NCBI GenBank assembly: GCA_905339405.1
Contig: CAJPGC010000039.1
Location: forward strand, 15,000-78,999
Source of the DNA: an uncultured bacterium
Lineage (GTDB): Bacteria; Desulfobacterota; GWC2-55-46
Length of the DNA stretch: 64,000 nucleotides
Direction: 5' to 3'
Under the pieces are notes generated by a model. The model ran no database searches. It had not been told where the DNA came from and was given only the letters and a program-made list of their open reading frames with translations. The position numbers and the translations under genes were made by a program. Positions 1 to 64,000 of the stretch are shown here, one piece after another (positions within the stretch are counted from its first letter, which is position 1; every line of letters starts with the position of its first letter).

Positions 1-105
1 CACCTTGCTTACGAGGTAGACGTTCGAGTTCAGGGATTCCCTGAAACCGTCCTCCATGGCGGAGATGTCGTCCCTTACAAGGTCCAGGACCTCTTCCATG
101 CTCAT
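1..105 (-). CDS. Polyprenyl diphosphate synthase (IspB-like), N-terminal 35 codons only; the gene continues beyond the window start
   Basis: Reverse-strand translation from the ATG at 103-105 gives MSMEEVLDLVRDDISAMEDGFRESLNSNVYLVSKV, which resembles the IspB/polyprenyl synthetase N-terminus. The fragment is very short, so the call is weak. Confidence 0.35.
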   Translation of the reverse strand, partial: MSMEEVLDLVRDDISAMEDGFRESLNSNVYLVSKV

Positions 106-187
106 GCGCCCTTCAACCGGGCGGTCTTTTTCCCTGACGCCTGTCTGCTGCACTCTTTGAAAACTCCGGGCCAAGATTTTTCGTCTT

Positions 188-212
188 AAAAAGGGCCGGA
201 CGGCCCTTTTCT
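188..212. terminator. Rho-independent terminator hairpin GGGCC-GGAC-GGCCC flanked by an A-run and a T-run (bidirectional), downstream of the DUF2400 gene
   Basis: Hairpin plus flanking A/T runs read directly from the sequence; it lies just past the 3' end of the minus-strand gene ending at 316. Confidence 0.5.
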
Positions 213-315
213 CGCGCTGACGATAGTTCTGATTTTACCGCTGATGTTACCCCAGAAGAACGGCCCTGTCAAAATATATTATTATCTCCTGGACAGGGCG
301 TTTTACCGGGATTTG

Positions 316-1209
316 TCAAAGGACGCAAATGTCCTTGATAAGGCAGCTTTCGCACTTTGCGGCATCCGCGTTTTTCGGGCACTTGTCGAGTATGCCTAGC
401 CTGCAGAGCGCGAAGTCGTATTTGACGGGGTCTTTCGGGTCGAGGGCCTTCAACGCACCGGTTATCTCCTCGGCCATCTTCCAGTCGGGGCTCGCCCTCC
501 TGGTAAGGCCTATGTTCCTCGATATCCTCGCTATGTGAGTGTCGAGAGGGACCACGAGTTTGGCCGGATCTACCCCGGTCCACTGCCCGAAGTCCAGCCT
601 GTCGCGCCTGACCATCCACCTGAGGTACAAGTTGAGCCGCTTGCATGGGCTTCCGTCCTCAGGGTCCGGAAAAAAGAACCTCACGCCAGCTTTGGGCGCA
701 AGCCGCTTTTTTCCGTATACTGCGGAAGAGTCGAGCGAAAGGACGTTCTTTGAGAAAGCGGACAGGGCCTCTTTCACGTTCATCTGTTCCGGAGAGTAGC
801 CCTTCATGAAAAAGCCGCCGATGGAGCCGCTCTCCTCTATCATCTGCCTGGCGAACCAGAAAAGGCAGACGACGTCGTCACCCCTGTTGAACCTGTGGAC
901 AAAGCCGTTAAAAAGGGACTTCCCACTCAACGGGTCGAACCTTCTGACGAACCTGTACGGGTGCGGGCCTACGGCGGCCATCACCTTCGCTATGCTCTTT
1001 TTTATGGTGTCGACCCTGCCGTAAGCCAGTGATGAAGAGACGAGGCCGACAATCTCCCTGTCTTCGGGGGTGTCGTATTTGTGCACGAACTCGAGCGGGT
1101 CGGTCGCGAGAAACGCGAGGTCAAAGGTCCTGTAAAGCCCGTCAAGACGCGATTTCAGCTTTTTATCCATCAGCTCTTTCCAATACCGGAAAAGGTTACT
1201 CCAAGCCAC
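316..1209 (-). CDS. Conserved hypothetical protein, DUF2400/TIGR02757-like
   Basis: 297-aa ORF. The N-terminal pattern LDGLYRTF..DPLEFVHKYDTPEDREIVGLVSSSLAYGRV is the pattern I recall for the DUF2400 family. Function unknown. Confidence 0.5.
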   Translation of the reverse strand: MAWSNLFRYWKELMDKKLKSRLDGLYRTFDLAFLATDPLEFVHKYDTPEDREIVGLVSSSLAYGRVDTIKKSIAKVMAAVGPHPYRFVRRFDPLSGKSLFNGFVHRFNRGDDVVCLFWFARQMIEESGSIGGFFMKGYSPEQMNVKEALSAFSKNVLSLDSSAVYGKKRLAPKAGVRFFFPDPEDGSPCKRLNLYLRWMVRRDRLDFGQWTGVDPAKLVVPLDTHIARISRNIGLTRRASPDWKMAEEITGALKALDPKDPVKYDFALCRLGILDKCPKNADAAKCESCLIKDICVL

Positions 1210-1291
1210 GCCCTTGTCAAGGCCGCTTCAATAAAAACGAACGAGGCGGCCGCCAGGGCTGCCCCGCCAACGAATCAGCAGAAACCACGCT

Positions 1292-2590
1292 TTAAGCCAT
1301 GCCGATATCCTTCTTCGCGAACTTCTCTGCGCAATCCGGGCAGATGCAGTGGGTGAATTCGGCACCGGTACGCTCGTGCAGGAACTTCTCGAGGCCTTCC
1401 CAGGAGCCCTTGTCGTTCCTTATTTTCTTACAGTAGGCGCATATTGGCAGGAGGCCGCTTGAAAAATTCACGTTGGCCGGCTCAGCCCGCTTGCGCCCGG
1501 TCATATCGACGACTATTCCGCGGAGGCCCGTTACGCGGCCGTCAAGGGAGCGCTTGACGCCTCCGCGCGCGATGACCCATCTTCCTGAACCAGCCAGTTC
1601 GAGGTCGAGCTCATAAGGCTGCCCCGTCTCGAGGCTCTTTTTCACAGCCTCACCGAGCTCTTTCGCGCTTCCGGGGACATATACCCTCAAGTGCTCCTCG
1701 AACCTCTCCGGAGGCATACCCGGGTCAAGGCCCAAAAGGCGGCAGGCCCCGACTGACCATGCTGCCCTGCCTGATTCCACGTCCAACTCCCAGCTACCGG
1801 TCCGGCCTATTCTCTCTATTTCTCCGGCCTCCTGCTCCATCCTGCCGATGGTATCCTCCGAGAGATTGTTGAGAGACTCGAGGCGCTCCCGTTCGAGTAT
1901 GTTGTAAAGGAGCCTGCTGACCTCGAGGTAGCCCTGGTTTGGAAGGAGCATCTCCTCGGGGGAGGTATAATAGAAGTTCCTGCAGACCTGCCCCCTGTAG
2001 ATGACCAGCGGGTGGGTCCGTATGACGTCCATGATTATCTCGGGGCTGAACCGCCCGATATTGTATTGGCAGATCGCGAGCGCGTCGTTTTCAGGGAAGA
2101 AATAATTGAGCTTCGATTCGTACTCAATGAGCCTGTCTGAGCCCGGGTCTCCGCCGAGCATCCATGTCATCTCGCCAGTCACGCGAAGGCCCGTGTACCC
2201 GTCGGACTTTGCGGCATCGGCCGCGTCCTTGAGGAAACCTATCATCCAGTCCGGGTCGAAATATCCCTGCTTGAGGTAGGCTTCCTTCTTGCTTATGACG
2301 CTCAAGGCCCCTTTGGCGAGAGCGGCCTTGATGTCGACACCGCCTTTTTCCATCCGCTCGAGGACCTCGCCGGAGGTGTTTTCGTCGGCGACATACACGC
2401 ACCTCTCGCCGCGCTCGAGGCCGATGCGCACGAATGGGACTACGGCGGCGAACTGCTCTTCAGGTGTCTCGTAGATAAGACAGAGGTGGTCGTGAAAACC
2501 AAGCCCTTCGACGGCCTTCAAAAGACCCTTGTAGCGCGGATACTCGCCGGAGGAGCTATCCCTTCTACTGTCTATGGCCATGAGCCGCAC
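1292..2590 (-). CDS. MEDS-domain plus PAS-domain sensor protein with a C-terminal Cys/His-rich (zinc-ribbon-like) motif
   Basis: N-terminus (HDHLCLIYETPEEQ...) matches the MEDS sensory domain. The centre looks like a PAS fold. The C-terminus LPICAYCKKIRNDKGSWE...HCICPDC carries a CxxC..HxxCxxC metal-binding-like motif. Confidence 0.55.
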   Translation of the reverse strand: MRLMAIDSRRDSSSGEYPRYKGLLKAVEGLGFHDHLCLIYETPEEQFAAVVPFVRIGLERGERCVYVADENTSGEVLERMEKGGVDIKAALAKGALSVISKKEAYLKQGYFDPDWMIGFLKDAADAAKSDGYTGLRVTGEMTWMLGGDPGSDRLIEYESKLNYFFPENDALAICQYNIGRFSPEIIMDVIRTHPLVIYRGQVCRNFYYTSPEEMLLPNQGYLEVSRLLYNILERERLESLNNLSEDTIGRMEQEAGEIERIGRTGSWELDVESGRAAWSVGACRLLGLDPGMPPERFEEHLRVYVPGSAKELGEAVKKSLETGQPYELDLELAGSGRWVIARGGVKRSLDGRVTGLRGIVVDMTGRKRAEPANVNFSSGLLPICAYCKKIRNDKGSWEGLEKFLHERTGAEFTHCICPDCAEKFAKKDIGMA

Positions 2591-2721
2591 CCCTTTCAGT
2601 TCTCATTATATCATCTGCTGATATTTTGAAAAAAGGAAAGAAATGCGCAGTTACTTTTCCAAAACTGGTTCCACATTAAATCTATTGTGCTTAGAACTGT
2701 ATTCTAAGCCTATCCCCATGG

Positions 2722-3579
2722 TCAAGACAAAAAAGATGGCTGTATATGGTGTAGAAGAGCCTGCCTTGGTTTTGTCTTTGTCTCTGAGTCTTTCCTGATA
2801 TTTCTTTCCTTGAAGTAAACATCCTGAGGCGTCCGGTAGTCGAGGGCCTGATGGAGCCTCTCCGTGTTGTAGAAGTGAAAGTACCTGGCAAGGGACTCTC
2901 TGGCCTCTTTGACGGTCTCGTAGCTCTTAAGGTAGACTTCTTCGTACTTGACCGTCCTCCAGAGCCTCTCAACGAAGATGTTGTCCATTGCTCTGCCCCT
3001 GCCGTCCATGCTGATGGCGACCCCGAGTTTTTCAAGCCGCTCCGTGAACTCAACGCTCGTGAACTGACTTCCCTGGTCGGAGTTGAAGATGTCCGGGCTG
3101 GAAAGAGAAAGCGCCCTTTCCAGTGCCCTTATGCAGAACTCCGCATCCAGCGTCGTCGAGACCTCCCAGGAGAGCACATAGCGGCTGTGCCAGTCCATTA
3201 TGGCCACGAGGTAGATAAAGCCGCCCTTGAGCCGTATATACGTTATGTCCGTTGACCACACGTGGTCAGGGCGCTCTATGACGACGTCCTTCAGGAGATA
3301 CGGATACTTCTTATGGTCCTTGGCTGGCTTTGAGAGCCACGGCTTCGGATATACGGCCTCCAGCCCCAGGATCTTCATCAGACGCCTTACCCTCTTGCGG
3401 TTTACCATGTAGCCCCGGGTCCTGAGCCACTCCGTCATCTTCGGCACGCCGTAGAAGGGTGTCTTCGTATACTGCTCGTCCAGGAGCGTCATAAGGGCCT
3501 CGTTGAGCTCGTTCCGCTCCCTTGCCCTGTAATAGTAAGCCGCCTTAGAGAGGCCAAGAAGCCGGCACTGGCGCGACAC
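2722..3579 (-). CDS. IS3-family transposase OrfB (DDE integrase core, rve); probably expressed as an OrfAB fusion by a -1 frameshift, so the true frame extends upstream to the A9 site near 3650
   Basis: Motifs DITYIRLKGGFIYLVAIMDWHSRYVLSWEV ... NSDQGSQFTS ... ERLWRTVKYEEVY are the canonical rve/IS3 OrfB signature. Confidence 0.85.
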   Translation of the reverse strand: MSRQCRLLGLSKAAYYYRARERNELNEALMTLLDEQYTKTPFYGVPKMTEWLRTRGYMVNRKRVRRLMKILGLEAVYPKPWLSKPAKDHKKYPYLLKDVVIERPDHVWSTDITYIRLKGGFIYLVAIMDWHSRYVLSWEVSTTLDAEFCIRALERALSLSSPDIFNSDQGSQFTSVEFTERLEKLGVAISMDGRGRAMDNIFVERLWRTVKYEEVYLKSYETVKEARESLARYFHFYNTERLHQALDYRTPQDVYFKERNIRKDSETKTKPRQALLHHIQPSFLS

Positions 3580-3619
3580 AGGTATCTCAGAATTCCTTGG
3601 CTCTATTAAGGCTTTCTTC

Positions 3620-3904
3620 TCACTTGCCGAGGAGCTGAGATTTTTTTTTAAGCCAGTCCAGCTCCACCTTGAGCTGCCCTATTTGCCGGTAAAGCTCATC
3701 TGTCTCCGCCGCGTCTTCTTTTTGTTCCTTTCGCCGCCTGTCAGAGAAAAGGCCGGGGAGGTCCTCCAGAAGCCGCTTCTTCCACTGGCCGATCTGGTTT
3801 GGATGTACCCCGTACTCGCTCGCGATCTGGGCTATCGTTTTCTCGCCCTTGACCGCCTCAAGCGCCACCTTAGCCTTGAACGCCGCATCATGATTCTTCT
3901 TCAT
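3620..3904 (-). CDS. IS3-family transposase OrfA (HTH DNA-binding)
   Basis: 94 aa. IAQIASEYGVHPNQIGQWKKRL is an HTH and a leucine-zipper-like C-terminus follows. The final codons LKKKSQ are encoded by the A9 slippery sequence. Confidence 0.85.
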   Translation of the reverse strand: MKKNHDAAFKAKVALEAVKGEKTIAQIASEYGVHPNQIGQWKKRLLEDLPGLFSDRRRKEQKEDAAETDELYRQIGQLKVELDWLKKKSQLLGK

Positions 3905-3926
3905 TCTGCCTGCCTCCTGACCGTTA

Positions 3927-6605
3927 TTAGCAGGCTACCATACACCAAATACCTTTGTCTAAATTTTGGGGAGTATTATATTCAATTATTTTAATTTTCA
4001 TATGATTACCAAGTTCTAAAGAATAGATGTTCAATCCTAGGTGTGACAATTTTGCGATATAAATGAATCCGACAGCAGCTACGCCAAACTCCACAAAAAC
4101 GCCATAATTTTGAATAGAAATTATTTCACCTTCAATAATTGTTCCCGGAGGATAATCATTTATCAATTTTTCTTCTGCATTCAAATTGGTATGTGATTTT
4201 GCTCTTTCTAAATTTAAAAGTGCCGCAGAAATATCAAACAACTTCTCAAAATGTCCATCCTCCAAATATGCCTCCGGCCTAGAAATAAACTCTGCCCTAT
4301 AACTCTGCAAATATTTTGTTAAATCTTCGGCATTCAAGATACTTGTCTCTTGAGAAAAATGACCCTTGCCTGTTTGATTTGTCATTCTTTTCCAAATCCT
4401 ATCAGCCACTTCGCTGTTCTTATACCAAACATCCTCCGAACAAGCAGCCAAATAATCAATATTATTAACCAAGTCTAGATGAACGTGACCTGCCGGAGAA
4501 ATTGACACCAAATCACCCTCATTAATCTGATCAAGATCTTGGGTTTCAGAAACTACAGCCCCAAATTTCAGTAATTGAGCGAGCTCAATTTGTACTTTGT
4601 CAATGGAATGACCTAAAGACACCATATCTGAGCAAAGATCTATAATTTTATGATATCCTTTTATGCCGCTCGGGCCAAACTTTCTATATCTTTTTTCTAG
4701 CCACTGTAAAATCTCTAATCTAATAAAGGGATCAGGTATAATGTCTTCAGGATAAGAAAGAAATAAATTTTTTACTGACGATCCTGCATCCTGAAAATAT
4801 CTCCTATTTCCACGAAGAATGAGTCTCATTATTATGTGTTTTGGCAACGTATAATCACCTTGCGACTGCCTTATCTTTAGAATTTCATCTGGCGTAATAT
4901 GTCCACTTTTACAGAATTCAAGAAAAATTTCCAGCCCTCTCCTTATATCTCGGCCTGAAATTCCAGTTACAATTCTCCTAAAAAGGCTATCTGTAAAAAG
5001 TGATCTCAAGATGCAAGCCAAATAAATACCCTGCTCAGACCGTGGGTACTCAACTCTCATACCATTAGGGAGCACATAGCTTAATAGTTCCTCATCTTTT
5101 TGTTCTCCTCTCTTCTTATTCATCGTAGCCAAAGCAAAACCAATTCGTTTTGCTATTACCTGTGCTAACAATGGTGGGTCGATCCTGAATACTAAATCCT
5201 TTATTACTGTATCAAGTGGCGGTTCCTTACGGTGATGATCAAATGTGGTATCGCGTATTGGTAGAACCACTAAGCACTCAAACTCATTCTGCATCCACTT
5301 TGCGACTTCAAACATCAATAGCTGATCATCCCTTTTCCTTCTGTCACAATTATCCAGAACTACTACTGCCAATTTGCCTCTGTCTCGACACAGATATCTA
5401 ATATAAGCTTTCAAAGAATGTATTGGATTATTAAGGAGGCTTTGTAGTTCTGACGCAATGAGGTTTTTATATTCTACAGTACAAGGGTCAAATATTGCTG
5501 CCGGCCCTTTCTCAATTTTACGCAGTTCAACAGAATATAACTTTCTAAGTGTATTAAGTTCTTCGAAGTCAATATCAGAATACAATTCCTTAAATTTCGC
5601 CATTAGGCTTTCACAAAGCCATTTATAAATTTCCTCTTTGGACAAAGGGGCCTTATTTAAATCAACAGAAAGCCACACTGTTTTATCTTTTATTTCCCGG
5701 TGCAACGCAACTTCTGTTAAATAATCTATAAAGGTAGATTTTCCACTACCAACTCCACCCACTAATAGTAATATTTCATTTTTTAGACTCCAAAGGTTTT
5801 TAAATTTATCGGTTAGTTCTATTGGTCGTCCAGTATCCTGAATTTCTTTTATGCTAGACATTGTTAAAGGTATTGCCGATTTAATTATTCTTTCTATAGG
5901 GCTTACATGGCTTATTCTCTTTTTTGTAGTCACATAAGCATTTTTAACAACATTTTTTCTCTCATCTAATGTGCTCGGATTGAAAAGATAACGGTAATCT
6001 AGTGCTAATGTTGCACCAAAACTGTTTTGTTCTAATTCTTCATTTTGGACTGCTCGACCACCCAACATATTAATCGGTCTTTTAAATGTGGTGCCGCTTC
6101 TTAGAGAATTTAGTTTTGAATTTATAAAATCTGTCAATATTCTTTTTGACCCAAATTCAAGCAATCTAGAATACTTTTCACCTCCTACAAATATTTCATC
6201 AAAGAAAAGACTTACTTGCTCCTCTACGCTATCAGAAAAAGTTGCTACTATTTTCTTGCCATTAGTGGTTAAAATCTTTTGACAGGGGTTTATGTTATGC
6301 GGGAATTTTGCATTTAATTCTTGCGCATACAATCTAGCTTCTGTGCATGCACTTTCCAGTTCCACACTTGGATGTTTAACCTCGATTATCAAAACAGGCA
6401 ATCCTTGAATAAGTATTACATAATCCGGATAGTATAATTTTGAGCTTTTACCCTTTCCAATTACCAACTGTCTTAAATCAACTTTCGTTCTGAATTCAGA
6501 AGTACTGAACCCAAACCCCAGCGGATCAGGCGCAATAAGCATTTGGATAACAAACTTTTGTTCAACATCGCTTTCATTTAATAAATCTTCTATTTTACAA
6601 AACAT
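3927..6605 (-). CDS. Large island protein (892 aa): N-terminal HsdR-N-type PD-(D/E)xK nuclease-like domain, central P-loop NTPase (Walker A GGVGSGKST, Walker B VVVLDNCD, about 130 aa apart, STAND/KAP-like), helical middle region, C-terminal S1/OB-fold domain; the 3' end is overlapped by the IS3 terminus
   Basis: N-terminus SDVEQKFVIQMLI..LGF...YPDYVILIQGLPVLIIEVKHP fits the type I restriction HsdR N-terminal (HSDR_N) PD-(D/E)xK pattern. LLLVGGVGSGKSTFIDYL and LAVVVLDNCD are the P-loop motifs. C-terminus GTIIEGEIISIQNYGVFVEFGVAAVGFIYIAKLS...MKIKIIEY..LDKG fits the S1 pattern G.V.G.V..I..FGAFV..G..GL.HIS. The locus has a strong RBS (GGGAGGG) and is AT-rich throughout. Confidence 0.7.
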   Translation of the reverse strand: MFCKIEDLLNESDVEQKFVIQMLIAPDPLGFGFSTSEFRTKVDLRQLVIGKGKSSKLYYPDYVILIQGLPVLIIEVKHPSVELESACTEARLYAQELNAKFPHNINPCQKILTTNGKKIVATFSDSVEEQVSLFFDEIFVGGEKYSRLLEFGSKRILTDFINSKLNSLRSGTTFKRPINMLGGRAVQNEELEQNSFGATLALDYRYLFNPSTLDERKNVVKNAYVTTKKRISHVSPIERIIKSAIPLTMSSIKEIQDTGRPIELTDKFKNLWSLKNEILLLVGGVGSGKSTFIDYLTEVALHREIKDKTVWLSVDLNKAPLSKEEIYKWLCESLMAKFKELYSDIDFEELNTLRKLYSVELRKIEKGPAAIFDPCTVEYKNLIASELQSLLNNPIHSLKAYIRYLCRDRGKLAVVVLDNCDRRKRDDQLLMFEVAKWMQNEFECLVVLPIRDTTFDHHRKEPPLDTVIKDLVFRIDPPLLAQVIAKRIGFALATMNKKRGEQKDEELLSYVLPNGMRVEYPRSEQGIYLACILRSLFTDSLFRRIVTGISGRDIRRGLEIFLEFCKSGHITPDEILKIRQSQGDYTLPKHIIMRLILRGNRRYFQDAGSSVKNLFLSYPEDIIPDPFIRLEILQWLEKRYRKFGPSGIKGYHKIIDLCSDMVSLGHSIDKVQIELAQLLKFGAVVSETQDLDQINEGDLVSISPAGHVHLDLVNNIDYLAACSEDVWYKNSEVADRIWKRMTNQTGKGHFSQETSILNAEDLTKYLQSYRAEFISRPEAYLEDGHFEKLFDISAALLNLERAKSHTNLNAEEKLINDYPPGTIIEGEIISIQNYGVFVEFGVAAVGFIYIAKLSHLGLNIYSLELGNHMKIKIIEYNTPQNLDKGIWCMVAC

Positions 6606-6624
6606 CTTTTTTCCCTCCCATTAG

Positions 6625-6660
6625 AGAATTTAACAGAAAATAACATTTTTTCAAACAAAA
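6625..6660 (-). promoter_or_regulatory. Putative sigma-70-type promoter for the island gene (minus strand TTGAAA-N16-TAAATT), followed by RBS GGGAGGG 7 nt upstream of the ATG
   Basis: Read from the reverse complement of 6606-6680. The hexamer spacing fits the consensus. No experimental support. Confidence 0.3.
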
Positions 6661-6911
6661 AGGTTGACAGGCGGTCTAACACATCAATGCTGCGTAATGC
6701 AGTTTAATAACAACTGGAACATAAATAAAATTGTCTATCCAGCCCACGAGAATACCGCTGTTTTTTTGTGTTTTTGGATATTACATTATAATCAAGTGTG
6801 GACATTCACACAGTTTCAATGCTTCTGAGTCATACGGTATACTCACCACTACTGAATTAGATCAATGTAAGGGTACTGGAAAAAGGGTTAGCACAAATTT
6901 TTCAGCTAAAT

Positions 6912-6944
6912 AAAAAAGGGACCTGCCTTCCGGCGGTCCCTTTT
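6912..6944. terminator. Rho-independent terminator hairpin GGGACC-TGCCTTCCGGC-GGTCCC with flanking A6 and T4 runs (works on either strand)
   Basis: Hairpin and U-tracts read directly. It lies between tRNA-Pro and the island gene promoter. Confidence 0.5.
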
Positions 6945-7093
6945 ACTTGGTCAGTTCGAGGCGGCACCGGTCGTCGGCTCCCGCCTCCTCCCTCTGGCCG
7001 CGGGCCGGCTCGCTTCCGGCCTGCCTCCCGGCAGGCCTCTTCCTCGCGCTGCTCGGCGCTCGCCGTCTTTCGAATCCTGCCATTTACCAATAT

Positions 7094-7130
7094 AAAAAAA
7101 GGGGGCAGCCTGAAGGCTGTCCCCTTTTTA
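7094..7130. terminator. Rho-independent terminator for tRNA-Pro (minus-strand reading GGGGACAGCC-TTCA-GGCTGCCCCC then T7)
   Basis: Perfect 10-bp GC-rich stem, 4-nt loop, T-run immediately 3' of the tRNA on the minus strand. Confidence 0.65.
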
Positions 7131-7134
7131 TTAT

Positions 7135-7212
7135 TTGGTCGGGGCGAGAGGATTCGAACCTCCGGCCCCCGCGTCCCGAACGCGGTGCTCTACCAGACTG
7201 AGCCACGCCCCG
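7135..7212 (-). tRNA. tRNA-Pro (anticodon CGG), CCA encoded
   Basis: Minus strand reads CGGGGCG-TG-GCTC-AGTCTGGT-AGAGC-A-CCGCG-TTCGGGA-CGCGG-GGGCC-GGAGG-TTCGAAT-CCTCT-CGCCCCG-A-CCA. All four stems pair and the anticodon loop is UU-CGG-GA. Closely similar to E. coli tRNA-Pro. Confidence 0.85.
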
Positions 7213-7381
7213 ACTGTCAACTGAATCAACTGCTTGCGTCTCAGGAAAACGCCTTGGAATCACATTTCCCGGTGTTTCGCCGTAACCTGCCGCGCCCGCA
7301 AAAACCTGCATTTGAAGCGGTGAGTCCTTTTTAATAACATATCTCTACAGCCTACGCAAGAGATTCTATGAATTTCTATGC

Positions 7382-8611
7382 TCAGCTGCTCAGGACCCGG
7401 CCCACCCTGTTGTCCTCGTCTACCGCGTCCCTCAGGAAGTCGAGCACCCCGGGTATGCCCGCGCTCACCCTCCTCCAGCTCGGTATGAGAGGCGTTCCCA
7501 TCGGGTTTTCCAGCACTGCAGCGGCCCCCTTGTGAATCGCCCTTATGAACGCCTCCACGGCCTTTGCCTCGCCGTGCCTATCGTAAACTAGCCCGTTTAT
7601 CGCGGCGTCGGCCTCGTATTTGACCATCGTGTCCTCGGCGAGCCTCAGGTAGCCCACTTCAAGGGACTTGAAAAAGTTGTCCGAGAACACCACGCCCTCT
7701 GCCGCGAGGACCCTGAATATGGACTTTGAGATGTCCACGCACATCTTCATGAGCCCCCTGCTCTCGTCCTCTGGGGAGAGATCCTGGTGCTTGTGCTCGT
7801 AATTGTCGGTTATGTCCACCTGACAGACCCTTTTCGCCGAATAGTTCCTGAAGACCTCCGAAAGAACGCCTACCTCGAGCCCCCAGTCCCAGGGGATACG
7901 GTTGACCCAGGCGAGGTCGGTTATCATGCAGAACTCCCCGGAAAGAGGGTACCTGAAATCATCGAGGAACGAGAGGAAGTCGTGGCCGCCCACCAGCTTC
8001 TGCAGGGCCCTCACGAGCGGAGTTATGAGGAGCCTTGTGACCCTCCCGTGCATCCTGTCTGTCACCCTGCTGTAAAAGCCTTTGCAGAACACCACGTCTA
8101 TGTTGGGGTTCATCACGGGATAGCACAGGCGCGCGAGCATCTCCCTGTTATAGTTCACGATGTCGCAGTCGTGGAGGGCTATGACGTCCGAGCGCCCGGA
8201 AGCTATCGTGTACCCGTAGGCGAGCCAGGCCGAACGCCCCTTGCCGTCCTCGCCAGCCCACAACCCGTAGTCTTCGAGCGTCGAGTAGAGCGCCTTTATC
8301 CTCTTGCCTTCGTTATGTATTATCTTGACGTCGTAGGGGATGTCGGACATGAACTTCATCGCTTTTTCGAACTCCTCGTCCGAAGCCCGGCCCAGAGAAA
8401 GAACTATCTCCTTTATGTACCTGACTCTCTTGAGCTCCTCTACTATGCCGCGGAGCGCGTCTGCCTCGAACTCTGAGTAAAGCGCGGGCAGGACCAGGGT
8501 TGCAGGCCTGCTCTTGGAAAAACCGGCCAGCTCGTGCTCTATCCTGTCGAGCCCGTCGCCGCCCAACCTGTGCAGCGTCGTTATGACGTCAGTCTGGTAA
8601 AAATCCGACAT
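7382..8611 (-). CDS. Glucosyl-3-phosphoglycerate synthase-like glycosyltransferase (GT81/GpgS family) with a C-terminal extension
   Basis: Recalled alignment to mycobacterial GpgS: VLPAL near the N-terminus, GKGRSAWLAYGY (GKG.A.W), DVIALHDCD (the DxD-type SDL motif region), and KGFYSRV...GRVTRL...PLSGEF (KSFYRRP..GGRVTEL..PLSGEY). Confidence 0.55.
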   Translation of the reverse strand: MSDFYQTDVITTLHRLGGDGLDRIEHELAGFSKSRPATLVLPALYSEFEADALRGIVEELKRVRYIKEIVLSLGRASDEEFEKAMKFMSDIPYDVKIIHNEGKRIKALYSTLEDYGLWAGEDGKGRSAWLAYGYTIASGRSDVIALHDCDIVNYNREMLARLCYPVMNPNIDVVFCKGFYSRVTDRMHGRVTRLLITPLVRALQKLVGGHDFLSFLDDFRYPLSGEFCMITDLAWVNRIPWDWGLEVGVLSEVFRNYSAKRVCQVDITDNYEHKHQDLSPEDESRGLMKMCVDISKSIFRVLAAEGVVFSDNFFKSLEVGYLRLAEDTMVKYEADAAINGLVYDRHGEAKAVEAFIRAIHKGAAAVLENPMGTPLIPSWRRVSAGIPGVLDFLRDAVDEDNRVGRVLSS

Positions 8612-8831
8612 GATTACCTCCTTTTATTACGGTGCGCCATCCAGAAACTCCCTTAAAAAATAAAAGGCCAGATGAACTTTCGTTCGTCTCTGGCCTACTT
8701 TCCCCATTGTGAACGGGGCGCGTCAGTCCGCGTACTAAGAATAACTTCAAAAGACGCCTTATGTCAATTTTTTTGGCCTAACCATCTGAATACTCAAGGG
8801 ATTTTCAGCCGGGCCAAACGGCGTGCCGCCT

Positions 8832-10679
8832 CTACTTCACGGCTTTCCCCGGCACCGTGAAATGGAAGGACGACCCGCTGCCCTCGGCTGATTCGACCCA
8901 TATCCTGCCGCCGTGGCGCTCGACTATCCTTTTGCATATCGCCAGCCCCAGCCCGGTGCCGGGATACCTCTTGCCGTGGACGCGCTGGAATATTATGAAG
9001 ACCTTGTCAATGTCCCCCGGGGCTATGCCCACGCCATTGTCCTTCACGGAGAAGACCCAGCCTTCGGCGCTTTCACGGGAGACGACCTCTATGACCGGCT
9101 TCCCGCCGGGCTTCCTGAACTTGATGGCGTTGCCGATGAGGTTCTGCAGGAGGCGGACGAATTGCGCCGGGTCGGCGTAGACAACGGGCAGCTGACCGCG
9201 TTCGACAACGGCCCCGCTTTCTTTTATTGCCGTCGAGAGGTTCTCGAGCGCGCCGTCCAGGACGGCGTTCATATCGACCCTCTCGAAAGCACCGCCAGCG
9301 GTGTTGACTCGCGAGAACTCGAGGAGGTCTTTTATCATGTGCTCCATTCTGGCCGCGCCGTCGACGGCCGATTCCACGAAGCCCTCAGCCTCTTGGTCGA
9401 GTCTTCCGGTAAGCCTCCTTTCTAGAAGACGCAGGTAGCTCGTCACCGCGCGCAGCGGCTCCTGCAGGTCGTGAGAGGCGACGAAAGCGAACTGCTGCAG
9501 GTCGGCGTTCGAACGCGTAAGCTCGTCCAGTACCTTATCGAGCTCCTCTTCGGCCTTCTTCCGCTCGGTTATGTCGCGGTCGATACCCCTGTACCCGCGG
9601 ACGACGCCTGACTTGCCGTAAAAAGGCACGCCGCCGCTTTCGAGCACCACGAGACGGCCGTCCTTCGTCAGGTTCCTGTTCTCAAGGTTTGAGAACGGCT
9701 CGGCCGCGCCCATCACCTTCGCGAAAAACTCCCTTACCCGGGCCGCCTCGCCCTCAGGCATCACGTCGAAAGGCGTCTTTCCGATGAGCTCTTCGGGTTC
9801 GTACCCGAGGATAGAGCGCACCTGCGGGCTGATATAGCTGTAGACGCCGTTTACGTCGACCTCCCATATGATGTCGTTCGTCGTCTCGACGAGGTTGCGG
9901 AACCGCTCCTCTTCGGCCATTATGGCTTCCCGCGCCTTCATGCGCTCGCGTATGTCGACGCTGCCCCTTCGGTAGGCGAACCCTATGCCAGCCATGCCCA
10001 GGACCCAGACGAGCAGATGCGAAGAGACGATAGTGCGGTCAAGCATCGTCTCCTTGGCGAGATAGGGCTTCATCGGCAGAGACACGCTTACACCTCCGCG
10101 AATGTCCCCCACCTTATAACCCTGATGGGCGTGGCACTTGAGGCACCCCTCCTGCGTGACCATCGGCTGCATTAGACGCAGATAAGGCTGCCCGCCGATT
10201 TTCGTGAACTCGACCTTCTCTTTGACTGCCCTGTTCTCGAATGACTTGAGGGCCTCCGCCTCCCAAGCGTCGGGTCTGTTCGCCGGGTTAAGGGGGTTCA
10301 GGCTCGTTATGTGGCCCTTTACGCCGTAAAGCTCGCTGTATTCGGCCATTGCCTGCTTCATGATATAGGCCGGGTTCATGAGGGTGAGCTTCTTGCCTGA
10401 AGGGAGCTCGATGTCCCTGTCGGGTATGTGGCTCAAGTAGGGGTTTGGCGGGGTAGTCTCACTGGGCGGGACGTAAACGCCGCCGTGGTTTGTCGCCCAG
10501 AAGCGGAACGCCTGGTCCTTGTTGAAGGTCGTCAATGCCTCCATTTTGGCCAGCTCGCGGGTATGGTCCCGCACCTGGCGGAGGTTCACGCCCACGGACG
10601 CCCCGGCAAGGGCCGTAAACGCGATTACTATGACGGCGGTCAGCCGCCTCAAATTGTAATATGTCCCTTTACTATGCAT
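8832..10679 (-). CDS. Sensor histidine kinase with a periplasmic DUF3365/Tll0287-like domain carrying a CxxCH haem-c motif, then PAS, HisKA and HATPase_c
   Basis: TM segment near the N-terminus. CLKCH (CxxCH) sits in the predicted periplasmic domain. A PAS domain follows (NDIIWEVD...), then the H-box (FVASHDLQEPLR) and N/G-boxes (GNAIKF.., GTGLGLAICKRIVERHGG). The likely start is the internal ATG (MHSKG...) with RBS GGAG; the longer ORF runs to 10727. Confidence 0.75.
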   Translation of the reverse strand: MHSKGTYYNLRRLTAVIVIAFTALAGASVGVNLRQVRDHTRELAKMEALTTFNKDQAFRFWATNHGGVYVPPSETTPPNPYLSHIPDRDIELPSGKKLTLMNPAYIMKQAMAEYSELYGVKGHITSLNPLNPANRPDAWEAEALKSFENRAVKEKVEFTKIGGQPYLRLMQPMVTQEGCLKCHAHQGYKVGDIRGGVSVSLPMKPYLAKETMLDRTIVSSHLLVWVLGMAGIGFAYRRGSVDIRERMKAREAIMAEEERFRNLVETTNDIIWEVDVNGVYSYISPQVRSILGYEPEELIGKTPFDVMPEGEAARVREFFAKVMGAAEPFSNLENRNLTKDGRLVVLESGGVPFYGKSGVVRGYRGIDRDITERKKAEEELDKVLDELTRSNADLQQFAFVASHDLQEPLRAVTSYLRLLERRLTGRLDQEAEGFVESAVDGAARMEHMIKDLLEFSRVNTAGGAFERVDMNAVLDGALENLSTAIKESGAVVERGQLPVVYADPAQFVRLLQNLIGNAIKFRKPGGKPVIEVVSRESAEGWVFSVKDNGVGIAPGDIDKVFIIFQRVHGKRYPGTGLGLAICKRIVERHGGRIWVESAEGSGSSFHFTVPGKAVK

Positions 10680-10874
10680 GTCTCCGGCCTTGCTGAACGG
10701 CGGCAGCGTTTGGATGAGTGAAAGCAAGGTTTATGCAGCTTACGTAAATTATATCATGCGGAAAGAGGGAGTGACTCTGAAAATCGAAAGTTGCCCGGGC
10801 CCGGAAAGCCGGTGAAAAGAAAAACGGGCGGCAACTTGAGTTGCCGCCCGCCGCCGTCGTTATTTAAAAACAGA

Positions 10875-13556
10875 TTATCCCCTGACGCCCTTGAGGTACG
10901 CCGAGGCCTGTCCGTTTATGGAAGCGCACGCGCTTTCAGGCACAAGCCCAACTATCCGCTCGAGTGCCGAAGCGGCCTTCTCCTTGAGATTCGGCTTGAG
11001 CCTTGCCACGTGCTGGAATGTATTGAGGAGGCGCGAGGCGGTCGTGGCGTTGACCGTGGCCAGCGACACGACGGTATCAGCGGCCCACTCAATGCCACGG
11101 TCCGTCCATACCATCTTGTTGTTTCCGGCCATCGTCAGAAAAAGCGCGCGGCACCAGGTCGGCTGGTTGATATCGAAGCTGCCCCTGTTCTTCTCGGCCT
11201 CGATCATGTCGAAGACGTCCGCCCCCGTCCCGCTGGAGACAACGCGAAGGTAGTTGGCGTACCCGCTCAAATGGCCGTGCCATTCGGCGTAGTACTTCTC
11301 GAGGACGCTCTTTCTCGACGGCTCGCCCGAGCGGTTCAATGCCGTAAGCGCGGATACGCGCTCTGTTGCAGTGCCCGCCCTTTCAAGAGAATCCAGGATG
11401 AGCCGGTGGCTCTCCTTCGTGTCGTCTATCGCTATGAGGTCGAGGAGAACGCCCTTGAGCATCCTCTCCTCTATGCCCTCCCTCATGCTCTTGCCGGTCG
11501 ACTGGCCCAGCGCCTTGAACTGCACGACAAGCCCGTCCCTGAACCGGCCGTTGACCGCTGACATGAGCCGCTCCCTCGCGGCCACAAGCTCGAGATACCA
11601 GGTAGCGTAGGAGCGGTCGACCGGCTGCTCGTCTATCCTGAGGAAGTACGCCTTCAGCGAGGCCGGAAGGCCCTTGTCAAAAAGGAAGCCGCCGTAGACG
11701 TCGAGCCACTCTGAGCTTATGGGGGCCGTGGGGTCGGCAAGGAGCTTCAGGCGCTCGATGTCGGTGAGCTTCCTCATTGCGTCTACGCGATTGTAGGCGT
11801 TCGGGTCGAGCCTGGCCTGCATGGAAAGGGCGCGTGCGTCTGCGTTCTCGTGGCGGAAGGTGCCGTAAAAAGAGCTGTCCCTGTTCATAGAGGCGAAAGC
11901 GGGCTCTTCGGCAAGCCCCTCGAAGACCACCTTGTCCTCGAACTTATTCAATATGAAGACCCGTCCGGCGCCTTCGATGTCCCGGCCCGCCCCGTCGACC
12001 AGGCCCAGCTCTATCGGCAGGAAAAAGGGCGGCCTTCCTTCCTCGGCCTCCTGACGGAAGCGCACGCTAAAGCGGCCCGCGGCCTTGTCGTATTCCGTCG
12101 TAGCGGTCACTTTCGGGTAGCCTATCCTGTAGAGCCATTCGCTCTTGAACTGCTTGAGGGATATGCCCGAGACCTCCTCGAAACACTCGAAGAACTGGTC
12201 GGTGTTGGCGTTCCCTGCGGCGTAGCGGCTGAAGTAGAGCCTCTTCCCGGCCTTGAAAGCCTCCTGCCCTATGACGAGGCGGAGCATCCGTATGACCTCT
12301 GCGGCCTTCACGTAGGTAACTCCGTCAATGAGTTCCTCCGGGTCGTTGAAGCCCTCCCTTACTATGCGGCCGTAGTGGCCCGCGTCCTCTATCGTCAAGG
12401 GGCCAAGAAGCGGCGCCCTTATCGAGTCGACCTGGTTCAGCCTCACGAAAGCCGCGTCAAAGAGGTCGGCCATGAACTGTCTTTCCACGTCGACGGTGTA
12501 AGCCTCGTTGAGCCAGACGTCGAAGGGCGTTTCCATCGTCGTCTCCGAGCCGCACTGGTTGTGCTCGAACTCGTGGACGATTACGGCGTGGGCGTACAGG
12601 AGCAGGTGGTCGAGCGTGTGAGGGGTTATGAGGGCGGCGTCGGTCACTATCGTAGTGTTCCCCAGGTTCTCCATGCCGCCGAAGTTGGACTTGGTCATGC
12701 ATATCGTGCGGTAGGTATCGAATTCGTACTCATAGTCCTGCGTCTTGCCGACCCACAGGACAGAGTCCTTCAGGATGGACATGGGCACGCGGGCCTCTTC
12801 CTTCGAGCCCGGCGGCACGAGGTACTCGAGGCGCACTTTGCGCCCCGAGGGGTAGACGGCCTCGTCGACGAGAGTGTCCCATGTGCCCGCCGCCACGAAA
12901 AACAGGTACGGGGCCATTGGGACCGGGTTCTCGTACGTTATTCGCTGGCGCGAAGGGTCGCCCTGCACGGGCACAGGGGCCCCTGCAGGGTTCGTCTTTG
13001 TGCTTACGTTGCCGTTGCTGATAAGGTGCGTGTAGGCTTTGTCCGCCTCTATGGTCGTGGTCATGGTGCACTTGGCGCGGCAGTCGTCGAATATCGGCAT
13101 TATTCGCTGGAAGCCCCACTGCTGGCACTGCGAGATGTACTGCTGCGGGGCTCCCTCAGGCGTTGTGTCCTTATATATGCCTTCGAGGATGTGCTCCGTG
13201 GGGGAGCACCTGCTTTTCGTCCTCACGAAAAACCTCTCTCCCGGCGCGACCCTCTTCGGCAGCTTCACCTCGAGCTTGTCCTTGTCGCGCCTGTATTCAA
13301 ACGCGAGAAGCTTTCCCTTTTCATCGTCCGGGCCGGAGAGCCATTCCACGCTTTCTATTTCGAGCTCCTTCGCGTCGAGCTGAAGCGAATCAAGCGGTCC
13401 AGCCGCGCTCATATGGAGGGTGTTCGATGCTTCTACCTTGTCGCGGGCGAAGTTTATGTAAATTGTCAGGTGCTCGAGCTTGACCGGGAGTTTCCCGAAA
13501 TCTTCCCTCTGGTATTTGAAACGCCTGGAGCTGGCCGTGCTTTCAGTTTTTCCCAC
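10875..13556 (-). CDS. pepN: M1-family zinc aminopeptidase (aminopeptidase N-like)
   Basis: GGMEN exopeptidase motif and HEFEH-X18/19-E zinc-binding motif. The N-terminus aligns with PepN (FKYQREDFGKLPVKLEHLTIYINF). A GTG at 13554-13556 preceded by GGAGGAAGG is the probable start; the ORF track extends it to 13622. Confidence 0.65.
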   Translation of the reverse strand: MGKTESTASSRRFKYQREDFGKLPVKLEHLTIYINFARDKVEASNTLHMSAAGPLDSLQLDAKELEIESVEWLSGPDDEKGKLLAFEYRRDKDKLEVKLPKRVAPGERFFVRTKSRCSPTEHILEGIYKDTTPEGAPQQYISQCQQWGFQRIMPIFDDCRAKCTMTTTIEADKAYTHLISNGNVSTKTNPAGAPVPVQGDPSRQRITYENPVPMAPYLFFVAAGTWDTLVDEAVYPSGRKVRLEYLVPPGSKEEARVPMSILKDSVLWVGKTQDYEYEFDTYRTICMTKSNFGGMENLGNTTIVTDAALITPHTLDHLLLYAHAVIVHEFEHNQCGSETTMETPFDVWLNEAYTVDVERQFMADLFDAAFVRLNQVDSIRAPLLGPLTIEDAGHYGRIVREGFNDPEELIDGVTYVKAAEVIRMLRLVIGQEAFKAGKRLYFSRYAAGNANTDQFFECFEEVSGISLKQFKSEWLYRIGYPKVTATTEYDKAAGRFSVRFRQEAEEGRPPFFLPIELGLVDGAGRDIEGAGRVFILNKFEDKVVFEGLAEEPAFASMNRDSSFYGTFRHENADARALSMQARLDPNAYNRVDAMRKLTDIERLKLLADPTAPISSEWLDVYGGFLFDKGLPASLKAYFLRIDEQPVDRSYATWYLELVAARERLMSAVNGRFRDGLVVQFKALGQSTGKSMREGIEERMLKGVLLDLIAIDDTKESHRLILDSLERAGTATERVSALTALNRSGEPSRKSVLEKYYAEWHGHLSGYANYLRVVSSGTGADVFDMIEAEKNRGSFDINQPTWCRALFLTMAGNNKMVWTDRGIEWAADTVVSLATVNATTASRLLNTFQHVARLKPNLKEKAASALERIVGLVPESACASINGQASAYLKGVRG

Positions 13557-13808
13557 TGTATGCCTTCCTCCAATGTAGTCTGTAGATGACGGGTATGGCT
13601 CAAGGGCGCGCCTCAAGCGCAATGGTAGATTATAATTGAAGAACGCGCGGATATCGAGTTGTTTGGAGGAAAAGGAAACGCCCCCTGCGGGACAGGGGGC
13701 GGCGGGGTTCGACTGCGGGAGTTAACTGCGGAAAAAAAGCGTGAAGAGGGGGGATTACAAGAGAAGTCTTTTATCAAAGCCCGCTTCTTGCGGGCGCGCC
13801 GTCACCTG

Positions 13809-14195
13809 TCAACTTTCGCTCATGCGGCCCTTTTCCGGGAACACTACCATCCGCACCATCTCGAGGAGCTGCTCGTGAGTGATCGGCCACGTCAGCCAGC
13901 AAGTCACCCCGGCTTCCCTCCATTCCATCTGCCGCTCCAGGTCTTCCTTGTGCGCGACCATGACCATCGGCACTCTTTTCATCGCGGGATGGGCCTTGAG
14001 CCATCTCAAGTGGGTCAGGTCGCTGGCCGACTTCGACTGGAAGGCTACGACGACGTCGGGGGAGAACCCCTTGTCGAGAAAGCCCATCAGCTCGTGCGTA
14101 CCCGGCGCGTGCCTGACGTCGAAACCTTCCGCGTCAAGCATGTACCCGACCATCGTCCTTAACGCCTGCCCTCCGTCCACGATTAGCGCCTTCAT
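13809..14195 (-). CDS. Single-domain receiver-like protein (CheY fold) lacking an obvious phospho-acceptor Asp (pseudo-receiver?)
   Basis: ALIVDGG...PDVVVAFQS... has the receiver layout, but I see no conserved D at the expected phosphorylation position. Confidence 0.5.
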   Translation of the reverse strand: MKALIVDGGQALRTMVGYMLDAEGFDVRHAPGTHELMGFLDKGFSPDVVVAFQSKSASDLTHLRWLKAHPAMKRVPMVMVAHKEDLERQMEWREAGVTCWLTWPITHEQLLEMVRMVVFPEKGRMSES

Positions 14196-14388
14196 CTGCC
14201 TCCAGGGCCGGCCGCTTCAAGCCGGACCCATTTGCGGAGCGTGCCTCTCACGCGCATTTGAATTATTTATCGGGAGGAGATGGCTTTTAACTAATCGGGA
14301 ATGAGGACTAATTTAGGGAGAAAAAGGTATTGAATAAGGGATAGGCCAAAAGGATGAAGCGTGTTGCCGTCCTAAAGGTTGAAAAGGG

Positions 14389-15042
14389 TCAGTCGGGGGT
14401 AACTATGCCTTTCTTGATGGCCGTCTTGATGAGGCTCGCCATGTCGTTGACCTTGAGCTTCTTCATTATGTTGTTCCTGTGGCTTTTGACCGTGGCAAGC
14501 GAGATGAAGAGCTTCTCGGCTATCTCCTTGGAAGTGGAGCCGTCGGCGATATGCTTCAATATCTCTTTTTCGCGTCCTGAAAGAGTGTCGAACGGGTCGT
14601 TGGACTGCTCTTTTTTTATGACGTCGACGAAGTCGTTCAAGAGCTCCTCTGTGACGGCTGGGCTGGCGTACTTGCCGCCCGAGCTTACGCGCTCTACGGC
14701 CTTGAGCAGTTCTCCCGGGTCGGAGTCCTTGAGCACGTACCCGAGCGCGCCAGCCCTGAACGCCTCAATCGGGTGGTTCAGGTCCGCGTGCATGGAAAGT
14801 ATTATGACCCTTGTTCCGGGGACCTCTTCGGCTACCCGCCTCGTCACCGCGATGCCGTCGAGGTCAGGCATGGTGATGTCGAGGATGGCTATGTCGGGCT
14901 TCATCACCGAGATGGCCTTCAAGGCGGTGTTCCCGTTGTCGGCCTCGCCCACTACGTCGTAGTCAGAGCCCGACAGTACGGATTTTATCCCGTTACGGAA
15001 GACCGGATGGTCGTCCGCTATGAATATCCTGATTTTCTTCAT
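14389..15042 (-). CDS. NarL/FixJ-family response regulator (receiver plus LuxR-type HTH)
   Basis: MKKIRIFIADDHPVFRNG...DIAILDITMPDLDG..., with C-terminal LSGREKEILKHIADGSTSKEIAEKLFISLATVKSHRNNIMKKL. Start taken at the internal MKK; the ORF track extends to 15108. Confidence 0.8.
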   Translation of the reverse strand: MKKIRIFIADDHPVFRNGIKSVLSGSDYDVVGEADNGNTALKAISVMKPDIAILDITMPDLDGIAVTRRVAEEVPGTRVIILSMHADLNHPIEAFRAGALGYVLKDSDPGELLKAVERVSSGGKYASPAVTEELLNDFVDVIKKEQSNDPFDTLSGREKEILKHIADGSTSKEIAEKLFISLATVKSHRNNIMKKLKVNDMASLIKTAIKKGIVTPD

Positions 15043-15352
15043 TGATTTGACTACCCCGGCAAGATGTAGGGCCATTATATAGATTATCGGGGCATGAATC
15101 AACCGCAAACCTTAAAGACAGCGTGGAAAAACCGGCTTCGAAAAAAACAATACAGTATTTACAGCTGGCTGAACGGACAAGGCGGTTGTCAGGGGATGTT
15201 ATCAATGGGAAAAACGGGACGCATTTGAGTGAGCAGGTAAGCTCTTTGAACATCGCTCACTCAGGCCGCTCAAAAAGTTCTTGATGCGAGTAGCCGGGGA
15301 AACGAGACGAGATGCGTACTCTCATGTACGACGCAAAGCCGGGAGACGGCGG

Positions 15353-17263
15353 TCAGTTGCTGGCCTTCCTCAACGGCTCTGCCCCCTTGGACCTTCGTAT
15401 TATGGCGTCGACCTCTTCGGCGTCGAGAGACTCGTTCACGATTAGCGCGGCGGCGAGGTCTTCGAGGACGCCTTTGTCCCTGTTGAGCATGGCGTCGGCC
15501 CTGCTTTCGGCCTCAAGCAGCATATTCCTTATCTCCTGGTCCATGAGCCACGCCATGTCCTCGCTGTAGCGCTTCTGGACTGAGATGTCCCTGCCGAGGA
15601 ACGGGTGCTCCTCTCCCCTGCCGAAGTTCAAGGGCCCGACCTTGTCGGACATCCCCCACTGGGCGACCATCTTCTCGGCCAGGCCGGTCGCGTTCTTCAG
15701 GTCGTCGTTGGCCCCGGAGCTCACGTCCCTGAATATGAGCTTCTCGGCGGCCCTTCCGGCAAGGGCCACGGCGAGCCTGTTCATCAGGTAGCTCCTCGGG
15801 TAATAATGCCTGTCTTCCTCGGGGACGAACTGGGTCGCCCCGAGCGACATGCCCCTGGGTATTATCGACACCTTGTGGATGGGGTCTGTGTGCGGCAGCC
15901 CCCATGACACGAGAGCGTGGCCAGCCTCATGGAAGGCGGTTATCCTCTTCTCCTGGTCCGAGAAAGTCTCCTCCCGCTTGGAGCCCATTATGACCTTGTC
16001 CATCGCCTCCTCGAAGTCCCTCGTATCTATCTTCTCCTTGCCCTTTTTCACGGCTTCGAGCGCGGCCTCGTTCACGAGGTTTTCGAGGTCCGCCCCGGTC
16101 ATGCCGGGCGTGCCCTTGGCAATCTTTTCCATGTCGACTTCTGTAGAGAGTTTCTTGTTCCGCGAGTGGACCTCGAGGATGGCTTTCCTGTCCTTCCAGC
16201 CCGGCCTGTCTATGACGATATGGCGGTCGAACCTGCCGGGGCGCAAAAGGGCCGGGTCAAGGACGTCCGGCCTGTTGGTAGCTGCTATCAAGATTATCTC
16301 CTCGTGCGGCTCGAAGCCGTCCATCTCGCTCAAGAGCTGGTTGAGCGTCTGCTCCCTCTCGTCGTGGCCGCCGCCGAGCCCAGCCCCGCGCGTCCTGCCG
16401 ACCGAGTCTATCTCGTCTATGAAAATGATGGAAGGCTTGGTCTCCCTCGCCTTCTTGAACATGTCCCTTACCCTGGACGCGCCCACGCCCACGAACATCT
16501 CTATGAACTCGGACGCGCTAATGCTGAAAAACGGCACTCCCGCCTCCCCGGCGGTCGCCCTCGCAAGAAGCGTCTTGCCGGTGCCGGGCGGGCCTATGAG
16601 GAGTATCCCCTTGGGCACCTTCGCCCCGATGGAAGCGAACCTGCCCGGGTTTTTAAGGAAGGCGACAGTCTCCTGCAGCTCGGTCTTGGCGTTCTCGAGG
16701 CCCGCTACTCCGTTGAACGTGACTCCCGGCTTCTTGACGTTGAAGAGCTTGGCCTTGCTTAGCCCGAAGTTGAAAAGACCTCCCTGGCTTCCCTGCCCTC
16801 CCTGCTGGACCCGCCGCATTATGAAGACCCATACGCCTATTATCAGCACCCATGGCAATATGAGCAGGAAGACCTGCCAGAAGCCCGACCCTCCGGAGGG
16901 CTTTACGTCTACCGACACGCCCCGGCTCTCGAATTCGTTCAATATGCCCGGGCCCTGGAACGGCGGCAGGTAGGCGCGGAAATCCATCGCCCTCACGGGC
17001 TCCTGCCCTTTGACCTGGCTTACCGTGACGGGCGAGATGAACTCACCGGAGACCTCCTCGCCCTCTATGGTGACTGAGCTTATGTTCCCGGCCTCGAGCT
17101 GGTTCCTGAACTCGGTATAGGTTATATTGTGGCGGGCGCCCGCGCCGGTGTCTACCGACTCGCCCCACAGGTAGATGAACGCTCCGAAAAGAATAAGGGT
17201 TATCGCTATTTTCCAGGCAGACCCCCTTTGTCCGCCTCCCGCGTATTTCCTTTCATCAGACAT
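15353..17263 (-). CDS. ftsH: ATP-dependent zinc metalloprotease FtsH
   Basis: N-terminal TM segments, AAA Walker A GPPGTGKT, Walker B IIFIDEID, SRH, and the HEAGHAL zinc-protease motif. Confidence 0.95.
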   Translation of the reverse strand: MSDERKYAGGGQRGSAWKIAITLILFGAFIYLWGESVDTGAGARHNITYTEFRNQLEAGNISSVTIEGEEVSGEFISPVTVSQVKGQEPVRAMDFRAYLPPFQGPGILNEFESRGVSVDVKPSGGSGFWQVFLLILPWVLIIGVWVFIMRRVQQGGQGSQGGLFNFGLSKAKLFNVKKPGVTFNGVAGLENAKTELQETVAFLKNPGRFASIGAKVPKGILLIGPPGTGKTLLARATAGEAGVPFFSISASEFIEMFVGVGASRVRDMFKKARETKPSIIFIDEIDSVGRTRGAGLGGGHDEREQTLNQLLSEMDGFEPHEEIILIAATNRPDVLDPALLRPGRFDRHIVIDRPGWKDRKAILEVHSRNKKLSTEVDMEKIAKGTPGMTGADLENLVNEAALEAVKKGKEKIDTRDFEEAMDKVIMGSKREETFSDQEKRITAFHEAGHALVSWGLPHTDPIHKVSIIPRGMSLGATQFVPEEDRHYYPRSYLMNRLAVALAGRAAEKLIFRDVSSGANDDLKNATGLAEKMVAQWGMSDKVGPLNFGRGEEHPFLGRDISVQKRYSEDMAWLMDQEIRNMLLEAESRADAMLNRDKGVLEDLAAALIVNESLDAEEVDAIIRRSKGAEPLRKASN

Positions 17264-17423
17264 ACTTAGAGTCTATAAGAGAATCCGGCAAAAGCAATGG
17301 GGGGGCGGCAAGGAAGGAAAAGGGGGGATTATGCAGAGTTTTATGATGAAAATGTAGCGAATGTCTTTTTTGAAGTTCTAATAGATATGAGATGTATGCT
17401 CACAAAGAGTTTTACCAAAAACC

Positions 17424-17575
17424 ATGTAACGCGGCTTCCGCCGCTCTCTGTAACAGGGCTCTACGCGCTTTCTTCCTCCCCACCCGCGAACCTAGCCCCT
17501 GAGGTCGCTTCGCTCCCGACTTCCCCGGCTCGGTTCGCCACTCCCTCCCTTAGGCGCGCTCCGCCCTGTTACGGT
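17424..17575. repeat. Intergenic repeat family A, copy 1 (about 150 bp, long imperfect palindrome with GTAACAGGGC / GCCCTGTTAC termini)
   Basis: Near-identical core (CCCACCCGCGAACCT.GCCCCTGA.GTCGCTTCGCTCC...CCCCGGCTCGGTTCGCC) to copies at 39468-39622 and, reverse-complemented, 53063-53215. Confidence 0.7.
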
Positions 17576-17633
17576 GTAAGGTTAAATACAATACAAGTAC
17601 AATTATTCTCCATTTTAGCGGGGCCGTCTTTCA

Positions 17634-18725
17634 TCAAAACGCGAACGCCAGCACCATCTCTATGGCAATGAGTATGAGTATGCCGAGTTCCACGACGTAG
17701 GCCCGCCTGCCGGAGATCTCGTCGTGTATCATGCTGTAGGTGTTCGTTATTATCTGGAGCTTTTCCCTGATGCTCGTCTCCCAGTCGCGGCTCCTCAACA
17801 CGGCCATGAAGGTCCTGTAGATCCTGGCGTAGTAGACGTCCTCGGTGACTTTAAGAGAGTTGTTGACCTTCTCGGTAACCTCGGTTATGTCCGTGACCGT
17901 CCGCATTATCCTCCTGGCGAGCCTCTCGTACTCCCTCAAGCGCAGGAAAGAAGGGCCCCTGCTGCCGGATATGCGCTTGTAGATGGACTTGAGCTCGGAG
18001 TCTATGACCCTGTCGTAGTACCTGAGCTCGAATATCTGGGCGTTGGCGAACTCGAGTATGTCGGGCAGGTCGAAGCTCCCCGACGGGTCTATTACGAGCG
18101 AGTTGTCGACGTGGACGATTATGAGGTCTTCCGGGTAGTAGCTGAAGCTGTGCCGGAGCGTTTCTTCCCTCGTGAACCGGCTCAGTTCCCTGGTCTCGTA
18201 AAGGAGCAGCCTCGTGGGGTCGTATCTCTCGAGGAATTCCCGGACTTTCAGGCCGCCCCCGAGCTCCTCTATGTATATGACGGTGTAGTCTTCGAGAAAG
18301 TCCTCTTTTATCTCCGGGCTGACTATGGCCGGCCCGAGTGAGTCCATCAAGCCGTTGACGTACTCCCTTGCCTTCGCGTCTATCGTCTCGTCGCTGTCGA
18401 GCTCCCTTGCCACCCTCTCCAGGTCGGCCATCTCCGTCCCCGGCGGTATGGCTATGTCAAAGGCGATGGAGAGGACGCCGAAGTCAAAGGCCTTCGCTAT
18501 GACGTTGACGCGCGTCTCGGAGCCGAAATACCCGCTCGAGAACGGGGCCAGCTCGAGCGCGACCGGCGGGTTCGCGAACTCAAGGGCTTTCGTGTAGCCG
18601 TACCTCGAGAGCTTGAATCTCCTGGTGCCGGCCTTCACGCGCTCTTCGGTCCTGGCGAGGTCTATTTCCAGGGCCACGTCGAAGAGCCTGTATACGAGTA
18701 TCCTTCCCCTGCCTATGGAGATCAT
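17634..18725 (-). CDS. Hypothetical protein with a C-terminal transmembrane anchor (possibly DUF155/RMD1-like)
   Basis: 363-aa ORF with a hydrophobic C-terminus (ELGILILIAIEMVLAFAF). No motif I can assign with confidence. It overlaps the upstream hybrid kinase gene by 4 nt. Confidence 0.45.
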   Translation of the reverse strand: MISIGRGRILVYRLFDVALEIDLARTEERVKAGTRRFKLSRYGYTKALEFANPPVALELAPFSSGYFGSETRVNVIAKAFDFGVLSIAFDIAIPPGTEMADLERVARELDSDETIDAKAREYVNGLMDSLGPAIVSPEIKEDFLEDYTVIYIEELGGGLKVREFLERYDPTRLLLYETRELSRFTREETLRHSFSYYPEDLIIVHVDNSLVIDPSGSFDLPDILEFANAQIFELRYYDRVIDSELKSIYKRISGSRGPSFLRLREYERLARRIMRTVTDITEVTEKVNNSLKVTEDVYYARIYRTFMAVLRSRDWETSIREKLQIITNTYSMIHDEISGRRAYVVELGILILIAIEMVLAFAF

Positions 18726-21208
18726 TCAACGCAGTCAGCGGCTGCCGCCGGGAGCGTTATCCTGGCGGCCGTACCGGCTCCGGGAGCGGAGTCGAGCTCA
18801 AGGGAGCCCCTGTGCTCCTTTATTATCGAATACGATATCGAAAGCCCAAGTCCGGTGCCGCCGCGGTCGGATTTAGTCGTGAAGAAGGGCTCCATCACCC
18901 TGTCGAGGACTTCCCTGGCCATCCCGTCCCCTTCGTCCCTGACCTCGATCACTACCTTGCCTTCCTCCTGCCTGGTCGAGACCCTGACGCGCCTTTTCCT
19001 GTCCGGCAGCGCGTGCAAGGCGTTGAGGACGAGGTTTATTATGACCTGCTCCACCTTCTGGCTCGAGCCCCTCACCTTCGGGAGGTCCTCAGCGCAGTCG
19101 ACCTCGAAGGAATCCGTGTACTTGGTTATCTGGTTGCTCAGAATCGACACTGAAGCCTTCACGGCCCGGTTCACGTCGAAACTGCCCTCCAGGCCCGCCT
19201 TGTCCTTGCGCGAGAAGTCCTTGAGGTTGTCGACTATCCCCTTTATCCTCCTCGACCCGTCGGTTATGCCGGCCAGGAGCTCCGGGACCACCTCGCTCAT
19301 CTCGGAGTAAGGCAGGCCGCCCAGGGAGAAATCCCCGTTGTCGCGGTAGTACGTCTCAAGTATCCTGGCCGCGTCCTTCCACGCGTCCGAAAGAAGGGTC
19401 GAGTTGAAGAGGATGAAGTTGTTCGGGTTGTTTATCTCATGGGCAACGCCTGAGGCGAGAGTGCCGATCGAAGCCATCTTGTTCGCGTGGATGAGCTTCG
19501 CCTGGATGTTCCTTGCCTCCTCCTCCATCCTGAGGAGCTCGGTGAGGTCCTTGACGGTGCACAGCACCATCGCGCTCTGCCTTAGGTTTATTACCTGCCC
19601 CCTCAAGGAGACCACCGCCTTCGTGCCGTCCTTCCTCACCGCCTCCGTCCTCTCGAACGAGAAGCCTCCCCGCGTAGAGTAACCCTCTTTCACTTTCACG
19701 CAGACCTCCGGGCCCATGAAACAGGCCTCAGGCATGCCGGTGAGCTCAGCGCGCGTATAGCCGAAGAGCGCCACTGCCGCCGGGTTGGCGTCGATTACGC
19801 GGCAGCCGCCCAGGCCGAGTATCACCTGAGCGTCCTGGTTCTGCTCGAACATTTGCCTGAAGCGCTCTTCGCTTTCGCGCAGGGCCTCCTCGGCCATCTT
19901 CCTCGCGGTTATGTCGCGCTTTATCCCGAGCGCCAGCTCCTTGTCGCCCACCCTCAGGGGCGTTATCGCCATGTCGACCCATATCTCCGAGCCGTCCTTC
20001 CTCCTGAGGCGGACCTCCGGCATATACCCGCCGTCCTTCCACGCGCGCCTGTGCTCTTCTATCTTTCCGATGGCTTCAGGCTGGACGAGGAGACGCACGC
20101 CGGAGGAAAGGAGCTCCTCTTTCGTGTAGCCGAACATCCGGCAGCCAGCGAGGTTCACGTCGAGGTAGTTCCCATCGAGGTCTATGACGAACATCCCGTC
20201 GAGGGCGGAGTCGAATATGGTCCGGAGCCGCTTCTCGCTGTCCCTCATGGCAGCCTCGGCCTTCTTCCTTTCAAAGGACTGCTCGAAGGACTGCAGGGCG
20301 AAGCCGATGTCAGCAGCAAGGCTCTCAAGGAGGTCTATGGTCTTTCCGGCGAAGGAGCCGGGAGAGGAGCTGTAAACGTTCATGCTGCCGAAGACGGCCC
20401 CTTCCGCCAGTATGGGGAAAGAGGCGCACGCCCTGAACCCGAAGGCCCGCGCAGCCTCCCTCCAGGGCGCGTATCTTTCGTCCGTCTCCGTGTCCAGGCA
20501 GACGGCGTGCCTTCCTGTGCGCACGGCGGCCCCTGCCAGACCCATGCCGAACGGCTTTCCATCGGCCCCGTCGTTTAGCGCGGCGAAAAAGCCTTCGGCG
20601 CACCCGGCGTGGCATACCGGCCTTATCGACGCCCCGGCAAAGTCGGCCTTGCCTATCCAGGCCATCATGAACCCGGCCTTCTCGACGAGTATCCTGCAAG
20701 TCTCGGAGAAGACCCTGCCGCTGCAGCTCTCGCGCACGACCATCTTGTCGACTTCAAGTATGGTCTCGAGAAGGCGGTTCAGGAACAATATCTCTTCTTC
20801 AGCCTTCCTTCGGGCGCGCCTGGTCTCGTACTCCCGGAGCTCCCTTTCAACGGCGGGAGGGAGCCTGGAAAGCCTGTCCTTCAATATGTAATCGTCGGCA
20901 CCGGCCTGCATGGCCGTCACCGCGAAATCCTCGCCCATGTAGCCGGAGACTATTATGACGGGCACGTCGAGCCCTGCCGCTCGCACGCTCCTTACGACCT
21001 CGAGACCCGAGAGCAAAGGCATCCGGTAGTCCGCGATGACGAGGTCCCAAACGCCGGCCGAGATGGCTTCGGCGAGGTCCTTTTCGTTGTCCACGCGCCT
21101 GAAGGACATCTCGAAACCGCCGCGCCTCAGCTCGCGCATGATGAATATGAGGTCGTCTTCGGAGTCTTCCGCTATAAGTACTCTTAACGGCCTGATTTCC
21201 TTCGTCAT
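18722..21208 (-). CDS. Hybrid response-regulator / sensor histidine kinase (N-terminal receiver, GAF, two PAS, HisKA, HATPase_c)
   Basis: Receiver VLIAEDSEDD...DLVIADYRMP, GAF-like region, PAS cores, H-box GVAHEINNP, and ATPase boxes (NLVLNALHAL, GTGLGLSISYSIIKEHRGSL). Confidence 0.8.
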   Translation of the reverse strand: MTKEIRPLRVLIAEDSEDDLIFIMRELRRGGFEMSFRRVDNEKDLAEAISAGVWDLVIADYRMPLLSGLEVVRSVRAAGLDVPVIIVSGYMGEDFAVTAMQAGADDYILKDRLSRLPPAVERELREYETRRARRKAEEEILFLNRLLETILEVDKMVVRESCSGRVFSETCRILVEKAGFMMAWIGKADFAGASIRPVCHAGCAEGFFAALNDGADGKPFGMGLAGAAVRTGRHAVCLDTETDERYAPWREAARAFGFRACASFPILAEGAVFGSMNVYSSSPGSFAGKTIDLLESLAADIGFALQSFEQSFERKKAEAAMRDSEKRLRTIFDSALDGMFVIDLDGNYLDVNLAGCRMFGYTKEELLSSGVRLLVQPEAIGKIEEHRRAWKDGGYMPEVRLRRKDGSEIWVDMAITPLRVGDKELALGIKRDITARKMAEEALRESEERFRQMFEQNQDAQVILGLGGCRVIDANPAAVALFGYTRAELTGMPEACFMGPEVCVKVKEGYSTRGGFSFERTEAVRKDGTKAVVSLRGQVINLRQSAMVLCTVKDLTELLRMEEEARNIQAKLIHANKMASIGTLASGVAHEINNPNNFILFNSTLLSDAWKDAARILETYYRDNGDFSLGGLPYSEMSEVVPELLAGITDGSRRIKGIVDNLKDFSRKDKAGLEGSFDVNRAVKASVSILSNQITKYTDSFEVDCAEDLPKVRGSSQKVEQVIINLVLNALHALPDRKRRVRVSTRQEEGKVVIEVRDEGDGMAREVLDRVMEPFFTTKSDRGGTGLGLSISYSIIKEHRGSLELDSAPGAGTAARITLPAAAADCVE

Positions 21209-21278
21209 TTCCCTTCCAGGATGCGATTATAGAATGATTGGGCAATAGTGAAGCGGATATGTATATTGTATTAACAAT

Positions 21279-24278
21279 TTATTGAAGAGTAAAATAAAAA
21301 GTGGCTCCCCTGTCCTTTTGGCCAATCGCCCAGATCCTGCCGCCGTGCCGCTGGATTATCCTCTGCACGGTGGCAAGCCCTATGCCGGTGCCGGGGAATT
21401 CCATCTCGGCGTGAAGGCGCTGAAAGGGGTTGAAGAGCCTGTCGGCGTACTTCATGTCGAAGCCCGCGCCGTTGTCCCTCACGAAGTAGACTACCGCCCC
21501 GTCCTCAGCCTTCTCCACGCCTACCTCGATGGACGCCTCTTCTTTTTTCGAAGTGAACTTCCAGGCGTTGCCGACGAGGTTCTCCAGCACCAGCCTCAGA
21601 AGGCTCGGGTCGCCTTTGGCCGCCATGCCCTCCGCTATGGAGAACACGGCCCTGCGCCCGGGTTCGGTCTTCCTGAGATCTTCGGCGACGTTCTCCGCGA
21701 ACGCCGAGAGGTCCACATCTTCCCTCGTTATGCCGGTGCGCATCACGTGCGCAAGCTTCAGCAGGGCGTCTATGAGCTGGCCCATTCTCTGGGAAGCCCC
21801 GCTGACCCTCGCCATGTAGTCGCGCCCGGTGGCGTCGAATTTCTCATGGTATTCCCTGAGGAGTATCCTCGTGAAACCGTCGATTATCCTCAAGGGGGCC
21901 CTGAGGTCGTGGGCTACCGAATAGCTGAACGCCTCGAGCTCCTGGTAAGCCTCCTGGAGCTCCTTTGTACGGTCCTCCACCCTGTGCTCGAGCTCTACGT
22001 TGAGCTTTCGTACCTCTTCCTCGGCCCTCTTCCTCTCGGTTATGTCCTGGACCGTGCCGGACATCTTCACGGCCTTTCCCGACTCGTCGAACTCGACCTC
22101 GCCCTGTTCGTGTACTATCCTCTCAACGCCGTTTCCAAGCACTATCCTGTGGTCCATCGAATACGGCTTCCTGTCGCTCAGCGCCTTGCTCACGGAGCTC
22201 ATCACTGACTCGCGATCGTCCGGGTGCACGTAGCCGAGGAAAGCGTCGTAGGTCGCGCCGAACTCCTGCGGGGCCACGCCGAATATCCTGTATATCTCGT
22301 CGGACCAGCGGAGCTCGTTCGTGGCGATGTCCCAGTCCCAGTTCCCTATGTGCGCTATCCTCTGCGCGTTGGCAAGAGAAGCCTCGCTGCTTCTGAGGGC
22401 CGCTTCCGCCGCCACCCTGTCAGTTATGTCCTGGACGGTGCCGGAAAGCTTCACCGGAATATCGTCGATGCATACGACCTCGCCCTCCTCGTGCATGAAC
22501 CTCTCGGCGCCGTCGGGCCTTATTATCTTGTAGTCCATCGAATAGGACCGGCCGGTCGAACAGCTCGTCTCTATGGTCCTCAGTACCATGTCCTTGTAAT
22601 CAGGATGGAGGACCCTCATGAAGTCGTCGTACCCGTTCGTCCATTCCTCTTTCCTGATGCCGAAAAGGGAGTACGTCTCCTCGGACCAGGAGCCTTTCAT
22701 GTTCGTGAGGTCGTACTCCCAGCTGCCCAGCCCCGCTATCCTCTGCGCGTTTGCAAGAGAAGCCTCGCTTCTGCGGAGGGCCTCCTGGGAGCGCTTGAGC
22801 TCGGTTATGTCGGTCGAGATGCCTGCCAGTGCGTACGGCCTCCCGCTCTCGTCCAGCAGCCTGAACTTCACTGAAAGGTATATGCGCCTGCCGTCGAACG
22901 GGACGGTCTCCTCGAACTCCAGCGGAGCGCTCGACTCCAGGGCCTTCAGGTCGTTCTCCCTGAACACGTCCGCCACTTCCCTTGGGAACAGGTCGTGGTC
23001 GGTCTTGCCGCGCACGCCTTCATTGCTTACGTGAAAGAGGGCCTCGAATATCCTGTTTATGAAAATATAGCGGCCCTCAGGGGTCTTCAGGTACACGACG
23101 TTTATCGTGTTGTCCATTATGGCCCTGAACCTCGCCTCGCTTTCGCGCAGGGCCTGGTTCCGTTCCTTGACCTGCCTGGCCATGTTGTTGAACGAGTCCG
23201 TAAGGACGCCTATCTCGTCCTCGCTCTCGACCGGCAGGGATATGTCGTAGTTCCCGGCTGCAATCTCCCTGGAGGACGCGGCGAGCCTGCGGAGCTGCAC
23301 TACAGCGACCCTGTAGAAGAACGCGACGAGCCCGGAGATGAGGGCTATTGCCACTATCATGGTCACCAGGCCGTAAAGCCGTATCTCGCGCACCGGGCGC
23401 AGGGCCTCTTCTGTATCGACCTCGGCGACGAACACCCACCTGTACGGCAGCATGCATATCGAGGAGCCCGCAACGTCAACGCCCCTGTAGTCGGCGTAAT
23501 AGCCGGAGTAGTCCTGCCCCTTCTCGAAGCAGGCCTCCACGGGGGCGCTGGAAACCTTCTGTTTGAGGGGCGGCATCGGCGCAAGCGGGGACTTCGTCAG
23601 CATGAGCCTGTCCCTGTTCACCAGGTAGATGTCCAGGCTTTTGTATGAAGTAAGGGCGCTCCACTTTATGTCTTCCTCCGTCAGCTCAGGAGACCCCATG
23701 AAAACGTCTTCGAGCTTCTCGAGCGTCACGAAGCCGACGATGACGCCCAGGAGCTTCCCGTCGGAGCGGCTGTGCACAGGGGCGGCCACGGCAAGCTCGG
23801 GGACTCCCCTGAGCCCCTTTTCGCGCATTGAAATGGTTATGCCCTCTATCCCGTTCATGAAAAACTCTTCCTCGCTCTGAACGGTCCCGATCGCGCCGCT
23901 GTTCGTGGAGGCGATAGTGACTCCCGAGGTGTTTATGGCGGATATCCTGAAAAAACTCCTCTCAAGCGGGAACTTGTTCGCGATTATATACTCGCTGAGA
24001 AGGCGGCTTTCCGAGGCGTTGGCCGCTACAGCTTTCTCGAACTCGTCCCTTATGACCCCGTCGCTTGCGAAGTCTATGACCCTGTTCCTCATTATCTCGA
24101 AGAAAAGGAATAGTTCTCCGGCCCTGGCCTCGGATATGCTCCTGAGGTCGTCGAGTATTAGTTCCTCTACGTGTTTGCGAGTGGAATTGAGGCTGAGGAA
24201 AAAAGCGATGATGATTGGCAGCAGGACCGCGATGAACGCCAGAAGTATCTTGTATGCGAGGGGGAAGGACCTTTTCAT
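21279..24278 (-). CDS. Membrane sensor histidine kinase (periplasmic sensor domain, HAMP, three PAS, HisKA, HATPase_c); paralogue of 59242-62280
   Basis: TM helix after MKRSFPLAYKILLAF, HAMP (VAVVQLRRLAASSREIAAGNY), repeated PAS cores (AQRIAGLGSWEYD / AQRIAHIGNWDWD), H-box SYSVAHDLRAPLR, G-boxes. Start chosen at MKRSF; the ORF track extends to 24320. Confidence 0.8.
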   Translation of the reverse strand: MKRSFPLAYKILLAFIAVLLPIIIAFFLSLNSTRKHVEELILDDLRSISEARAGELFLFFEIMRNRVIDFASDGVIRDEFEKAVAANASESRLLSEYIIANKFPLERSFFRISAINTSGVTIASTNSGAIGTVQSEEEFFMNGIEGITISMREKGLRGVPELAVAAPVHSRSDGKLLGVIVGFVTLEKLEDVFMGSPELTEEDIKWSALTSYKSLDIYLVNRDRLMLTKSPLAPMPPLKQKVSSAPVEACFEKGQDYSGYYADYRGVDVAGSSICMLPYRWVFVAEVDTEEALRPVREIRLYGLVTMIVAIALISGLVAFFYRVAVVQLRRLAASSREIAAGNYDISLPVESEDEIGVLTDSFNNMARQVKERNQALRESEARFRAIMDNTINVVYLKTPEGRYIFINRIFEALFHVSNEGVRGKTDHDLFPREVADVFRENDLKALESSAPLEFEETVPFDGRRIYLSVKFRLLDESGRPYALAGISTDITELKRSQEALRRSEASLANAQRIAGLGSWEYDLTNMKGSWSEETYSLFGIRKEEWTNGYDDFMRVLHPDYKDMVLRTIETSCSTGRSYSMDYKIIRPDGAERFMHEEGEVVCIDDIPVKLSGTVQDITDRVAAEAALRSSEASLANAQRIAHIGNWDWDIATNELRWSDEIYRIFGVAPQEFGATYDAFLGYVHPDDRESVMSSVSKALSDRKPYSMDHRIVLGNGVERIVHEQGEVEFDESGKAVKMSGTVQDITERKRAEEEVRKLNVELEHRVEDRTKELQEAYQELEAFSYSVAHDLRAPLRIIDGFTRILLREYHEKFDATGRDYMARVSGASQRMGQLIDALLKLAHVMRTGITREDVDLSAFAENVAEDLRKTEPGRRAVFSIAEGMAAKGDPSLLRLVLENLVGNAWKFTSKKEEASIEVGVEKAEDGAVVYFVRDNGAGFDMKYADRLFNPFQRLHAEMEFPGTGIGLATVQRIIQRHGGRIWAIGQKDRGATFYFTLQ

Positions 24279-24460
24279 TCTCACCGTGACCGGGAAGACG
24301 CATCCAGCGCGCCGTTCCATAGCTTTTTTTCGGATACTTTCGTGATGACGGGACGCCGCCGGCCAGGCTCACTTGTTTTGAAGCCCCGCGCAAAAAGCCT
24401 CGCGGAGCCTTGGAGGACTGAGAAGATTCCGGAGTCAGTCCGCTCGCTTGACCCCGAAAT

Positions 24461-25024
24461 CTATCTGCGGGGACTCTCTCTTTGCGGGTTTTCTATGTAC
24501 CTCCGGCGCGCCTCCTCTATTATCTCCTGGGCCTCATTGTGGCCTGCCCAGCCTTCGATCCCGGTCTTCTTCTTTTCCAGGTCCTTGTATATCCGGAAAA
24601 AGTGCCCTATCTCGCGCAGCAGGTGCGGGGGCACTTCCTTGAGCGTCTTTATATGGTTCCAGAGGGGGTCGCCTATGGGGACGCACAATATCTTCTCGTC
24701 GGGGCCCTTCTCGTCCCACATCTTGAAAAGGCCCACGGGCCTGGCCTGTATGTGGCAGCCCGGGAAGGTCGGCTCCCACAAAAGCACAAGCGCGTCAAGG
24801 GCGTCTCCGTCCTTGCCGAGCGTTTCGGTGATGAAGCCGTAGTCGCTCGGGTAATGGACCGAGGAGAAGAGCATCCTGTCGAAGCGCAGAACTTTCGCTT
24901 CAGGGTCCCACTCGTACTTGTTCCGGCAGCCCTTGGGTATCTCGATGAAAACGGTGACTTCGCCTGCCTCCAAAATGCCCCTCCTGAAAACCGGTTCCGC
25001 GCGGCGATGCCATGGACGCGGCAA
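24461..25024 (-). CDS. ppa: Inorganic pyrophosphatase (family I)
   Basis: VFIEIPKGCRNKYEWD, HYPSDYGFITETLGKDGDALDALVL and FFRIYKDLE are conserved PPase motifs. The exact start is uncertain. Confidence 0.85.
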   Translation of the reverse strand: MPRPWHRRAEPVFRRGILEAGEVTVFIEIPKGCRNKYEWDPEAKVLRFDRMLFSSVHYPSDYGFITETLGKDGDALDALVLLWEPTFPGCHIQARPVGLFKMWDEKGPDEKILCVPIGDPLWNHIKTLKEVPPHLLREIGHFFRIYKDLEKKKTGIEGWAGHNEAQEIIEEARRRYIENPQRESPRR

Positions 25025-25091
25025 TGCAAAGCGCCTGTTGGAAGTCTACTGGAGGGGCACGGGATTGTCAAACGGGGCCCGGCGGAGTACG

Positions 25092-25748
25092 TTAGATAAT
25101 CCGCCGCTCTGCTGCGCCTGCTCCAAAGCTCTCAGCCGGCTGGTTTCTGATGGCGAAGGTTATGAGCTGGGGCCTGTTCTGGATATCGAGCTTCTGGAAT
25201 ATGCGCTGCAGATGGGTCTTTACCGTAGGTTCGCTGATGCAGAGCTTTTCGGCTATCTCCCTGTTCCTGTATCCCTGGCCTACGAGCCCCACCACCTCCC
25301 ACTCCCTGGCGGACAGGACGGGCCTGCTGCTCTTTTTAAGGGCGTGGAGCCCCGTAAGGAGGTTCTTTACGTCTATCTTGTCCAGCCATATCTCTCCGGC
25401 GGCCACTTCCCTTATCGCCTTCCTTAAAAGCAGCGGGGTTGAGCCTGCTACCAGCACGCCTTTCAAACCTTTCGTCAGAACGGCTGATATGATGTTGTCC
25501 TCCCCGCAGCTCGTGTCCACGAGTATGAACCTGTTCGCATCGCCTCCAAGGTCGCCGAAGCCGTTGAACAGGGTCGTGAAGTCCACGAGCACCACGTCCG
25601 GCCTCATCGACTCCAGGCGGGCCTGAAGCTCGGAGCCGGGGCGTGCTATGTCGACGACCTTTATGTCTTCACTGCCTTCCAAGAGCCTCAGTATGCCTTC
25701 GGAGAACAGAAGGTTGCTGAAGGCGAGCATGACCTTGATCATTATCAC
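25092..25748 (-). CDS. LuxR-family regulator with an N-terminal receiver-like domain
   Basis: The C-terminus LSAREWEVVGLVGQGYRNREIAEKLCISEPTVKTHLQRIFQKL is a LuxR HTH. The N-terminus has a receiver fold with a non-canonical acidic pocket. Confidence 0.65.
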   Translation of the reverse strand: MIMIKVMLAFSNLLFSEGILRLLEGSEDIKVVDIARPGSELQARLESMRPDVVLVDFTTLFNGFGDLGGDANRFILVDTSCGEDNIISAVLTKGLKGVLVAGSTPLLLRKAIREVAAGEIWLDKIDVKNLLTGLHALKKSSRPVLSAREWEVVGLVGQGYRNREIAEKLCISEPTVKTHLQRIFQKLDIQNRPQLITFAIRNQPAESFGAGAAERRII

Positions 25749-25838
25749 GGACCTTTCAGTTCTTTTTACCCAAGATGCTGGCGCACCTTTTCATGCACGC
25801 GGCTTTCCGGCGCGCCCGGTGAAATGTATTCAAAGCCG

Positions 25839-26939
25839 TCAGATTGTGTCGAAGGAGCAGATGTCCGTCTGCTTTATTATCTTCTTGAGCTTGTCCAGGG
25901 CCTTGACCTCTATCTGGCGGACCCTCTCCCTTGTCACGCCGAAGGATTTCCCTATCGACTCCAGCGTCTGGGGCTCGTCTGATTCGAGTCCGAACCTGAG
26001 CTTCAATATCGTCCTCTCGTTGTCGTCGAGCATGCCGAGCCAGTTGGTTATCCTCTCGGTCCTCCTGGACTCGTCTATTATCTCCATGGGGCTGGGGAAC
26101 CTGTCGTCTTCCAGCCTGTCAAGGAGCGACTGGTCGGTGTCGTCCGGGAAACTCGCCTCGAGCGAGTAGCTTTTCTTGCTTATGGTATTGAGCTTTTTCA
26201 CGTACCTGCCGGAAAGGCCGGTCTTCTCGGTGAGCTCCACTATGCTGGGCTCCCTCTTCAAAGTCCTGGAGAGCTCCCTCGTGGCCCTGGTGAGCTTGGA
26301 TATGTCGGCGGTGACGTGTATGGGGAGCCTTACTATCGAGGACTGGTTGGCTATGGCGCGCTCAATGGCCTGCTTTATCCAGTAGGTCGCGTAAGTGGAG
26401 AACTTGCAGCCCTTCGTAGCCTTGAAGCGCTCCACCGATTTTATGAGCCCTATGTTGCCCTCTTCAATGAGGTCCTGGAGCGGCAGTCCCCTGTTCAGGT
26501 ACCTCTTGGCAATATTCACGACCAGCCTCAGGTTGGCCTCTATCATCTTCCTGCGCGATTCCATGCACCCTTTGGCGATTTTCCTGGCCAGGGTCTTCTC
26601 CTCGTCCGAGGTCAGGAGGGCGAACTTCTTTATGCCGCTGAAGTAGACCTTGACGGAATCGGAAGCCGTCGCGGCCTCCTTATCACGCTCCTCCTTCTTG
26701 GCGCGCCTCCTGGGTTTCGCTTCGGCCGCAAGGACCGGCGTCTGAGCGGGGTCGGTTATACCGGCGCCCTCGAAGGCGCCCTTTCCGTCAGCCGCGCCGC
26801 CGTGCCTGTAGGGGAGCGGCCAGTTCTCAGCTCCCTTGGCGGCGCCCTTTGACGCCTTCTTGAGGGGCACGAAACCTGCTTCCTTGCCCTCCCCTTCGCC
26901 GAACCCGATGAACTTCTTCTTGTCCTTGGCCTTGTTCAT
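25839..26939 (-). CDS. RNA polymerase sigma factor, sigma-70 family (group 2, RpoS/RpoD-like)
   Basis: Region 2 ([55 protein letters not shown]), region 3, and region 4 ([24 protein letters not shown]). The likely start is [10 protein letters not shown]; the ORF track extends to 27128 and overlaps the next gene. Confidence 0.8.
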
Positions 26940-27006
26940 TGAAGTGCCTCCTGATGTTTTTGAAAGCCGCCCGCGTCGCGGAGGCTCCGGTATGCCTGTT
27001 TTTTTC

Positions 27007-27724
27007 TTACCTTCCGCCTGCCATGATGTTGACGATGGACGACACCGGCATGGGCTCCCTGAACTCGATGCCCGAGACGAACCCGCCGTCAGCCCGCTCG
27101 GTCCAGACCATTCGCGCGCCGCGCTCAAAGGACAAGCCGCTGAGGCTCACTTTCACGAGTACGTCCTCTCCCGCGCCGATGGGCTCTCCGGCGTACTCGG
27201 CCCTCATGCCGTGAGGCGATATGTCGCGGGCGACCCCGGTGACAGCCCCTGCCGCCGATACAACGGAGCACAGATCCGTGAAGCTCAAGCGTCCTTCCTT
27301 CCTGCTGCCAGCCTCCCTGGCCGCCAACACCGCGTTCAAAGGCGCCCTCATCATCGCCTCCACGGCGCCTATGAGCTCCGGGATCCTGAAAGGCTTCTCA
27401 AGGCATTTGAGCCCTCTTTCCGAGATGGCGAGCAAGACCTCCTCTGAAGCTCCCCCGCTCATGAACAGGAAGGTCCGGGGCGCGCCCGGAAGGTTCATCG
27501 CGGCCTCATGGAATTCCAGGCCGCCGAGCTCCGGCATATTGACGTCGGAGATGACAAGGTCGTAGTCCGACTGGCGAAGCTTGCCGAGCCCATCCGCGCC
27601 ATGCACGGCCACGTCGACCTTGTAACCGGCGGTCCGCAGCACCATGCCGCAAAGGTCGCGTATGGACTCGTCGTCGTCTACCACGAGCACCCTTCTCGAA
27701 AGATTCAAGGCTGCGTTGTCCAAG
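27007..27724 (-). CDS. Response regulator with a receiver domain and a C-terminal PilZ (c-di-GMP-binding) domain
   Basis: Receiver [13 protein letters not shown]...[14 protein letters not shown], and a C-terminal PilZ-like beta-barrel region. The probable start is a TTG/GTG near 27724 preceded by GAGGGGG; the ORF track extends to 27888. Confidence 0.6.
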
Positions 27725-28075
27725 ATGTATGTCCCCCTCTTATGAGAACCGGCAATGTTAATTTGATAGCGACTGTTGCTGAATGGAAAATCCGGCCTTC
27801 GCAGGGTCTTGATAATCCATGAAGGGCGCTTCCTTATCTTCAGAGCCGCGTGTTCAGTGAAAGGGTTAATTTGCAGGAAGCATGCCAAGGAGGTTGTAAG
27901 GAGCTATTGTCAATCAAGGCGTTGAGCTTTTCAAAACGAGCCTCTGCCGCACGGCGCGCCGAGGTGCGACAGTTGTTCTTTCGTCTTGGGGGAATAAAGA
28001 TGAAAACAGGGGAAAAACAAGGAAAAACAGAGGCTTAACAGGGGTGCAAAAAAATTCGCAGGAGCAAAAAATGTC

Positions 28076-29557
28076 TCAACCCTTTTTGGGGTCGGGGTCT
28101 ACACCTTTGAGTCTCAACTGTGTGCCTGAGCTTTTCTTTTCAGGCGCTTTTCTGTTGAGGCGCTTGTTGAGGGCCTGCCGGGTTATGCCGAGAAGGGATG
28201 CCGCGATGCCCTGGTTGCCGTTGGCGAGTTCCATGGCCCGGGTTATGAGTGAGCTTTCAGCTTCACGGAGCGTGGGGAAGTGCTCGGACGAGCCGTATTG
28301 CGCACTCTCCTCGGCGGCCCTGGCCTGGGTCGCGGCCCCGAGCCTTTCCTGGCCGATTATCTCCCTGAAGCTCTCCAGCGAGAGAACCCCGCCCTTGTGC
28401 CTGGCCACGGCGTCATAGACCATCGCCTGGAGCTCTCTTACGTTGCCGGGGAAATTATATGTGGACATGAGCGTCTTGAGCTCCGGCGGAGGGGTCGGCT
28501 TTTTCTTTTTCATCGAGTGGGCCGCCTCTTCGAGGTAATAGTCGAGGAGGACGGGTATGTCGTCCATGCGCTCGCGGAGCGGCGGTATGTGTATCTGGTG
28601 GGCCCTCAGCCTGTAGTAAAGGTCCTTCCTGAAGCCGCCCTCGGCTATGAGCTTCTGGAGGTCCTGGTTGGTCGCCACGACTATCCTGACGTCGCTCTTT
28701 TTCGGGACGTCAGAGCCGAGCGGGTAGTACTTCTGCTCCTGCAGGAGGCGCAGGAGCTTTACCTGGGAGCTTTCCTTAGTGTCGCCTATCTCGTCGAGGA
28801 AGAGGGTCCCCCCGGCGGCGTACGCTATGAGCCCTTCCCTGGCGGCCTCCGCGCCCGTATAGGCCCCCTTCTTGTGGCCGAACAGAGTGTCAGAGAACAT
28901 CGTGTCGTCGAGCCCCGCGACGTTCACCGCCACGAACTCGCCCTTTTTGCCGCTTATCGCGTGGACGGCCTTCGCAAAGAGCTCCTTGCCGGTGCCGGTC
29001 TCGCCGGTTATGAGGACCGGCTGCTGGGTTGCCGCGATGACCTCGACGTACTGGAAGATGGCGCGCATCCTCTTGTTCACGGTCTTTATGGACGAGAAGG
29101 CGTCCTCGTTCTCGAGCCCGCCCATGAGGAGGTGCTCCTTCAGGTGCAGCACCTCGAGGCGGAGCGCGTGGAAGTCTACGGCCCTCCTTATGCCGGCCTC
29201 GAGCCTGCTGGGCTCGACCGGCTTCAAAATGTAATCGAAAGCCCCGGCCTTCATGCACTCCACTGCCGTCTCCAGTTCGTTGACGGCAGTGAGGATGACG
29301 ACGGGCACCATCGGGTAGTTGGCGGTTATCTCCGGCAGGAGGTCGATGCCGGAGAGCTTCGGCATGGAAAGGTCGAGGACGATTGCGGCCACTTCCTGCT
29401 TCGCGAGAAGCGGCATGACCTCGGAGCTGTCGTCCAGCGTCAGCACGTTCTTCAAGCCTGAGCTCCGGAGCATGACGCTGTAGCTCTTCAGTATCTGCGT
29501 CTCGTCGTCTACGAGCAGCACCGGAAGGGGCGTGCCTGTCTGCCTTGAAGTTCTCAT
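28076..29557 (-). CDS. Sigma-54-dependent response regulator (NtrC family: receiver, AAA+ sigma-54 interaction domain, Fis-type HTH)
   Basis: Receiver VLLVDDE..., Walker A GETGTGKE, the GAFTGA-like loop (KGAYTGA), and a C-terminal HTH (GNQGIAASLLGITRQALNKRL). Confidence 0.85.
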   Translation of the reverse strand: MRTSRQTGTPLPVLLVDDETQILKSYSVMLRSSGLKNVLTLDDSSEVMPLLAKQEVAAIVLDLSMPKLSGIDLLPEITANYPMVPVVILTAVNELETAVECMKAGAFDYILKPVEPSRLEAGIRRAVDFHALRLEVLHLKEHLLMGGLENEDAFSSIKTVNKRMRAIFQYVEVIAATQQPVLITGETGTGKELFAKAVHAISGKKGEFVAVNVAGLDDTMFSDTLFGHKKGAYTGAEAAREGLIAYAAGGTLFLDEIGDTKESSQVKLLRLLQEQKYYPLGSDVPKKSDVRIVVATNQDLQKLIAEGGFRKDLYYRLRAHQIHIPPLRERMDDIPVLLDYYLEEAAHSMKKKKPTPPPELKTLMSTYNFPGNVRELQAMVYDAVARHKGGVLSLESFREIIGQERLGAATQARAAEESAQYGSSEHFPTLREAESSLITRAMELANGNQGIAASLLGITRQALNKRLNRKAPEKKSSGTQLRLKGVDPDPKKG

Positions 29558-29653
29558 ACCATGTCCGTCCGCGGGTGAAAGGCGTTGAGGCGAAGTGGAT
29601 ATTTTACAAGTTAACTTGAGAAAGTAAACACTTTAGTTTACGCCCTTTTTCAA

Positions 29654-29695
29654 AAAAAATCCCTTTGCCCTGAAAGGGGAAAGGGATTTTCTCCG
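29654..29695. terminator. Probable terminator hairpin (ATCCCTTTGCCC-TGAA-AGGGGAAAGGGAT, one mismatch) with flanking A/T runs, downstream of the hybrid kinase gene
   Basis: Read directly; the stem is imperfect. Confidence 0.4.
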
Positions 29696-29714
29696 GAAGC
29701 GCGTCAAAAGCGGC

Positions 29715-32624
29715 CTATATCACCATCCTCGAAACCGCCTCGCTCAGCTCGTCGAGCGTAAAAGGTTTTTTGAGTGACGGGTTGCCGACCTCTTCAAGGA
29801 AGGCCAGTGTCTCGGAGCCCATGCTGTCGCCGGATATGAAGATTATCTTCCTGAGCGCCTCTGGGCATATCTTCTCGACCTCCCTGTAGAAGCCCTTGCC
29901 CCCGAGCCCTGGCATCTTTATGTCGCTTATGATGAGGTTGTAGCTCTCCTCCGATATCCTTTTCAAGGCTTCCTCCGCAGAGGAGCATTTGTCCACTTCG
30001 AAACCGAATCCGGAGAGCGAGTCGGCCAGCAGGTCCAGGACTATGGCCTCGTCGTCAAGGACGAGGGCCTTCATGTCTTCGACGCTCACCCTGTCCTGGC
30101 GGGCAGCGGCGCAGGGCACTCCGTAGCAGAACCCGTCCTCCTCCATGACCGGCAGTTCCACCACGAAGGTGGTCCCTATCCGCGGCCTGCTCGAGGCGTA
30201 TATGTTGCCGCCGTGCTCGTTTATTATGCCGTAGGAGATGCTGAGGCCCAGCCCCGTGCCCTTGCCGACGTCCTTCGTGGTGAAGAAAGGGTCGAAGAGC
30301 CTGTTGGCCACTTCATCCGAGAAGCCCTTGCCGGTGTCGGTTATGCTGACCATTATCTTCCCTGATGCGAGCCTGCTGGTTATCTCTATCCGGCCGCTGG
30401 GCCCCTTCTCCCTGATGGCGTCCCTGGCGTTGTTTATGAGGTTCAAAAAGACCTGCTGTATCTGGCTGGCGTCCACCATAGTGCCCGGGACGTCCGCTCC
30501 GAGGTCGAGCTTCATCTCAATGTTGTCCATGCTGAGCTGGTAGGCCCTGAACTCGATGCTTTCCCTTATTATCCTGTTGATGTCGTCGTACTTCTTCTCC
30601 GGCCTCTTCCACCTGGCGAACGTCAAAAGGTTCTCGATTATCTTCTTGCACCTGTGGGAGGCGTCGTTTATCTTGCGTAGCTTCGAGTCAGCGCTCTCGC
30701 CGAGCCTTTCCTCCATGAGGAGCTCGGAGAAGCACATTATTCCGGTAAGCGGGTTATTCAGCTCGTGCGCCACGCCCGAGACGAGCTCGCCGAGGGAGGA
30801 GAGCTTGTCCGACTGGATGAGCTTTTGCGTAAGGAGCCTTTTTTCCGTGACGTCCTGTATGTAGACGACCGCGCTCCTGGGCTCTGCCCCGTCTCCGGGC
30901 GCCATCGGGTAGGACTGCCATACCAGCACCTTGCCCTCCGGCGTCGTCATCTCGAATTCAGCCGGGGTGAGCGTGTCGATGGACCTCCTTATGGGGCAGC
31001 TGCCGTTCAGCGGCGGGACCGCTCCGAAGACCTCGTATATGCCCCTTCCGGTGACCGACTGCTCTGTGAGGCCCGCGGTCTCGAGGAAATGCCTGTTGGC
31101 CTCGAGTATTGAGTAGTCGTAACCGACCTGCAGCACATAATCGCGTATGCTGTCGTATATGAGCCTCAACTTGTTTTTGGCGGCCTTGAGCTCCTCTTCC
31201 TCCCGAGTGATGGTCCTGTTGGCCTTCTGGAGCTCCAGGTTCTTGCGGTCGAGGTCCTCGTTGAGGAGCTTCAGTTCCTCGTTTATGGCGTGCAGCTCCT
31301 CGGTCTGGCTCTGCGTCTCCTCGTAGGCTATCTCGAGCTCCTCGTTGGCTACCCTCAGGTTTTCATTGAGCCCCGCCAGGGCCTGCCCCTTCTGCTCGAT
31401 CTCCTTCAGGTACCTGCCTTTCTCGTTCTCCCTCAAGTTGACGTCGTCCATCATCTTGTTGAAGCTGGCTGCCAGGACCGTGAGCTCGTCCCCCCTGCCC
31501 CTGTAGCCCCCGAACTCGACGAGGTCTATGCGCGCGTCGAAATCCCCCGAGCCGAAAGCCGCGAGCTTCTCCTTGAGCTCCTTCAGGGGCCTGGTTATCC
31601 TCCGGGCGGATATGAGAGCGGCGAGTATCGAGAAGCTCAGCCCCAGGAGCGTTACGACCGCGACCGCCCTCTGGTTGCCTTTCTGGATGGTCCAGGTCTT
31701 CTCCTTGGAGAGCCCCACGTCCAGCGAGCCGATGACATTGCCCTTGTAGTCCTTTATGGGCTCGAACATCGATATGAGGGTCAGCCCCTTTATGCTCCAT
31801 TCGGCGAAAGCGCTCCTGCCGCCCTCGATGAGCGAGCTTACCTCACCGTCGACGGCGGTCCCCCTGAACGTGCCGGCCCCGGGCGCGGACAGGTTGGTAG
31901 CTATCCTCGTGCCGCCTGCGGTTATCGTAGTAAAAAGTCCGGGCAGCTTGTACGAGACCATGTCAGGGACGAAGCTGTCGTTGTTCAGCACGTCTGCAGT
32001 CACTATGGCCCCTATGGCCCTTTGCCTGTCGTCCAGCACCGGCGTGACGACGGTCAGGGCCAGGACGTCGGCTTTGGCCCCGGAGCCCATGCCGTCGGGC
32101 AGGGCCGCCATCTCGGAGATGCTGTTGCCTTCGAGCCTTATGACCTCTTCCGGGATGACTTCCGTTGAAACCTGAGGCCTCTTGGAATCCATGGCGTGCT
32201 GGACGAGTCCGCCCAGGAGGAGCTTGTCCCCGCTGAACTGGCTGTTTATCCTTGAGATGACCCGGCCGCTTCCGTCAGTGACGGCCCAGATGTCGACGTA
32301 GGGCCTCATCTGGCTCCACTGGGTCATGACTTTGCGCAGGTACTCGACGTCCCCCCTTGCGACGGCCTTTTTTATCTCCTCCATCGAAGAGGCCTGCAGC
32401 ATGCCGTAGCGCATCTGCTCGCCCCTTATGTAGTACTCGGTCCAGGCCGCCTTCATGCCGTTTGAAACTTCGGCGCGCGCGTGTTCCATCAACCGGGTGT
32501 CTATGACCTTGTATGAGACTATGGCCAGGAGCAGCATGGGCGCGAGCACGACCAATACGAAGATGGCCGTCAGCTTGAAACCGACCGGCATTGACGAGAA
32601 GAGCTTCAAAGGTGATTTTCCCAT
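29715..32624 (-). CDS. Hybrid sensor histidine kinase (TM, periplasmic Cache-like domain, HAMP, coiled coil, PAS, HisKA, HATPase_c, C-terminal receiver)
   Basis: HAMP (RPLKELKEKLAAFGSGDFDARI), H-box GVAHELNNPLTGI, G-boxes, and a C-terminal receiver (KALVLDDEAIVLD...NLIISDIKMPGLGG). Its start overlaps the cheR stop by 1 nt (TAATG). Confidence 0.8.
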   Translation of the reverse strand: MGKSPLKLFSSMPVGFKLTAIFVLVVLAPMLLLAIVSYKVIDTRLMEHARAEVSNGMKAAWTEYYIRGEQMRYGMLQASSMEEIKKAVARGDVEYLRKVMTQWSQMRPYVDIWAVTDGSGRVISRINSQFSGDKLLLGGLVQHAMDSKRPQVSTEVIPEEVIRLEGNSISEMAALPDGMGSGAKADVLALTVVTPVLDDRQRAIGAIVTADVLNNDSFVPDMVSYKLPGLFTTITAGGTRIATNLSAPGAGTFRGTAVDGEVSSLIEGGRSAFAEWSIKGLTLISMFEPIKDYKGNVIGSLDVGLSKEKTWTIQKGNQRAVAVVTLLGLSFSILAALISARRITRPLKELKEKLAAFGSGDFDARIDLVEFGGYRGRGDELTVLAASFNKMMDDVNLRENEKGRYLKEIEQKGQALAGLNENLRVANEELEIAYEETQSQTEELHAINEELKLLNEDLDRKNLELQKANRTITREEEELKAAKNKLRLIYDSIRDYVLQVGYDYSILEANRHFLETAGLTEQSVTGRGIYEVFGAVPPLNGSCPIRRSIDTLTPAEFEMTTPEGKVLVWQSYPMAPGDGAEPRSAVVYIQDVTEKRLLTQKLIQSDKLSSLGELVSGVAHELNNPLTGIMCFSELLMEERLGESADSKLRKINDASHRCKKIIENLLTFARWKRPEKKYDDINRIIRESIEFRAYQLSMDNIEMKLDLGADVPGTMVDASQIQQVFLNLINNARDAIREKGPSGRIEITSRLASGKIMVSITDTGKGFSDEVANRLFDPFFTTKDVGKGTGLGLSISYGIINEHGGNIYASSRPRIGTTFVVELPVMEEDGFCYGVPCAAARQDRVSVEDMKALVLDDEAIVLDLLADSLSGFGFEVDKCSSAEEALKRISEESYNLIISDIKMPGLGGKGFYREVEKICPEALRKIIFISGDSMGSETLAFLEEVGNPSLKKPFTLDELSEAVSRMVI

Positions 32625-33448
32625 TATCCTTTTTTCCTGAAGAGATTTAACCCCTTGCCAACCGGGGCGTACCCGGGCATGAACTGCTGAGGGAGCACCT
32701 CGGCCCTGCCGAGCGCCAGCAGTCCGCCGGGCCTCAATGCGTAGTCGAGCTTCTGAAACACTTTCTCCTGGAGCGGCTTGCCGAAATATATGAACAGGTT
32801 CCTGCAGACCACCAGCTGCATGCCGGAAAGCGGCGTGGACTGCACGATGTCCAGCGTACCGAACTTCACCAGGTTCCTTATGGCGTACTTTACCTTGTGC
32901 TGGCCGTCCTTCTGGATGAAATAACGCTCCATCATCTCCGGCGGGACGTTCAGCATCGAATCGATCCTGTATGTAGCGCGCCTGGCCTGCTCAAGCGCAT
33001 CCGGGTCTATGTCAGTTGCAAAGACTTTCGCCTTGACGAGCGCGTCCATGCCCAGGCATTCGGAAAGCAGCATCGCGACAGAATAAGGCTCCTCCCCGCA
33101 GGCGCACCCGCAGCACCACGCGCGTACGTGGGTGCCGCAAAACTCGTTTCTCAAGACTTCGGCGACGGCCGCGAAGACCTCGGGCTCCCTGAAGAACTCG
33201 CTGACCTTTATCGTTATGCTGGAGAACAGGCGGGAGTACTCCTGCGGGTCGCTGTCGAGAAGGCGCTCGTATTCGCTTATGGAGGTGCCGCTGGCCTGGA
33301 GCCTCTTGGAGATGCGCCTCAAGAGCGTCATCTTCTTGTAGCCGCGAAAATCCCAGCCGCGTTCGGCGTATATCTTCTCGAGCAGGGCCGGGAGACCCTG
33401 CTCGATACCGGCGTTCGCCTCGTTGCGGAAAATGGAAAGAACATTCAT
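32624..33448 (-). CDS. cheR: CheR-type protein-glutamate O-methyltransferase
   Basis: SEFFREPEVFAAV..., the SAM-binding region VRAWCCGCACGEEPYSVAMLL, and ATDIDPDAL...LVVCRNLFIYF are CheR signatures. Start chosen at the internal MNVLSIF; the ORF track extends to 33490. Confidence 0.8.
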   Translation of the reverse strand: MNVLSIFRNEANAGIEQGLPALLEKIYAERGWDFRGYKKMTLLRRISKRLQASGTSISEYERLLDSDPQEYSRLFSSITIKVSEFFREPEVFAAVAEVLRNEFCGTHVRAWCCGCACGEEPYSVAMLLSECLGMDALVKAKVFATDIDPDALEQARRATYRIDSMLNVPPEMMERYFIQKDGQHKVKYAIRNLVKFGTLDIVQSTPLSGMQLVVCRNLFIYFGKPLQEKVFQKLDYALRPGGLLALGRAEVLPQQFMPGYAPVGKGLNLFRKKG

Positions 33449-33600
33449 GCTGCACCAGGGATGATGAAGAGGCCCATGGATTTGTAACAATTCTAATTTA
33501 GGTAACGCTCTCTTATAGCACGCTACAATCCTTTTATCAACAGGTTATTGAAAAATAATGCCGGTTTTATGCTTATTCTCAAAAAAACGGCACTTCTGCT

Positions 33601-36600
33601 ATGCTGAAGCATATGGAAATCCCGGGCCTCATCAAAAGCGTGAAGGTCAACGTCAAAGCAAGGGACCACGAGTCGGTCTTGAAAGAGATGTTCACGGGTC
33701 TACTGGCGGAGGGCGGGCCAAAGACCTTCCGCGACCTCGAGGTTCACGAGAGCTCGGAAGGCGCCCTGGCCGGGACAGGCGGGGCCATATTCCATTGTTT
33801 CGCGGAAGAGGCGGAAAACACGGTCATAGCCCTGGGGACGACGAAAAAGGCCGTCTCCCGCAAAGGGGGCAAAGGGGCTGCCAGGGTATTTTTCGTCATA
33901 GTCTCGCCCATGAGGGAGAGCGGCACCCATATGCAGCTCCTCTCAAGGCTCGAGGCCCTTCTCCTTGACAGGGCCTTCACGCACGCGGTCCTGGCGGCCT
34001 CGACTCCGGAAGAGGCGAGAAGGGCCGTGAAATGGGCGGAGGGGTCGTCAAAAGCGCTGTACTTGCCGCTGGAAAAAGACGAAGTGCTCTCCGAGCTCGG
34101 CACCTCTGACAAAGGCCTTTCTCATGAAGAAGCCGCCAGCAGGCTCGGACAGACAGGGCCGAACACGATAAAAGGGGTAAGGGGCCGCAGGCTCCATAAA
34201 GACCTCGCCAAAAACCTCTTCTTCAACCTTTTCGCGGCCCTACTCTGGGCGGGCGGGCTCATGTCGTTCATCGCGGGCATGCCCGAGCTCGCCTCGGCCA
34301 TCTTCCTGGTCATAGTCATAAACGCCGTCTTCAGCTTCATACAGGAGTACAAGGCGGAAAGGGCAGTCGAGGCGCTCACAAAGCTTCTGCCCCTTCGCGT
34401 AAAGGCCATACGGGGCGGAAAAGAAGTAGAGGTAGAAGCGGCGGGGCTCGTGCCCGGCGACCTCGTGAAGCTGTCCGAAGGCGGCCAGATACCGGCTGAC
34501 GGCAGGCTCATCTCATCTGACGACCTGAAGGTCGACAATTCTGCCCTTACGGGAGAATCAAGGCCGGTCTGGAAGACCGCCGGGCCCATTGAGGCCGGTC
34601 GCGAGTTCAACTGGATAGAGTTGCCCAACATGGCTTTCGCCGGGACCGGGGTCGCCTCCGGCGCCGGTACGCTGGTCGTCACCGCCACCGGCATGGATAC
34701 CGAAATAGGCTCTCTCGCCTCGCTTACACAGGCGATAAAAAACGAGGAAAGCCCTCTTCAAAAAGAGATATCCCGCCTCACTAAGACAGTAACGCTCATC
34801 GCCGTCGTCCTCGGCGCGCTCTTTTTCCTCCTCGGCTGGCGCTTCGGCGGGCTCACCCTTGCTGGAAGCTTCATCTTCGCCATCGGCATAATCGTCGCGA
34901 ACGTGCCCGAGGGGCTGCTGCCTACAGTCTCGCTGTCGCTGGCGATGGGCGTGCAGAGGATGGCCTCCCGCAGGGCCATCGTAAAGAAACTCTCCTCCGT
35001 CGAAACGCTCGGCTCCGCCTCCGTCATCTGCACGGACAAGACGGGAACGCTCACCGAGAACAGGATGTCGGTAACCGAGGTCTACACCGGCGGGAGGACC
35101 TTCTCAGTAAAAGGCGACGGATACGCCCCTGAAGGCTCGTTCTTTTTCGAAGGCAGGGACCTGGGCGGAGATGATTTTACCGCCACTGGAATAAGAGAGA
35201 TGCTGGAGATAACGGCCCTGTGCAATAACGCCCGCCTCAACGCCCCCGGCTCCACTTCAGGCGAATGGACGGTATCCGGCGACCCTACCGAAGGCGCGCT
35301 CCTCTCGGCGGCCGCAAGGGCCGGGGTTGACCTCGATAGGCTCATTGAAGCCAACCCCAGGGCCGGCCACATCCCTTTCGAGAGGATAAGAAAGAGGATG
35401 ACGACCATCCACGGGAACGGAATGAGGCTGGCGGGCGGCTTAAAAAGAGTCGCCCTTACGAAAGGCGCGCCAAAAGAGGTCCTCTCACGCTGCGATTTCA
35501 TCCGCGTCGACGGCAAGACCGTCCCCCTTACCGAAGATGCGCGCTCATCGATACTCTCGAAGAACGACTCAATGGCGGCCAGCGGGCTCCGCGTCCTGGC
35601 GGCGGCTTTCGGCCCGGCGGATGACGAAGGCCCTTATGAAGCCGAACGGGTCGAAAAAGGGCTGACCTTCTCCGGGCTCGCGGCCATGCGGGACCCGTTG
35701 AGGCCCGAGGTGAAGCGGGCCGTCGAGGAATGCGCGAGCGCGGGCATAAAAATAATAATGATGACCGGAGACTACGGCATAACGGCCAGGACGATAGCCA
35801 GCGAGGCCGGCATAGCCGCCGGAAGGACAGTGACCGGCGAAGAGCTCTCCAGGATGAGCGGCAGGGAGCTCAAGAAAGCTCTGAAGGGGGAGGTCCTCTT
35901 CGCGAGGGTAGCTCCTCAGGACAAACTCCGTGTCGTGGCCGCCCTGCAGGAGAACGGCGAGACCGTCGCCGTCACCGGAGACGGGGTAAACGACGCCCCT
36001 GCACTCAAGAAGGCCGACATAGGCATAGCGATGGGCCGGCGCGGCAGTGACGTCGCGAAGGGGTCGGCGGACATGATACTCACTGACGACAACTTCGCCT
36101 CCATAGTGGAGGCGGTGCGCGAAGGGCGGGCCGTATACTCGAACATCAGAAAGTTCGTCACCTACATCTTCGCCAGCAACGTCCCGGAGATGGTCCCGTT
36201 CATAGCCTTCGTACTCCTCAAGATACCGCTGCCGCTCACGATAATGCAGATACTTGCCGTAGACCTCGGGACAGACGTCCTCCCTGCCCTCGGGCTCGGT
36301 GCCGAACCTCCGGAGCCCGGCATAATGAAAGAGCCGCCAAGGCCCAGGGGCAAAAGACTCCTCGACTTCAGGACCCTGTCCAGGGCCTATCTTTTCCTCG
36401 GCCTCATCGAGGCGGCCCTGGCGATGTCGGCCTTCTTCTTCCTGTACTGGATGAGAGGGTGGACGCCCGGAGAGCCGATGGCGGATACGGGGGCCGTGTA
36501 CATGGCCGCCACGACGATGACCTTCGCTGCGATAGTCGCGGCCCAGATAGGCAACGTCATGGCGTGCAGGACCTCGAAAGAGCCGGTCTTCAAGGCCGGA

Positions 36601-36795
36601 CTCCTCAAAAACCGTCTCATCCTGGCCGGGATAGCCCTTGAGGCGGCGCTCGTCATCGTCCTTACGTACACTCCTCTCAGATCGGTCTTCAACCTCCACC
36701 CGTTGAGGCCCGTTGAATGGGCCTTTCTCCTCTCTTTCCCATTCATAGTTCTTCTGGCGGAAGAGGCAAGGAAGGCGTTTGGCAGGCGGGCCTAA
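33601..36795 (+). CDS. P2-type cation-transporting P-type ATPase with an N-terminal PTS EIIA(Ntr)/PtsN-like domain fused
   Basis: The N-terminal roughly 150 aa align with PtsN (GTGGAIFH versus GNGIAIPH; VFFVIVSPMRESGTHMQLLSRLEALLLD versus LLFALLVPADQTKTHLHTLSLVAKRLAD). The ATPase core carries PEGLLPTV, ICTDKTGTLT, KGAPKEVL and TGDGVNDAPAL, with about 10 TM segments. Confidence 0.85.
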   Translation: MLKHMEIPGLIKSVKVNVKARDHESVLKEMFTGLLAEGGPKTFRDLEVHESSEGALAGTGGAIFHCFAEEAENTVIALGTTKKAVSRKGGKGAARVFFVIVSPMRESGTHMQLLSRLEALLLDRAFTHAVLAASTPEEARRAVKWAEGSSKALYLPLEKDEVLSELGTSDKGLSHEEAASRLGQTGPNTIKGVRGRRLHKDLAKNLFFNLFAALLWAGGLMSFIAGMPELASAIFLVIVINAVFSFIQEYKAERAVEALTKLLPLRVKAIRGGKEVEVEAAGLVPGDLVKLSEGGQIPADGRLISSDDLKVDNSALTGESRPVWKTAGPIEAGREFNWIELPNMAFAGTGVASGAGTLVVTATGMDTEIGSLASLTQAIKNEESPLQKEISRLTKTVTLIAVVLGALFFLLGWRFGGLTLAGSFIFAIGIIVANVPEGLLPTVSLSLAMGVQRMASRRAIVKKLSSVETLGSASVICTDKTGTLTENRMSVTEVYTGGRTFSVKGDGYAPEGSFFFEGRDLGGDDFTATGIREMLEITALCNNARLNAPGSTSGEWTVSGDPTEGALLSAAARAGVDLDRLIEANPRAGHIPFERIRKRMTTIHGNGMRLAGGLKRVALTKGAPKEVLSRCDFIRVDGKTVPLTEDARSSILSKNDSMAASGLRVLAAAFGPADDEGPYEAERVEKGLTFSGLAAMRDPLRPEVKRAVEECASAGIKIIMMTGDYGITARTIASEAGIAAGRTVTGEELSRMSGRELKKALKGEVLFARVAPQDKLRVVAALQENGETVAVTGDGVNDAPALKKADIGIAMGRRGSDVAKGSADMILTDDNFASIVEAVREGRAVYSNIRKFVTYIFASNVPEMVPFIAFVLLKIPLPLTIMQILAVDLGTDVLPALGLGAEPPEPGIMKEPPRPRGKRLLDFRTLSRAYLFLGLIEAALAMSAFFFLYWMRGWTPGEPMADTGAVYMAATTMTFAAIVAAQIGNVMACRTSKEPVFKAGLLKNRLILAGIALEAALVIVLTYTPLRSVFNLHPLRPVEWAFLLSFPFIVLLAEEARKAFGRRA

Positions 36796-36844
36796 AAAAC
36801 TTGAATAAAAGCATACCCCTGCGATATCATGAAAGATAAATGGA

Positions 36845-37351
36845 ATGGAGCGGGATATGCAGACACAGACACAGAAAAAACCACCGGTCACGATAGTGCT
36901 TTTCAGCGGCGAGCTGGACAAGGCGATGGCCGCCTTTGTAATAGCCACGGCCGCCGCCTCGATGGGCATGACCGTCAACATCTTTTTCACCTTCTGGGGG
37001 CTCAACGTCATAAAAAAGAAGGGCGGCCTCATAAAAGGGCAGAACTGGATGCAGAAGATGCTCAACGTGGTCAACTACGGACACGCCAGGAAACTCGCCC
37101 TCTCCAAGCTCAACATGATGGGCATGGGCCCGGTGATGCTCAAGGAGATGATGTCGCAAAAGCGCGTCCCCTCGCTCGACGAGTTCATAAAGACCGCGAA
37201 GACCCTGGGCGTCAGGTTCTATCCGTGCGAGATGAGCATGACCGTGATGGGCCTTAAAAAAGAGGACTTCATAGACGAATGCGACGAGATCATCGGCGCT
37301 GTAAGCTATCTGTCCGTTGCGAAAGATTCGAACATAAACCTGTTCATATGA
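36845..37351 (+). CDS. DsrE/DsrF-like (YrkE-type) sulfur-relay family protein
   Basis: VTIVLFSGELDKAMAAFVIATAAASMGMTVNIFFTFWGL is the DsrE-like fold signature, and the gene is immediately followed by a TusA gene. This is the typical DsrE2–TusA pairing. Confidence 0.55.
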   Translation: MERDMQTQTQKKPPVTIVLFSGELDKAMAAFVIATAAASMGMTVNIFFTFWGLNVIKKKGGLIKGQNWMQKMLNVVNYGHARKLALSKLNMMGMGPVMLKEMMSQKRVPSLDEFIKTAKTLGVRFYPCEMSMTVMGLKKEDFIDECDEIIGAVSYLSVAKDSNINLFI

Positions 37352-37359
37352 GGTAAGAG

Positions 37360-37593
37360 ATGGACTTCACTGCAGACAAGACGCTGGACGCAAGGGGCCT
37401 TTCGTGCCCCATGCCCTCGGTCAAGACGGCCCTCGCCCTAGAGGCGATGGAAGAGGGGAAGGTGCTTCTGGTGCTGACGGACGACCCTGTCTCGAGAAAG
37501 GACCTCCCGGTGTGGGCCCAGTCCACGGGCAACACCCTCCTGGGGGTCGAGGAAGAAGGGGCCACCATAAAGATATTCCTCAAAAAGGGATAA
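37360..37593 (+). CDS. tusA: TusA-family sulfurtransferase
   Basis: 77 aa with the CPxP active-site motif (LDARGLSCPMP) and the TusA two-layer fold pattern. Confidence 0.8.
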   Translation: MDFTADKTLDARGLSCPMPSVKTALALEAMEEGKVLLVLTDDPVSRKDLPVWAQSTGNTLLGVEEEGATIKIFLKKG

Positions 37594-37600
37594 TGCGCCG

Positions 37601-38374
37601 ATGGGAAAAGTCTACCACCTCGACCTCGCGAAAAAAGACATCCAGGGAGCGCGGATAGCGCTCATGCCAGGGGACCCTGGAAGGAGCCCTCTCCTTGCCG
37701 CGGCCATTGCCGGCGCCTACGGCGGAGCTTTTTCAGTAATCGCAAAAAAAAGGGAGTTCACGACCTGCCTTACGGAGGTCATGGGGAAAAAAGTCCTCGT
37801 GACCTCTACCGGCATAGGCGGGCCTTCCACTTCGATAGCGGTAGACGAGCTCGCCCAGCTCGGCGTGAAGACCTTCATACGGGCCGGCACCACAGGCGCG
37901 ATACAGGAAAATATCAACGACGGCGAGTGCGTCATCACTACCGCTGCGGTGCGCCTCGAAGGGGCCTCAACACATTACGCCCCGCTTGAGTACCCGGCCG
38001 TGGCCTCCTTCGAGGTCGTCTCCGCACTCATATCAGGGGCGAAAAAGGCCGGTGTAGGCTATCACACGGGCGTGACAGCCTCTTCTGACACCTTCTACCC
38101 GGGCGAAGAGCGCACCGATTCGTTCATGGAATACAAGCTCCGCCGTTTCAAGGGCGCAACGGCCGAATGGCGAGCCCTTCACGTGCTCAACTACGAGATG
38201 GAAGCGGCAACGCTCCTTACCATGACTTCGGCCTTCGGCTTGAAGGGCGGGTGCGTAACAGGGGTCGTGAACAGGGGCTCTACAGGAAGGATAACCGCTG
38301 AATCGCTGAGGAAGGGCGAGGAGAACGTGATATCCCTGGCGGTTGCTGCCCTTCAGTTCCTCGTCCAGGAATAG
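37601..38374 (+). CDS. Nucleoside phosphorylase (PNP/UDP family I; DeoD- or Udp-like)
   Basis: ALMPGDPGRS..., VTSTGIGGPS, ...RAGTTGA fit the purine/uridine phosphorylase family 1 motifs. Confidence 0.75.
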   Translation: MGKVYHLDLAKKDIQGARIALMPGDPGRSPLLAAAIAGAYGGAFSVIAKKREFTTCLTEVMGKKVLVTSTGIGGPSTSIAVDELAQLGVKTFIRAGTTGAIQENINDGECVITTAAVRLEGASTHYAPLEYPAVASFEVVSALISGAKKAGVGYHTGVTASSDTFYPGEERTDSFMEYKLRRFKGATAEWRALHVLNYEMEAATLLTMTSAFGLKGGCVTGVVNRGSTGRITAESLRKGEENVISLAVAALQFLVQE

Positions 38375-38383
38375 CGGACACAA

Positions 38384-38788
38384 TCACTCTTTCAGCCTCA
38401 TTACAAGCCAGCTCTTTTCGCTTATATGTATGATGGCGTAGCGGCCCTTGAGCTTCCTGCCCTTGAGCTCGACAGTTATCTTTCCCTTCTCCCACGATTC
38501 CTCTACGTAGGCCCCGCTGTCCCAGACAAAGACGTCCCCTGCGCCGTACTGCCCCTCGGGTATCTCCCCTTCGAAATCGGCGTAGCTCAACGGATGGTCC
38601 TCGACCTCGACCGCGAGCCTCTTGACGCCCTCCTCGTCGGAGACGCCCTTCGGGACGGCCCAGCTCTTCAGAACCCCGCCCCTCTCCAGCCTCAGGTCGT
38701 AGTGGTGGTGCCTTGCGTGGTGCTCGTGGACGACGAACTTCAAAGGCTTTTTCAACGCTCCCCCTTTGTTGACAGGACAAAAGAACAT
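38384..38788 (-). CDS. Stand-alone DNA ligase D 3'-phosphoesterase (LigD-PE) domain protein
   Basis: FVVHEHHARHHHYDLRLE..LKSWAVPKG...EDHPLSYADFEGEIPEGQYGAGDVFVWDSG is the LigD phosphoesterase signature. No ligase or polymerase domain is attached. Confidence 0.7.
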   Translation of the reverse strand: MFFCPVNKGGALKKPLKFVVHEHHARHHHYDLRLERGGVLKSWAVPKGVSDEEGVKRLAVEVEDHPLSYADFEGEIPEGQYGAGDVFVWDSGAYVEESWEKGKITVELKGRKLKGRYAIIHISEKSWLVMRLKE

Positions 38789-38850
38789 GGTATTGTCTCA
38801 TTATAGCTTCTTGCGAAGGGATTTGCGGCAAAAATTCAAATTCAGGCGGG

Positions 38851-39366
38851 ATGGACATGAACTCTTTTAAGATGCTTATCATGGCGGCGGCCCTCCTCAT
38901 GGTCTCCGGCTGCGGCCCGGTCCTCTCGGAGAACGTCATGAAGACGGTCGACCGCGGCATAGAATTCAAATCCGTTGTCGCCGACCCAGCCAGTTTTGAG
39001 GGAAAAACCGTGGTCTTCGGAGGCACGATAATCAAGGTCGAGAACCTCGAAGGCGCAACCGTCATGGAGGTCGTGCAGGAGGGGATGAACTCTCAGCTCA
39101 AGCCCGTTGACAAGAACGAGTCAGAGGGCAGGTTCCTGGTGAAGTTCGGCCGATTCATGGACCCGGCCATATTCTCGGCCGGAAAGAAGATAACCGTAGC
39201 GGGCGTTGTCACCGGCACCGAGACGAGGCCGCTGGGCAAGGCGAACTACCGGTACCCGGTCATTGAGCCGAAGGAGCATTACCTCTGGGAGCCGAGCGAC
39301 TATGACAGGGACGGATGGCCGCGCATAGGGATAGGCATAGGGCTGGGGTATACACATATAGATTAG
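38851..39366 (+). CDS. Slp/YeaY-family outer-membrane lipoprotein
   Basis: Lipobox LMVSGC. The Slp-like body (ASFEGKTVVFGGTIIKVENLEGATVMEV...GRFLVKF...ITVAGVVTG) matches the starvation lipoprotein family. Confidence 0.65.
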   Translation: MDMNSFKMLIMAAALLMVSGCGPVLSENVMKTVDRGIEFKSVVADPASFEGKTVVFGGTIIKVENLEGATVMEVVQEGMNSQLKPVDKNESEGRFLVKFGRFMDPAIFSAGKKITVAGVVTGTETRPLGKANYRYPVIEPKEHYLWEPSDYDRDGWPRIGIGIGLGYTHID

Positions 39367-39467
39367 AAAAGCCGTAACCGTAACCGGTCACGGCTTTGTG
39401 AACGCGCTTTAGCAAGGCTTTCATGAAACTTTTCGGTCGCTGCCGCGCAAAGAGAACTGTTCCGTAA

Positions 39468-39622
39468 TACCGCGTAACGCGGCTGCCGCCGCTCTCTGTA
39501 ACATGTTCTGCGCGCTTTCCGCCTCCCCCACCCGCGAACCTCGCCCCTGAAGTCGCTTCGCTCCAACAGCCCCGGCTCGGTTCGCCGCTTCCTCCGCAAG
39601 AAGCGCTCCACATGTTACGGCG
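39468..39622. repeat. Intergenic repeat family A, copy 2 (termini GTAACATGT / ACATGTTAC, compensatory to copy 1)
   Basis: Shares the core (CCCACCCGCGAACCTCGCCCCTGAAGTCGCTTCGCTCC...CCCCGGCTCGGTTCGCC) with copies 1 and 3. Confidence 0.7.
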
Positions 39623-39675
39623 CTTGGGTTAAAGACAAAGAAAAAGATGAAATTAAATAAAGCGGTCAAACAGAA

Positions 39676-40344
39676 TCAAACTCCGGATTTTACCGAACCC
39701 GCCTGCCTCTTGAGCTCCGCTATGGTCTTCCCGTAATCCGGAGTCGAAAAGACGCCTGAGCCAGATACGAATACGTCCGCTCCGGCGGCAGCCGCTTCCT
39801 TTATGTTGGAGGTCTTTATGCCGCCGTCGACCTCGAGCTCGATGGCGCGCCCCGACGCCGTAATCATCTTCCTTATTTCCGCTATCTTCTTAAGGCTGCC
39901 CGGAATAAAGCCCTGGCCGGAAAAGCCTGGGTTGACCGACATTACTAGGATGAGGTCCGCTTCGTCCATTATCGGCTCGAGCGTCACAACAGGAGTGCCT
40001 GGGTTGAGCGTCACTCCGGCCTTGAGCCCGTGGCCCTTTATCGCCTGCACCACCTTGTGGAGGTGCCTGGTGGCCTCCACGTGGACGGTTATTATGGAGC
40101 TCCCGGCCTTCGCGAAGTCGTCTATGTACCTCTCCGGCTCCTCTATCATGAGGTGCACGTCCAGAGGCAGCGCCGTCGCCCTTTTTATCGCCTCAACTAT
40201 GAAAGGGCCTATCGTTATGTTCGGCACGAAACGGCCGTCCATCACGTCGACATGGACGTAATCGGCCCCGCCCTTTTCAAGAGCCTGCAATTCCTGGGTG
40301 AGTTTCGTGAAGTCAGCGGAGAGTACGGATGGGGATATCTTCAT
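39676..40344 (-). CDS. rpe: Ribulose-phosphate 3-epimerase
   Basis: MKISPSVLSADF...VHVDVMDGRFVPN...VNPGFSGQ are classic Rpe motifs. Start at MKIS; the ORF track extends to 40449. Confidence 0.9.
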   Translation of the reverse strand: MKISPSVLSADFTKLTQELQALEKGGADYVHVDVMDGRFVPNITIGPFIVEAIKRATALPLDVHLMIEEPERYIDDFAKAGSSIITVHVEATRHLHKVVQAIKGHGLKAGVTLNPGTPVVTLEPIMDEADLILVMSVNPGFSGQGFIPGSLKKIAEIRKMITASGRAIELEVDGGIKTSNIKEAAAAGADVFVSGSGVFSTPDYGKTIAELKRQAGSVKSGV

Positions 40345-40395
40345 TGGTACGCCTTCCTTTTTAAAAAATTTACTCAACTGCCTATATAAATTTAA

Positions 40396-40625
40396 AAAAC
40401 AGAAATTTTTTCCGAGGTCGAGGAAAGGTGGAAGAAAAAAGCGGAGCATATATTAAAATATGTGAGCATTTTTTCTTACGCCCTGACAAAGAGATCGGGA
40501 AAAACAGCAATTTTTAGATGTGATTTTTTAACAGATTTCCGTTTCGTTGTCCATACCTCAGGGTGCCTCTAAAATTAGACATTTTTTCCGAGGTCGAGGA
40601 AGTGTGAAAATGAAAAGCGGCACCC
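40396..40625. repeat. Two direct copies of an approximately 45-bp motif (TTTTTTCCGAGGTCGAGGAA.GTG.AA.A.AAAGCGG) about 175 bp apart in the nrdJ–rpe spacer
   Basis: Copies at about 40396-40442 and 40574-40618, read directly. Confidence 0.5.
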
Positions 40626-40626
40626 C

Positions 40627-42411
40627 TCAACAATAGAGCGGGTTTTTGCAGGTCAACACCTGCTCCGCCCTCGTCCCGGACCTGTAGACCGTAACACTCT
40701 TGCAGCCGAGCCGCCACGCCAGCAGGTAAGCCTCCTTGACGTCCTCGACAACAGCTTCAGGCGGCAGGTTTATGGTCTTTGAAACCGCGTTGTCAGTATG
40801 CTTCTGGAAGGCGGCCTGCATCTTTATGTGCGCCTCAGGCGGCAGGTCGTAGGCAGTGACGAAAATCTCCTTTATGCGCTCCGGCACCTCGTCCCTGTCC
40901 CTTATGTCGCCCCCGGCCTCTATGTGCGCGATGAGGCTCTCGTTGTAGAAGCCCTCCTCCTTCGCGACCTCCGCAACCAGCGGGTTGACCTCGGGTATGC
41001 GCACGCCGTTCAATACCTGCCTCGTGTAGCTCAGCGAAAAGAACGGCTCTATGCCCGAAGAGCACCCGGCGATGATGCTGAGAGTCCCTGTCGGAGCTAT
41101 CGTGGTCACGGTCGCGTTCCTCACGGCAGGCTTGCCATCGAAGACTGAGCCCTTTATGTTCGGGAAGGGGCCCCTTTCGGCCGCGAGCTCGCGGGAGGCT
41201 TCACGCGCGCTATTGCTTATGGACTTCATTATCTCTTCGGCCATGCGGAAGCTCTCTTCGCTGCCGTAGCGCACACGGAGCTTCACGAGGAGGTCGGCGA
41301 AGCCCATAACCCCAAGCCCTATTTTCCTGTTGCCCTTCGCCATGGCGTCTATCTCGGGCGTCGGGTACCTGCACGCCTCTATGACGTCGTCGAGGAACCT
41401 TACGCTGAGCTTCACCGTCCTGGCGAGTTTGCCTTTATCCAGCGCCCACCTGCCGGAGACTTCATTCACCATCTTACCCAGGTTTATGGAGCCCAGGTTG
41501 CAGGGCTCATAGGCAAGGAGCGGCTGCTCGCCGCAGGGGTTTGTCGCCTCGAAACCGCCCAGACGAGGCGTCGGGTTGGAGCGGTTTATCCTGTCTATGA
41601 AAACGACCCCCGGCTCGCCGCTCCTCCAGGCGCTTTCGGCGATCCTCGTGAAGACCTCCTTAGCGCTCACCCTCTTTGTCTCCATGCCCGTCCTCGGGTT
41701 AACGAGGGAGTAGTCTGAGCCTTCTTCGAGCGCCTTCATGAACCCGTCGGTCACGGCGACAGACAGGTTGAAGTTGACGAACTCGCCGGGGTCTTCCTTG
41801 ACCGTTATGAAGGAGATTATGTCCGGGTGGTCCACGCGGAGGATCCCCATGTTGGCCCCGCGCCTCGTGCCGCCCTGCGTGATGGCCTCGGTCGTGGCGT
41901 TGAAGACGCGCATGAAAGAGACCGGGCCGCTGGCAAGCCCGCCGGTCGAGGAGACCATGTCGGAGGCCGGGCGAAGGCGCGAGAACGAAAAACCCGTCCC
42001 TCCGCCGGACTGATGTATGAGCGCGGTGTTCTTCACGGCGGTGAATATCGATTCGAGGGAATCTTCCACGGGTAGGACGAAACAGGCCGCGAGCTGCTGG
42101 AGCCTTCGTCCAGCGTTCATCAGCGTGGGGGAGTTCGGCAGGAACTCGAGTGAGCTCATGAGAGAAAAGAACGCCTCTTCGAACTCCGCCCTGGCCCTTC
42201 CTTTGGCCCGGCTGCCCCTGAAAAGCTCCTCGGCGGAAGCTACGTTGGCCGCGACCCGGCGGAAGAGCTCCTCCGGGCTCTCTGTTACGGCCCCGTTTTC
42301 GTTTTTTTTCAGATAGCGCCGCTCGAGGACGGTCATGGCGCCGGGAGTAAGCTTCACAGGCACACCTCTTTTTGAAGGACACCCATGAATCGAGTCTATC
42401 AGCGTAGGCAA
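40627..42411 (-). CDS. nrdJ: Adenosylcobalamin-dependent (class II) ribonucleotide reductase
   Basis: The N-terminus VLERRYLKKNENGAVTESPEELFRRVAANVA is typical of NrdJ. The active-site region contains NPCGEQPL and CNLGSINL, and the C-terminus carries a Cys pair (TCKNPLYC). Confidence 0.75.
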   Translation of the reverse strand: MPTLIDSIHGCPSKRGVPVKLTPGAMTVLERRYLKKNENGAVTESPEELFRRVAANVASAEELFRGSRAKGRARAEFEEAFFSLMSSLEFLPNSPTLMNAGRRLQQLAACFVLPVEDSLESIFTAVKNTALIHQSGGGTGFSFSRLRPASDMVSSTGGLASGPVSFMRVFNATTEAITQGGTRRGANMGILRVDHPDIISFITVKEDPGEFVNFNLSVAVTDGFMKALEEGSDYSLVNPRTGMETKRVSAKEVFTRIAESAWRSGEPGVVFIDRINRSNPTPRLGGFEATNPCGEQPLLAYEPCNLGSINLGKMVNEVSGRWALDKGKLARTVKLSVRFLDDVIEACRYPTPEIDAMAKGNRKIGLGVMGFADLLVKLRVRYGSEESFRMAEEIMKSISNSAREASRELAAERGPFPNIKGSVFDGKPAVRNATVTTIAPTGTLSIIAGCSSGIEPFFSLSYTRQVLNGVRIPEVNPLVAEVAKEEGFYNESLIAHIEAGGDIRDRDEVPERIKEIFVTAYDLPPEAHIKMQAAFQKHTDNAVSKTINLPPEAVVEDVKEAYLLAWRLGCKSVTVYRSGTRAEQVLTCKNPLYC

Positions 42412-42530
42412 GGGGGCGCAACCCGCCTGGGGGCGAACCCTGGCGCTAAAACCGTCGATTGAGGTGAGACTGATAAATGAAAGAAAGGCAAAGGAGTGAC
42501 GGCCGCCGATAAACGCCGGACAAAGCGGCC

Positions 42531-43064
42531 TTAAAGAGTGAGCTTTATCGCCTTATCAAGGTCTTCGCGGGTAATGACGCCGGAGTGTTCGTAGAGGACA
42601 AGGCCTTTCCTGTCTATGATGTAGGTCTTGGGTATGCCGTAGATGTTGTATGAGTTCATTATCTCGCCGGTAGAGTCGAGACCGGCCGTGAAGACGAGCC
42701 TGAACTCCTTGAGGAACTCCCTGGCCCCTTGCTCGCTGTCGTCAATGGCCACCGCCACGAACTCGACCCTGTCGCCGAACTCGGTCCAGGCCTCCCTCAA
42801 AGCCGGGGCCTCGAGCTGGCACGGGCCGCACCAGCTAGCGAAGAAGTTCACCACGACGGGCTTTCCCTTGAGCTCCGCAAGAGAGACGTCCCTGCCGTCG
42901 AAGCTCTTTATGCTGAAGGGGACTGCCTGCCTTGCCTGCTCCACGGGAGGCTCGCCGAAGACGCTTTTCTCCTCGGCGCTCTCGCCGGCTTTTTTGCACC
43001 CGGCCATGAAGAGCCCGGCTGCAAGTATGGTCATGAAAAACGCTGTTCCCCTCAATGACATCAT
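42531..43064 (-). CDS. TlpA/ResA-family thiol:disulfide oxidoreductase lipoprotein
   Basis: Lipobox LFMAGC. The thioredoxin fold carries the WCGPC active site. Confidence 0.75.
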   Translation of the reverse strand: MMSLRGTAFFMTILAAGLFMAGCKKAGESAEEKSVFGEPPVEQARQAVPFSIKSFDGRDVSLAELKGKPVVVNFFASWCGPCQLEAPALREAWTEFGDRVEFVAVAIDDSEQGAREFLKEFRLVFTAGLDSTGEIMNSYNIYGIPKTYIIDRKGLVLYEHSGVITREDLDKAIKLTL

Positions 43065-43129
43065 AAGACCTCTTTATTTTTACATATTTTACATCAACGG
43101 CGGCACGCTTACAAGACCATTGAAATGAC

Positions 43130-43172
43130 AAAAGGGCAGCCCCCCCTTGGGGGCTGCCCTTTAAACACGAAA
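43130..43172. terminator. Rho-independent terminator downstream of trxA (minus-strand AGGGCAGCCCCC-AAG-GGGGGCTGCCCT followed by TTTTGTCATTT)
   Basis: 12-bp GC-rich stem read directly. Confidence 0.55.
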
Positions 43173-43182
43173 CCGATTCGCG

Positions 43183-43509
43183 TCAGAAGCCTTTTTCTAT
43201 GAGCTCTTTTATCTGGTTTCTCGGCACCGCGCCGACGAGCTGGTCCACGACCTTGCCGCCCTTGAAAAGGATGAGCGTGGGTATGCCCCTTACGCCGTAC
43301 TTGCCAGGGGTGGCCGGGTTGTCGTCGACGTTGACCTTCACGACTCTGAGCTTGCCCGTGTACTCCTGGGCCATTTCGTCTACTATGGGAGCGATAGCCC
43401 TGCAGGGAGCGCACCAGCTTGCCCAGAAATCGACGAGGGCCGGCATGTCGGATTTCAGCACCAGAGACTCGAACGTGGAGTCCGTCACATTAATTATATT
43501 CTCACCCAT
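43183..43509 (-). CDS. trxA: Thioredoxin
   Basis: 108 aa with the WCAPC active site and the canonical thioredoxin sequence. Confidence 0.9.
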
Positions 43510-43712
43510 TTATATACCGCTCCTTTCAGTCTTTAAATAGCCTATTTTCCAGCGTAAAGGACCCTGGTAAACCATAGATTTCACACCGGGCGTCTTACAT
43601 CCTCTATGGAATATAATCTAATGGAGAAAGCCTGTCAACATCTTTGCCTCCGGAATGGCTCCCTCCTCTTTTGTCTTGACAGGAAAATGCCTTTTGGAGA
43701 AAATAAGCACCC

Positions 43713-44006
43713 ATGAAAGACGAAGCGGTACTACAGGCCCTCGAGGAAGCAGCGGAACGCCTCGACATAAAACTCAGCTACGAAGACCTCCTGAAGGGCG
43801 TCGTGGCCACCCACGGCGGCATGTTCATGCTCCGCGGCGAAAAGCGCATAATTATCCACAAGGGCCTTCAGGTGAGGGACAAGATAGAACTGCTGGCCGA
43901 GCTCCTCGCCTCTATCAACACGGAAGATATACACCTCGCACCCGAAGTGCGGGACAGGATAGAAAAAGCAAGGCTGAAGGCGGCCCCCAGGGAAGCCCAG
44001 GCCTGA
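43713..44006 (+). CDS. Small hypothetical protein
   Basis: 97-aa ORF with plausible codon usage. No recognisable motif. Confidence 0.35.
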   Translation: MKDEAVLQALEEAAERLDIKLSYEDLLKGVVATHGGMFMLRGEKRIIIHKGLQVRDKIELLAELLASINTEDIHLAPEVRDRIEKARLKAAPREAQA

Positions 44007-44300
44007 AAAAAATTCGGCTGTAACCGGAACTCCTCACTTTCCTCCTCGTTACGCGAACCTCCGAACGTTCACACGCGCCTCCGTAGCTCCGAGCATCCGA
44101 AGGGTTTTTAGACCCGAACGGGATTAGCGCGCCCTTGGTCATGCCCTTGTTTTGGTTTGACTAATGGACTTGTTTGGTGGTACCATAAGACGCGTCAGAG
44201 TCCGCCCAGGACAAGACGCTTCTTAAAGGCCCCTCAACCCGCCTGGCAACATGAAAGGCGCCCAAAAAGGCCCGCCCCGGGCAGATTCGGAGGAGCAGTC

Positions 44301-46034
44301 GTGAAAGATTCCGTATACTTGAGGAAATTGGCGATACCCGCGCTCGCGGCCCTGCTGTTCGTACCCTCGTTGTCGTCCCCGACCCACGCGAAAGACGCCA
44401 AGCCCAAGAAGACCGCCAGCAGGCAGGGCGGCTCCGGTGAGTCGTTCTACTACTTCACAGCCGCGCAGATGCTCAAAAAGAGCGGCAACACCGCCGGCGC
44501 GATAGACCTTTACACGAAAGCCATCGAGGCTGACCCCGACTCCGCGGTACTGTTCTCCGACCTCGGCTCCCTTTACATGAGCGAGGGAGACGCGGAAACG
44601 GCGCGCGGGCACCTTGAGACGGCCATAGAAAAAGACCCCGCGTACGCCCCGCCCTACGCCGCGCTCGCGGAGATATACGCGACGGCGAAGGACGAGAAGA
44701 CCGCGGCCAAGTACTACTCCAAGGCCATAGAGCTCGACAGCGAGAACGTCAAGAACTACCTCCTGCTGGGCCTCCTTCACATGAGGGCCAAGGAATACGA
44801 CAAGGGCATCGAGGTCTTGAAAAAGCTCCTGGCTGCCAGCCCAGAGTCTGTGATGGGCTACTACTACCTCGCCAAGATAGAGTTCGACAGGGCCGACTAC
44901 GTGAAGGCCGCCGAGTACTACAACCAGGCCCTCGGCGTCAACCCCAACTTCGGCGCGGTCTACTTCGAGCTCGGCATCACCTACGAGCTCGGCAAGAAGA
45001 CCGAAAAAGCCATAGAGGTCTACAAGAAAGGCATCGAGCTAATGCCGCACGACGCGGGCATAATGACCAGGCTCGGCACCCTGTACATCCAGCAGAACAA
45101 GCTCGACGACGCTCTCCAGCAGTTCAGCGCCCTCGAGAAGAACGAAGAGACCAGGCTGGACGCGATGGTCAAAATCGGCCTCATACACTTCGAGAGGAAG
45201 AACTACGCCGAGGCCATCGCCAAGTTCGAGGAGATATTGAAGGCGAGCCCCGAGTTCCACAGGGTGCGCTACTACCTGGGCTCGACCTACGAGGAAAAGG
45301 GCGACCTCGCAAGCGCCGAGGCCGAATTCAAGAAGATACCCGAGAAGGACACCAGCTTCATAGACTCCAAGATACACCTGGCCTACATCTACGAGCGCCA
45401 GGGCAGGATAGACAACACGATAACCCAGCTCAACCAGGCCCTCAAGGCCAAGGGCGAGAGCGTAGAGCTATTGCGCCTTCTGGCCTCTATATACAGGGAC
45501 GCCAAGAGGTTCGACGAAGCCATATCCGCCCTCGAGCGCGCCATCAACGTGAGCCCCAAAGACCCTGAGCTCTACTTCCTCCTCGGGGTCGTCTACGACG
45601 AGGCAAAGGTGCACGACAAGGTCATCACGTCGATGCGCAAGGTCCTGGAGATCGAGCCGGCCCACGCCAACGCGCTCAACTACATCGGCTACTCGTACGC
45701 CGAGCAGGGGATCGAGCTGGACATGGCTGAAGAGCTCGTCAGGAAGGCCCTCACGCTCAAACCCGACAGCGGCCACATACTCGACAGCCTCGGCTGGGTC
45801 TACTACAAGAAGGGCGAGTTCTCAAAGGCAGTCGCCGAGCTCGAGCGGGCCATGAAGCTCCTGCCCGAAGACCCGATAGTGAGCGAGCACCTCGGGGACG
45901 CGTACCTGAAGCACAACAACAAGCAGAAGGCCCTCACGGCCTACGAGAGCGCCATCAGGATAAACCCTGGCAACGAGCAGCTCCAGGAGAAGCTCAACCG
46001 CCTGAAAGACGAGATGAAGGCCAGCAGCAAGTGA
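44301..46034 (+). CDS. Secreted tetratricopeptide-repeat (TPR) protein
   Basis: GTG start at 44301 preceded by GGAGGAG, a signal peptide (LAIPALAALLFVPSLSSPTHA), and more than ten TPR units (the AxxYYxxAIELDP-type pattern recurs). The ORF track extends upstream to 44157. Confidence 0.7.
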   Translation: MKDSVYLRKLAIPALAALLFVPSLSSPTHAKDAKPKKTASRQGGSGESFYYFTAAQMLKKSGNTAGAIDLYTKAIEADPDSAVLFSDLGSLYMSEGDAETARGHLETAIEKDPAYAPPYAALAEIYATAKDEKTAAKYYSKAIELDSENVKNYLLLGLLHMRAKEYDKGIEVLKKLLAASPESVMGYYYLAKIEFDRADYVKAAEYYNQALGVNPNFGAVYFELGITYELGKKTEKAIEVYKKGIELMPHDAGIMTRLGTLYIQQNKLDDALQQFSALEKNEETRLDAMVKIGLIHFERKNYAEAIAKFEEILKASPEFHRVRYYLGSTYEEKGDLASAEAEFKKIPEKDTSFIDSKIHLAYIYERQGRIDNTITQLNQALKAKGESVELLRLLASIYRDAKRFDEAISALERAINVSPKDPELYFLLGVVYDEAKVHDKVITSMRKVLEIEPAHANALNYIGYSYAEQGIELDMAEELVRKALTLKPDSGHILDSLGWVYYKKGEFSKAVAELERAMKLLPEDPIVSEHLGDAYLKHNNKQKALTAYESAIRINPGNEQLQEKLNRLKDEMKASSK

Positions 46035-46693
46035 GCCTTAAAAAAAGGCTCCTGCCCTTCCTCGCCGCCTTCGCGCTCCTTTGCGGCTGCGCGGCATTAA
46101 AACCAGCCGGGGAGGAGCCGGCCGGCCCCCCGAAGCTCAAGGCTTCGTCCATACGCGCGAGGGCCGTCGTCGAGATAAAAAGAAAGACGTTTACCGCCGC
46201 CGGGCGCGCCGCGATACTCGCGAAAGCCCCCGGCTCCTTCAGGATAGAGGTCTTCGCCCCGTTCGGCCAGACGGCCGCCCTCATCGCCAGCGACGGACGT
46301 AGGCTCCTCGTCGACTCCGACGGGGCCGCCCGCGAGTTCCTCTGGGGCGACCCGGAGATACCCTATTCCTTCGGGGCTGAAGAGGTCGTCTCTTTTCTCA
46401 CCGGCGGGCAGAGCGCGCTTTCGCCAGCCTCTTCCGGCGCAAGCGAGACGAGGGACGAGTGGGGCCGCCTCCGCGAGTACTACAGGCCCGCGGCAGACGG
46501 GGACGCCCTGAAAGTGACCCTCACCGAGTACAGGGACGTCAGCGGCGCGCACATACCCTTTCACATAAGGATCGAGGACGGCAGACGCGACCTCGCCATA
46601 AAATACACGGAGGTGGAAATAGACCCTCTTCTCGGAGACGATCTATTCGAGCTGGAAGCTCATTCGGACCCGGGCCCTAAAGAAGTTGACTGA
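46031..46693 (+). CDS. Putative lipoprotein (LolB/DUF4292-like?)
   Basis: Lipobox LLCGCA. No catalytic motif. Overlaps the TPR gene stop by 4 nt. Confidence 0.5.
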   Translation: MSLKKRLLPFLAAFALLCGCAALKPAGEEPAGPPKLKASSIRARAVVEIKRKTFTAAGRAAILAKAPGSFRIEVFAPFGQTAALIASDGRRLLVDSDGAAREFLWGDPEIPYSFGAEEVVSFLTGGQSALSPASSGASETRDEWGRLREYYRPAADGDALKVTLTEYRDVSGAHIPFHIRIEDGRRDLAIKYTEVEIDPLLGDDLFELEAHSDPGPKEVD

Positions 46694-46749
46694 AAAGCCC
46701 CTGATATGGTATAAAGGTAGTACCCGCACCCCTAACCCGAAAGGCTTTC

Positions 46750-47256
46750 ATGTCCAAGATAATCGTTGAAATTTTCAAGTCAGGCGAACTGGCCGTATAT
46801 CCGGCGCATGGCGTGGGCATGATAATGGGGGTCGAAACGAGAGAAGTCTCGGGGCTCCACAAGAGCTTCTACATCATCAAGATACTCGACACCGAAGCCA
46901 CCATAATGGTCCCGACTGACACGGCGGCTGCGGTGGGCCTTCGCAAGATAGTCAAGAAGTCGATGGTCCCCAAGATATACGACATCCTGAAGGACCGCTC
47001 GGAGATCGCGCTCGACAACCAGACCTGGAACAGGCGTTACAGGGAGTACACCGACAAGATAAAGAGCGGCTGCGTGATGGAAGTCGCCAGGGTGCTGCGA
47101 GACCTGTACATCCTGAAGTACGACAAGGAACTCTCCTTTGGCGAGCGCAGGATGCTCGACACCGCAAAAAACCTCCTCGTAAAAGAACTCTCGATAGCCA
47201 GGAACGTAAAGGAAGAAAAAGTAGAGGAAGAGCTTTACCGTCTCATGCAAAGGTAA
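46750..47256 (+). CDS. CarD/CdnL-family RNA-polymerase-binding transcription regulator
   Basis: FKSGELAVYPAHGVGMIMGVETREV is the CarD_CdnL_TRCF N-terminal Tudor-like domain. Length about 165 aa. Confidence 0.8.
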   Translation: MSKIIVEIFKSGELAVYPAHGVGMIMGVETREVSGLHKSFYIIKILDTEATIMVPTDTAAAVGLRKIVKKSMVPKIYDILKDRSEIALDNQTWNRRYREYTDKIKSGCVMEVARVLRDLYILKYDKELSFGERRMLDTAKNLLVKELSIARNVKEEKVEEELYRLMQR

Positions 47257-47273
47257 AGAAGGGGGGTATTTTT

Positions 47274-48314
47274 TTGTTCCTCGTGATGAGGTCGCTTCTC
47301 GTAATATTCGCTTCAGCCAGCGGATATTTCATCGTATATGAGATCGCAGGCAACAATCTCGCCTTCATCGGTCTCGTAAGCGGCCTCCTCATATCCGTCC
47401 TCGCGCTCATCTTCGAAGACAGGGTAAAGCGCACGCCGCTGCGCATAGTCATCGGCGGGGCGGTCGGCCTAATCATAGGCCTCATCGTCGCAAACCTCCT
47501 CACCTACCCGGTGATGCTCAACTTCAAGAGCAGGTACATCGAGCTCGCTGTCTATCTCCTCACAAACATCATAATCGGGTACATCGGCCTCAGCATCGGC
47601 ATGAAAAAGGGCGACGAGTTCGACTCCGAATGGTTCGCCAACCTTTTCGCCGGACGTCAGAAGGACGGAGAAGCAAAGAACGCGAAAACCCCTCAGCTGC
47701 CCCCTCTCGTCGTCGACACCAGCGTCATAATAGACGGCAGGATAGCCGAGGTCTGCGAAACTGGCTTCCTTGAGGGAGTGCTCGTCGTCCCGCAGTTCGT
47801 CCTCCAGGAATTGCAGTACATAGCCGATTCAGGCGACCCCATCAAGCGCGCTCGCGGCAAGAGGGGCCTTGACGTCCTGAAGCAGATACAGACGAACAGG
47901 AAGACGATGGTCGAGATAACCGACCGGGACTTCCCGGAGATACGCGAGGTCGACAGCAAGCTCGTGGCCCTCGCCAAAGAGCTCTCAGGCAAGATAATAA
48001 CCAACGACGCCAACCTCCACAAGATAGCCGAGCTCCACGGTGTGCGCGTGCTGAACCTCAACAAGCTCGCCACCGCCATGAAGCCGGTAGTGCTGCCCGG
48101 AGAGGTCCTGAACATACTCGTCCTCAAGGAAGGCAAAGAGCACGGCCAGGGCGTGGGATACCTCGAGGACGGCACCATGGTCGTCATAGACAACGCCAGG
48201 GAGTACGTGGGCAAGGCCATAGACGTGAACATAACGAGCGTCCTCCAGACTACCGGCGGCAGGATGATATTCTCGAAGGTGAAAGAAGACCTCAAGCGGG
48301 CCGCTTACCAATAG
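47274..48314 (+). CDS. Membrane-anchored PIN-domain plus TRAM-domain protein (YacL family)
   Basis: N-terminal TM helices. The PIN core (LVVDTSVIIDGRI...ITNDANL) and C-terminal TRAM-like OB region (GEVLNILVLKEGKEHGQGVGYLEDGTMVVI) are both present. TTG start 8 nt after AAGGGGGG. The position upstream of ispD matches Bacillus yacL. Confidence 0.7.
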   Translation: MFLVMRSLLVIFASASGYFIVYEIAGNNLAFIGLVSGLLISVLALIFEDRVKRTPLRIVIGGAVGLIIGLIVANLLTYPVMLNFKSRYIELAVYLLTNIIIGYIGLSIGMKKGDEFDSEWFANLFAGRQKDGEAKNAKTPQLPPLVVDTSVIIDGRIAEVCETGFLEGVLVVPQFVLQELQYIADSGDPIKRARGKRGLDVLKQIQTNRKTMVEITDRDFPEIREVDSKLVALAKELSGKIITNDANLHKIAELHGVRVLNLNKLATAMKPVVLPGEVLNILVLKEGKEHGQGVGYLEDGTMVVIDNAREYVGKAIDVNITSVLQTTGGRMIFSKVKEDLKRAAYQ

Positions 48315-48460
48315 CTGCCAGCAAAGCGGGCGTAGTCCAATGGTAGAAAGAAGGCTTCCCAAGCGTCTGCCCCGCTCTCCCCAAAAATCCCTTTAATTCT
48401 CCCCCTTTTTCCATTAAACTGTCCTTTTCCAGCTGTCACGACTCGCTTCTTATCCGGAAT

Positions 48461-49168
48461 ATGACAAAACCCTCATCCAAAAAAACAGTCGCCATAATAC
48501 CGTCCGCGGGCATGGGCAGGAGGATGGGCTCGAGGAAGAAGAACTATCTTACGCTCCTGGACAGGCCGGTCCTCGCCCACACTCTGGCCGCTTTCGAGAA
48601 CGCCTCTTCAATACATTCCGTCATAATCGTGGTGCCGCCGGGAGATGAAGCTTTCTGCCGGGAGGAGATAGTAGCAAAGTACGGCTTTACGAAAGTCATC
48701 GCCGTTGCGGCCGGAGGGGCCGAGCGGCAGGACTCCGTGAAAAACGGCATCAGGGCTGCCGGAAAAGATTTTCAGATCATAGCCGTTCACGACGGCGCGC
48801 GCCCGCTGGTGACGCCTGATATAATAGACCGTACAATCGGGGCCGCAGCCGAGCACGGGGCAGCCATAGCCGCGGTGGCCATAAAAGATACCGTGAAGGA
48901 ATCGTCCGGCGGTTTCGTGCGGCGCACAGTCCCGCGCGAAGACCTCCTTTCGGTGCAGACCCCGCAGGCCTTCTCAAGGGAAGTCCTGGAAGCTGCCTTC
49001 GCAAAGGCCGCCGAGGAAGGCTTCCTGGGCACTGACGAAAGCTCTCTCGTCGAGAGGGCCGGCTTTGGCGTAAGGGTCATCGAGGGCTCATACGAGAACA
49101 TCAAGATAACCACCCCCGAGGACATGGCCTTCGCCGAATGCGTACTGAAAAAAAGGCTTGGAGTTTAA
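48461..49168 (+). CDS. ispD: 2-C-methyl-D-erythritol 4-phosphate cytidylyltransferase
   Basis: VAIIPSAGMGRRMG......HDGARP are IspD motifs. Confidence 0.9.
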   Translation: MTKPSSKKTVAIIPSAGMGRRMGSRKKNYLTLLDRPVLAHTLAAFENASSIHSVIIVVPPGDEAFCREEIVAKYGFTKVIAVAAGGAERQDSVKNGIRAAGKDFQIIAVHDGARPLVTPDIIDRTIGAAAEHGAAIAAVAIKDTVKESSGGFVRRTVPREDLLSVQTPQAFSREVLEAAFAKAAEEGFLGTDESSLVERAGFGVRVIEGSYENIKITTPEDMAFAECVLKKRLGV

Positions 49169-49649
49169 GATGATAAGGACGGGTTTCGGGTACGACGTAC
49201 ACAGGCTTGTGGAGGGCAGGAAGCTCATTATGGGCGGTGTCGAGGTGCCTTTTGAAAAAGGGCTCCTCGGCCACTCCGACGCGGACGTCTTGCTGCACGC
49301 TATCATCGACGCCCTCATAGGGGCGGCAGGCCTCGGCGACATAGGCAAGCACTTCCCGCCGACAGACAACGCGTTCAAGGACATCTCCAGCATGGAGCTC
49401 CTCAAGCGCACACGGGCCCTGATAGAAGGGAAAGGATACGTCGTCAACAACATCGACTCGACAATAGTCTGCCAGGCCCCGAAGCTCCTCGGCCATATCC
49501 CCGGCATGGTGAAGAACATAGAAGACGCGCTCGGCTTGGCCTCCGGCACGGTGAACGTGAAGGCCAAGACCGAAGAAGGGCTCGGCTTCACCGGCACTGG
49601 CGAAGGCATAAAGGCCTACGCCGTCGCCCTCATCACGGAAAAGAAATAA
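49158..49649 (+). CDS. ispF: 2-C-methyl-D-erythritol 2,4-cyclodiphosphate synthase
   Basis: IRTGFGYDVHRL...GHSDADVLLHAI...DIGKHFP are IspF motifs. It overlaps ispD and gltX, so the three are operonic. Confidence 0.9.
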   Translation: MEFKMIRTGFGYDVHRLVEGRKLIMGGVEVPFEKGLLGHSDADVLLHAIIDALIGAAGLGDIGKHFPPTDNAFKDISSMELLKRTRALIEGKGYVVNNIDSTIVCQAPKLLGHIPGMVKNIEDALGLASGTVNVKAKTEEGLGFTGTGEGIKAYAVALITEKK

Positions 49650-51037
49650 TGCCAAACGTCCGCACAAGGTTTGCCCCCAGCCCCACTGGACGCCTGCACA
49701 TAGGGAACGTCCGCACCGCGCTCTTCAACTGGCTCTTCGCCAAAGAGCGCGGCGGGAGTTTCGTCCTCCGCATAGAGGACACGGACACCGCCCGGAGCCG
49801 CTTCGAGTACGAGCTTTCGATAATCGAAGACCTCAAATGGCTCGGCCTCGAGTGGGACGAGGGGCCTGACAAAGGCGGGGAGTTCGGCCCTTACCGCCAG
49901 TCAGAAAGACGTTCGCTGCACAAGGCGGCCGCCGTGAGGCTCGTGACAGAAGGCAAGGCCTACAAGTGCTATTGCACCAAAGAGCAGCTGGAGGACCTCA
50001 AGTCCGCGCAAATGGCCGCAGGCCTGCCGCCCCGTTATGACGGCAGGTGCAGGGAGCTGGCCCCTGAAGCCATGCAGCCCGGCGCGCCCTTTACCGTCCG
50101 CTTCCGCGTGCCTGAAAAGGACGTGCGAGTAGACGACGGCGTGCACGGCCTTCTGGCATTCGACTCGCGCAACATCGGGGATTTTGTCATAGTCGGCTCA
50201 GACGGGGTCGCGGCCTACAACTTCGCCGCAGTTGTCGACGACGCGCTCATGAACGTCACGCACGTAATAAGGGGCGACGACCACCTCTCGAACACGCCCA
50301 GGCAGCTCCTCCTTTTCGAGGCCCTCGAGTTGAAGGCCCCGGAGTTCACGCACATCCCGCTCGTGCTCGGCCCTGACAAGACGCCATTGTCCAAGCGTCA
50401 CGGCTCTTTTTCGATTGAAGAGATAAGGGCAGGCGGCTTTCTGCCGGAGGCGGTCGTGAACGCGGTCGCCAGGCTCGGCTGGAACCCCGGTGAAAGCCTG
50501 GTGGAGCTTGCCGAACTCGCGCCGCTGTTTTCGATAGATAAGCTCTCGGCGAGCCCCTCGGAATTCAACGTGGAGAGGCTCAAGTTTTACAACAAGGCCG
50601 CGATACAGAAGAGCAAGGCCGAAAGGCTCATCGAGCTCTCTTCGCTTTCTACGGCAGGCGGTCCCGAGGAGACCGAACGCGTGGTCGAGGCCGTCAAGGG
50701 CAACGCATCAGACCTGAAGGAACTGAAAGAGCTCTCCCTTCCATTCTTGACAGAGCCGCAGCCCGGCGAGGAAGAGGAAAAAGAGCTTTCAGAGCCGCAC
50801 GCCAGGGCCGTCGTCAAGGCCTTCAGGCAGGAGCTTGAAAAAATTGAAGCGATAGACCAGGGCTCGTACAAGGAGCTGGTCGAAGCGGTGAAGGCAGCAA
50901 CCGGCGAGAAGGGTAAGCGCCTGTTGATGCCCTTGAGGCTCGCCTTGACCGGCACCCACAGCGGCATTGAGCTGGCCGGGGTTTTGACGCTTCTGGGGAA
51001 AGAACGGGCAGTTCAAAGGCTCAGGAAGTACGAGTAG
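49649..51037 (+). CDS. gltX: Glutamyl-tRNA synthetase
   Basis: RTRFAPSPTGRLHIGNVRTALFNWLFA (HIGH motif) and the KMSKR-type motif LSKRHG. Confidence 0.9.
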   Translation: MPNVRTRFAPSPTGRLHIGNVRTALFNWLFAKERGGSFVLRIEDTDTARSRFEYELSIIEDLKWLGLEWDEGPDKGGEFGPYRQSERRSLHKAAAVRLVTEGKAYKCYCTKEQLEDLKSAQMAAGLPPRYDGRCRELAPEAMQPGAPFTVRFRVPEKDVRVDDGVHGLLAFDSRNIGDFVIVGSDGVAAYNFAAVVDDALMNVTHVIRGDDHLSNTPRQLLLFEALELKAPEFTHIPLVLGPDKTPLSKRHGSFSIEEIRAGGFLPEAVVNAVARLGWNPGESLVELAELAPLFSIDKLSASPSEFNVERLKFYNKAAIQKSKAERLIELSSLSTAGGPEETERVVEAVKGNASDLKELKELSLPFLTEPQPGEEEEKELSEPHARAVVKAFRQELEKIEAIDQGSYKELVEAVKAATGEKGKRLLMPLRLALTGTHSGIELAGVLTLLGKERAVQRLRKYE

Positions 51038-51045
51038 TTTGCTTA

Positions 51046-51172
51046 CTCAGGCTGTTCAAAAAGCTCCATATGCTAGGCGTCGAGGAGCGAGCCGCGGAGC
51101 ATACTTGAGAAGTATGTGAGCAGGCGAGCGACGCTTACAACAACGCAAATGAAACTTTTTCAGCAGCCTGCT
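51046..51172. repeat. Intergenic repeat family B, copy 1 (about 125 bp; terminal inverted repeats GCTGTTCAAAAAGCTCCATATGC / GCAAATGAAACTTTTTCAGCAGC, central hairpin CATACTTGAGAAGTATG)
   Basis: Matches 62990-63112. Flanks and inner GCGTCG/CGACGC stem are conserved, while the central hairpin has a different sequence. Confidence 0.6.
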
Positions 51173-51202
51173 TGATACGAATAATTTTTCAAGGAGTGCC
51201 TT

Positions 51203-52648
51203 ATGACCATAAAACTCTACAACTCGCTCACCAGAAAAAAAGAGGACTTCGAGCCCTCGACCCCCGGCAAAGTCACCATGTACGTATGCGGGCCGACGGT
51301 GTATGCATTGAGCCACATAGGCCATGCCAGGAGCGCGGTATCCTTCGACTCGATACAGAGGTTCCTTCGCTACAGGGGCTTCGAAGTCAAGTACGCGCGC
51401 AACTATACGGACGTCGACGACAAGATAATAAACAAGGCCAATGAAGAAGGCGTGCCTCCGCAGGAGCTCGCGGAGAGGTTCATAAAAGCCTTTGACGACG
51501 ACATGGCCGCCCTTCACGTGCAGCTGCCCGACATCAGGCCGAAGGCCACGGAGTCCATCGAAAAGATAATCAACGTGACAGGCTCTCTCATCAAGAAGGG
51601 GGCCGCCTACGAAATCGACGGCGACGTCTATTATTCCGTCCGCAGCAAGAAAGACTACGGCAAGCTTTCCGGCAAGAACATAGACGACCTCGAAAGCGGC
51701 GCGAGGGTGGACGTTGACGAGCGCAAGAAAGACCCGCTGGACTTCGCCCTCTGGAAGGCGAGCAAGCCCGGCGAGCCCTTCTGGGAGAGCCCGTGGGGCA
51801 AGGGGCGGCCCGGCTGGCACATCGAGTGCACTGCGATGGTCATGGAGTGGCTCGGCGAGACCATAGACATACACGGCGGCGGCAAGGACCTCATATTCCC
51901 GCACCACGAAAACGAGATAGCGCAGTCAGAGGCCGCCACAGGCAAGGCCCCCTACGTGAAGTACTGGCTCCACAACGGCTTCGTGAACATCGAAAAAGAG
52001 AAGATGAGCAAGTCGCTCGGCAACATACTCAACATAAGGGACGCGCTCGTCGACCACACCGCCGAAGCCATAAGGCTCTTCCTCCTCTCCAGCCATTACA
52101 GGTCTCCAATCGACTACACGAGGGAGTCCCTCCGTGACGCCGAATCAGCCGTCGAGCGCTTCTACAAGACCGTCCAGCGCGTCTCGGAGGAGTTCCCCAA
52201 CGTGCTCGAGGCAGAGTTCTGCCATTCGTGCATACAGGACAAGCTCGACGAGGCCTTCTCACCGATGGAGGACGACTTCAACACAGCCGAGGTCGTGGGC
52301 AACCTCTTCAAAGAGATGACCCGCATGAACAAGGCGCTGGACGAAGCCAAGGCCACCGGCAGCAGGAAAGGCGTCTGGGAAGAGCTCTCATACTCGCTGG
52401 GCATAATAAAAGAGGCCTCGAAGTTCCTCGGCATATTCGACCGCACGCCTGAGGAGTACTTCAAAGACAAGAACTCGCGCGCGGCCGTCCCTGCCGAAGA
52501 GGTCGAAAGGCTCATCAACGAGCGCAACGAGGCGAGAAAGAATAAAGACTTCGCAAGGGCCGACGCGATAAGAAAAGAGCTGCTGGACAAGGGCATATTG
52601 CTCGAGGACTCGGCCAAGGGCACGACCTGGAGCGTGAAGACGCAGTAA
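51203..52648 (+). CDS. cysS: Cysteinyl-tRNA synthetase
   Basis: CGPTVYALSHIGHARSAV (HIGH), KMSKSLGN, and zinc-ligand Cys/His residues. Confidence 0.95.
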   Translation: MTIKLYNSLTRKKEDFEPSTPGKVTMYVCGPTVYALSHIGHARSAVSFDSIQRFLRYRGFEVKYARNYTDVDDKIINKANEEGVPPQELAERFIKAFDDDMAALHVQLPDIRPKATESIEKIINVTGSLIKKGAAYEIDGDVYYSVRSKKDYGKLSGKNIDDLESGARVDVDERKKDPLDFALWKASKPGEPFWESPWGKGRPGWHIECTAMVMEWLGETIDIHGGGKDLIFPHHENEIAQSEAATGKAPYVKYWLHNGFVNIEKEKMSKSLGNILNIRDALVDHTAEAIRLFLLSSHYRSPIDYTRESLRDAESAVERFYKTVQRVSEEFPNVLEAEFCHSCIQDKLDEAFSPMEDDFNTAEVVGNLFKEMTRMNKALDEAKATGSRKGVWEELSYSLGIIKEASKFLGIFDRTPEEYFKDKNSRAAVPAEEVERLINERNEARKNKDFARADAIRKELLDKGILLEDSAKGTTWSVKTQ

Positions 52649-52734
52649 GAGAATGGTGCGACAGCGCTCTCCTCACTGAAAAAAAAATGAAATGAATAGC
52701 TTTGTTGGTTGGGTTGGCGTAGCGTAACCCAACA

Positions 52735-52840
52735 AAAATGTCATTCTGAGCGAAGCGAAGAATCACGGCTTTTATAAACAGCCGCGAGCATTGCGACGAG
52801 ATTCTTCGGTCGCTACGCTTCCTCAAAATGACAACAAAAC
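52735..52840. repeat. Hairpin-forming repeat C (GTCATTCTGAGCGAAGCGAAGAATC ... GATTCTTCGGTCGCTACGCTTCCTCAAAATGAC). Its right arm recurs at 53295-53335
   Basis: Imperfect inverted repeat read directly. The second partial copy (AGATTCTTCGGGCGCTACGCTCCCTCAGAATGACAA) lies on the far side of repeat A3. Confidence 0.45.
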
Positions 52841-53062
52841 ACCTCTAATCCCTCTCCTTTGTTGGATAGGAAGTTTTTGGAACTTGTATTTAACACATAC
52901 ACTGTAACAGGACGGTATTTTGGCAAGGCACTTCGAGCGCGACAGCGCGCGAGGTGGAATGGTGGGCACCCCACCCTACCCTCTGAGATTGCTTCGCTCC
53001 GCACGCGATGACAAACCCTCTCCCACAAGTGGAGAGGGTTTTTGCTTTGCCTTTAACCCAGA

Positions 53063-53215
53063 CACCGTAACAGGGCGGAGCGCGCCTAAGGGAGGAAGAG
53101 GCGGAGCCGAGGCTGTCGGGAGCGAAGCGACCTCAGTGGCGAGGTTCGCGAGTGGGGGAGGAAGAAAGCGCGTAGAGCCCTGTTACAGAAAGCGGCGGCA
53201 GCCGCGTTACGCGGT
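53063..53215. repeat. Intergenic repeat family A, copy 3 (reverse orientation)
   Basis: Reverse complement matches copies 1 and 2 (CCGTAACAGGGCGGAGCGCGCCTAAGGGAGG...GTCGGGAGCGAAGCGACCTCAGTGGCGAGGTTCGCG...CTGTTACAG). Flanked by 23-bp direct repeats TTCGAGCGCG(A/G)CAGCGCGCGA at 52930-52952 and 53234-53256. Confidence 0.7.
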
Positions 53216-53436
53216 ATTTCAGCGAAGCATTTCGAGCGCGGCAGCGCGCGAACAAGTTGGCGAAAGCCTCAAACACCCTGCTCAAAAAAGACGAGATTCT
53301 TCGGGCGCTACGCTCCCTCAGAATGACAAATTAATCCCATGTCCCCCTTCAAAAAAGAAGGGATATTCAATGACAGTGAAATAAAAAAAGGCGGTCAGCT
53401 TTCGCTGACCGCCCTTTTCAATTCATGCCCAACCCC

Positions 53437-53814
53437 TTACCGGGCGCTTATCCACTCGTCTATCTCGTCCCGCGTAGCGTCGTCAAGGTCGAGGAACTTG
53501 ATGCCCATGCCCGGCTCCTGCTTCACGAGAGAGTCGTACTCTCTCACCCACACGACGACGGCCCTGCATTTAATCTCGCGGCCCAGTTCGTCGAGCTTGA
53601 AGGTTATCTCGAACTCCTCGGCCATCTTCCTCGGGTTCACGGAAGAGATGAACATCCCTCCCCTGCTTATGGTTTTCGCGTACCCGAAGAAAACGCCCCG
53701 GTTGTCCTCGCCCCTTATCTTGAGGACAAGGAGCTGCGTCCGGAGGTTCTTCCTCCTGTCGGAACGAAGGAGCACGTACTCGTCTTCGGGCTGGTGCTTT
53801 TTACCACTTCCCAT
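53437..53814 (-). CDS. PilZ-domain protein (c-di-GMP receptor)
   Basis: The RxxxR motif (RSDRRKNLR) and the D/NxSxGG motif (TISRGGMFISS), at the spacing expected for PilZ. Confidence 0.7.
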   Translation of the reverse strand: MGSGKKHQPEDEYVLLRSDRRKNLRTQLLVLKIRGEDNRGVFFGYAKTISRGGMFISSVNPRKMAEEFEITFKLDELGREIKCRAVVVWVREYDSLVKQEPGMGIKFLDLDDATRDEIDEWISAR

Positions 53815-54334
53815 AATGGATTATCTCCGCGAGAGGTTTTCTGGCCTTGTCCTCTGTAACCAGTTCTTTTTCAGGATAGCCGACGGCTATTACCGCGACT
53901 ATCTCTATGTGCTCCGGTATCCCGAGCTTCCCTTTGACCAGGCCGGGCTCCACGGCTGCCACCCAGCAGCTCCCGAGCCCTTCGGCAGTGGCCGCGCCTA
54001 TCATCTCGGTCACCGCTATCGTCACGTCGACCCACGCGTAATTGACCTTGTCGGCGCGCCTGGTCCATGCCTGTGAAGGGTCGGCGCAGGCGACGATGAG
54101 AAGGGGGGCCTTTTTAAACCCTTCCTTCGTGAAGACGTCCGCCATGGCGGCCCTCTCGTCCTTGTCGACTACGACGACGAACTGCCAGGGCTGGCGGTTG
54201 GCCGCGCTCTGCGCCCTCCGGAGCGACTCCAGGAGCCTGTCTATCTTTTCAGGCTCGACCAGCCTTTCAGAGAACTCGCGGACGCTTTTTCTCCGCCAGT
54301 AAAGGTCGTAAAAGTTTTTGAGCTTGCCGTCCAC
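53801..54334 (-). CDS. Nitroreductase-family protein
   Basis: RRSVREF..., ...PWQFVVV, and GAATAEGLGSCWV are nitroreductase fold motifs. Confidence 0.75.
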   Translation of the reverse strand: MDGKLKNFYDLYWRRKSVREFSERLVEPEKIDRLLESLRRAQSAANRQPWQFVVVVDKDERAAMADVFTKEGFKKAPLLIVACADPSQAWTRRADKVNYAWVDVTIAVTEMIGAATAEGLGSCWVAAVEPGLVKGKLGIPEHIEIVAVIAVGYPEKELVTEDKARKPLAEIIHYGKW

Positions 54335-54352
54335 TTCCCCGTATTCCTCCCC

Positions 54353-55261
54353 TCAAATAAGGGCGTCGACGAAGTCCCTCGCGTCGAACACCTTCAGGTC
54401 GTCTATGCTCTCCCCCACCCCTATGAAACGGATGGGTATCTTCAATTCCTTCGCGATGGCGATTATTATCCCGCCCTTCGCGGTGCCGTCGAGCTTCGTA
54501 AGCGCTATGCCAGTGACCCCCACGGCCTCGTTGAAAAGCCTGGCCTGGTTGAGGGCGTTCTGCCCTGTCGAAGCGTCGAGCACCAGGAGCTTTTCATGGG
54601 GCGAGCCGGCCAATTCCCTGGCGGCCACTCTCTGTACCTTTTTGAGCTCCTCCATAAGGTTTACCTTAGTATGGAGCCTCCCGGCGGTGTCAAGAATCAC
54701 AACGTCGGTCCTTCTCGCCTCTGCGGCCTTCATGGCGTCGAAAATTACCGCGCCGGGGTCCCCGCCGTGCGCCTGCCGTATGACCGGGCACCCTGCCCTC
54801 TGCCCCCAGCCTTCGAGCTGCTCTATTGCGGCGGCCCTGAAGGTGTCTCCGGCCGCGAGCAGGACAGAGCGGCCTTCAGAGGAGTACTTCGAGGCGAGCT
54901 TGCCTATCGTGGTCGTCTTGCCGACCCCGTTCACCCCGAGCACCATGATGACGAAGGGCCTCTCGTTCAGCTCGAGCGGCCTCTCGACTTCCCTTAATAT
55001 TGAGTATATCGAGTCTTTTAGAAAAGACTTGAGCTTTTCCGGGTCGTTACCGATAAGTTTGGTCCGGAGGCCATCGACTATCTCGGTGGCGGCGTTGACC
55101 CCTACATCAGAAAGGATGAGCGCCTCCTCCAGTTTCTCCAGCAGGTCTTCCCTGGATTCCCCGGAAAATACGGCCTCGACGTTGCCCATTATCGCGTTAT
55201 GGGTCCTGGCAAGACCGGCCTTCAGGCTCTCGAAACCAGCTTTGAGCTTTTTGAACATCAC
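54353..55261 (-). CDS. ftsY: Signal recognition particle receptor FtsY (NG-domain form)
   Basis: MVLGVNGVGKTTTIGKLA, DTAGRLH, and TKLDGTAKGG are SRP-GTPase G1/G3/G4 motifs. Confidence 0.9.
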   Translation of the reverse strand: MMFKKLKAGFESLKAGLARTHNAIMGNVEAVFSGESREDLLEKLEEALILSDVGVNAATEIVDGLRTKLIGNDPEKLKSFLKDSIYSILREVERPLELNERPFVIMVLGVNGVGKTTTIGKLASKYSSEGRSVLLAAGDTFRAAAIEQLEGWGQRAGCPVIRQAHGGDPGAVIFDAMKAAEARRTDVVILDTAGRLHTKVNLMEELKKVQRVAARELAGSPHEKLLVLDASTGQNALNQARLFNEAVGVTGIALTKLDGTAKGGIIIAIAKELKIPIRFIGVGESIDDLKVFDARDFVDALI

Positions 55262-55518
55262 TTCCCCTTTTATTTGGATATCGTCTTTTTAGCATAAAAG
55301 ACGTTTTATTAGTAGTTTTTTAAACGGCCCGGCCAGCCCTTATTTCCATTATAACCGTCCAAACCGTCTGCAAATAGGAATAAAAGTAAAAAATGGGCTT
55401 GCATACAGCCGTTAAAAATGATAAATAAATCGTGAATCACAGGCCGTCCTTTAAACAGCAACCTCAAAGGCCTCCTCCTCGAACCCCATCCAGAACATAA
55501 AGGCCCCAAAAAGAGCGA

Positions 55519-56364
55519 ATGTCCGTACTGAAGCTCACAAGAGCGTTGGCGCTGGCGCTTATGTTGCCGCAGCTTGCCCTGCTGGCCCTTTGCGTATTTT
55601 ACGCAGGCGGCCTCAACATGGCAGTCGGCGCAGCCGGTGCGGCGGCGTTCGCGTTCCAGGCTGCCGCCTACCTCATGCTCTCGAAAAAAGTGGCAAGGCC
55701 GCTCAGAGAACTTGCCGCCGCCTCTGCCGGCAAAGTGCCGTTCCTGCCGGGCCGGAGTTTCCCCTCGGAGATCGAATCGATAAAGTCTTACGTCTTGAGC
55801 GCCGGAGCCCTTCTCGAAGAATACAGGGAGCAGTACAGGGACCTTCTCACGAGCATCCCTGACATACTCCTCGAGCTCGACAGGTCAGGCTCGGTCCTGT
55901 TCGTCAACAGGGCCGCACTCGCTCTCACGGGCTACTCCGAAGACGAAGTGCTCGGCAAACCGTTCCTGGAGCTCATGGAGGCGGAATGGCGGCCGCGCTG
56001 GCTTCACGCGCTCTCCATGCTGCAGGACGGAGAACCGGCCGGGAACATCGACCTCAAGATGACCCTTGCCGGGGGCGGCGCGAGCTTCTTCGAATTCAGC
56101 GCGGTCCCGGTCTGGAAAAACAACCTCGTGGCCGGCTTCTGCTGCGTCGGGCGCGACATCGAGGAGCGAAGGAAAATAATTACCGAACTGGAAGCGGCAA
56201 GGAGGCACGCCGAGGAAGCCTCCCTGAAGCTCAAAAAAACCGTAAACGACCTCGAGGAGTTCTCGCTGCTTGCCGTCCGGCGCGAGCTCAAGATGCAGGA
56301 GCTGCGCGAGATGTTCGTGAGGCTCAAGGAGGAACATGAGATTAACAAGGAATTCCCGGGCTGA
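55519..56364 (+). CDS. Membrane-anchored PAS-domain sensor protein with a C-terminal coiled coil (no output domain)
   Basis: Two N-terminal TM segments, a PAS core (SIPDILLELDRSGSVLFVNRAALALTGYSEDEVLGKPF), then a charged helical tail. Its 3' end overlaps the next gene by 29 nt in another frame. Confidence 0.6.
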   Translation: MSVLKLTRALALALMLPQLALLALCVFYAGGLNMAVGAAGAAAFAFQAAAYLMLSKKVARPLRELAAASAGKVPFLPGRSFPSEIESIKSYVLSAGALLEEYREQYRDLLTSIPDILLELDRSGSVLFVNRAALALTGYSEDEVLGKPFLELMEAEWRPRWLHALSMLQDGEPAGNIDLKMTLAGGGASFFEFSAVPVWKNNLVAGFCCVGRDIEERRKIITELEAARRHAEEASLKLKKTVNDLEEFSLLAVRRELKMQELREMFVRLKEEHEINKEFPG

Positions 56365-57556
56365 AGAGGCAATAGACGCCCCCGGCTTAATGGCTTCCAT
56401 TCCAGACATCTCCCTTGTGGGCGCGCCGATGGCGCTCATCGGTGAGGGCGGCGAGTTTCTCGGCGCGAACCGCGACTTCAGCAGCCTCACTGGCTTTACC
56501 GAACCCGAACTCAAGGGAATGCCGCTTTGCATGCTCCTTGAAAACGCCCAACCAGGCAAGGGCGCCAGCAGGGGAAAAAGCGCCCTGACTATCAAGAACG
56601 GCCCGGCGGCGCACGTGTCATACACGATAACACAGGCCCCCGGCACGGAGATCTCCGTCCTTACCGTTATCCCGAGGACGGAGGCCAGGAAGCTCGAAGA
56701 GGAGCTTACCGCGAAGCGCGAAGAGCTCGAGAAGCGCGAGAAGTACATCGAGTGTTTCAGGGAAGGGGTCCTCAAGATGATAACCGACCTGGACAGGAGC
56801 GAAACGGAGCTGAAGGGCACTTTGAGGAACCTTCAGGAAACTCAGGTACAGCTCGTCCAGTCGAGCAAGATGACCGCCCTGGGAGAGCTTTCAGCCTCTC
56901 TCGTCCACGAGATAAGCCAGCCGCTCACTGTCATAAGGGGCCTCACCCACGGCATGCTCCGCACGATGAAGGACAGCTCCGAATGGCACGGCAAGGTGCG
57001 CCTTATCGCGGACGCCGCCGCCAGGATGGAAAAGATCGTGAAGCACCTGAGGACCTTCTCGAGGTCAGAGCCGCTGGTGCTCTCGCCGGTGGACATCAAC
57101 TCGGTCGTCAAGGACGCGTTCCTCATCCTGAACGAGCACCTGCTTTCCCATTCGATAGAAACAATCCTCGACCTCGCGCCCGTCCCTCTCGCCCTCGGCA
57201 ACCCGAACCGCCTCGAACAGGTCGTAATAAACCTCGTCACCAACGCGAGGGACGCCATGCCCCAGGGAGGCGTGCTCACGGTCTCCACGAAAGAAGAAAA
57301 AACCAACGGCAACCCGTTCATCCGGCTCATGGTCAGGGACTCGGGCTCCGGCATACCTGACGATATCGTCGGCAAGGTCTTCGACCCGTTCTTCACCACT
57401 AAAGAGTCGGGCAAGGGGACCGGGCTCGGCCTCTCTATAAGCCTCGGCATAGTGCGCGAGCACAAGGGGGAGATAAGGGTTGAGAGCGTAAAGGGCTTCG
57501 GCTCGGCTTTCCACGTCATCATACCTGCATTAAGCGCGGCTTCAAACCCCGGTTGA
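56336..57556 (+). CDS. Cytoplasmic PAS-domain histidine kinase (PAS, HisKA, HATPase_c)
   Basis: PAS (ASIPDISLVGAP...), H-box SLVHEISQPLTVI, N-box NLVTNARDAM, G-boxes GSGI..GTGLGLSISLGIV. The probable true start is MASIPD at 56390. Confidence 0.8.
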   Translation: MRLTRNSRAEEAIDAPGLMASIPDISLVGAPMALIGEGGEFLGANRDFSSLTGFTEPELKGMPLCMLLENAQPGKGASRGKSALTIKNGPAAHVSYTITQAPGTEISVLTVIPRTEARKLEEELTAKREELEKREKYIECFREGVLKMITDLDRSETELKGTLRNLQETQVQLVQSSKMTALGELSASLVHEISQPLTVIRGLTHGMLRTMKDSSEWHGKVRLIADAAARMEKIVKHLRTFSRSEPLVLSPVDINSVVKDAFLILNEHLLSHSIETILDLAPVPLALGNPNRLEQVVINLVTNARDAMPQGGVLTVSTKEEKTNGNPFIRLMVRDSGSGIPDDIVGKVFDPFFTTKESGKGTGLGLSISLGIVREHKGEIRVESVKGFGSAFHVIIPALSAASNPG

Positions 57557-57586
57557 AGCGCTTGCCGGGCTGTGCTATCCTGAGGC

Positions 57587-58288
57587 ATGCTCAAGGCCCT
57601 CATAGACATCGTCTTCCCACCGATGTGCCTGCTGTGCGGGGAAAGGTCGCCTGAGAAAGGCTTCTGCGACGGCTGCGGCGGCCTGGTGGAAAAAGAGCGC
57701 ATAAGGCCGCCCTTGTGCATCGTCTGCGGCACCCCTTTCCCGTCCGCGAAAGGGGTCGACCACGCCTGCGGCAGGTGCGTGGAAGAGCCTCCCAGTTTTA
57801 CCTCGGCCAGGAGCGCCTTTGTCTTCGAAGGCAAGGTCCTGGAAGCTGTACATAAGCTCAAATACGGCGGAGATACGGCTCTGGCGGGCCCTCTCGCCTC
57901 CCTCTTAAGCGCAGCGCATCTCCCGGAAGGCCTCTCGATGGTCGTACCGGTCCCTCTACACCCGGCAAGGCTGAAGGAACGAGGCTTCAACCAGTCGCTT
58001 CTTATCGCCAGGGAGCTGTCGCGGAACTATGGCCTTTCTCTCGTGTACGACCGGCTCAAAAGGGCCAGGGACACCGGCCAGCAGGTCGGCCTCAAGGCTG
58101 CCGAAAGGAAAAAGAACGTCTCCGGCGCTTTCACCCTCGACGGCGGCAGCTTCTTCAAAGGCAGGAAAGTGCTCCTGGTCGACGACGTAACGACCACTGG
58201 GGCAACGCTGAACGAATGCGCGAAAGTGCTCAAAAAAGCCGGTGCCGAGGTCATTGCCATTACGGTGGCGAGGGCCGTGAAGCTTTAA
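57587..58288 (+). CDS. ComF-family protein (phosphoribosyltransferase-like, N-terminal zinc finger)
   Basis: The CxxC...CxxC zinc-finger at the N-terminus (MCLLCGERS...CDGCG...CIVCGTPF) and the C-terminal PRTase motif LLVDDVTTTGATL. Confidence 0.75.
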   Translation: MLKALIDIVFPPMCLLCGERSPEKGFCDGCGGLVEKERIRPPLCIVCGTPFPSAKGVDHACGRCVEEPPSFTSARSAFVFEGKVLEAVHKLKYGGDTALAGPLASLLSAAHLPEGLSMVVPVPLHPARLKERGFNQSLLIARELSRNYGLSLVYDRLKRARDTGQQVGLKAAERKKNVSGAFTLDGGSFFKGRKVLLVDDVTTTGATLNECAKVLKKAGAEVIAITVARAVKL

Positions 58289-58331
58289 AAACGGCTGCGG
58301 CCGAAATAAACCGACATGGAGTCCGCGTACT

Positions 58332-58817
58332 ATGGGCAAGGTAGTCTCTTTAAGGAAGCTCAAAGCCGGGCTTTCTTCCGGCAGGAAAAAAAAGAAAGTG
58401 GTCTTCACGAACGGCTGCTTCGACATCCTCCATGCGGGCCACGTTAGATACCTGAAGAAGGCCAGGTCTCTGGGGGACGTGCTCGTCGTAGGGCTCAACA
58501 GCGACAGTTCGGTGCGCGCCATAAAGGGAGAGACCAGGCCCATAGTCCCCGAGAAGGAGCGCTCGGAGGTGCTCGCCGCGCTCGAGTGCGTGGACTACGT
58601 CGTGCTTTTCAACGGGCCGACCCCGTTGAAACTCATCGAGGCCTTGAAGCCCGACGTGCTGGCCAAGGGGGCCGACTGGGCCGCCAAGGACATAGCCGGA
58701 GCGGACGTCGTCAAAAAAAGCGGCGGCCGGGTAGCGAGGATAACTCTCGTGAAGGGCAGGTCGACCACCAACATCATAAGGAGGATACTCGAGCTGCACA
58801 AGGAGCGCGGTCAATAA
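58332..58817 (+). CDS. D-glycero-beta-D-manno-heptose 1-phosphate adenylyltransferase (RfaE domain II / HldC-like cytidylyltransferase fold)
   Basis: VVFTNGCFDILHAGHVRYL with the (H/T)xGH nucleotidyltransferase motif. About 160 aa, as expected for the stand-alone domain. Confidence 0.75.
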   Translation: MGKVVSLRKLKAGLSSGRKKKKVVFTNGCFDILHAGHVRYLKKARSLGDVLVVGLNSDSSVRAIKGETRPIVPEKERSEVLAALECVDYVVLFNGPTPLKLIEALKPDVLAKGADWAAKDIAGADVVKKSGGRVARITLVKGRSTTNIIRRILELHKERGQ

Positions 58818-59245
58818 GGCCTCCTGTTCAGCTTGAGCCAGTAAGCGCACGCGGCGGTTATCGTGTCGTGGTAGACGTCATAGTCGATGGCCTTCACTAT
58901 GTAGCTGTTCGCTCCAAGCTCGTACGCCCTCGTTATATCGTCCCTCAGCTTCGAGACCGTCAGCATGACTACGGGCACTAACTTCGTCCGGCTGTTCGAG
59001 CGTATCTGCTCGAGCACCTCGAAGCCGTCCACCTTCGGGAGCCTCAGGTCAAGAAGGACGACCTCAGGCAGCTCGGCCGTCTCCCTGCCCTCGTACCTGC
59101 CCGCAGCGAACAGGTAGTCGAGCGCGTCCTGGCCGTCGTAGGCTACCTTTATGGCTTTGCTTTCGAGGCTGCACCCTTCGAGCGCGTGCTTCGTGAGCTC
59201 GACCGCCTCAGGGCTGTCCTCGACCAGAAGGATCCTGCCAGTCAT
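58811..59245 (-). CDS. Single-domain response regulator (CheY-like receiver)
   Basis: ILLVEDSPEA...VVLLDLRLPKVDGFEVL...KLVPVVMLT...SYIVK has the canonical acidic pocket. Its start overlaps the kinase stop by 4 nt. Confidence 0.8.
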   Translation of the reverse strand: MTGRILLVEDSPEAVELTKHALEGCSLESKAIKVAYDGQDALDYLFAAGRYEGRETAELPEVVLLDLRLPKVDGFEVLEQIRSNSRTKLVPVVMLTVSKLRDDITRAYELGANSYIVKAIDYDVYHDTITAACAYWLKLNRRPY

Positions 59246-62200
59246 CGGCCTTTCCCCTTTTGAAGAGTGAAATAAAAAGCCGCTCCTTTTCCTTTTTCTC
59301 CATCTGCCCAGACCCTTCCTCCGTGCCTCTGCACTATACGCTTCACGGTGGCCAGACCGATGCCCGTCCCTGGAAATTCATCCTGGGAATGGAGCCTCTG
59401 GAACGGCTGAAAGAGCCTTTCCGCGTGGGCCATGTCAAACCCCACGCCATTGTCTTTTACGCAAAAAACCTCCCAGCCTGCCTCTTCGCCGCACCTCCTG
59501 AACTCGATGAACGGCTCGTCTTTTTTCGAGGTGAACTTCCAGGCGTTCCCCAGGAGGTTCTCGAGCACCATCCTCAAAAGCTTCTCGTCCCCCCGCGCGG
59601 CCAGGCCTTCTTCGATAATGAAGTTGCTCTTTTTTTCAGGGTCGGCCTTTTCAAGGTCTACGGCGATTGCCATAGCGACGGCGCTCAGATCGACTGAGGC
59701 GGTCACGACCTCTGCCCTCATCACGAACGAGAGGTTCATGAGGTCGTCTATGAGCTGCCCCATCCTCTTTGACGAAGCCCTGATGCGCTCCAAATGGTCC
59801 TGGCCGTCCCTGTCGAGCCTGTCGCGCTGTTTTTTGAGGAGCAATAACGTAAACCCGTCAATGAGCCGCAAAGGCGAGCGCAGGTCGTGGGCCACGGAAT
59901 AGGTGAAGGTCTCTATCTCAGTCTTGGCCGCCGCGAGGTCCTCGTTGGCGCGCTTCAATTCCAGCGTCCTCTCCTCTACCCTGTGCTCCAGCTCCCTGTT
60001 GAGCTTCACTACCTCGTCCTCCGCGAGCTTCCTCTCGGTTATGTCCTGGACGGTGCCGTCCATCCGTACCGTCTTGCCCGAGGGGTCCCTCACGACCTCG
60101 CCCTGGAAGTGCACGATGCGCTCGCCGCCGTCCCCCCTCTTTATCCTCGCGTCGACCGAGTAGGCCCTTTCCTTGTCAATGGCTTCCCTGAACCTCATTA
60201 TTACGGCCTCCCTGTCGTCGGGGTGCACGGAGGTGATTATCGACTCATAATTGGCAAGCTCCCCGGCGCGCCTCCCGAATATCCTCAGGACCTCGTCTGA
60301 CTTGTACACCTGGTCCTTTTCAACGTCCCATTCCCAGTTGCCTATGTGGGCTATCCTCTGCGCCTCGCGAAGGCTCTGCTCACTTTTTTTCAATGCCTCC
60401 TCGGCGTTCTTGAGGTTCGTTATTTCGGTCGACACGCCGCACACGGCATACGTCTTACCCTTCGTGTCCTTCAGGGGGAACTTTATCGAGATGTACGAAT
60501 GAAAGCCGTCCTCGAGCGGGAGCGCCTCCTCGAACTCCATCGGCCTGTCGTACTCGAGGACCTTCATGTCGCTCTTTTCGAACTCCGCAGCAATCCGTTC
60601 GGGGAACAGCTCCCGGTTCGTCCTGCCGTAGATAGCCGCCTTGCTCCTGCGCGCAACAATCTCGAAGAGCCTGTTGACGAATATGTGCCTTCCCTCGAGG
60701 TCCTTCATGTAGACCACGTTTCCCATGTTGTCGAGGATGGCCCTGAACCTCTCCTGGCTCTCGCGCAGCGCCTCCTCGGCTTTTTTTCTTTCGGTGATGT
60801 CGACGATGCCGGCTATCGCGCCCCTGTACTCTCCGGCCTCCATCAACGGAGCGGCGGAGACCGTGGCATAGAGCCTGCTGCCGTCTTTTTTTATGTATTC
60901 GTTGTCGACGACCTCCCTTACTCCCCTGCGCTTGAGATCGAGCCTTTCCATGGTGAACTTTTTCCTTTCCTCGTCCATGAAGTCGAAAAGGCTCCTCCCC
61001 ATCATCTCGCTCACGGTGTACCCGAGCATCTCCGCCATCTTCGGGTTGACGTAGGTGGTGACGGCGTCCGCGTCAATCACCCATATCCCTTCCTGGAGGT
61101 TTTCCACGAGCATCCTGTACCTCAGCTCGCTTTCGGCAAGGCTCTTCTGGCTTTTTACAAGCTCCCTCTGCCTCTCGAGGACGCTTTCGGCCATGACGTT
61201 GAAGGAAGAGGCAAGCTGACCTATCTCGTCCCTTGTCCTCACCGGCACCCTTATTTCGTAGTTGCCAGCGGCTATCTCGCCCGCGCCCGCCGCCAGCGTC
61301 CTCAGGTGCCTTACAATGACCCTTATGAAATAAAAAACGAGGCCGCCGATGAGCGCCGTCACCAGTATGATGACCGAGAAGGAATAGCGGTGGCTTCTCG
61401 TGAGGGGGGCGAAGACCTCCTCACGGTCGACCTCCGCGACGAGCGTCCAGCCGAGCGAGGGCATGCACATCGAAGCGCCGGCGACCATTTTCCCCCTGTA
61501 ATCGGGATATATCCCGGTTATCTCCCTGCCGCGCTCAAGACACTCCCTTACAGGGAAGGTATCGACCTTCTGCTTCAACACCGAGCCCGGGACGTACCTC
61601 GAAGGAGTAATGAGGAGCTTGTCCCTGTTCACCAGGTATATCTCGAAGGTGTCCCACCTGCCCCATTCGCTCCAGCTCAGGGCCCCAAGACGCCTCATGT
61701 ACTCTCCGGTGAAGAACTCGACGAACTTGGAAAGAGGCACGAACCCTGTGATGACCCCGAGCACCTTTCCTCTTTCGACGCGGCTATATATCGGCGCCGA
61801 CACCGCCAGCTCCGGGCCGAACTTGGTGACTATCTCGGCTACCGAGACTACCTTGAGCCCGTTCCTGAAAAACTCCTCTTTTGAGACGTCCTCTCCCTCC
61901 ATGCCCGGCGCTGTCGAGGCAAGGACGTGCCCGTCGGGCGCGGTTATGATGTTTAGCCGGTATATCTCCTTGAATATCGGGAGCTTGTGGAGCCTCATGT
62001 ACTCGCCCAGGATCCTTCCCGCTTCCTTGCCCTGGATGCGCTCCAGCGAATTCACTATGAACCCGTCGCTGGAGAAGTCCTGTATCCTGTACCTGTTCAT
62101 CTCCATGTACATGAGGATGTTGGACTCGCTCTCGTCGGCGTTCTGGCGCAGCTCTCTTATGATGAGATTTTCAATCTCCTTCCTGTCGTTCTCGAACATT

Positions 62201-62280
62201 ATCGAGATGACCGCCAGGATTGGCAGAAGGATCACGATAAAGGCTATGATGACCTTGTATAATAATGAAAAACGGCGCAT
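59242..62280 (-). CDS. Membrane sensor histidine kinase (periplasmic domain, HAMP, multiple PAS, HisKA, HATPase_c); paralogue of 21279-24278
   Basis: Same layout and several near-identical blocks as the 21279-24278 kinase (AQRIAHIGNWEWD, FTYSVAHDLRSPLR, LENLLGNAWKFTSKK). Start chosen at MRRFSLL with GGGAG 10 nt upstream; the ORF track extends to 62364. Confidence 0.8.
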   Translation of the reverse strand: MRRFSLLYKVIIAFIVILLPILAVISIMFENDRKEIENLIIRELRQNADESESNILMYMEMNRYRIQDFSSDGFIVNSLERIQGKEAGRILGEYMRLHKLPIFKEIYRLNIITAPDGHVLASTAPGMEGEDVSKEEFFRNGLKVVSVAEIVTKFGPELAVSAPIYSRVERGKVLGVITGFVPLSKFVEFFTGEYMRRLGALSWSEWGRWDTFEIYLVNRDKLLITPSRYVPGSVLKQKVDTFPVRECLERGREITGIYPDYRGKMVAGASMCMPSLGWTLVAEVDREEVFAPLTRSHRYSFSVIILVTALIGGLVFYFIRVIVRHLRTLAAGAGEIAAGNYEIRVPVRTRDEIGQLASSFNVMAESVLERQRELVKSQKSLAESELRYRMLVENLQEGIWVIDADAVTTYVNPKMAEMLGYTVSEMMGRSLFDFMDEERKKFTMERLDLKRRGVREVVDNEYIKKDGSRLYATVSAAPLMEAGEYRGAIAGIVDITERKKAEEALRESQERFRAILDNMGNVVYMKDLEGRHIFVNRLFEIVARRSKAAIYGRTNRELFPERIAAEFEKSDMKVLEYDRPMEFEEALPLEDGFHSYISIKFPLKDTKGKTYAVCGVSTEITNLKNAEEALKKSEQSLREAQRIAHIGNWEWDVEKDQVYKSDEVLRIFGRRAGELANYESIITSVHPDDREAVIMRFREAIDKERAYSVDARIKRGDGGERIVHFQGEVVRDPSGKTVRMDGTVQDITERKLAEDEVVKLNRELEHRVEERTLELKRANEDLAAAKTEIETFTYSVAHDLRSPLRLIDGFTLLLLKKQRDRLDRDGQDHLERIRASSKRMGQLIDDLMNLSFVMRAEVVTASVDLSAVAMAIAVDLEKADPEKKSNFIIEEGLAARGDEKLLRMVLENLLGNAWKFTSKKDEPFIEFRRCGEEAGWEVFCVKDNGVGFDMAHAERLFQPFQRLHSQDEFPGTGIGLATVKRIVQRHGGRVWADGEKGKGAAFYFTLQKGKGR

Positions 62281-62436
62281 CGGGTGCATTCTCCCTTGCC
62301 TTATAAGAGGGGCTGGACGCAGAACCGGATATTCCGAGTCTACAGTAACAAAGCCCCGTGTCAATGGCCGCCGTTGTGCCTTTCGTCACATACTTCCCGG
62401 GCCCGCGGGTGTAGATTCGACTGATAAAATGCAGGA

Positions 62437-62940
62437 GTGTCGCTCATGAAAAGATATCTGCCAGTTCTCGGCGCCGGGCTCCTTTTCGCGGCCCTTTGCG
62501 CTTCTCCGGCGAAAGCGGAGGTGAACATAAACGTAGGCATAGGCATTCCGCCTATTGTCGTATCAGCCCCTCCTGCGGTCGTCGTCATCCCCGGGACTTA
62601 CGTCTATATCGCCCCTGACATCGAAGAGGACGTCTTTTTCTACAGGGGCTACTGGTGGCGCTCTCACGGCAAGAGATGGTACAGGTCCAGCGACTTCGGA
62701 GGCCCCTGGATATACATAAGCATAGAGAGGATGCCGAGGGCTATAATCCACCTGCCCCCGCGCTACAAGGAAAGGCACTCCGGCCTCGACCGGATGGACC
62801 ACGTCCACGTGAAGAAGCACTGGAAGAAGTGGGAGGCTGAAAAGCACTGGGACAGACACGAATCATGGAAGAGGCACAAGAAGGAGCACAAGGAACACAG
62901 GAAAGAACATAAGAATAACGGGAAACACGGGCGCGACTGA
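62437..62940 (+). CDS. Secreted hypothetical protein with a His/Lys-rich C-terminal tail
   Basis: Signal peptide (LLFAALCASPAKA). The low-complexity basic tail HKKEHKEHRKEHKNNGKHG suggests metal or nucleic-acid binding. No assignable family. Confidence 0.5.
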   Translation: MSLMKRYLPVLGAGLLFAALCASPAKAEVNINVGIGIPPIVVSAPPAVVVIPGTYVYIAPDIEEDVFFYRGYWWRSHGKRWYRSSDFGGPWIYISIERMPRAIIHLPPRYKERHSGLDRMDHVHVKKHWKKWEAEKHWDRHESWKRHKKEHKEHRKEHKNNGKHGRD

Positions 62941-62950
62941 TAAAAAAACA

Positions 62951-62984
62951 AAGCCCCGCTGCCGTAAGGCAGCGGGGCTTTTTA
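62951..62984. terminator. Rho-independent terminator (AGCCCCGCTGCC-GTAA-GGCAGCGGGGCT then TTTTT) after the secreted-protein gene
   Basis: Perfect 12-bp stem read directly, with an A-run on the other side (bidirectional). Confidence 0.65.
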
Positions 62985-62989
62985 CATTT

Positions 62990-63112
62990 CAGGGCAATGT
63001 GAGGCTGCTCAAAAAGTTCCAGATGCCAGGCGTCGAGGAGCGAGTATTGCGGCGTACTCTCTCTGTTTGTACGCCGCAATTACGAGCGACGCTGACAACG
63101 ACGCAGATGGAC
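62990..63112. repeat. Intergenic repeat family B, copy 2 (central hairpin ATTGCGGCGTAC...GTACGCCGCAAT)
   Basis: Conserved flanks match 51046-51172. The central stem differs in sequence but pairs perfectly, which is compensatory. Confidence 0.6.
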
Positions 63113-63132
63113 TTTTTGTGCTGCCGCAGGGC

Positions 63133-64000
63133 TTAGCAGTCGTAGTACAGATAGAACTCGTACGGCACCGGGCGGAGCCTGATGGGGTCGAGCTCGGCTT
63201 TCTTCTTGTACTCTATCCAGGTGTCGATGACGTCCTGGGTGAAAACGTCTCCCTTCAGGAGGAACTCGTGGTCGGCCTTCAGGGCGTCGAGGGCCTCTTC
63301 GAGGGAGCCGCAGGCCGAAGGTATCTTGGCGAGCTCTTCGGGAGCGAGCCCGTAGATGTCCTTGTCGAGCGGCTCGCCCGGATGTATCTTGTTCTGTATG
63401 CCGTCAAGGCCGGCCATGAGCATGGCCGCGCAGGCCAGGTAGCCGTTGCAAGACGGGTCGGGGAACCTCACCTCTATCCTCTTGGACTTGGGCGAGGGCG
63501 AGTACATCGGTATCCTGACGGACGCGGAGCGGTTGCGGCTCGAGTACGCGAGGTTGATGGGGGCCTCGTAGCCTGGCACCAGACGCCTGTAGGAGTTCGT
63601 GCCGGGGTTGCAGAACGCGTTCAGGGCCCTGGCGTGCTTCAGTATGCCGCCTATGTAGTACAGGGCCAGCTCGCTCATGCCGCCGTACTCGTTGCCCGCG
63701 AACAGGGGCTTGCCGCCCTTCCATATTGACTGGTGGACGTGCATGCCGCTGCCGTTGTCGCCGAATATGGGCTTGGGCATGAAGGTGACGGTCTTGCCCC
63801 ACTTCTTCGCGACGTTCTTCACTATGTACTTGAACCACATGAGCTTGTCGCCCATCCTGACGAGGCTGTCGAAACGCATGTCTATCTCGGCCTGTCCGGC
63901 GGTGGCGACTTCGTGGTGCTGCCTCTCGACGCGTATGCCGACGCTCTCCATGACCATGCTCATCTCGGAGCGGATGTCTTCCTGGCTGTCGGTCGGGGGG
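63133..64000 (-). CDS. glnA: Glutamine synthetase type I, C-terminal portion (the gene continues beyond the window end)
   Basis: [30 protein letters not shown]...[40 protein letters not shown] is the GSI catalytic/C-terminal signature. Confidence 0.9.

Follow-up and report, generated by a model that had tools for sequence, protein, structure and literature searches.

The window, by which we mean the whole 64-kb stretch of DNA analysed here, contains three intergenic segments of closely similar sequence. They raise the question of what kind of element this is, which of its strands is functional and how it came to be multiplied. The initial annotation had described hairpin-forming elements of ~150 bp bounded by short inverted termini, and had proposed a MITE- or REP-like family or a structured small RNA. 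Its observation as a whole is confirmed and its interpretation is supported in part. We refer to the repeats as family A.

Copies of family A in the window

Sequence inspection finds all three copies where they had been placed, and an nhmmer search of the 64-kb window with a profile built from related copies recovers them with E-values of 1e-51 to 1e-52, so that they lie far beyond chance. When aligned, the three copies have a mean column identity of 88%. The original size of ~150 bp was too short: in the C-rich orientation the cores extend over 17415-17598 (+, copy 1), 39463-39645 (+, copy 2) and 53038-53220 (−, copy 3), the G-rich strand being the minus strand in copies 1 and 2 and the plus strand in copy 3, and an optional extension of 45-50 nt may be added to the core. 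Copy 1 (E = 1e-52, alignment A3) belongs to the Type I subfamily. In copy 2 the extension lies at 39415-39462 (minus strand) and consists of a spacer, a 3′ hairpin module and a short tail, the hairpin itself occupying 39435-39448 and reading GCGCGGCAGCGACC along the G-rich strand; in copy 3 it lies at 53221-53270 (plus strand) and has the same parts, with the hairpin at 53236-53249 (GCGCGGCAGCGCGC). Next to copy 1, comparison of the flanks by eye points weakly to a degenerate remnant of spacer and module at about 17385-17414 (minus strand; tgtatgctcacaaagag, against gctgccgcgcaaagag in copy 2).

A fourth, internally deleted copy lies at 52885-52955 on the plus strand (nhmmer partial match 52883-52915, E = 0.0012). 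In it, the 5′ end of the G-rich strand (TGTATTTAACACATACACTGTAACAGG) is joined to the 3′ end (ACGGTATTTTGG, spacer, hairpin GCGCGACAGCGCGC), and both ends of the element are retained. This copy bears on the pair of 23-bp direct repeats at 52930-52952 and 53234-53256, which had been taken as flanks that were inserted or duplicated together with copy 3. The repeats are real, but each is the 3′ hairpin module of the element itself, the first being part of the deleted copy and the second part of the adjacent copy 3.

Size and distribution of the family

After removal of duplicates, public genomes and metagenomes yielded 26 distinct full-length copies with unrelated flanks, all of them from related MAGs and metagenomes of Deltaproteobacteria/Thermodesulfobacteriota. 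The window itself falls within contig JAUQXI010000024.1 of MAG GCA_030834745.1, and its closest protein relatives are labelled Deltaproteobacteria bacterium GWA2_55_10, GWB2_55_19 and Thermodesulfobacteriota. Among species-representative genomes, an exact-pattern scan detected 15 true copies, located in Deltaproteobacteria MAGs (GWA2_54_12, NC_groundwater_375) and on short contigs in unrelated bins, and an independent, 3′-anchored pattern scan of metagenomes gave 23 further element-bearing loci; seven other loci of the latter scan proved to be chance matches or unrelated short hairpin repeats. Strict-pattern matches number one to five per MAG. Besides regular copies, we found four with an 85-nt insertion (L009, L019, L030, L039), two with internal deletions (L021 and the window copy at 52885-52955) and two hybrids (L006, L035). 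Several contigs end at or inside the repeat; family A breaks metagenome assemblies and appears to seed mis-binned short contigs.

The family has no counterpart in the resources we searched. At gathering thresholds, the only Rfam match in the window is one tRNA, and no Rfam match overlapped the element at E≤5 in seven element-bearing loci. Copy 2 had no BLAST match among plasmids, phages or E. coli genomes, a pattern scan of viral contigs was likewise negative, and a literature search by sequence string returned no description of family-A repeats. A coding function was rejected, as many copies have stop codons in all frames; their lengths are 182-185 nt. Family A is a real, previously undescribed, non-coding family of dispersed repeats of ~185-235 bases, confined to an uncultivated groundwater lineage of Deltaproteobacteria/Thermodesulfobacteriota. 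With 26 distinct copies in public data and conserved pairing, the proposal of a dispersed, intergenic, hairpin-forming and broadly REP-like family holds.

The loci around family A are also rich in short hairpins of the form ATTCT-GA-GC-GNA-GC-GA-AGAAT.

A conserved fold with compensatory changes

Single-sequence folding arranges individual copies into nested helices. The RNAalifold consensus missed one of these, P3, and we therefore used a structure specified by hand on alignment A3, comprising the mini-hairpin hp0, the helices P1, P2 and P3 and an apical hairpin, which we tested by pair counting. In copy 1, P1 is formed by GTAACAGGGC at 17450-17459 and GCCCTGTTAC at 17563-17572, P2 by ACGCGC at 17463-17468 and GCGCGC at 17554-17559, and P3 by GCGAACCTAGCC at 17486-17497 and GGCTCGGTTCGC at 17527-17538. 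On the G-rich (minus) strand, its apical hairpin at 17503-17517 reads GG-GA-GC-GAA-GC-GA-CC, that is, tandem G·A pairs and a GNA triloop according to the motif rule of PMC13037366, and hp0 at 17431-17444 reads GCGGC-GGAA-GCCGC with GTAAC on each flank. Copy 3 has P1 at 53067-53076/53177-53186, with the same arms GTAACAGGGC/GCCCTGTTAC, and hp0 at 53192-53205, but a 4-nt deletion in the partner arm of P3. Copy 2 carries the P1 variant GTAACATGT/ACATGTTAC at 39498-39506/39610-39618.

These P1 arms are the inverted segments that had been read as the ends of the element. They are present as described, but they are not termini: GTAAC/GTTAC belongs to an internal helix. The compensatory change reported for them is borne out by the larger set, in which the varying pair is G:C in 17 of 26 copies, U:A in eight and broken in one; P1 of copy 2 has an additional, private change from C:G to U:A.

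Over the whole model, standard pairs occupy 91.7% of pair cells, compared to 33-43% when the partners are slid by one to three columns, and the observed covariation score was reached by none of 500 shuffles. Compensatory changes occur at three pairs: 80-123 (U:A in 12 copies, C:G in seven, A:U in four) and 82-121 (U:A in nine, G:C in eight), both within P3, and 45-156 (G:C in 17, U:A in eight). Because the pair states mark three subfamilies, these counts reflect only about four to five independent compensatory events. In L006, a recombinant whose 5′ and 3′ halves come from different subfamilies, the pairs are broken; some of the covariation is therefore inherited with the subfamily and not reselected in each copy. 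The pattern of conserved loops and variable stems was rejected, the entropy being 0.49 for loops and 0.50 for stems.

The G-rich strand as the probable functional strand

Folding energy does not separate the two strands, since both beat shuffled sequence with similar z-scores; for copy 1, RNA folding gave z = −7.2 for the C-rich and z = −3.8 for the G-rich strand. The choice of strand rests for this reason on non-canonical motifs. Tandem sheared G·A pairs beside G:C pairs are well known to be stable, in DNA as in RNA, and tandem pyrimidine mismatches are not. In the helices of family A, the C-rich strand shows TC/TC at 45 of the 57 tandem mismatches, hence 5′-GA/5′-GA on the G-rich strand. They occur at four sites: the centre of P2 in type II, one position of P3 in type I and another in type III, and the apical hairpin, which is invariant. 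On the G-rich strand, P2 of type II copies has GCGAGC in each arm, the change from GCGCGC producing tandem G·A. At pair 51-149, the C-rich strand shows G:C in 14 copies and A·C in 11, which read as G:C and G·U on the G-rich strand. The plain counts of G·U and A·C are 9 and 10, before pair 51-149 is added and the dubious pair 57-143 dropped.

The loops point the same way. On the G-rich strand the apical 15-mer is GGGAGCGNAGCGACC, in which N, within the loop GCGNAGC, is the sole variable base. The loop of hp0 is GGCA, GACA, GGTA, GGAA or GTCA, with variation confined to the two middle bases, and that of the 3′ module is GGCA, GGAA or GGGA, or GACA in the deleted window copy; both 3′ hairpins thus have the form GC-GNNA-GC with variation at the N positions alone. 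GNA and GNNA loops, like tandem G·A pairs, occur in RNA too. Most of the tetraloops (GGCA, GACA, GGUA) are not GNRA, however, and so fit the DNA mini-hairpin rule better than the RNA rule. All three small hairpins match, on the G-rich strand, the core of the d(GCGNAGC)/d(GCGNNAGC) mini-hairpin, which is exceptionally stable as DNA and far less so as RNA, and which is known from primase-dependent origins on single-stranded DNA, from ssiA and from the single-stranded promoters of phage N4 (PMC13037366).

From the non-canonical positions and the loop motifs, we therefore infer that the G-rich strand is the functional one and, in copy 1 as elsewhere, probably the one that folds. The same motifs suggest single-stranded DNA as the more likely active form. 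The strand signature is unusually clear, with Watson-Crick pairs swapped for tandem G·A and GNA/GNNA loops varying at N alone, and it points to single-stranded DNA as the form under selection.

Ends, modules and partner families

Read along the G-rich strand, the unit starts with a T-rich 5′ end (TTTTGTTTTGTCTTTAAC), continues with an irregular hairpin of ~125 nt (P1-P2-P3) tipped by GG-GA-GC-GNA-GC-GA-CC, and closes with one or two GC-GNNA-GC mini-hairpins (hp0 and the optional terminal module) and a short tail. About half of the copies carry the extra 45-50 nt, made up of a semi-variable spacer of 14 nt, the GCGCGGCAGCGCGC hairpin and the tail AAAAGGCTTT. The GC hairpin of this extension is present in copies 2 and 3 and degenerate in copy 1. 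Type II copies end after hp0, and the subterminal GC hairpin ~10 nt from the 3′ end is hp0 in type II and the module in types I and III. The 5′ end has only the large P1-P3 structure and no small subterminal hairpin. An invariant GTAAC motif adjoins the foot of hp0, a 14-nt palindrome, and P1 also starts with GTAAC.

The two ends, TTTTGTTTTGTCTTTAAC on one side and GCGCGGCAGCGCGC-AAAAGGCTTT on the other, are unrelated, and there are no terminal inverted repeats. No target duplication was seen by eye in the flanks of the copies, whose boundaries are fuzzy, and no tetranucleotide is conserved 5′ of the T-rich end, where the preceding bases differ among copies and the boundary is uncertain by a few bases. 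At several loci, family A stands tail-to-tail with two partner families, A′ (~200 nt) and A″ (~155 nt). Their G-rich cores differ from that of A, each with long-range helices of its own, but all three families have the T-rich 5′ end and the 3′ hairpin module in common.

A consensus scan of 17200-17750 found no sigma-70-like promoter and no intrinsic terminator in or at the element. The element itself was rejected as an intrinsic terminator, the same interval showing no GC hairpin with a U-run; the sequence after hp0 and after the module is GTTAC... or AAAAGG instead. Readings as sigma-70 or sigma-54 promoter, IHF site, G-quadruplex, attC site or CsrA sponge were dropped, as inspection by eye showed that the respective motifs are not conserved.

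Gene context and turnover

All 26 public copies lie outside predicted genes, and so do the window copies, whose gene context as first described needs correcting. Copy 2 lies between the convergent genes slp and rpe, and copy 3 in a spacer of 788 nt between the convergent genes cysS and pilZ, a PilZ gene, but copy 1 lies between two genes of the same strand, from the stop of a 363-aa gene (17634, minus) to the start of ftsH (17263, minus). In copies 1, 2 and 3, the G-rich strand lies 36, 31 and 390 nt downstream of a same-strand stop codon, in copy 2 that of rpe (39676). At other loci, six or seven copies begin 15-38 nt past a co-oriented stop. Copies 1 and 2 have no terminator between the upstream gene and the G-rich strand, which is therefore probably transcribed there as well. 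In copy 3, a hairpin CCCTCTCC-CACAAGT-GGAGAGGG at 53016-53038 (plus strand), identified by eye rather than scored by a terminator scan, leads into the T-rich 5′ end, and the two together look like an intrinsic terminator for transcription in the direction of cysS. A hairpin of this kind adjoins the T-rich end in about eight of the 26 copies, copy 3 included, and in each case looks like an intrinsic terminator facing the element.

Counted over all contexts with gene calls based on codon usage, orientation relative to genes was 16 to 5. Convergent and divergent contexts are uninformative by construction, however, and in the informative tandem-gene contexts there was no bias (6 to 3). Nor was there a significant bias relative to local GC skew (11 to 6), which targeting of the lagging strand would predict.

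The family shows turnover. In the relative L049, whose Rpe is 89% identical, slp and rpe are 67 nt apart and the element is absent; the spacer cannot be aligned. The contigs of other relatives stop 31 nt past the rpe stop codon, exactly where the element starts in the window. Orthologous spacers with flanks of ~78-82% identity hold different subtypes (L021/L033, L034/L037). A precise empty site was not obtained, and exact-protein look-ups with PilZ, Slp and DUF2400 yielded no polymorphic strain; what looked like a 70-nt indel between L027 and L048 is located within a gene.

In searching for a partner enzyme, we found no HUH/Y1 gene among 19 ORFs of the window searched with Pfam, which represent part of its genes, nor in 371 kb of element-bearing loci by tblastn, the latter being a weak negative. 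A tblastn hint of an IS200-like ORF in L032 proved to be uvrC read in a shadow frame. Neither tnpA nor tnpB was seen, nor any autonomous copy. The window does contain an IS3-family element at 2722-3904, which has no similarity to family A.

Origin and function of family A

Any explanation has to account for what is directly observed: a dispersed family with a conserved fold, an asymmetry between the strands, two common ends and absence from one orthologous site. The reading we favour, if tentatively and at somewhat less than even probability, is that family A belongs with the REP/REPIN/BIME repeats. On this view it is non-coding and non-autonomous, and an enzyme encoded in trans copies or recognises it in its single-stranded DNA form. 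It would act, and would have been multiplied, in single-stranded form; the enzyme, most plausibly an HUH/Y1 nuclease-transposase (RAYT or IS200-like), would recognise the hairpins of the G-rich strand and the GTAAC motifs at their feet. Such recognition would explain both the upkeep of compensatory pairing and the combination of unrelated cores with the same two ends.

The main rival starts from transcription. A role in protecting mRNA or in read-through has been proposed for REP, ERIC and BIME, and the G-rich strand of family A might likewise be the tail of the upstream mRNA, a cis-acting 3′-UTR structure that blocks 3′ exonucleases or modulates read-through. The distances to co-oriented stop codons in all three window copies and in six or seven copies elsewhere would fit this, as would a fold that is stable as RNA and the alternation of G:C and G·U at pair 51-149 on the G-rich strand. 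Yet in tandem contexts the orientation is just 6 to 3, about eight of 26 copies are preceded by a terminator-like hairpin and T-run that would stop the upstream transcript, most tetraloops are not GNRA and the element contains no terminator consensus; we consider this explanation unlikely. A stand-alone, multicopy gene for a small RNA, for instance a regulator with C-rich CCUCC or GGA-rich loops, would agree with a structured unit of ~180 nt whose internal loops carry CCUCCC twice on one strand and GGGAGG on the other. It is nevertheless highly improbable in view of the missing sigma-70-like promoter and intrinsic terminator, the lack of an Rfam match even at E≤5, loop columns no more conserved than stems, the frequency of deleted and decayed copies, the absence of an orientation bias relative to genes and the better fit of the loop motifs to DNA rules. 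Of all the readings, the least probable is a classical MITE, which would derive by deletion from an insertion sequence with a DDE transposase and would carry terminal inverted repeats and target-site duplications. Size (~200 nt), intergenic location, copy number and the IS3-family element in the same window might suggest it, but the two ends are asymmetric and do not form an inverted repeat, the segments that are inverted lie inside the element, no target-site duplication is seen, the 23-bp sequence that looked like a direct repeat belongs to the element itself, and the IS3 copy shows no similarity to it. The MITE half of the original proposal is thus not upheld.

Two further readings also place the function in DNA. 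Family A might be a structural site recruited by the host and no longer mobile, serving as a signal for single-strand initiation or priming or as a site for nucleoid or topology proteins, with selection keeping many intergenic positions and gene conversion homogenising them. The occurrence of GCGNAGC/GCGNNAGC at primase-dependent single-strand origins, at ssiA and at N4 promoters (PMC13037366) would be in keeping with this, and so would the persistence of copies at orthologous sites whose flanks are only ~78% identical and the hybrid and recombinant copies, which suggest gene conversion. Against it stand the absence of the element from the orthologous site in L049, the tolerance of half-decayed and deleted copies and the lack of an orientation bias relative to GC skew. 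We also know of no host single-strand or topology system that uses dispersed chromosomal repeats of 200 nt, and judge this reading improbable. A little less so, but still rather doubtful, is the idea that the short hairpins and the families A, A′ and A″ are members of one undescribed class. Its elements would be built from DNA mini-hairpins and tandem sheared G·A on one strand, and would be handled as single-stranded DNA by an enzyme or serve the host as single-strand signals on the chromosome (priming, restart, SSB exclusion), distinct from ordinary REP/RAYT systems.

To return to the REP-like reading, dispersed structured repeats have been well studied in no more than a few cultivated proteobacteria, and family A adds an uncultivated groundwater lineage to these. 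Should there be a partner enzyme, the common ends with alternative cores would provide a natural system for studying the recognition of folded DNA.

Comparison with known repeat families

Units of the ERIC/IRU, Correia (NEMIS), RUP and BOX type are near-palindromic over their whole length or have terminal inverted repeats and TA duplications. Family A resembles them as an intergenic unit near gene ends with a long imperfect hairpin, these being units of 100-200 nt that are often co-transcribed. It differs, on general descriptions of those families, in having neither feature and in a strongly strand-asymmetric base composition. Integron attC sites were also considered and rejected: CTGTAAC and GTTACGG each break two positions of the RYYYAAC/GTTRRRY consensus, and the copies are solitary between housekeeping genes.

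The small hairpins have the same core as the d(GCGNAGC)/d(GCGNNAGC) mini-hairpins, again with variation at the N positions alone (PMC13037366). The settings differ, family A consisting of dispersed chromosomal repeats and the known cases of origins of single-stranded DNA phages, ssiA and N4 promoters, so that we regard this as a structural resemblance and not as a demonstration of the same function.

Non-autonomous elements of the IS200/IS605 type (PATE-type) and other HUH single-strand transposons (PMC6006769, PMC3333891) resemble family A in that the ends are asymmetric, with neither terminal inverted repeats nor target duplication, a GC-rich hairpin is placed ~10 nt inside the 3′ end, and the structure is strand-specific. 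Different interiors between two common ends, as in A, A′ and A″, are a further similarity. Unlike these elements, family A lacks a small 5′ subterminal hairpin matching the 3′ one and a conserved target tetranucleotide in the left flank, and no tnpA or tnpB was seen.

The closest parallels are with the REP/BIME/REPIN repeats of Enterobacteria, Pseudomonas and Stenotrophomonas, which are likewise intergenic, multicopy, non-coding and able to form hairpins as single strands (PMC3333891, PMC3337134, PMC3116915). The differences lie in size and architecture. The unit of 185-235 nt is longer than REP (30-40 nt) or REPIN (~90-110 nt). It is not composed of two inverted palindromes, as REPINs are, but has an asymmetric G-rich core with large purine-rich internal loops; its inverted part consists of the 9-10-nt P1 arms alone, and the C-rich/G-rich interior is asymmetric. 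The motif is GTAAC where REP has GTAG, the E. coli repeats show no sequence similarity, and neither the 19 window ORFs searched nor, as a weak negative, 371 kb of loci yielded a RAYT gene (TnpA-REP, Y1 HUH), such as accompanies REP. PMC3333891 and PMC3337134 define a REP by a conserved short motif 5′ of the foot of a hairpin, recognised strand-specifically as single-stranded DNA and requiring irregularities in the stem. Family A has a similar architecture, with GTAAC at the 5′ foot of GCGGC-NNNN-GCCGC in place of GTAG with an imperfect palindrome, but motif and size depart from that definition; its stems retain complementarity while their sequence varies, as in REP and REPIN, and their irregularities are conserved. 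As in REP, BIME and REPIN, mosaics arise from neighbouring modules, and orthologous sites retain copies. Family A is undescribed, but it is not a categorically new kind of element.

Repeat families sharing modules with family A

Two further core families, A' and A'', were found at L011:100-385, L017:4650-4857, L025:1878-2040, L037:2225-2385, L047:3385-3545 and L035:155-317 among the loci collected in the genome and metagenome scans, where they are arranged tail-to-tail with family A. They have the T-rich 5' end and the 3' hairpin module in common with family A, whereas the cores differ, and L025, L037 and L047 contain additional tandem copies. Between helices P1 and P2, some copies of family A itself (L009:2242-2307, and others in L019, L030 and L039) are interrupted by about 85 nt of inserted sequence, TATCTCGCCCCATCCCTGGGGC...CTGCAAAAATTG, and part of this same insertion sequence is used in L035, which is a hybrid. 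Together, the copies with the insertion and the L035 hybrid indicate that modules have been exchanged between repeat families.

Several contigs carrying family A are only 1-3 kb long (L004-L009, L011, L013, L014 and L018, from CAJPFF, CAJPFK and CAJPFZ, and L005, from JAUQYA) and are binned with Geobacteraceae, Methylophilaceae, Burkholderiaceae and Albidovulum. The otherwise narrow host range of family A suggests that these contigs are fragments that broke at repeats and were placed in the wrong bins.

Other repeats and mobile elements in the window

Most of the long direct repeats reported by the repeat finder (families D1-D11) are paralogous genes for large PAS/HAMP sensor histidine kinases (21279-24320 and 59242-62364, both on the minus strand; also 8832-10727 and 18722-21208). 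D13 is a separate intergenic repeat family, AGGCTGYTCAAAAAG...GGCGTCGAGGAGCGAG, with copies at 51049-51091 and 63002-63044, which are 91% identical to each other, and at 15263-15305.

An IS3-family pair, comprising an HTH_Tnp_1 orfA and an rve orfB (2722-3904, minus strand), lies next to a tRNA gene (7139-7212, minus strand) and to a low-GC (36%) ORF of 892 residues (3927-6605, minus strand) whose domains are HSDR_N, AAA/KAP NTPase and S1. This stretch probably represents an integrated island or a gene for defence.

Short hairpin repeats

Around the third copy of family A, short hairpin repeats of type GTCATTCTGAGCGAAGCGAAGAATC occur at 52741-52766 (plus strand) and at 52790-52832, 52955-53010 and 53285-53330 (minus strand); similar units are also present in two unrelated metagenome contigs, L026 and L046. 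A further hairpin, TTGGGTT-GGCGTAGCGT-AACCCAA (52706-52735, plus strand), has a mini-hairpin core, GCGTAGC, within the loop, and L047 has a related unit. In L049, a relative without the family A element, the slp/rpe spacer of 67 nt (L049:748-814) has its own GC-rich hairpin, GGGCGAAGCGGC, with the core GCGAAGC. The GTCATTCTGAGCGAAGCGAAGAATC-type repeats parse as ATTCT-GA-GC-GAA-GC-GA-AGAAT, a design of tandem G.A pairs and a GNA triloop that is common to them and to the apical hairpin of family A.

Follow-up and report, generated by a model that had tools for sequence, protein, structure and literature searches.

The gene described here encodes one polypeptide in which an N-terminal EIIA domain of the PtsN/Fru class is joined covalently to a P2-type ATPase, whose predicted ion pocket resembles that of the Na,K-ATPase (NKA). 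The fusion is real and is conserved across at least four phyla. We consider it probable that the domain acts in cis as a PTS phospho-switch on a P2C-type monovalent-cation pump that works without a beta subunit. The wider proposal is that PEP-dependent histidine phosphorylation gates the family in cis, which would be a first for P-type ATPases, and that the pump is a beta-less two-site Na+(H+)/K+-type one set directly by the regulatory PTS; we put this forward tentatively, as a serious possibility.

In the window, by which we mean the whole 64,000-nucleotide stretch of DNA that was analysed, the gene is a single open reading frame with no internal stop codons (Table 1). Since 113 of 120 homologues begin at the equivalent of Met5, the true start is probably the ATG at 33613. 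A protein of 100% identity occurs as P0001 on GCA_030834745.1 and again on three independent Logan assemblies, which makes four independent assemblies altogether. The combination of EIIA and pump is common to all of the best 120 database clusters (51-100% identity), which stem from Deltaproteobacteria, Nitrospinae, Nitrospirota and Brocadiales. The fused pump is widespread in metagenomes and common in uncultured bacteria. The sequence-only reading had called such a fusion unusual; this is true of the searched literature, where we found no study of an EIIA-P-type ATPase fusion, but not of its occurrence in metagenomes and in the best 120 clusters.

Adjacent genes for a free EIIA and a pump might have been mis-joined, or the pump might be translated from an internal start. 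A GTG codon at Val143 is preceded by AAGAGG 17 nt upstream, and P0070 and P0072 were annotated without a Pfam EIIA match, as this explanation would predict. However, 17 nt is too long for Shine-Dalgarno spacing, no in-frame internal start with a credible ribosome-binding site was found between residues 112 and 220, and P0070 and P0072 turned out to be truncated gene calls that begin within the last EIIA helices. The short linker has conserved residues (P156, L157), and no separate EIIA gene lies close to the unfused pump relatives, which are about 49% identical. Together with the continuous frame, the independent assemblies and the persistence of the fusion down to 51% identity, these observations effectively refute an artefact, which we regard as extremely improbable. 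The mis-join that the sequence-only reading had warned of thus gives way to a single conserved gene.

Table 1. Features of the fused gene, with positions counted from the first nucleotide of the window.
Feature	Position	Strand	Basis or remark
EIIA-P2-type ATPase fusion, whole gene	33601..36795	+	1064 aa including stop codon
PTS_EIIA_2 domain, PtsN/Fru class, aa 13-143	33637..34029	+	Pfam, family profile against PDB, AF2/Foldseek
His65 codon (GTGGAIFH), predicted phospho-acceptor	33793..33795	+	aligned with PtsN active-site His
His110 codon (SGTHMQLLS), second conserved EIIA-2 histidine	33928..33930	+	aligned with G-E-H-L / T-H-L of PtsN
Linker, aa 144-157, conserved [YF]154-x-P156-L157	34030..34071	+	P156 in 116/120, L157 in 115/120
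Cation_ATPase_N, aa 158-222, N-terminal part of A domain into TM1	34072..34266	+	Pfam
E1-E2_ATPase, aa 262-456: A domain TGES (317-320), TM3, TM4 VANVPEGLL (E437)	34384..34968	+	Pfam, motifs
DKTGT, aa 479-483, catalytic Asp479	35035..35049	+	invariant
N (nucleotide-binding) domain, aa 539-634, KGAP (K621, G622 invariant)	35215..35502	+	Pfam Cation_ATPase
P-domain HAD part, aa 689-806, MTGD (721), TGDGVNDAPAL (792-802)	35665..36018	+	Pfam Hydrolase
TM5 ion-site motif S859-N860-V-P-E863 (NKA S775, N776, E779)	36175..36189	+	alignment with human NKA alpha3
Cation_ATPase_C, aa 876-1060, envelope TM6 to TM10	36226..36780	+	Pfam, AF2
TM6 ion-site motif V-D888-L-G-T-D892 (NKA D804, D808; SERCA N796 at first position)	36259..36276	+	
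TM8 Q982-I-G-N985 (NKA Q923 kept; site-III D926 to invariant Asn)	36544..36555	+	

The N-terminus scores as EIIA-2, as had been read from the sequence: the Pfam model PTS_EIIA_2 (PF00359; Fru/Mtl/Ntr class) gives 46.9 bits for the complete sequence and 51.9 bits with the N-terminal 170 residues alone as query, against a gathering cutoff of 27. When a family profile of the domain is compared with the PDB, four PtsN entries are found with E-values of 2e-18 to 4e-17 (2A0J at 2.3e-18 and 1A6J at 6e-18, also 4GQX and 3URR), whereas the match to EIIA-Mtl is far weaker (1.4e-6). The AF2 model of the domain (pLDDT 88.5, pTM 0.85) has the EIIA-2 alpha/beta fold, and Foldseek places PtsN structures at ranks 1 and 2 and at the top as a group (2A0J, 1A6J, 3URR and 4GQX; TM 0.65-0.76), with 3OXP and 1A3A after them. 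By profile and model alike, the nearest solved structures are those of PtsN.

The assignment to PtsN that had been made at the outset needs to be narrowed, however. Taken singly, the window sequence matches PtsN weakly (E 0.022), and with 13.7 bits it does not reach the cutoff of 138.7 of the PtsN equivalog model (TIGR01419 / NF008145). This model is matched by 20 of 28 family members (best E 2e-22), and the fruA-IIA model by all 28 (best 4e-27). Because of the weak single-sequence match and the similar fructose-IIA scores, we classify the domain on profile evidence as a PtsN/Fru-class EIIA that is PtsN-like at the family level, and not as a PtsN orthologue. PtsN proper is a free protein of about 150-165 aa from the rpoN-hpf-ptsN(-rapZ-ptsO) cluster; here the domain is fused, and no rpoN or hpf gene was found near the gene. 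P0171, one of the closest free EIIA relatives, is encoded directly after hpf, which is the canonical place of ptsN, and so adds to the evidence for PtsN likeness at the family level.

The phosphotransfer site of the domain appears to be intact. His65, the predicted phospho-acceptor, lines up with the histidine in the active site of PtsN from Neisseria and E. coli, in agreement with the earlier interpretation of GTGGAIFH as the context of a phosphorylatable His. It is kept in 115 of 118 homologues (P0110, P0113 and P0117 lack it) and is invariant in A1 and A2, while His110 is kept in 116 of 118 (missing in P0091 and P0115); E50 and P103 are invariant. The domain as a whole has diverged much more than the pump core (median identity 39% vs 62%). 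Judging from this conservation pattern, both histidines are under selection.

One might still ask whether the histidines are used for phosphotransfer at all. The EIIA-fold domain could be a phosphorylation-independent module, either structural, as a scaffold, or a ligand- or protein-binding regulator comparable to the EIIA-2-fold cytoplasmic domain of SLC4/Band 3 anion exchangers, in which case the histidines would be conserved for binding or folding. Foldseek ranks the cytoplasmic domains of SLC4/Band 3/AE2/BTR1 directly after PtsN, which fits this explanation. So do three observations that also count against a phospho-switch: the window's clade has the loop A-I-F-H-C (Pro to Phe) instead of the canonical A-x-P-H-[GA]-R, one of the two histidines is lost in five of about 118 members, and neither the 64-kb window nor the flanking 10 kb of the fused homologues examined was found to contain a gene for EI/PtsP, HPr/NPr, HprK or free PtsN. 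The full-length AF2 model (pTM 0.59; pLDDT below 50 for linker residues 150-153) gives no confident docking of the EIIA domain, which likewise counts against the switch. Yet more than 96% of members retain His65 and His110, although identity across the remaining domain drops to 23-28%. E50 and the entire G-x-G-x-A-x-x-H loop show the same conservation as in PtsN, and the similarity goes beyond the fold, since the PTS EIIA HMMs are themselves matched. We therefore regard a phosphorylation-independent role as unlikely.

The remainder of the protein had been described as a complete P2-type ATPase on the strength of DKTGT, KGAPK, TGDGVNDAPAL and PEGL, and the Pfam domains and motifs bear this out. 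DKTGT, TGES, KGAP, TGDGVNDAPAL and PEGL are all present and invariant in the family (TGES at residue 317, PEGL at 436, DKTGT at 479, KGAP at 621 and TGDG at 792), MTGD lies at 721, and the P-type ATPase model TIGR01494 (HAD-IC) is reached with 309 bits against a cutoff of 62.3. The AF2 model has ten long membrane helices, Cation_ATPase_N and Cation_ATPase_C are both present, and TM5 (residues 832-872 in the model) lies just upstream of the Cation_ATPase_C envelope. By sequence and model, the catalytic machinery of an ATP-driven, 10-TM P2-type ATPase is complete.

Alignment with human NKA alpha3 indicates which ions may be pumped. E437, S859, N860, E863, D888, D892 and Q982 correspond to NKA E327, S775, N776, E779, D804, D808 and Q923 (pig alpha1 numbering); S859 and N860 are found in at least 90% of the family and the other five are invariant. 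At the level of aligned residues, ion sites I and II thus match those of the Na,K-ATPase. Na+ site III is altered (T774 to A858 and D926 to N985, the latter invariant in the family), which makes stoichiometry and ions uncertain and counts against a firm ion assignment, as does the fact that no NCBIfam equivalog cutoff is reached; the score for TIGR01106 (P2C Na,K/H,K-ATPase alpha, IIC) is 595.5 bits against a cutoff of 946.1. Sequence scores against the PDB are higher for NKA/HKA alpha subunits (525 bits) than for LMCA1 (481) and SERCA (421), and the best structural match of the pump is NKA E1.3Na+ (8JBK). No candidate gene for a beta subunit was found in the neighbourhoods examined, and we know of no prokaryotic beta-subunit homologue.

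The scores would also allow for a P2A exporter of Ca2+ (or Ca2+/Mn2+) of the PMR1/LMCA1 kind, in which case EIIA would tie Ca2+ extrusion to the PTS state. This concerns the substrate alone and could be combined with either regulatory model; its probability therefore overlaps theirs and is not to be added to them. The PMR1-type Ca2+-ATPase model TIGR01522 is the top NCBIfam model (606 bits), Listeria LMCA1 and SPCA1 align end to end at 475-481 bits, and some source annotations label the family Ca2+-ATPase. However, neither TIGR01522 (cutoff 798) nor the SERCA-type TIGR01116 (526 bits, cutoff 703) is reached, and NKA and HKA alpha subunits outscore the Ca2+ pumps. TM4 VANVPEGLL, TM5 SNVPE and TM6 DLGTD agree with NKA residue for residue, and the SERCA Ca2+ ligands N796 (TM6) and E908 (TM8) correspond to D888 and Q982, as in NKA, by the established SERCA/NKA residue equivalences. 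Moreover, a KimA-like K+ transporter homologue is tied to the pump in two lineages: it adjoins the pump in Nitrospinae and is chimerically fused to it in Ca. Brocadia. We consider a Ca2+ exporter doubtful.

A link to monovalent cations is also seen on the side of the EIIA domain. Its nearest non-pump relatives are free EIIA proteins and Na_H_Exchanger (CPA) antiporters with two C-terminal EIIA copies (P0138, P0143, P0145, P0154, P0175 and P0251; E 1e-37 to 1e-27 with the family profile); no characterisation of such antiporters was found in the searched literature. The EIIA domain class is hence recurrently attached to monovalent-cation transporters.

We infer gating of transport by PTS phosphorylation from the fusion itself, the identity of the EIIA domain, its conserved His, the NKA-like pocket and precedents in other systems. 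In the model that we favour, a regulatory PTS (EI/EI-Ntr to HPr/NPr) would reversibly phosphorylate His65 from HPr/NPr~P. In one of its states, which the analogy with PtsN suggests is probably the unphosphorylated one, the domain would bind the cytoplasmic headpiece of the pump and restrain or release the movement of the A domain, much as the terminal autoinhibitory or regulatory (R) domains of other P-type ATPases may do; the effect could be activation or inhibition. Pumping would most likely consist of K+ uptake against export of Na+ or H+, using two sites, and would be tuned in cis to nitrogen status and the PEP/pyruvate ratio, in parallel to what free PtsN does in trans on TrkA, KdpD and YcgO. 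A more radical version, in which His65~P donates its phosphoryl group to Asp479 and PEP serves as an alternative energy source for pumping, is unlikely, with a very small chance at most, since conservation of the ATP-binding N domain is complete.

The fusion matters for several fields. In proteobacteria, K+ homeostasis is under the control of PtsN, whose transient protein contacts have been hard to pin down. Covalent attachment of a PtsN-class domain to a pump, in parallel to that on Na+/H+-exchanger antiporters, is independent evolutionary evidence for direct action on cation transporters, and offers a 1:1, single-polypeptide system for structural study of how PtsN-class domains act. For P-type ATPases, the family would add a new type of R domain, one dependent on His phosphorylation. 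The existence of a large bacterial family with an ion pocket of the Na,K-ATPase type bears on the role of prokaryotic sodium-pump relatives (PMC10654040). Public annotations of the family conflict with one another (Na/K, H/K, Mg, Ca, "HAD-IC"), and a defined function would therefore correct many records. If our model is true, the pump and the CPA antiporters with the same domain together form a general class of monovalent-cation transporters that are "EIIA-gated", and the fusion provides a natural Rosetta-stone proof of direct action by PtsN-class domains on ion transporters.

How does this arrangement compare with known systems? The CPA1 K+/H+ antiporter YcgO is inhibited by unphosphorylated PtsN, which attaches to its cytoplasmic region (PMC11808508), and PTS-Ntr is reported to control the P-type ATPase complex KdpFABC by way of KdpD (PMC9239096). 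Free PtsN (TrkA, KdpD/KdpFABC, YcgO) shares with the fused domain the domain class, the phosphorylatable His and monovalent-cation transport as target. Here, however, the domain sits covalently on the transporter, in cis and 1:1, the target is a P2-type pump rather than Trk, Kdp or CPA, and the domain scores below the PtsN equivalog cutoff and lies outside an rpoN-hpf-ptsN cluster. LacS of streptococci and lactobacilli, another non-PTS transporter with a fused regulatory domain of PTS EIIA type, has its transport modulated by HPr phosphorylation of an EIIA-Glc-like domain (PMC10710835). That domain has the EIIA-Glc and not the EIIA-2 fold, and it is C-terminal on a GPH-family sugar symporter instead of N-terminal on a primary ion pump.

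Among P-type ATPases, terminal autoinhibitory R domains are believed to gate activity by binding to the catalytic headpiece (PMC10654040). The calmodulin-binding domains of P2B, the C-terminal ones of P3A and the metal-binding ones of P1B resemble the EIIA domain as extra cytoplasmic domains at a pump terminus, the plant P2B pumps most directly with an N-terminal regulatory domain beside the A domain, but neither a PTS domain nor the use of His phosphorylation is found among the R domains described, and the 2023 field-wide review of P-type ATPases (PMC10654040) nowhere contains the word "phosphotransferase". Methanogenic archaea have uncharacterised NKA-like genes, and the same review acknowledges prokaryotic NKA-like pumps as an open question. 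The P2C alpha subunits of Na+,K+-ATPase and H+,K+-ATPase are the best matches in sequence and structure and have sites I and II of the same kind. They differ in site III, in the TIGR01106 score and in having no N-terminal EIIA, and the Lys of the H,K-ATPases is absent here.

SLC4/Band 3 anion exchangers, the second-best structural group, are likewise ion transporters with a cytoplasmic N-terminal domain of EIIA-2 fold. They are eukaryotic, however, with an unrelated membrane domain and cytoplasmic chains of about 230-300 residues against about 145 here. Their EIIA-2-fold domains may have lost a phosphotransfer role, whereas the present domain keeps both histidines. The CPA antiporters with EIIA, nearest non-pump relatives of the domain, are also monovalent-cation transporters, but they are secondary antiporters in which EIIA is duplicated and C-terminal. 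The presence of the same EIIA class on these antiporters and on the pump suggests one regulatory logic.

The pump is encoded by a single ORF of 1064 codons, the amino-terminal end of which scores as PTS_EIIA_2 in Pfam at 46.9 bits in the whole protein and at 51.9 bits with the N-terminal 170 aa alone (gathering cutoff 27), as the sequence-only reading had claimed. The domains after the EIIA domain form the full P2-type ATPase set, and all six catalytic motifs are invariant in a 52-sequence family alignment, so that the pump downstream of the EIIA domain is complete, again as claimed. As the ATP-binding and phosphorylation motifs are invariant, ATP is the expected energy source. The ATG at 33613 is probably the true start codon, since the Met equivalent to residue 5 is the first residue in 113 of 120 homologues. 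A recognisable Shine-Dalgarno sequence is absent before both ATGs (window 33601-33615).

Features of the EIIA-pump gene, its flanks and the rearranged Ca. Brocadia locus (nucleotide positions in the window unless another locus is named)
Feature	Position	Strand	Remarks
Hybrid histidine kinase	29715-32624	-	divergent, upstream of pump; sCache_3_3-HAMP-PAS-HisKA-HATPase-REC
CheR	32624-33490	-	divergent, upstream of pump
EIIA-pump ORF	33601-36795	+	
His65 codon	33793-33795	+	last residue of loop GTGGAIFH
DsrE_2	36845-37351	+	downstream, same strand as pump
TusA	37360-37593	+	downstream, same strand as pump
PNP_UDP_1 phosphorylase		+	downstream, same strand as pump
PTS_EIIA_2	aa 13-143		Pfam
Cation_ATPase_N	aa 158-222		Pfam
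E1-E2_ATPase	aa 262-456		Pfam
Cation_ATPase	aa 539-634		Pfam
Hydrolase	aa 689-806		Pfam
Cation_ATPase_C	aa 876-1060		Pfam
Catalytic motifs	aa 317, 436, 479, 621, 721, 792		TGES, PEGL, DKTGT, KGAP, MTGD, TGDGVNDAPAL
TM4	E437		VANVPEGLL, same as NKA; E437 = NKA E327
TM5	S859, N860, E863		Y-I-F-A-S859-N860-V-P-E863; NKA Y-T-L-T-S-N-I-P-E
TM6	D888, D892		V-D888-L-G-T-D892; NKA I-D-L-G-T-D; SERCA N-L-V-T-D
TM8	Q982, N985		Q982-I-G-N985; NKA Q923-W-A-D926
Ca. Brocadia sinica/AMX2 chimeric locus	L135:8001-12120, L136:8001-12120		

A mis-join of two separate genes, or an internal start at the ATPase core, would make the fusion an artefact. The unbroken ORF, the independent identical copies, the shared architecture of the homologues and a check of possible start sites rule this out and leave a single fused gene. 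The identical 1064-aa protein is found on contig JAUQXI010000024.1 (MAG GCA_030834745.1), which matches the window, and in three independent Logan assemblies. There is no ATG between aa 112 and 220, and the sole alternative start in this range is a GTG at Val143, with a Shine-Dalgarno-like AAGAGG 17 nt upstream. The linker is short, with P156 and L157 conserved.

The homology search covered 5.8 billion proteins, and the figures given here rest on its best 120 clusters, which range from 100% down to 51% identity, are about 1065-1110 aa long and combine PF00359 with the pump domains. Their source MAGs are labelled Deltaproteobacteria, Nitrospinae, Nitrospirota, Brocadiaceae and Ca. Loosdrechtia. 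Two representatives, P0070 and P0072, looked like close homologues without EIIA, but as both start within the last EIIA helices they are truncated gene calls. Genuinely unfused relatives are not found above about 49% identity (Thermodesulfovibrionales, Firmicutes), and they have no separate EIIA gene within 10 kb. A scan of metagenome loci with the family alignment found almost only such unfused relatives, because its patterns were derived from the conserved core, and one distant fused member, a 1147-aa metagenomic ORF (L061:2109-5549) that is 43% identical to the pump; its N-terminal segment resembles EIIA less strongly, matching the family HMM at E 1e-13. The 51%-identity set thus does not mark the limit of the fused family. 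A word-indexed homology search with the N-domain only returned fragments only.

The domain had been read as PtsN-like, which holds for the family and for the predicted fold, but only weakly for the single sequence. The latter matches Neisseria PtsN weakly (E = 0.022) and reaches 13.7 bits with the PtsN equivalog model (cutoff 138.7), whereas a profile of 28 family N-domains (A1) matches four PtsN structures at 2.3e-18 to 3.7e-17, Yersinia EIIA at 8e-13 and EIIA-Mtl only at 1.4e-6. The AF2 model of the domain (pLDDT 88.5, pTM 0.85) has PtsN structures as its top Foldseek matches (TM 0.65-0.76), followed by the EIIA-fold cytoplasmic domains of SLC4/Band 3 exchangers. Because the NCBIfam fructose-IIA domain model is matched by 28 of 28 members taken one by one, and the PtsN model by 20 of 28, we class the domain by sequence as a PtsN/Fru-class EIIA-2, a relative and not an orthologue of PtsN. 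The loop in A1 separates two sub-groups, one with the canonical G-x-G-x-A-F-P-H-A-R, the other, which includes the window protein, with G-T-G-S/G-A-I-F-H-C. The window clade has Phe instead of the canonical Pro before the phospho-His (window 33790-33798, aa 64-66, F-H-C) and Cys directly after it (Cys66 in 42 of 120 aligned sequences); in the other clade the loop reads P-H-A-R, the canonical form.

In the A1 profile, His65 aligns onto the phospho-His of PtsN and His110 onto its second conserved His. Median identity to the window protein is 39% for the EIIA domain, down to 23-28%, and 62% for the pump core. Of 118 sequences, 115 have His65 and 116 have His110. All 118 sequences that have a residue at position 103 show Pro there, and E50 is found in 114; neither residue varies among the 52 sequences of the curated alignment. 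One of the two histidines is missing from five members. If the EIIA domain were purely structural, retention of both histidines would not be expected in a domain that diverges this fast, and this is the main argument against that alternative. The conservation pattern is that expected of a functional phospho-acceptor site, and a role in phosphotransfer is predicted.

Partners for such a role are absent from the DNA around the fused genes that was searched. The whole window was annotated by contig look-ups and a Pfam scan of its ends. Its contents include many PAS/HAMP histidine kinases, response regulators, FtsH and tRNA synthetases, and by Pfam annotation the 64 kb hold no EI/PtsP, HPr/NPr, HprK, rpoN, hpf or free PtsN. 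Neighbourhoods of fused homologues from three other lineages contain no PTS partners either. None was detected in the six-frame ORFs of 134 loci (1.67 Mb) scanned with an EIIA HMM and an HPr probe, the sole HPr match, in L017, being an unrelated multidomain PTS protein. Within 10 kb of any fused pump, that scan showed no HPr-like ORF.

The pump and DsrE_2 genes have no terminator-like site between them. The CheR-kinase and DsrE_2-TusA flanks are shared by three loci with pumps of 84-61% identity (L001, L002, L050) and absent around the pump in Brocadiales and Nitrospinae, which by sequence comparison makes the gene arrangement lineage synteny and not a conserved module. With synteny confined to the window's own lineage, neither pair was retained as a functional partner. 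In L050, DsrE_2 and TusA are conserved at about 80%, above the pump (61%). Elsewhere in the window, positions 4001-6000 have a GC content of 36% (about 58% elsewhere); this low-GC stretch encodes an 892-aa HSDR_N-domain protein (3927-6605, minus strand), adjoined by an IS-type integrase (rve, HTH_21; 2722-3579, minus strand), and the region 2722-6605 is probably a horizontally acquired island.

A search of 1.84 billion representatives with the A1 profile gave 16,614 matches at E <= 1e-3, the best of which, after pump-family fragments, fall into three groups. The first consists of CPA antiporters, 770-906 aa Na_H_Exchanger proteins that carry PTS_EIIA_2 twice at the C-terminus (representatives P0138, P0143, P0145, P0154, P0175 and P0251), and their EIIA domains are the closest non-pump relatives of the pump EIIA; in one locus (L054) the antiporter gene (301-2991) is followed by a further gene for a free 155-aa EIIA (3047-3514). 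The second group are soluble EIIA-EIIA tandem proteins. The third are free EIIA proteins of about 150-158 aa, which score 77-104 bits with PtsN, under the cutoff of 138.7, and 82-116 bits with fruA-IIA (cutoff 103.5); one of them, P0171, is encoded directly after hpf, the canonical ptsN position. As CPA antiporters also bear close relatives of the pump EIIA, this class of EIIA domain, judged by sequence, has repeatedly been joined to monovalent-cation transporters.

Two further cases point to potassium. In a Nitrospinae MAG (GCA_016194325.1), a 610-aa AA_permease_2/APC-family permease (L052:8090-9922) is encoded on the same strand as the fused pump and ends 78 nt before its start; among solved structures its only relative is KimA, a K+ transporter from B. 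subtilis (E 2e-7), and the two K+-related transporters may be encoded in one operon. In Ca. Brocadia sinica/AMX2, a 678-aa ORF begins with the first ~360 aa of a KimA-like permease and continues with EIIA, Cation_ATPase_N and the beginning of the A domain; the remainder of the pump is split into two further ORFs of 225-228 aa and 496-508 aa. Intact homologues of this permease, e.g. P0303, match KimA at 4e-62. More than 80 contigs show this identical arrangement, which must therefore exist in the genome itself; the locus probably arose by rearrangement and decay of an EIIA-pump copy. The threefold fusion in P0128 (APC permease, EIIA, pump) was rejected as a general architecture, as it is found only in Ca. 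Brocadia sinica/AMX2, with the pump split over three ORFs. Together, the two cases associate EIIA-pump genes with homologues of K+-uptake proteins in two phyla.

Among solved pumps, the core is closest in sequence to NKA alpha (about 525 bits), followed by H,K-ATPases, Listeria LMCA1 (481), SPCA1 and SERCA (421). The closest structure to the full-length AF2 model (pLDDT 77.5) is NKA in E1 states (8JBK, 34% identity). NCBIfam equivalog cutoffs are not reached (PMR1-type 606 vs 798; IIC 595 vs 946). In alignment to human NKA alpha3, the matches in TM4, TM5, TM6 and TM8 indicate that the carboxylates of sites I and II are all present and invariant. D926 of NKA site III is replaced by an invariant Asn and T774 by a near-invariant Ala; the hallmark Lys of H,K-ATPases is absent, with Ser in its place, as in NKA. 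We infer a two-site monovalent-cation pump that would move K+ against Na+ or H+, with a Ca2+ pump as the minority alternative.

For such a monovalent-cation pump we suggest a model that joins three principles: the action of PtsN on transporters, fused PTS domains, and terminal R domains. Besides YcgO, PtsN has TrkA and KdpD as targets. Unphosphorylated PtsN binds and regulates cation transporters directly, e.g. YcgO (PMC11808508), LacS carries a fused PTS domain and is regulated through HPr phosphorylation (PMC10710835), and P-type ATPases have terminal R domains that dock on the catalytic headpiece (PMC10654040). About 14 residues separate the EIIA domain from the first helix of the A-domain N-terminal segment. 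A phosphorylation-dependent contact of the EIIA domain at this position could restrain A-domain rotation. EIIA docking on the headpiece is not resolved by AF2 (full-length pTM 0.59, linker pLDDT below 50).

The sequence-only reading had called the fusion unusual. The best 120 clusters show it to be widespread, and what stands of the claim concerns the literature: the full texts searched nowhere describe an EIIA domain fused to a P-type ATPase or to a CPA protein, although a mention in large PTS reviews is possible, and a field-wide review of P-type ATPases (PMC10654040) does not describe the fusion. Automatic Pfam annotations show the architecture, and both parts appear together in one JGI name (P0111), while the family's source names contradict each other. 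The fused architecture is solid, we infer the mechanism, and the concept extends known biology without overturning any. The same review describes the NKA-like genes of methanogens as uncharacterised and asks about their role (Palmgren 2023; PMC10654040); the EIIA-pumps are bacterial relatives in which site III is modified. The fusion extends two known kinds of control, the regulation of cation transport by PtsN-type proteins and the terminal R domains of P-type ATPases.

Follow-up and report, generated by a model that had tools for sequence, protein, structure and literature searches.

The window, by which we mean the whole 64,000-nt stretch of DNA analysed here, carries a stable hairpin element that fills most of the 165-nt spacer between gltX and cysS and recurs beside the 3' part of glnA. 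Its position raises the question of whether it serves as a leader, terminator or attenuator of cysS, as the original prediction suggested for this copy, or whether it is a mobile repeat that happened to land there. By combining a search of genomes and metagenome contigs, covariation statistics and a comparison of the orthologous site in relatives, we conclude that the repeats probably form an IS5-type MITE family, of which the window copies are truncated and most likely immobile relics, and not a dedicated cysS regulator.

Two homologous hairpins in the window

The features discussed below are collected in Table 1. Copy A runs CAGGCTGTTC...CAGCAGCCTG and copy B runs GAGGCTGCTC...GTGCTGCC; they are homologous, with common outer arms (GCTGYTCAAAAAGYTCCA / ACTTTTT..GCWGCC), a common GGCGTCG/CGACGCT inner stem and most of the remaining sequence in common. 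The window contains the 16-mer GGCGTCGAGGAGCGAG exactly two times and the left-arm 18-mer five times against 0.22 expected by chance, both being far commoner than in shuffles. Each copy is predicted to fold as one long hairpin, copy A at -50.6 kcal/mol (z -4.46) and copy B at -57.4 kcal/mol (z -5.22), and none of 200 shuffles folded as well in either case. The covariance model described below scored copy A at 116.8 bits (E 3e-30) and copy B at 133.9 bits. Sequence comparison and model matches thus confirm the two homologous elements of about 125 bp that had been proposed, and the shared outer inverted repeats and inner GCGTCG/CGACGC stem are present in both copies as described. The interval given for copy B (62990-63112) had been set about 12 nt too far to the left. 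A third copy is degenerate; its left arm and GCGTAC..GTAC centre are recognisable and its right arm is gone.

Table 1. Coordinates of the repeat copies, their parts and neighbouring features in the window
Feature	Position	Strand	Remarks
Third copy, degenerate	15258..15382	+	Direct-repeat family D12; covariance model 24.1 bits, E 5e-4
gltX	49649..51037	+	Upstream of copy A; TIGR00464, 483 bits
Copy A	51048..51170	+	Hairpin core, from inner left arm L1 to right terminal repeat R1; ~123 nt
Copy A left outer arm L1, CAGGCTGTTCAAAAAGC	51048..51064	+	Internal inverted copy of the right terminal repeat
Copy A central hairpin CATACTT-GAG-AAGTATG	51100..51116	+	Rare 'type 2' centre
Copy A right terminal inverted repeat R1, ACTTTTTCAGCAGCCTG	51154..51170	+	
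Weak sigma-70-like match TTTTCA-17-AATAAT	51157..51185	+	Copy A right end and flank; 9/12 matches
cysS	51203..52648	+	Downstream of copy A; TIGR00435, 557 bits
Canonical bidirectional intrinsic terminator	62950..62981		14-bp stem, 10 GC pairs, T runs on both strands
Copy B	63001..63125	+	Hairpin core of the repeat; ~123 nt
Copy B central hairpin ATTGCGGCGTAC-loop-GTACGCCGCAAT	63046..63080	+	Majority 'type 1' centre; 12 bp, perfect pairing
glnA, 3' part	63133..63963	-	TIGR00653, 439 bits; stop codon 8 nt past copy B

Copy B is located between glnA and the terminator of a small ORF (62437-62940, plus strand), and this terminator adjoins the repeat and lies outside it. GCAGGGC/TTAG stands directly after copy B, and its TTA is the glnA stop codon. 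A scan with a consensus for intrinsic terminators called neither copy A nor copy B. In the predicted folds, the U5 run of both copies pairs with the A5 run within the long hairpin; the inner stem together with U5 may have a terminator-like action. The sigma-70-like match at the right end of copy A stands 18 nt upstream of the cysS ATG (one site against 0.2 expected) and is a possible candidate for a hybrid promoter of cysS. When the whole window was searched with Rfam 15 at the gathering threshold, tRNA was the only match, and a search of 50950-51260 at E values up to 10 gave only chance-level matches below the gathering scores.

A large family with a conserved, covarying hairpin

Scanning species-representative genomes with an exact pattern gave 10 loci with the element, spread over five related MAGs, and nine further matches that arose by chance in coding sequence. 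A covariance model built on 12 copies recovered further, partly divergent copies within these loci, and a looser pattern run against metagenome contigs found at least 120 loci, nearly all with a full-length model match (43-142 bits). The search for further copies that the original prediction had called for therefore recovered a large family, with more than 130 full-length copies as a lower bound, in related 'Deltaproteobacteria' MAGs and in high-GC, Methylomirabilota-like metagenome contigs. The GC content of the element varies from 0.49 to 0.72 among copies, and two to four copies often stand within a few kb. A BLAST search of PLSDB plasmids with a high-GC copy returned one weak partial match inside a Cupriavidus coding gene, which is not a family member.

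The CysS of the window falls into one cluster, of 90% identity or more, with its counterpart from 'Deltaproteobacteria bacterium GWA2_54_12', and the best named matches of proteins neighbouring the high-GC copies are to Methylomirabilota, Methylomirabilales and NC10 (61-70% identity). Judged from these proteins, the family would span, approximately, the GWA2_54_12-type clade and Methylomirabilota-like organisms, the latter assignment coming from the neighbour proteins. It appears to be very abundant both in the 'Deltaproteobacteria GWA2_54_12' clade and among Methylomirabilota-like (Rokubacteria/NC10) contigs, its hosts being groundwater and soil bacteria, and could mark recent genome dynamics and DNA exchange between co-occurring host groups. 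The family is apparently undescribed: no account of it came to light in Rfam, nor in the searchable literature on MITEs/CTAG/IS5, Chunjie, terminal-repeat sequences, Rokubacteria repeats and coding density.

A MAFFT alignment of 125 copies, folded with RNAalifold, yielded a single long hairpin. Standard pairs occupy 95.6% of the cells of this alignment versus 88.0% in shuffles, 18 of the 30 pairs are changed on both sides (10.1 in shuffles), and the cells with such double changes number 196 versus 44. None of 500 shuffles reached any of the observed pairing or covariation values, and slid controls paired in just 30-45%. In the apical helix GGCGTAC/GTACGYY, pairing extends to 98.3% of cells, with the states G:C, G.U and A:U; its double changes are few, namely GCGTAG/CTACGC, GCGTAT/ATACGC and, in copy A and L003, GCATAC/GTATGT. 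The conservation of structure that had been postulated from two copies is thus borne out by covariation in about 125, and the centre is not simply a variable insertion without conserved pairing. Only in a few copies has it been lost or replaced (L008-4908, L029, L090/L022, L059-2658 and L142).

As had been noticed, both central hairpins of the window pair, CATACTT with AAGTATG in copy A and ATTGCGGCGTAC with GTACGCCGCAAT in copy B. They had been taken to be unrelated in sequence, which did not hold. The centre of copy A aligns with that of a separate lineage made up of L030, L037, L036 and L055 (CGGAGCGTAC..GTACGTGAGCA), and thus the centres of copies A and B are diverged homologues. Between copy A and the L030/L037 lineage there is one compensatory change from G:C to A:T (GCGTAC/GTACGT to GCATAC/GTATGT), and a centre identical to that of copy A is found at L003, another locus in another MAG. 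By these alignments, two subfamilies seem to be combined, mosaic-like, in copy A.

Terminal repeats, target duplication and the gltX-cysS site

Comparison of the full-length members reveals a common layout: a 4-bp target, a left module L0 (CAGGMTGCTGAAAAAC), a short spacer, L1 (CAGGCTGCTCAAAAAGG), a variable paired region, R1 (CCTTTTTCAGCAGCCTG) and the same 4-bp target again. In the flank alignment this reads CTAG, CAGGATGCTGAAAAAC (L0), spacer, CAGGCTGCTCAAAAAGG (L1), the interior, CCTTTTTCAGCAGCCTG (R1) and CTAG. The variable, internally paired region holds the conserved apical GGCGTAC-loop-GTACGYY hairpin. The extra left module L0 is carried by most high-GC copies and by several low-GC ones; in 45 copies it is clear and corresponds to R1 in reverse complement. 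L1 nearly repeats L0 but has C, not G, at position 10. The hairpin of about 125 nt therefore spans L1, R1 and all that lies between, with the transposon's right end pairing with its own inverted copy.

Among the 45 copies with a clear L0, the 4-mer on the right flank is CTAG in 22, CTAA in 5 and TTAG in 2, that on the left flank is CTAG in 13 and TTAG in 5, and the two are identical in 14. Non-palindromic flanks match as direct repeats at L112 and L110 (CTAA/CTAA), L100-850 and L129 (TTAG/TTAG) and L093 (TTGA/TTGA), against about 0.5 such matches expected by our own arithmetic from the 4-mer frequencies; the L0 match of L110 scored just below the cut-off that defines the 45. A 2-bp TA duplication of the IS630 type was rejected, the 4-bp reading fitting the non-palindromic flanks better. 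Across 134 copies, YTAR follows R1 in 54 and directly precedes L1 in only 2; therefore L0 is the true left end, and the mobile unit is L0...R1, about 155-160 nt long, not the hairpin alone (elements of the family measure 125-160 nt). IS5 duplicates Py-T-A-Pu targets, with CTAG in 15, CTAA in 3 and TTAG in 3 of 24 cases (PMC5493358). The flanks of our family match this YTAR preference, CTAG being the commonest, followed by CTAA and TTAG, and it is from the target duplication alone that we infer the IS5 type.

At the level of the family, then, we find the features of a MITE: terminal inverted repeats, a 4-bp target duplication, small, non-coding and multi-copy elements, and presence/absence polymorphism. 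The unit L0...R1 would be moved in trans by an IS5-type DDE transposase, which would bind the terminal repeats and transfer the element by cut-and-paste to YTAR sites, CTAG in most cases. Such an insertion would duplicate 4 bp, and the CTAG target would very often be a TAG stop codon.

No autonomous IS or transposase gene with these terminal repeats was seen in about 1 Mb of locus sequence that includes the window. Solo matches to the terminal repeats proved to be shortened copies, copies cut by contig ends, or chance; the end at L109, which had looked promising, leads into the gene of a P-type ATPase and not of a transposase, and pairs of terminal repeats 0.4-4 kb apart are merely neighbouring MITE copies. 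A pattern scan of viral contigs gave no parent IS either, its results being 26 chance matches and one related MITE, L160. In L160, perfect 17-bp terminal repeats (CAGGCTGCTGAAAAAGG) enclose an unrelated, non-palindromic interior of 150 nt between TTAA/TTAA flanks, so the terminal repeat R1 of copy A also bounds an unrelated MITE.

Of the terminal repeats, the window copies keep only R1 and its internal copy L1; both lack the outer left repeat L0 and a target duplication. The 4-mers flanking copy A are TACT on the left and CTTG on the right, and at three positions of its right arm G has become A when compared with the consensus and with L142 (GCAAATGAAAC versus GCAGATGGGGC). Because L0 and the target duplication are missing, and because copy A is also mutated in its arm, the window copies are most likely immobile relics.

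We then compared the orthologous gltX-cysS regions of relatives, ranked by their CysS identity to the window. In L146 (82%) the spacer is 17 nt long and has no element. In L145 (86%) and L143 (93%) the family element is absent, and another, C-rich hairpin repeat is found at gltX-cysS. L144 (91%) has the element, apparently at the same site, since its left flanks are similar, but its centre is of the majority type 1. In L142 (98%) it stands at the same site, its whole interior is deleted (CCATATGC joined to AGATGGGG), and its T run harbours another kind of repeat, about 115 nt long. There is no clean empty site to define the duplication, either for gltX-cysS or for the ispF-gltX insertion of L143, as the flanks are too diverged. 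Copy A is a lineage-specific insertion into a formerly tight gltX-cysS junction, where it is decaying. A derivation of the last gltX codons from the outer repeat L0 was ruled out: the C-terminus RLRKYE* is native, because L145 has it as well and lacks the element.

These comparisons bear directly on the view of copy A as a dedicated cis-regulatory leader or attenuator of cysS. That copy A occupies most of the spacer and folds stably speaks for such a role, but the orthologous spacer has no element in L143, L145 and L146 and an interior-less one in L142, the same element stands at more than 130 unrelated loci, and no Rfam leader or T-box matches it. Since the element is absent or internally deleted in close relatives, a conserved cysS leader is excluded, and we give a dedicated regulator of cysS at this locus next to no credence. 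The proposed terminator or attenuator in a cysS leader is accordingly not supported, in view of the polymorphism of the site, the negative terminator scan and the membership of a mobile family. Readings as a T-box or other leader, a REP/RAYT element, an integron attC site or a retron were also rejected, on anatomy, missing partner genes and the target duplication. For the truncated MITE that we favour, possible effects of copy A on transcription would be incidental: as a hairpin with A5/U5 flanks in a gltX read-through transcript, it could lead to partial termination or RNase processing, or supply a weak promoter.

Strand asymmetry, orientation and comparison with known repeats

The outer arms vary in concert. 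L1 and R1 covary, CAGGCGGCT occurring with AGCCGCC and CAGGATGCT with AGCATCCTG, and L0 tracks R1 less closely than L1 does; recognition by a transposase alone would not explain the L1:R1 covariation. With RNA parameters, the strand of the model is the stabler one in 123 of 134 copies, its mean advantage over the complement being about 8 kcal/mol; with DNA parameters it is the stabler one in 127 of the 133 copies that differ. This asymmetry arises because the mismatches of the model strand are G.U pairs and tandem G.A, as in CAGATG, which stands in the same orientation on both arms. Among apparently recent departures from pairing, G.U outnumbers A.C (64 versus 36). Across hosts of 50-72% GC, the interior has been conserved to a degree that is unusual for a MITE.

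Rough gene calling provided 77 gene contexts, distributed as <E< 35, >E< 23, >E> 15 and <E> 4. Convergent gene ends are thus enriched (23/77) and divergent ones depleted, a pattern common among MITEs and REPs. Of 84 copies, 50 have a long ORF on the opposite strand that terminates at the R1 side, 31 have one on the same strand that terminates at the left side, and the TAG stop codon of the neighbouring gene is often the CTAG target itself. Relative to genes the orientation is biased about 2:1 (34 antisense-only versus 17 sense-only copies, p = 0.024), and pairing is kept alike, in 0.957 of pairs in sense and 0.934 in antisense copies (p = 0.16). Many copies stand a few nt from the ribosome-binding site of the next gene, inside apparent operons. 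The occurrence of both orientations, the equal pairing and the proximity to ribosome-binding sites argue against an orientation-locked cis-acting RNA and fit a DNA parasite to which stop-codon neighbourhoods and operon junctions are tolerant.

The hairpin core might still be a selected RNA module that was spread by transposition and retained because its transcript works between genes, be it as a terminator in both directions, as an insulator, or through RNase III or mRNA stability; at gltX-cysS it would attenuate read-through into cysS. The strong covariation, outer arms included, the A5 and T5 tracts around a GC-rich stem in both orientations, the systematically stabler model strand with its G.U pairs and tandem G.A mismatches, the excess of G.U over A.C among recent changes and the enrichment at convergent gene ends would all suit such a module, and effects at the RNA level are known for the MITEs Correia, ERIC and SPRITE (PMC10969869). 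We consider it unlikely, because the element occurs in both orientations with its stabler strand less often transcribed co-directionally (15 versus 35), and because pairing and strand asymmetry are equal in sense and antisense copies, as for inherited family traits and not locally selected ones. Moreover, a strong terminator would be harmful at the many sites just before a ribosome-binding site in apparent operons. Furthermore, the gltX-cysS copy is absent or interior-less in close relatives, copy B adjoins a canonical terminator of its own neighbourhood, and the simple terminator scan calls neither copy. From the functional RNA or DNA structure that was originally proposed, the conserved structure is upheld by the covariation; a functional RNA is not, in view of the two orientations, the mobile-DNA ends and the lack of an Rfam match.

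The same strand-specific folding, seen with RNA and DNA parameters alike, could also reflect mobilisation as single-stranded DNA, REPIN/PATE-like, by an HUH or RAYT-type enzyme for which CTAG would be the target or cleavage tetranucleotide. The orientation bias relative to genes and the conserved apical stem GCGTAC/GTACGC with a free loop of 3-11 nt, which suits recognition of a hairpin over that of a duplex, point in this direction. However, non-palindromic 4-mers match directly in five copies (CTAA, TTAG, TTGA), as does TTAA in L160, and direct flank repeats are expected of a staggered-cut duplication, not of insertion of the IS200/IS605 type. The element also has clear terminal inverted repeats of 16-17 bp, which to our knowledge IS200/IS605 elements and REPs do not have. 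A family-wide GTAG or CGTC tag is absent, CGTC occurring in the low-GC subfamily only, and no RAYT or TnpA gene was seen beside any copy. We therefore hold transposition through single-stranded DNA to be very unlikely, and retain the IS5-type MITE as the preferred reading.

The L1:R1 covariation, strand asymmetry, G.U excess and orientation bias suggest some constraint on a single-stranded form; the first three of these may largely stem from founder inheritance or from arm-to-arm correction in a snapped-back palindrome. A bolder and rather doubtful proposal is that the hairpin is a strand-specific module, of RNA or single-stranded DNA, which would be read via the GGCGUAC stem, the tandem G.A and the AA/AACRNN internal loop, spread by the IS5-type MITE over at least two phyla and kept by selection on folding. 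If so, it would be a portable intergenic insulator or processing signal, or a hairpin needed for the element's own propagation. The strand asymmetry and arm covariation bear on the modest question of how palindromic mobile elements are maintained.

Among known systems, IS5-type MITEs come closest in kind, together with long palindromic repeats between genes, such as ERIC and Correia. With IS5-group ISs and the MITEs derived from them, our family has in common terminal inverted repeats of about 16-17 bp, a 4-bp Py-T-A-Pu duplication, small, non-coding and multi-copy elements and polymorphic sites. Unlike IS5-derived MITEs, it has a second, internal left repeat that makes its right two-thirds a hairpin of about 125 nt, as well as a conserved and covarying interior. 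Since no parent IS or transposase with these ends was seen in the sequence covered, the link is one of insertion signature only.

ERIC elements are imperfect palindromes that, like our element, form one long hairpin; they are intergenic, often co-transcribed, present in both orientations and conserved in sequence across genera. They are reported with TA-type targets, unlike the 4-bp YTAR duplication of our family, and their hosts differ, being Enterobacteriaceae and Vibrio. The ERIC/IRU repeat of about 127 bp (PMC3184786) is nearly equal in size to our hairpin; it is likened here by description, not by sequence. Correia-type MITEs belong to unrelated organisms, and the family reported here is known from sequence alone. 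Correia duplicates TA. Transcripts of MITE-type repeats such as Correia form stable hairpins and can affect termination, processing and promoters (PMC10969869).

REPs and REPINs resemble the family as high-copy extragenic palindromes with a strand-specific hairpin. We know of no terminal inverted repeats or target duplication in REPs. REPs measure 20-40 bp and carry a GTAG or CGTC tag (PMC3733652); our elements differ in their length of 125-160 nt, their terminal repeats, their 4-bp duplications and the lack of a tag across subfamilies. Chunjie of Geobacter uraniireducens Rf4 is, like our family, a MITE of a delta-proteobacterium, and it folds stably and sits in an operon without destroying it (PMC3184786, PMC10969869). 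Its length of 178-235 bp, A+T-richness and 9-bp direct repeats, which accompany 21-bp terminal repeats (PMC3184786), rule it out as a member of the same family.

For annotation, the family implies that a long covarying hairpin between genes of these uncultured lineages should not be taken for a riboswitch, a leader or a small-RNA gene. Its insertions beside TAG stops and in tight operon junctions such as gltX-cysS also provide a natural experiment on the tolerance of operons to hairpins of 50-80 kcal/mol.

Flanks of the family-B copies in the window

The right end of copy A, the family-B element in the gltX-cysS spacer, forms a sigma-70-like match together with the adjoining flank, and the ATG of cysS lies 18 nt downstream of this match. 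It may represent a hybrid promoter that arose from the copy A insertion. Directly after copy B, which adjoins glnA, the sequence reads GCAGGGC-TTAG (window 63126-63136), in which TTA is the glnA stop codon on the minus strand; this fits the family-wide abutting of stop codons via the YTAR target. The window also holds a degenerate third copy, whose right arm is gone at the point where a minus-strand ORF seems to end.

Features detected in the window and in retrieved loci
Feature	Position	Strand	Remarks
Sigma-70-like match TTTTCA-17-AATAAT	window 51157-51185	+	9/12 matches; copy A right end and flank
Degenerate third family-B copy	window 15258-15382	+	left arm AGGCCGCTCAAAAAGTTC and GCGTAC..GTAC centre retained
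Short repeat CCCCACCCGCGAACCT.GCCCCTGA.GTCGCTTCGCTCC	window 17478-17516, 39526-39564, 52962-53000		separate from family B
Repeats with 381-384-nt spacing	window 21300-23200, 59300-60800; also 9540-9960, 19880-19940, 22000-22810		blocks 70-80% identical
Small repeat GAAGCTCCCAGCGGCAAGCCGCAGGGAGCTTCGAAACCTAAGG...GCTATGGGTTT	L142:1850-1960; L141:3300-3445; L027:~2095-2130; L139:~11060-11100		~115 nt
C-rich hairpin repeat CCCCTCCCTCGATGGGAGGGGATAGAGGGGAGGG	L143:1880-1925; L144:1795-1830; L145:1895-1945		gltX-cysS spacers of three relatives
Different MITE	L160:671-822 (IMG/VR contig)		perfect CAGGCTGCTGAAAAAGG terminal repeats; TTAA/TTAA duplications

Variation of family B and a second element type

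Among the retrieved loci, two family-B copies abut each other at L114:108-374, four lie inside 1.5 kb at L122:1205-2673, and a variant at L059:2351-2700 carries unrelated GC-rich sequence in place of the centre. These tandems and clusters, together with the variant, suggest insertion into, or beside, pre-existing copies. An alternative inner helix, GGAGCGAG/CGAGCGAC, contains four G.A mismatches; the copy at L014:3582-3709 carries four substitutions that make each of them a Watson-Crick pair (GGCGTGAG/CTCGCGCC), a hint that this alternative register also forms. The MITE of L160 has a non-palindromic interior unrelated to family B, so that at least two element types would be mobilised by one presumed transposase.

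Other small repeats and the gltX-cysS spacer

In several family-B copies, the ~115-nt repeat is nested within the T tract of R1, their right terminal repeat, invariably at CTTTTT^CAGC. The GGAGCTTCGAAACC segment of the nested repeat is like a tRNA T-arm, and the sole near match within the window lies inside the tRNA at 7139-7212. The C-rich hairpin repeat was not found in the window with up to 3 mismatches allowed; it recurs in the same spacer of three relatives, and the gltX-cysS spacer is therefore a hot spot at which several small repeats are found.

The separate short repeat is probably the family A of the original prediction; its first two copies share 95% identity. In L143, a relative's gltX-cysS region, a related motif, GATTGCTTCACTTCGCTCGCAATGAC, lies upstream of the element. 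As for the regularly spaced repeats, the blocks at 59.3-60.8 kb fall within the ORF of a 1040-aa PAS-domain histidine kinase (59242-62364, minus strand), and the 21.3-23.2 kb blocks seem to represent a paralogous sensor kinase that carries PAS modules in tandem.
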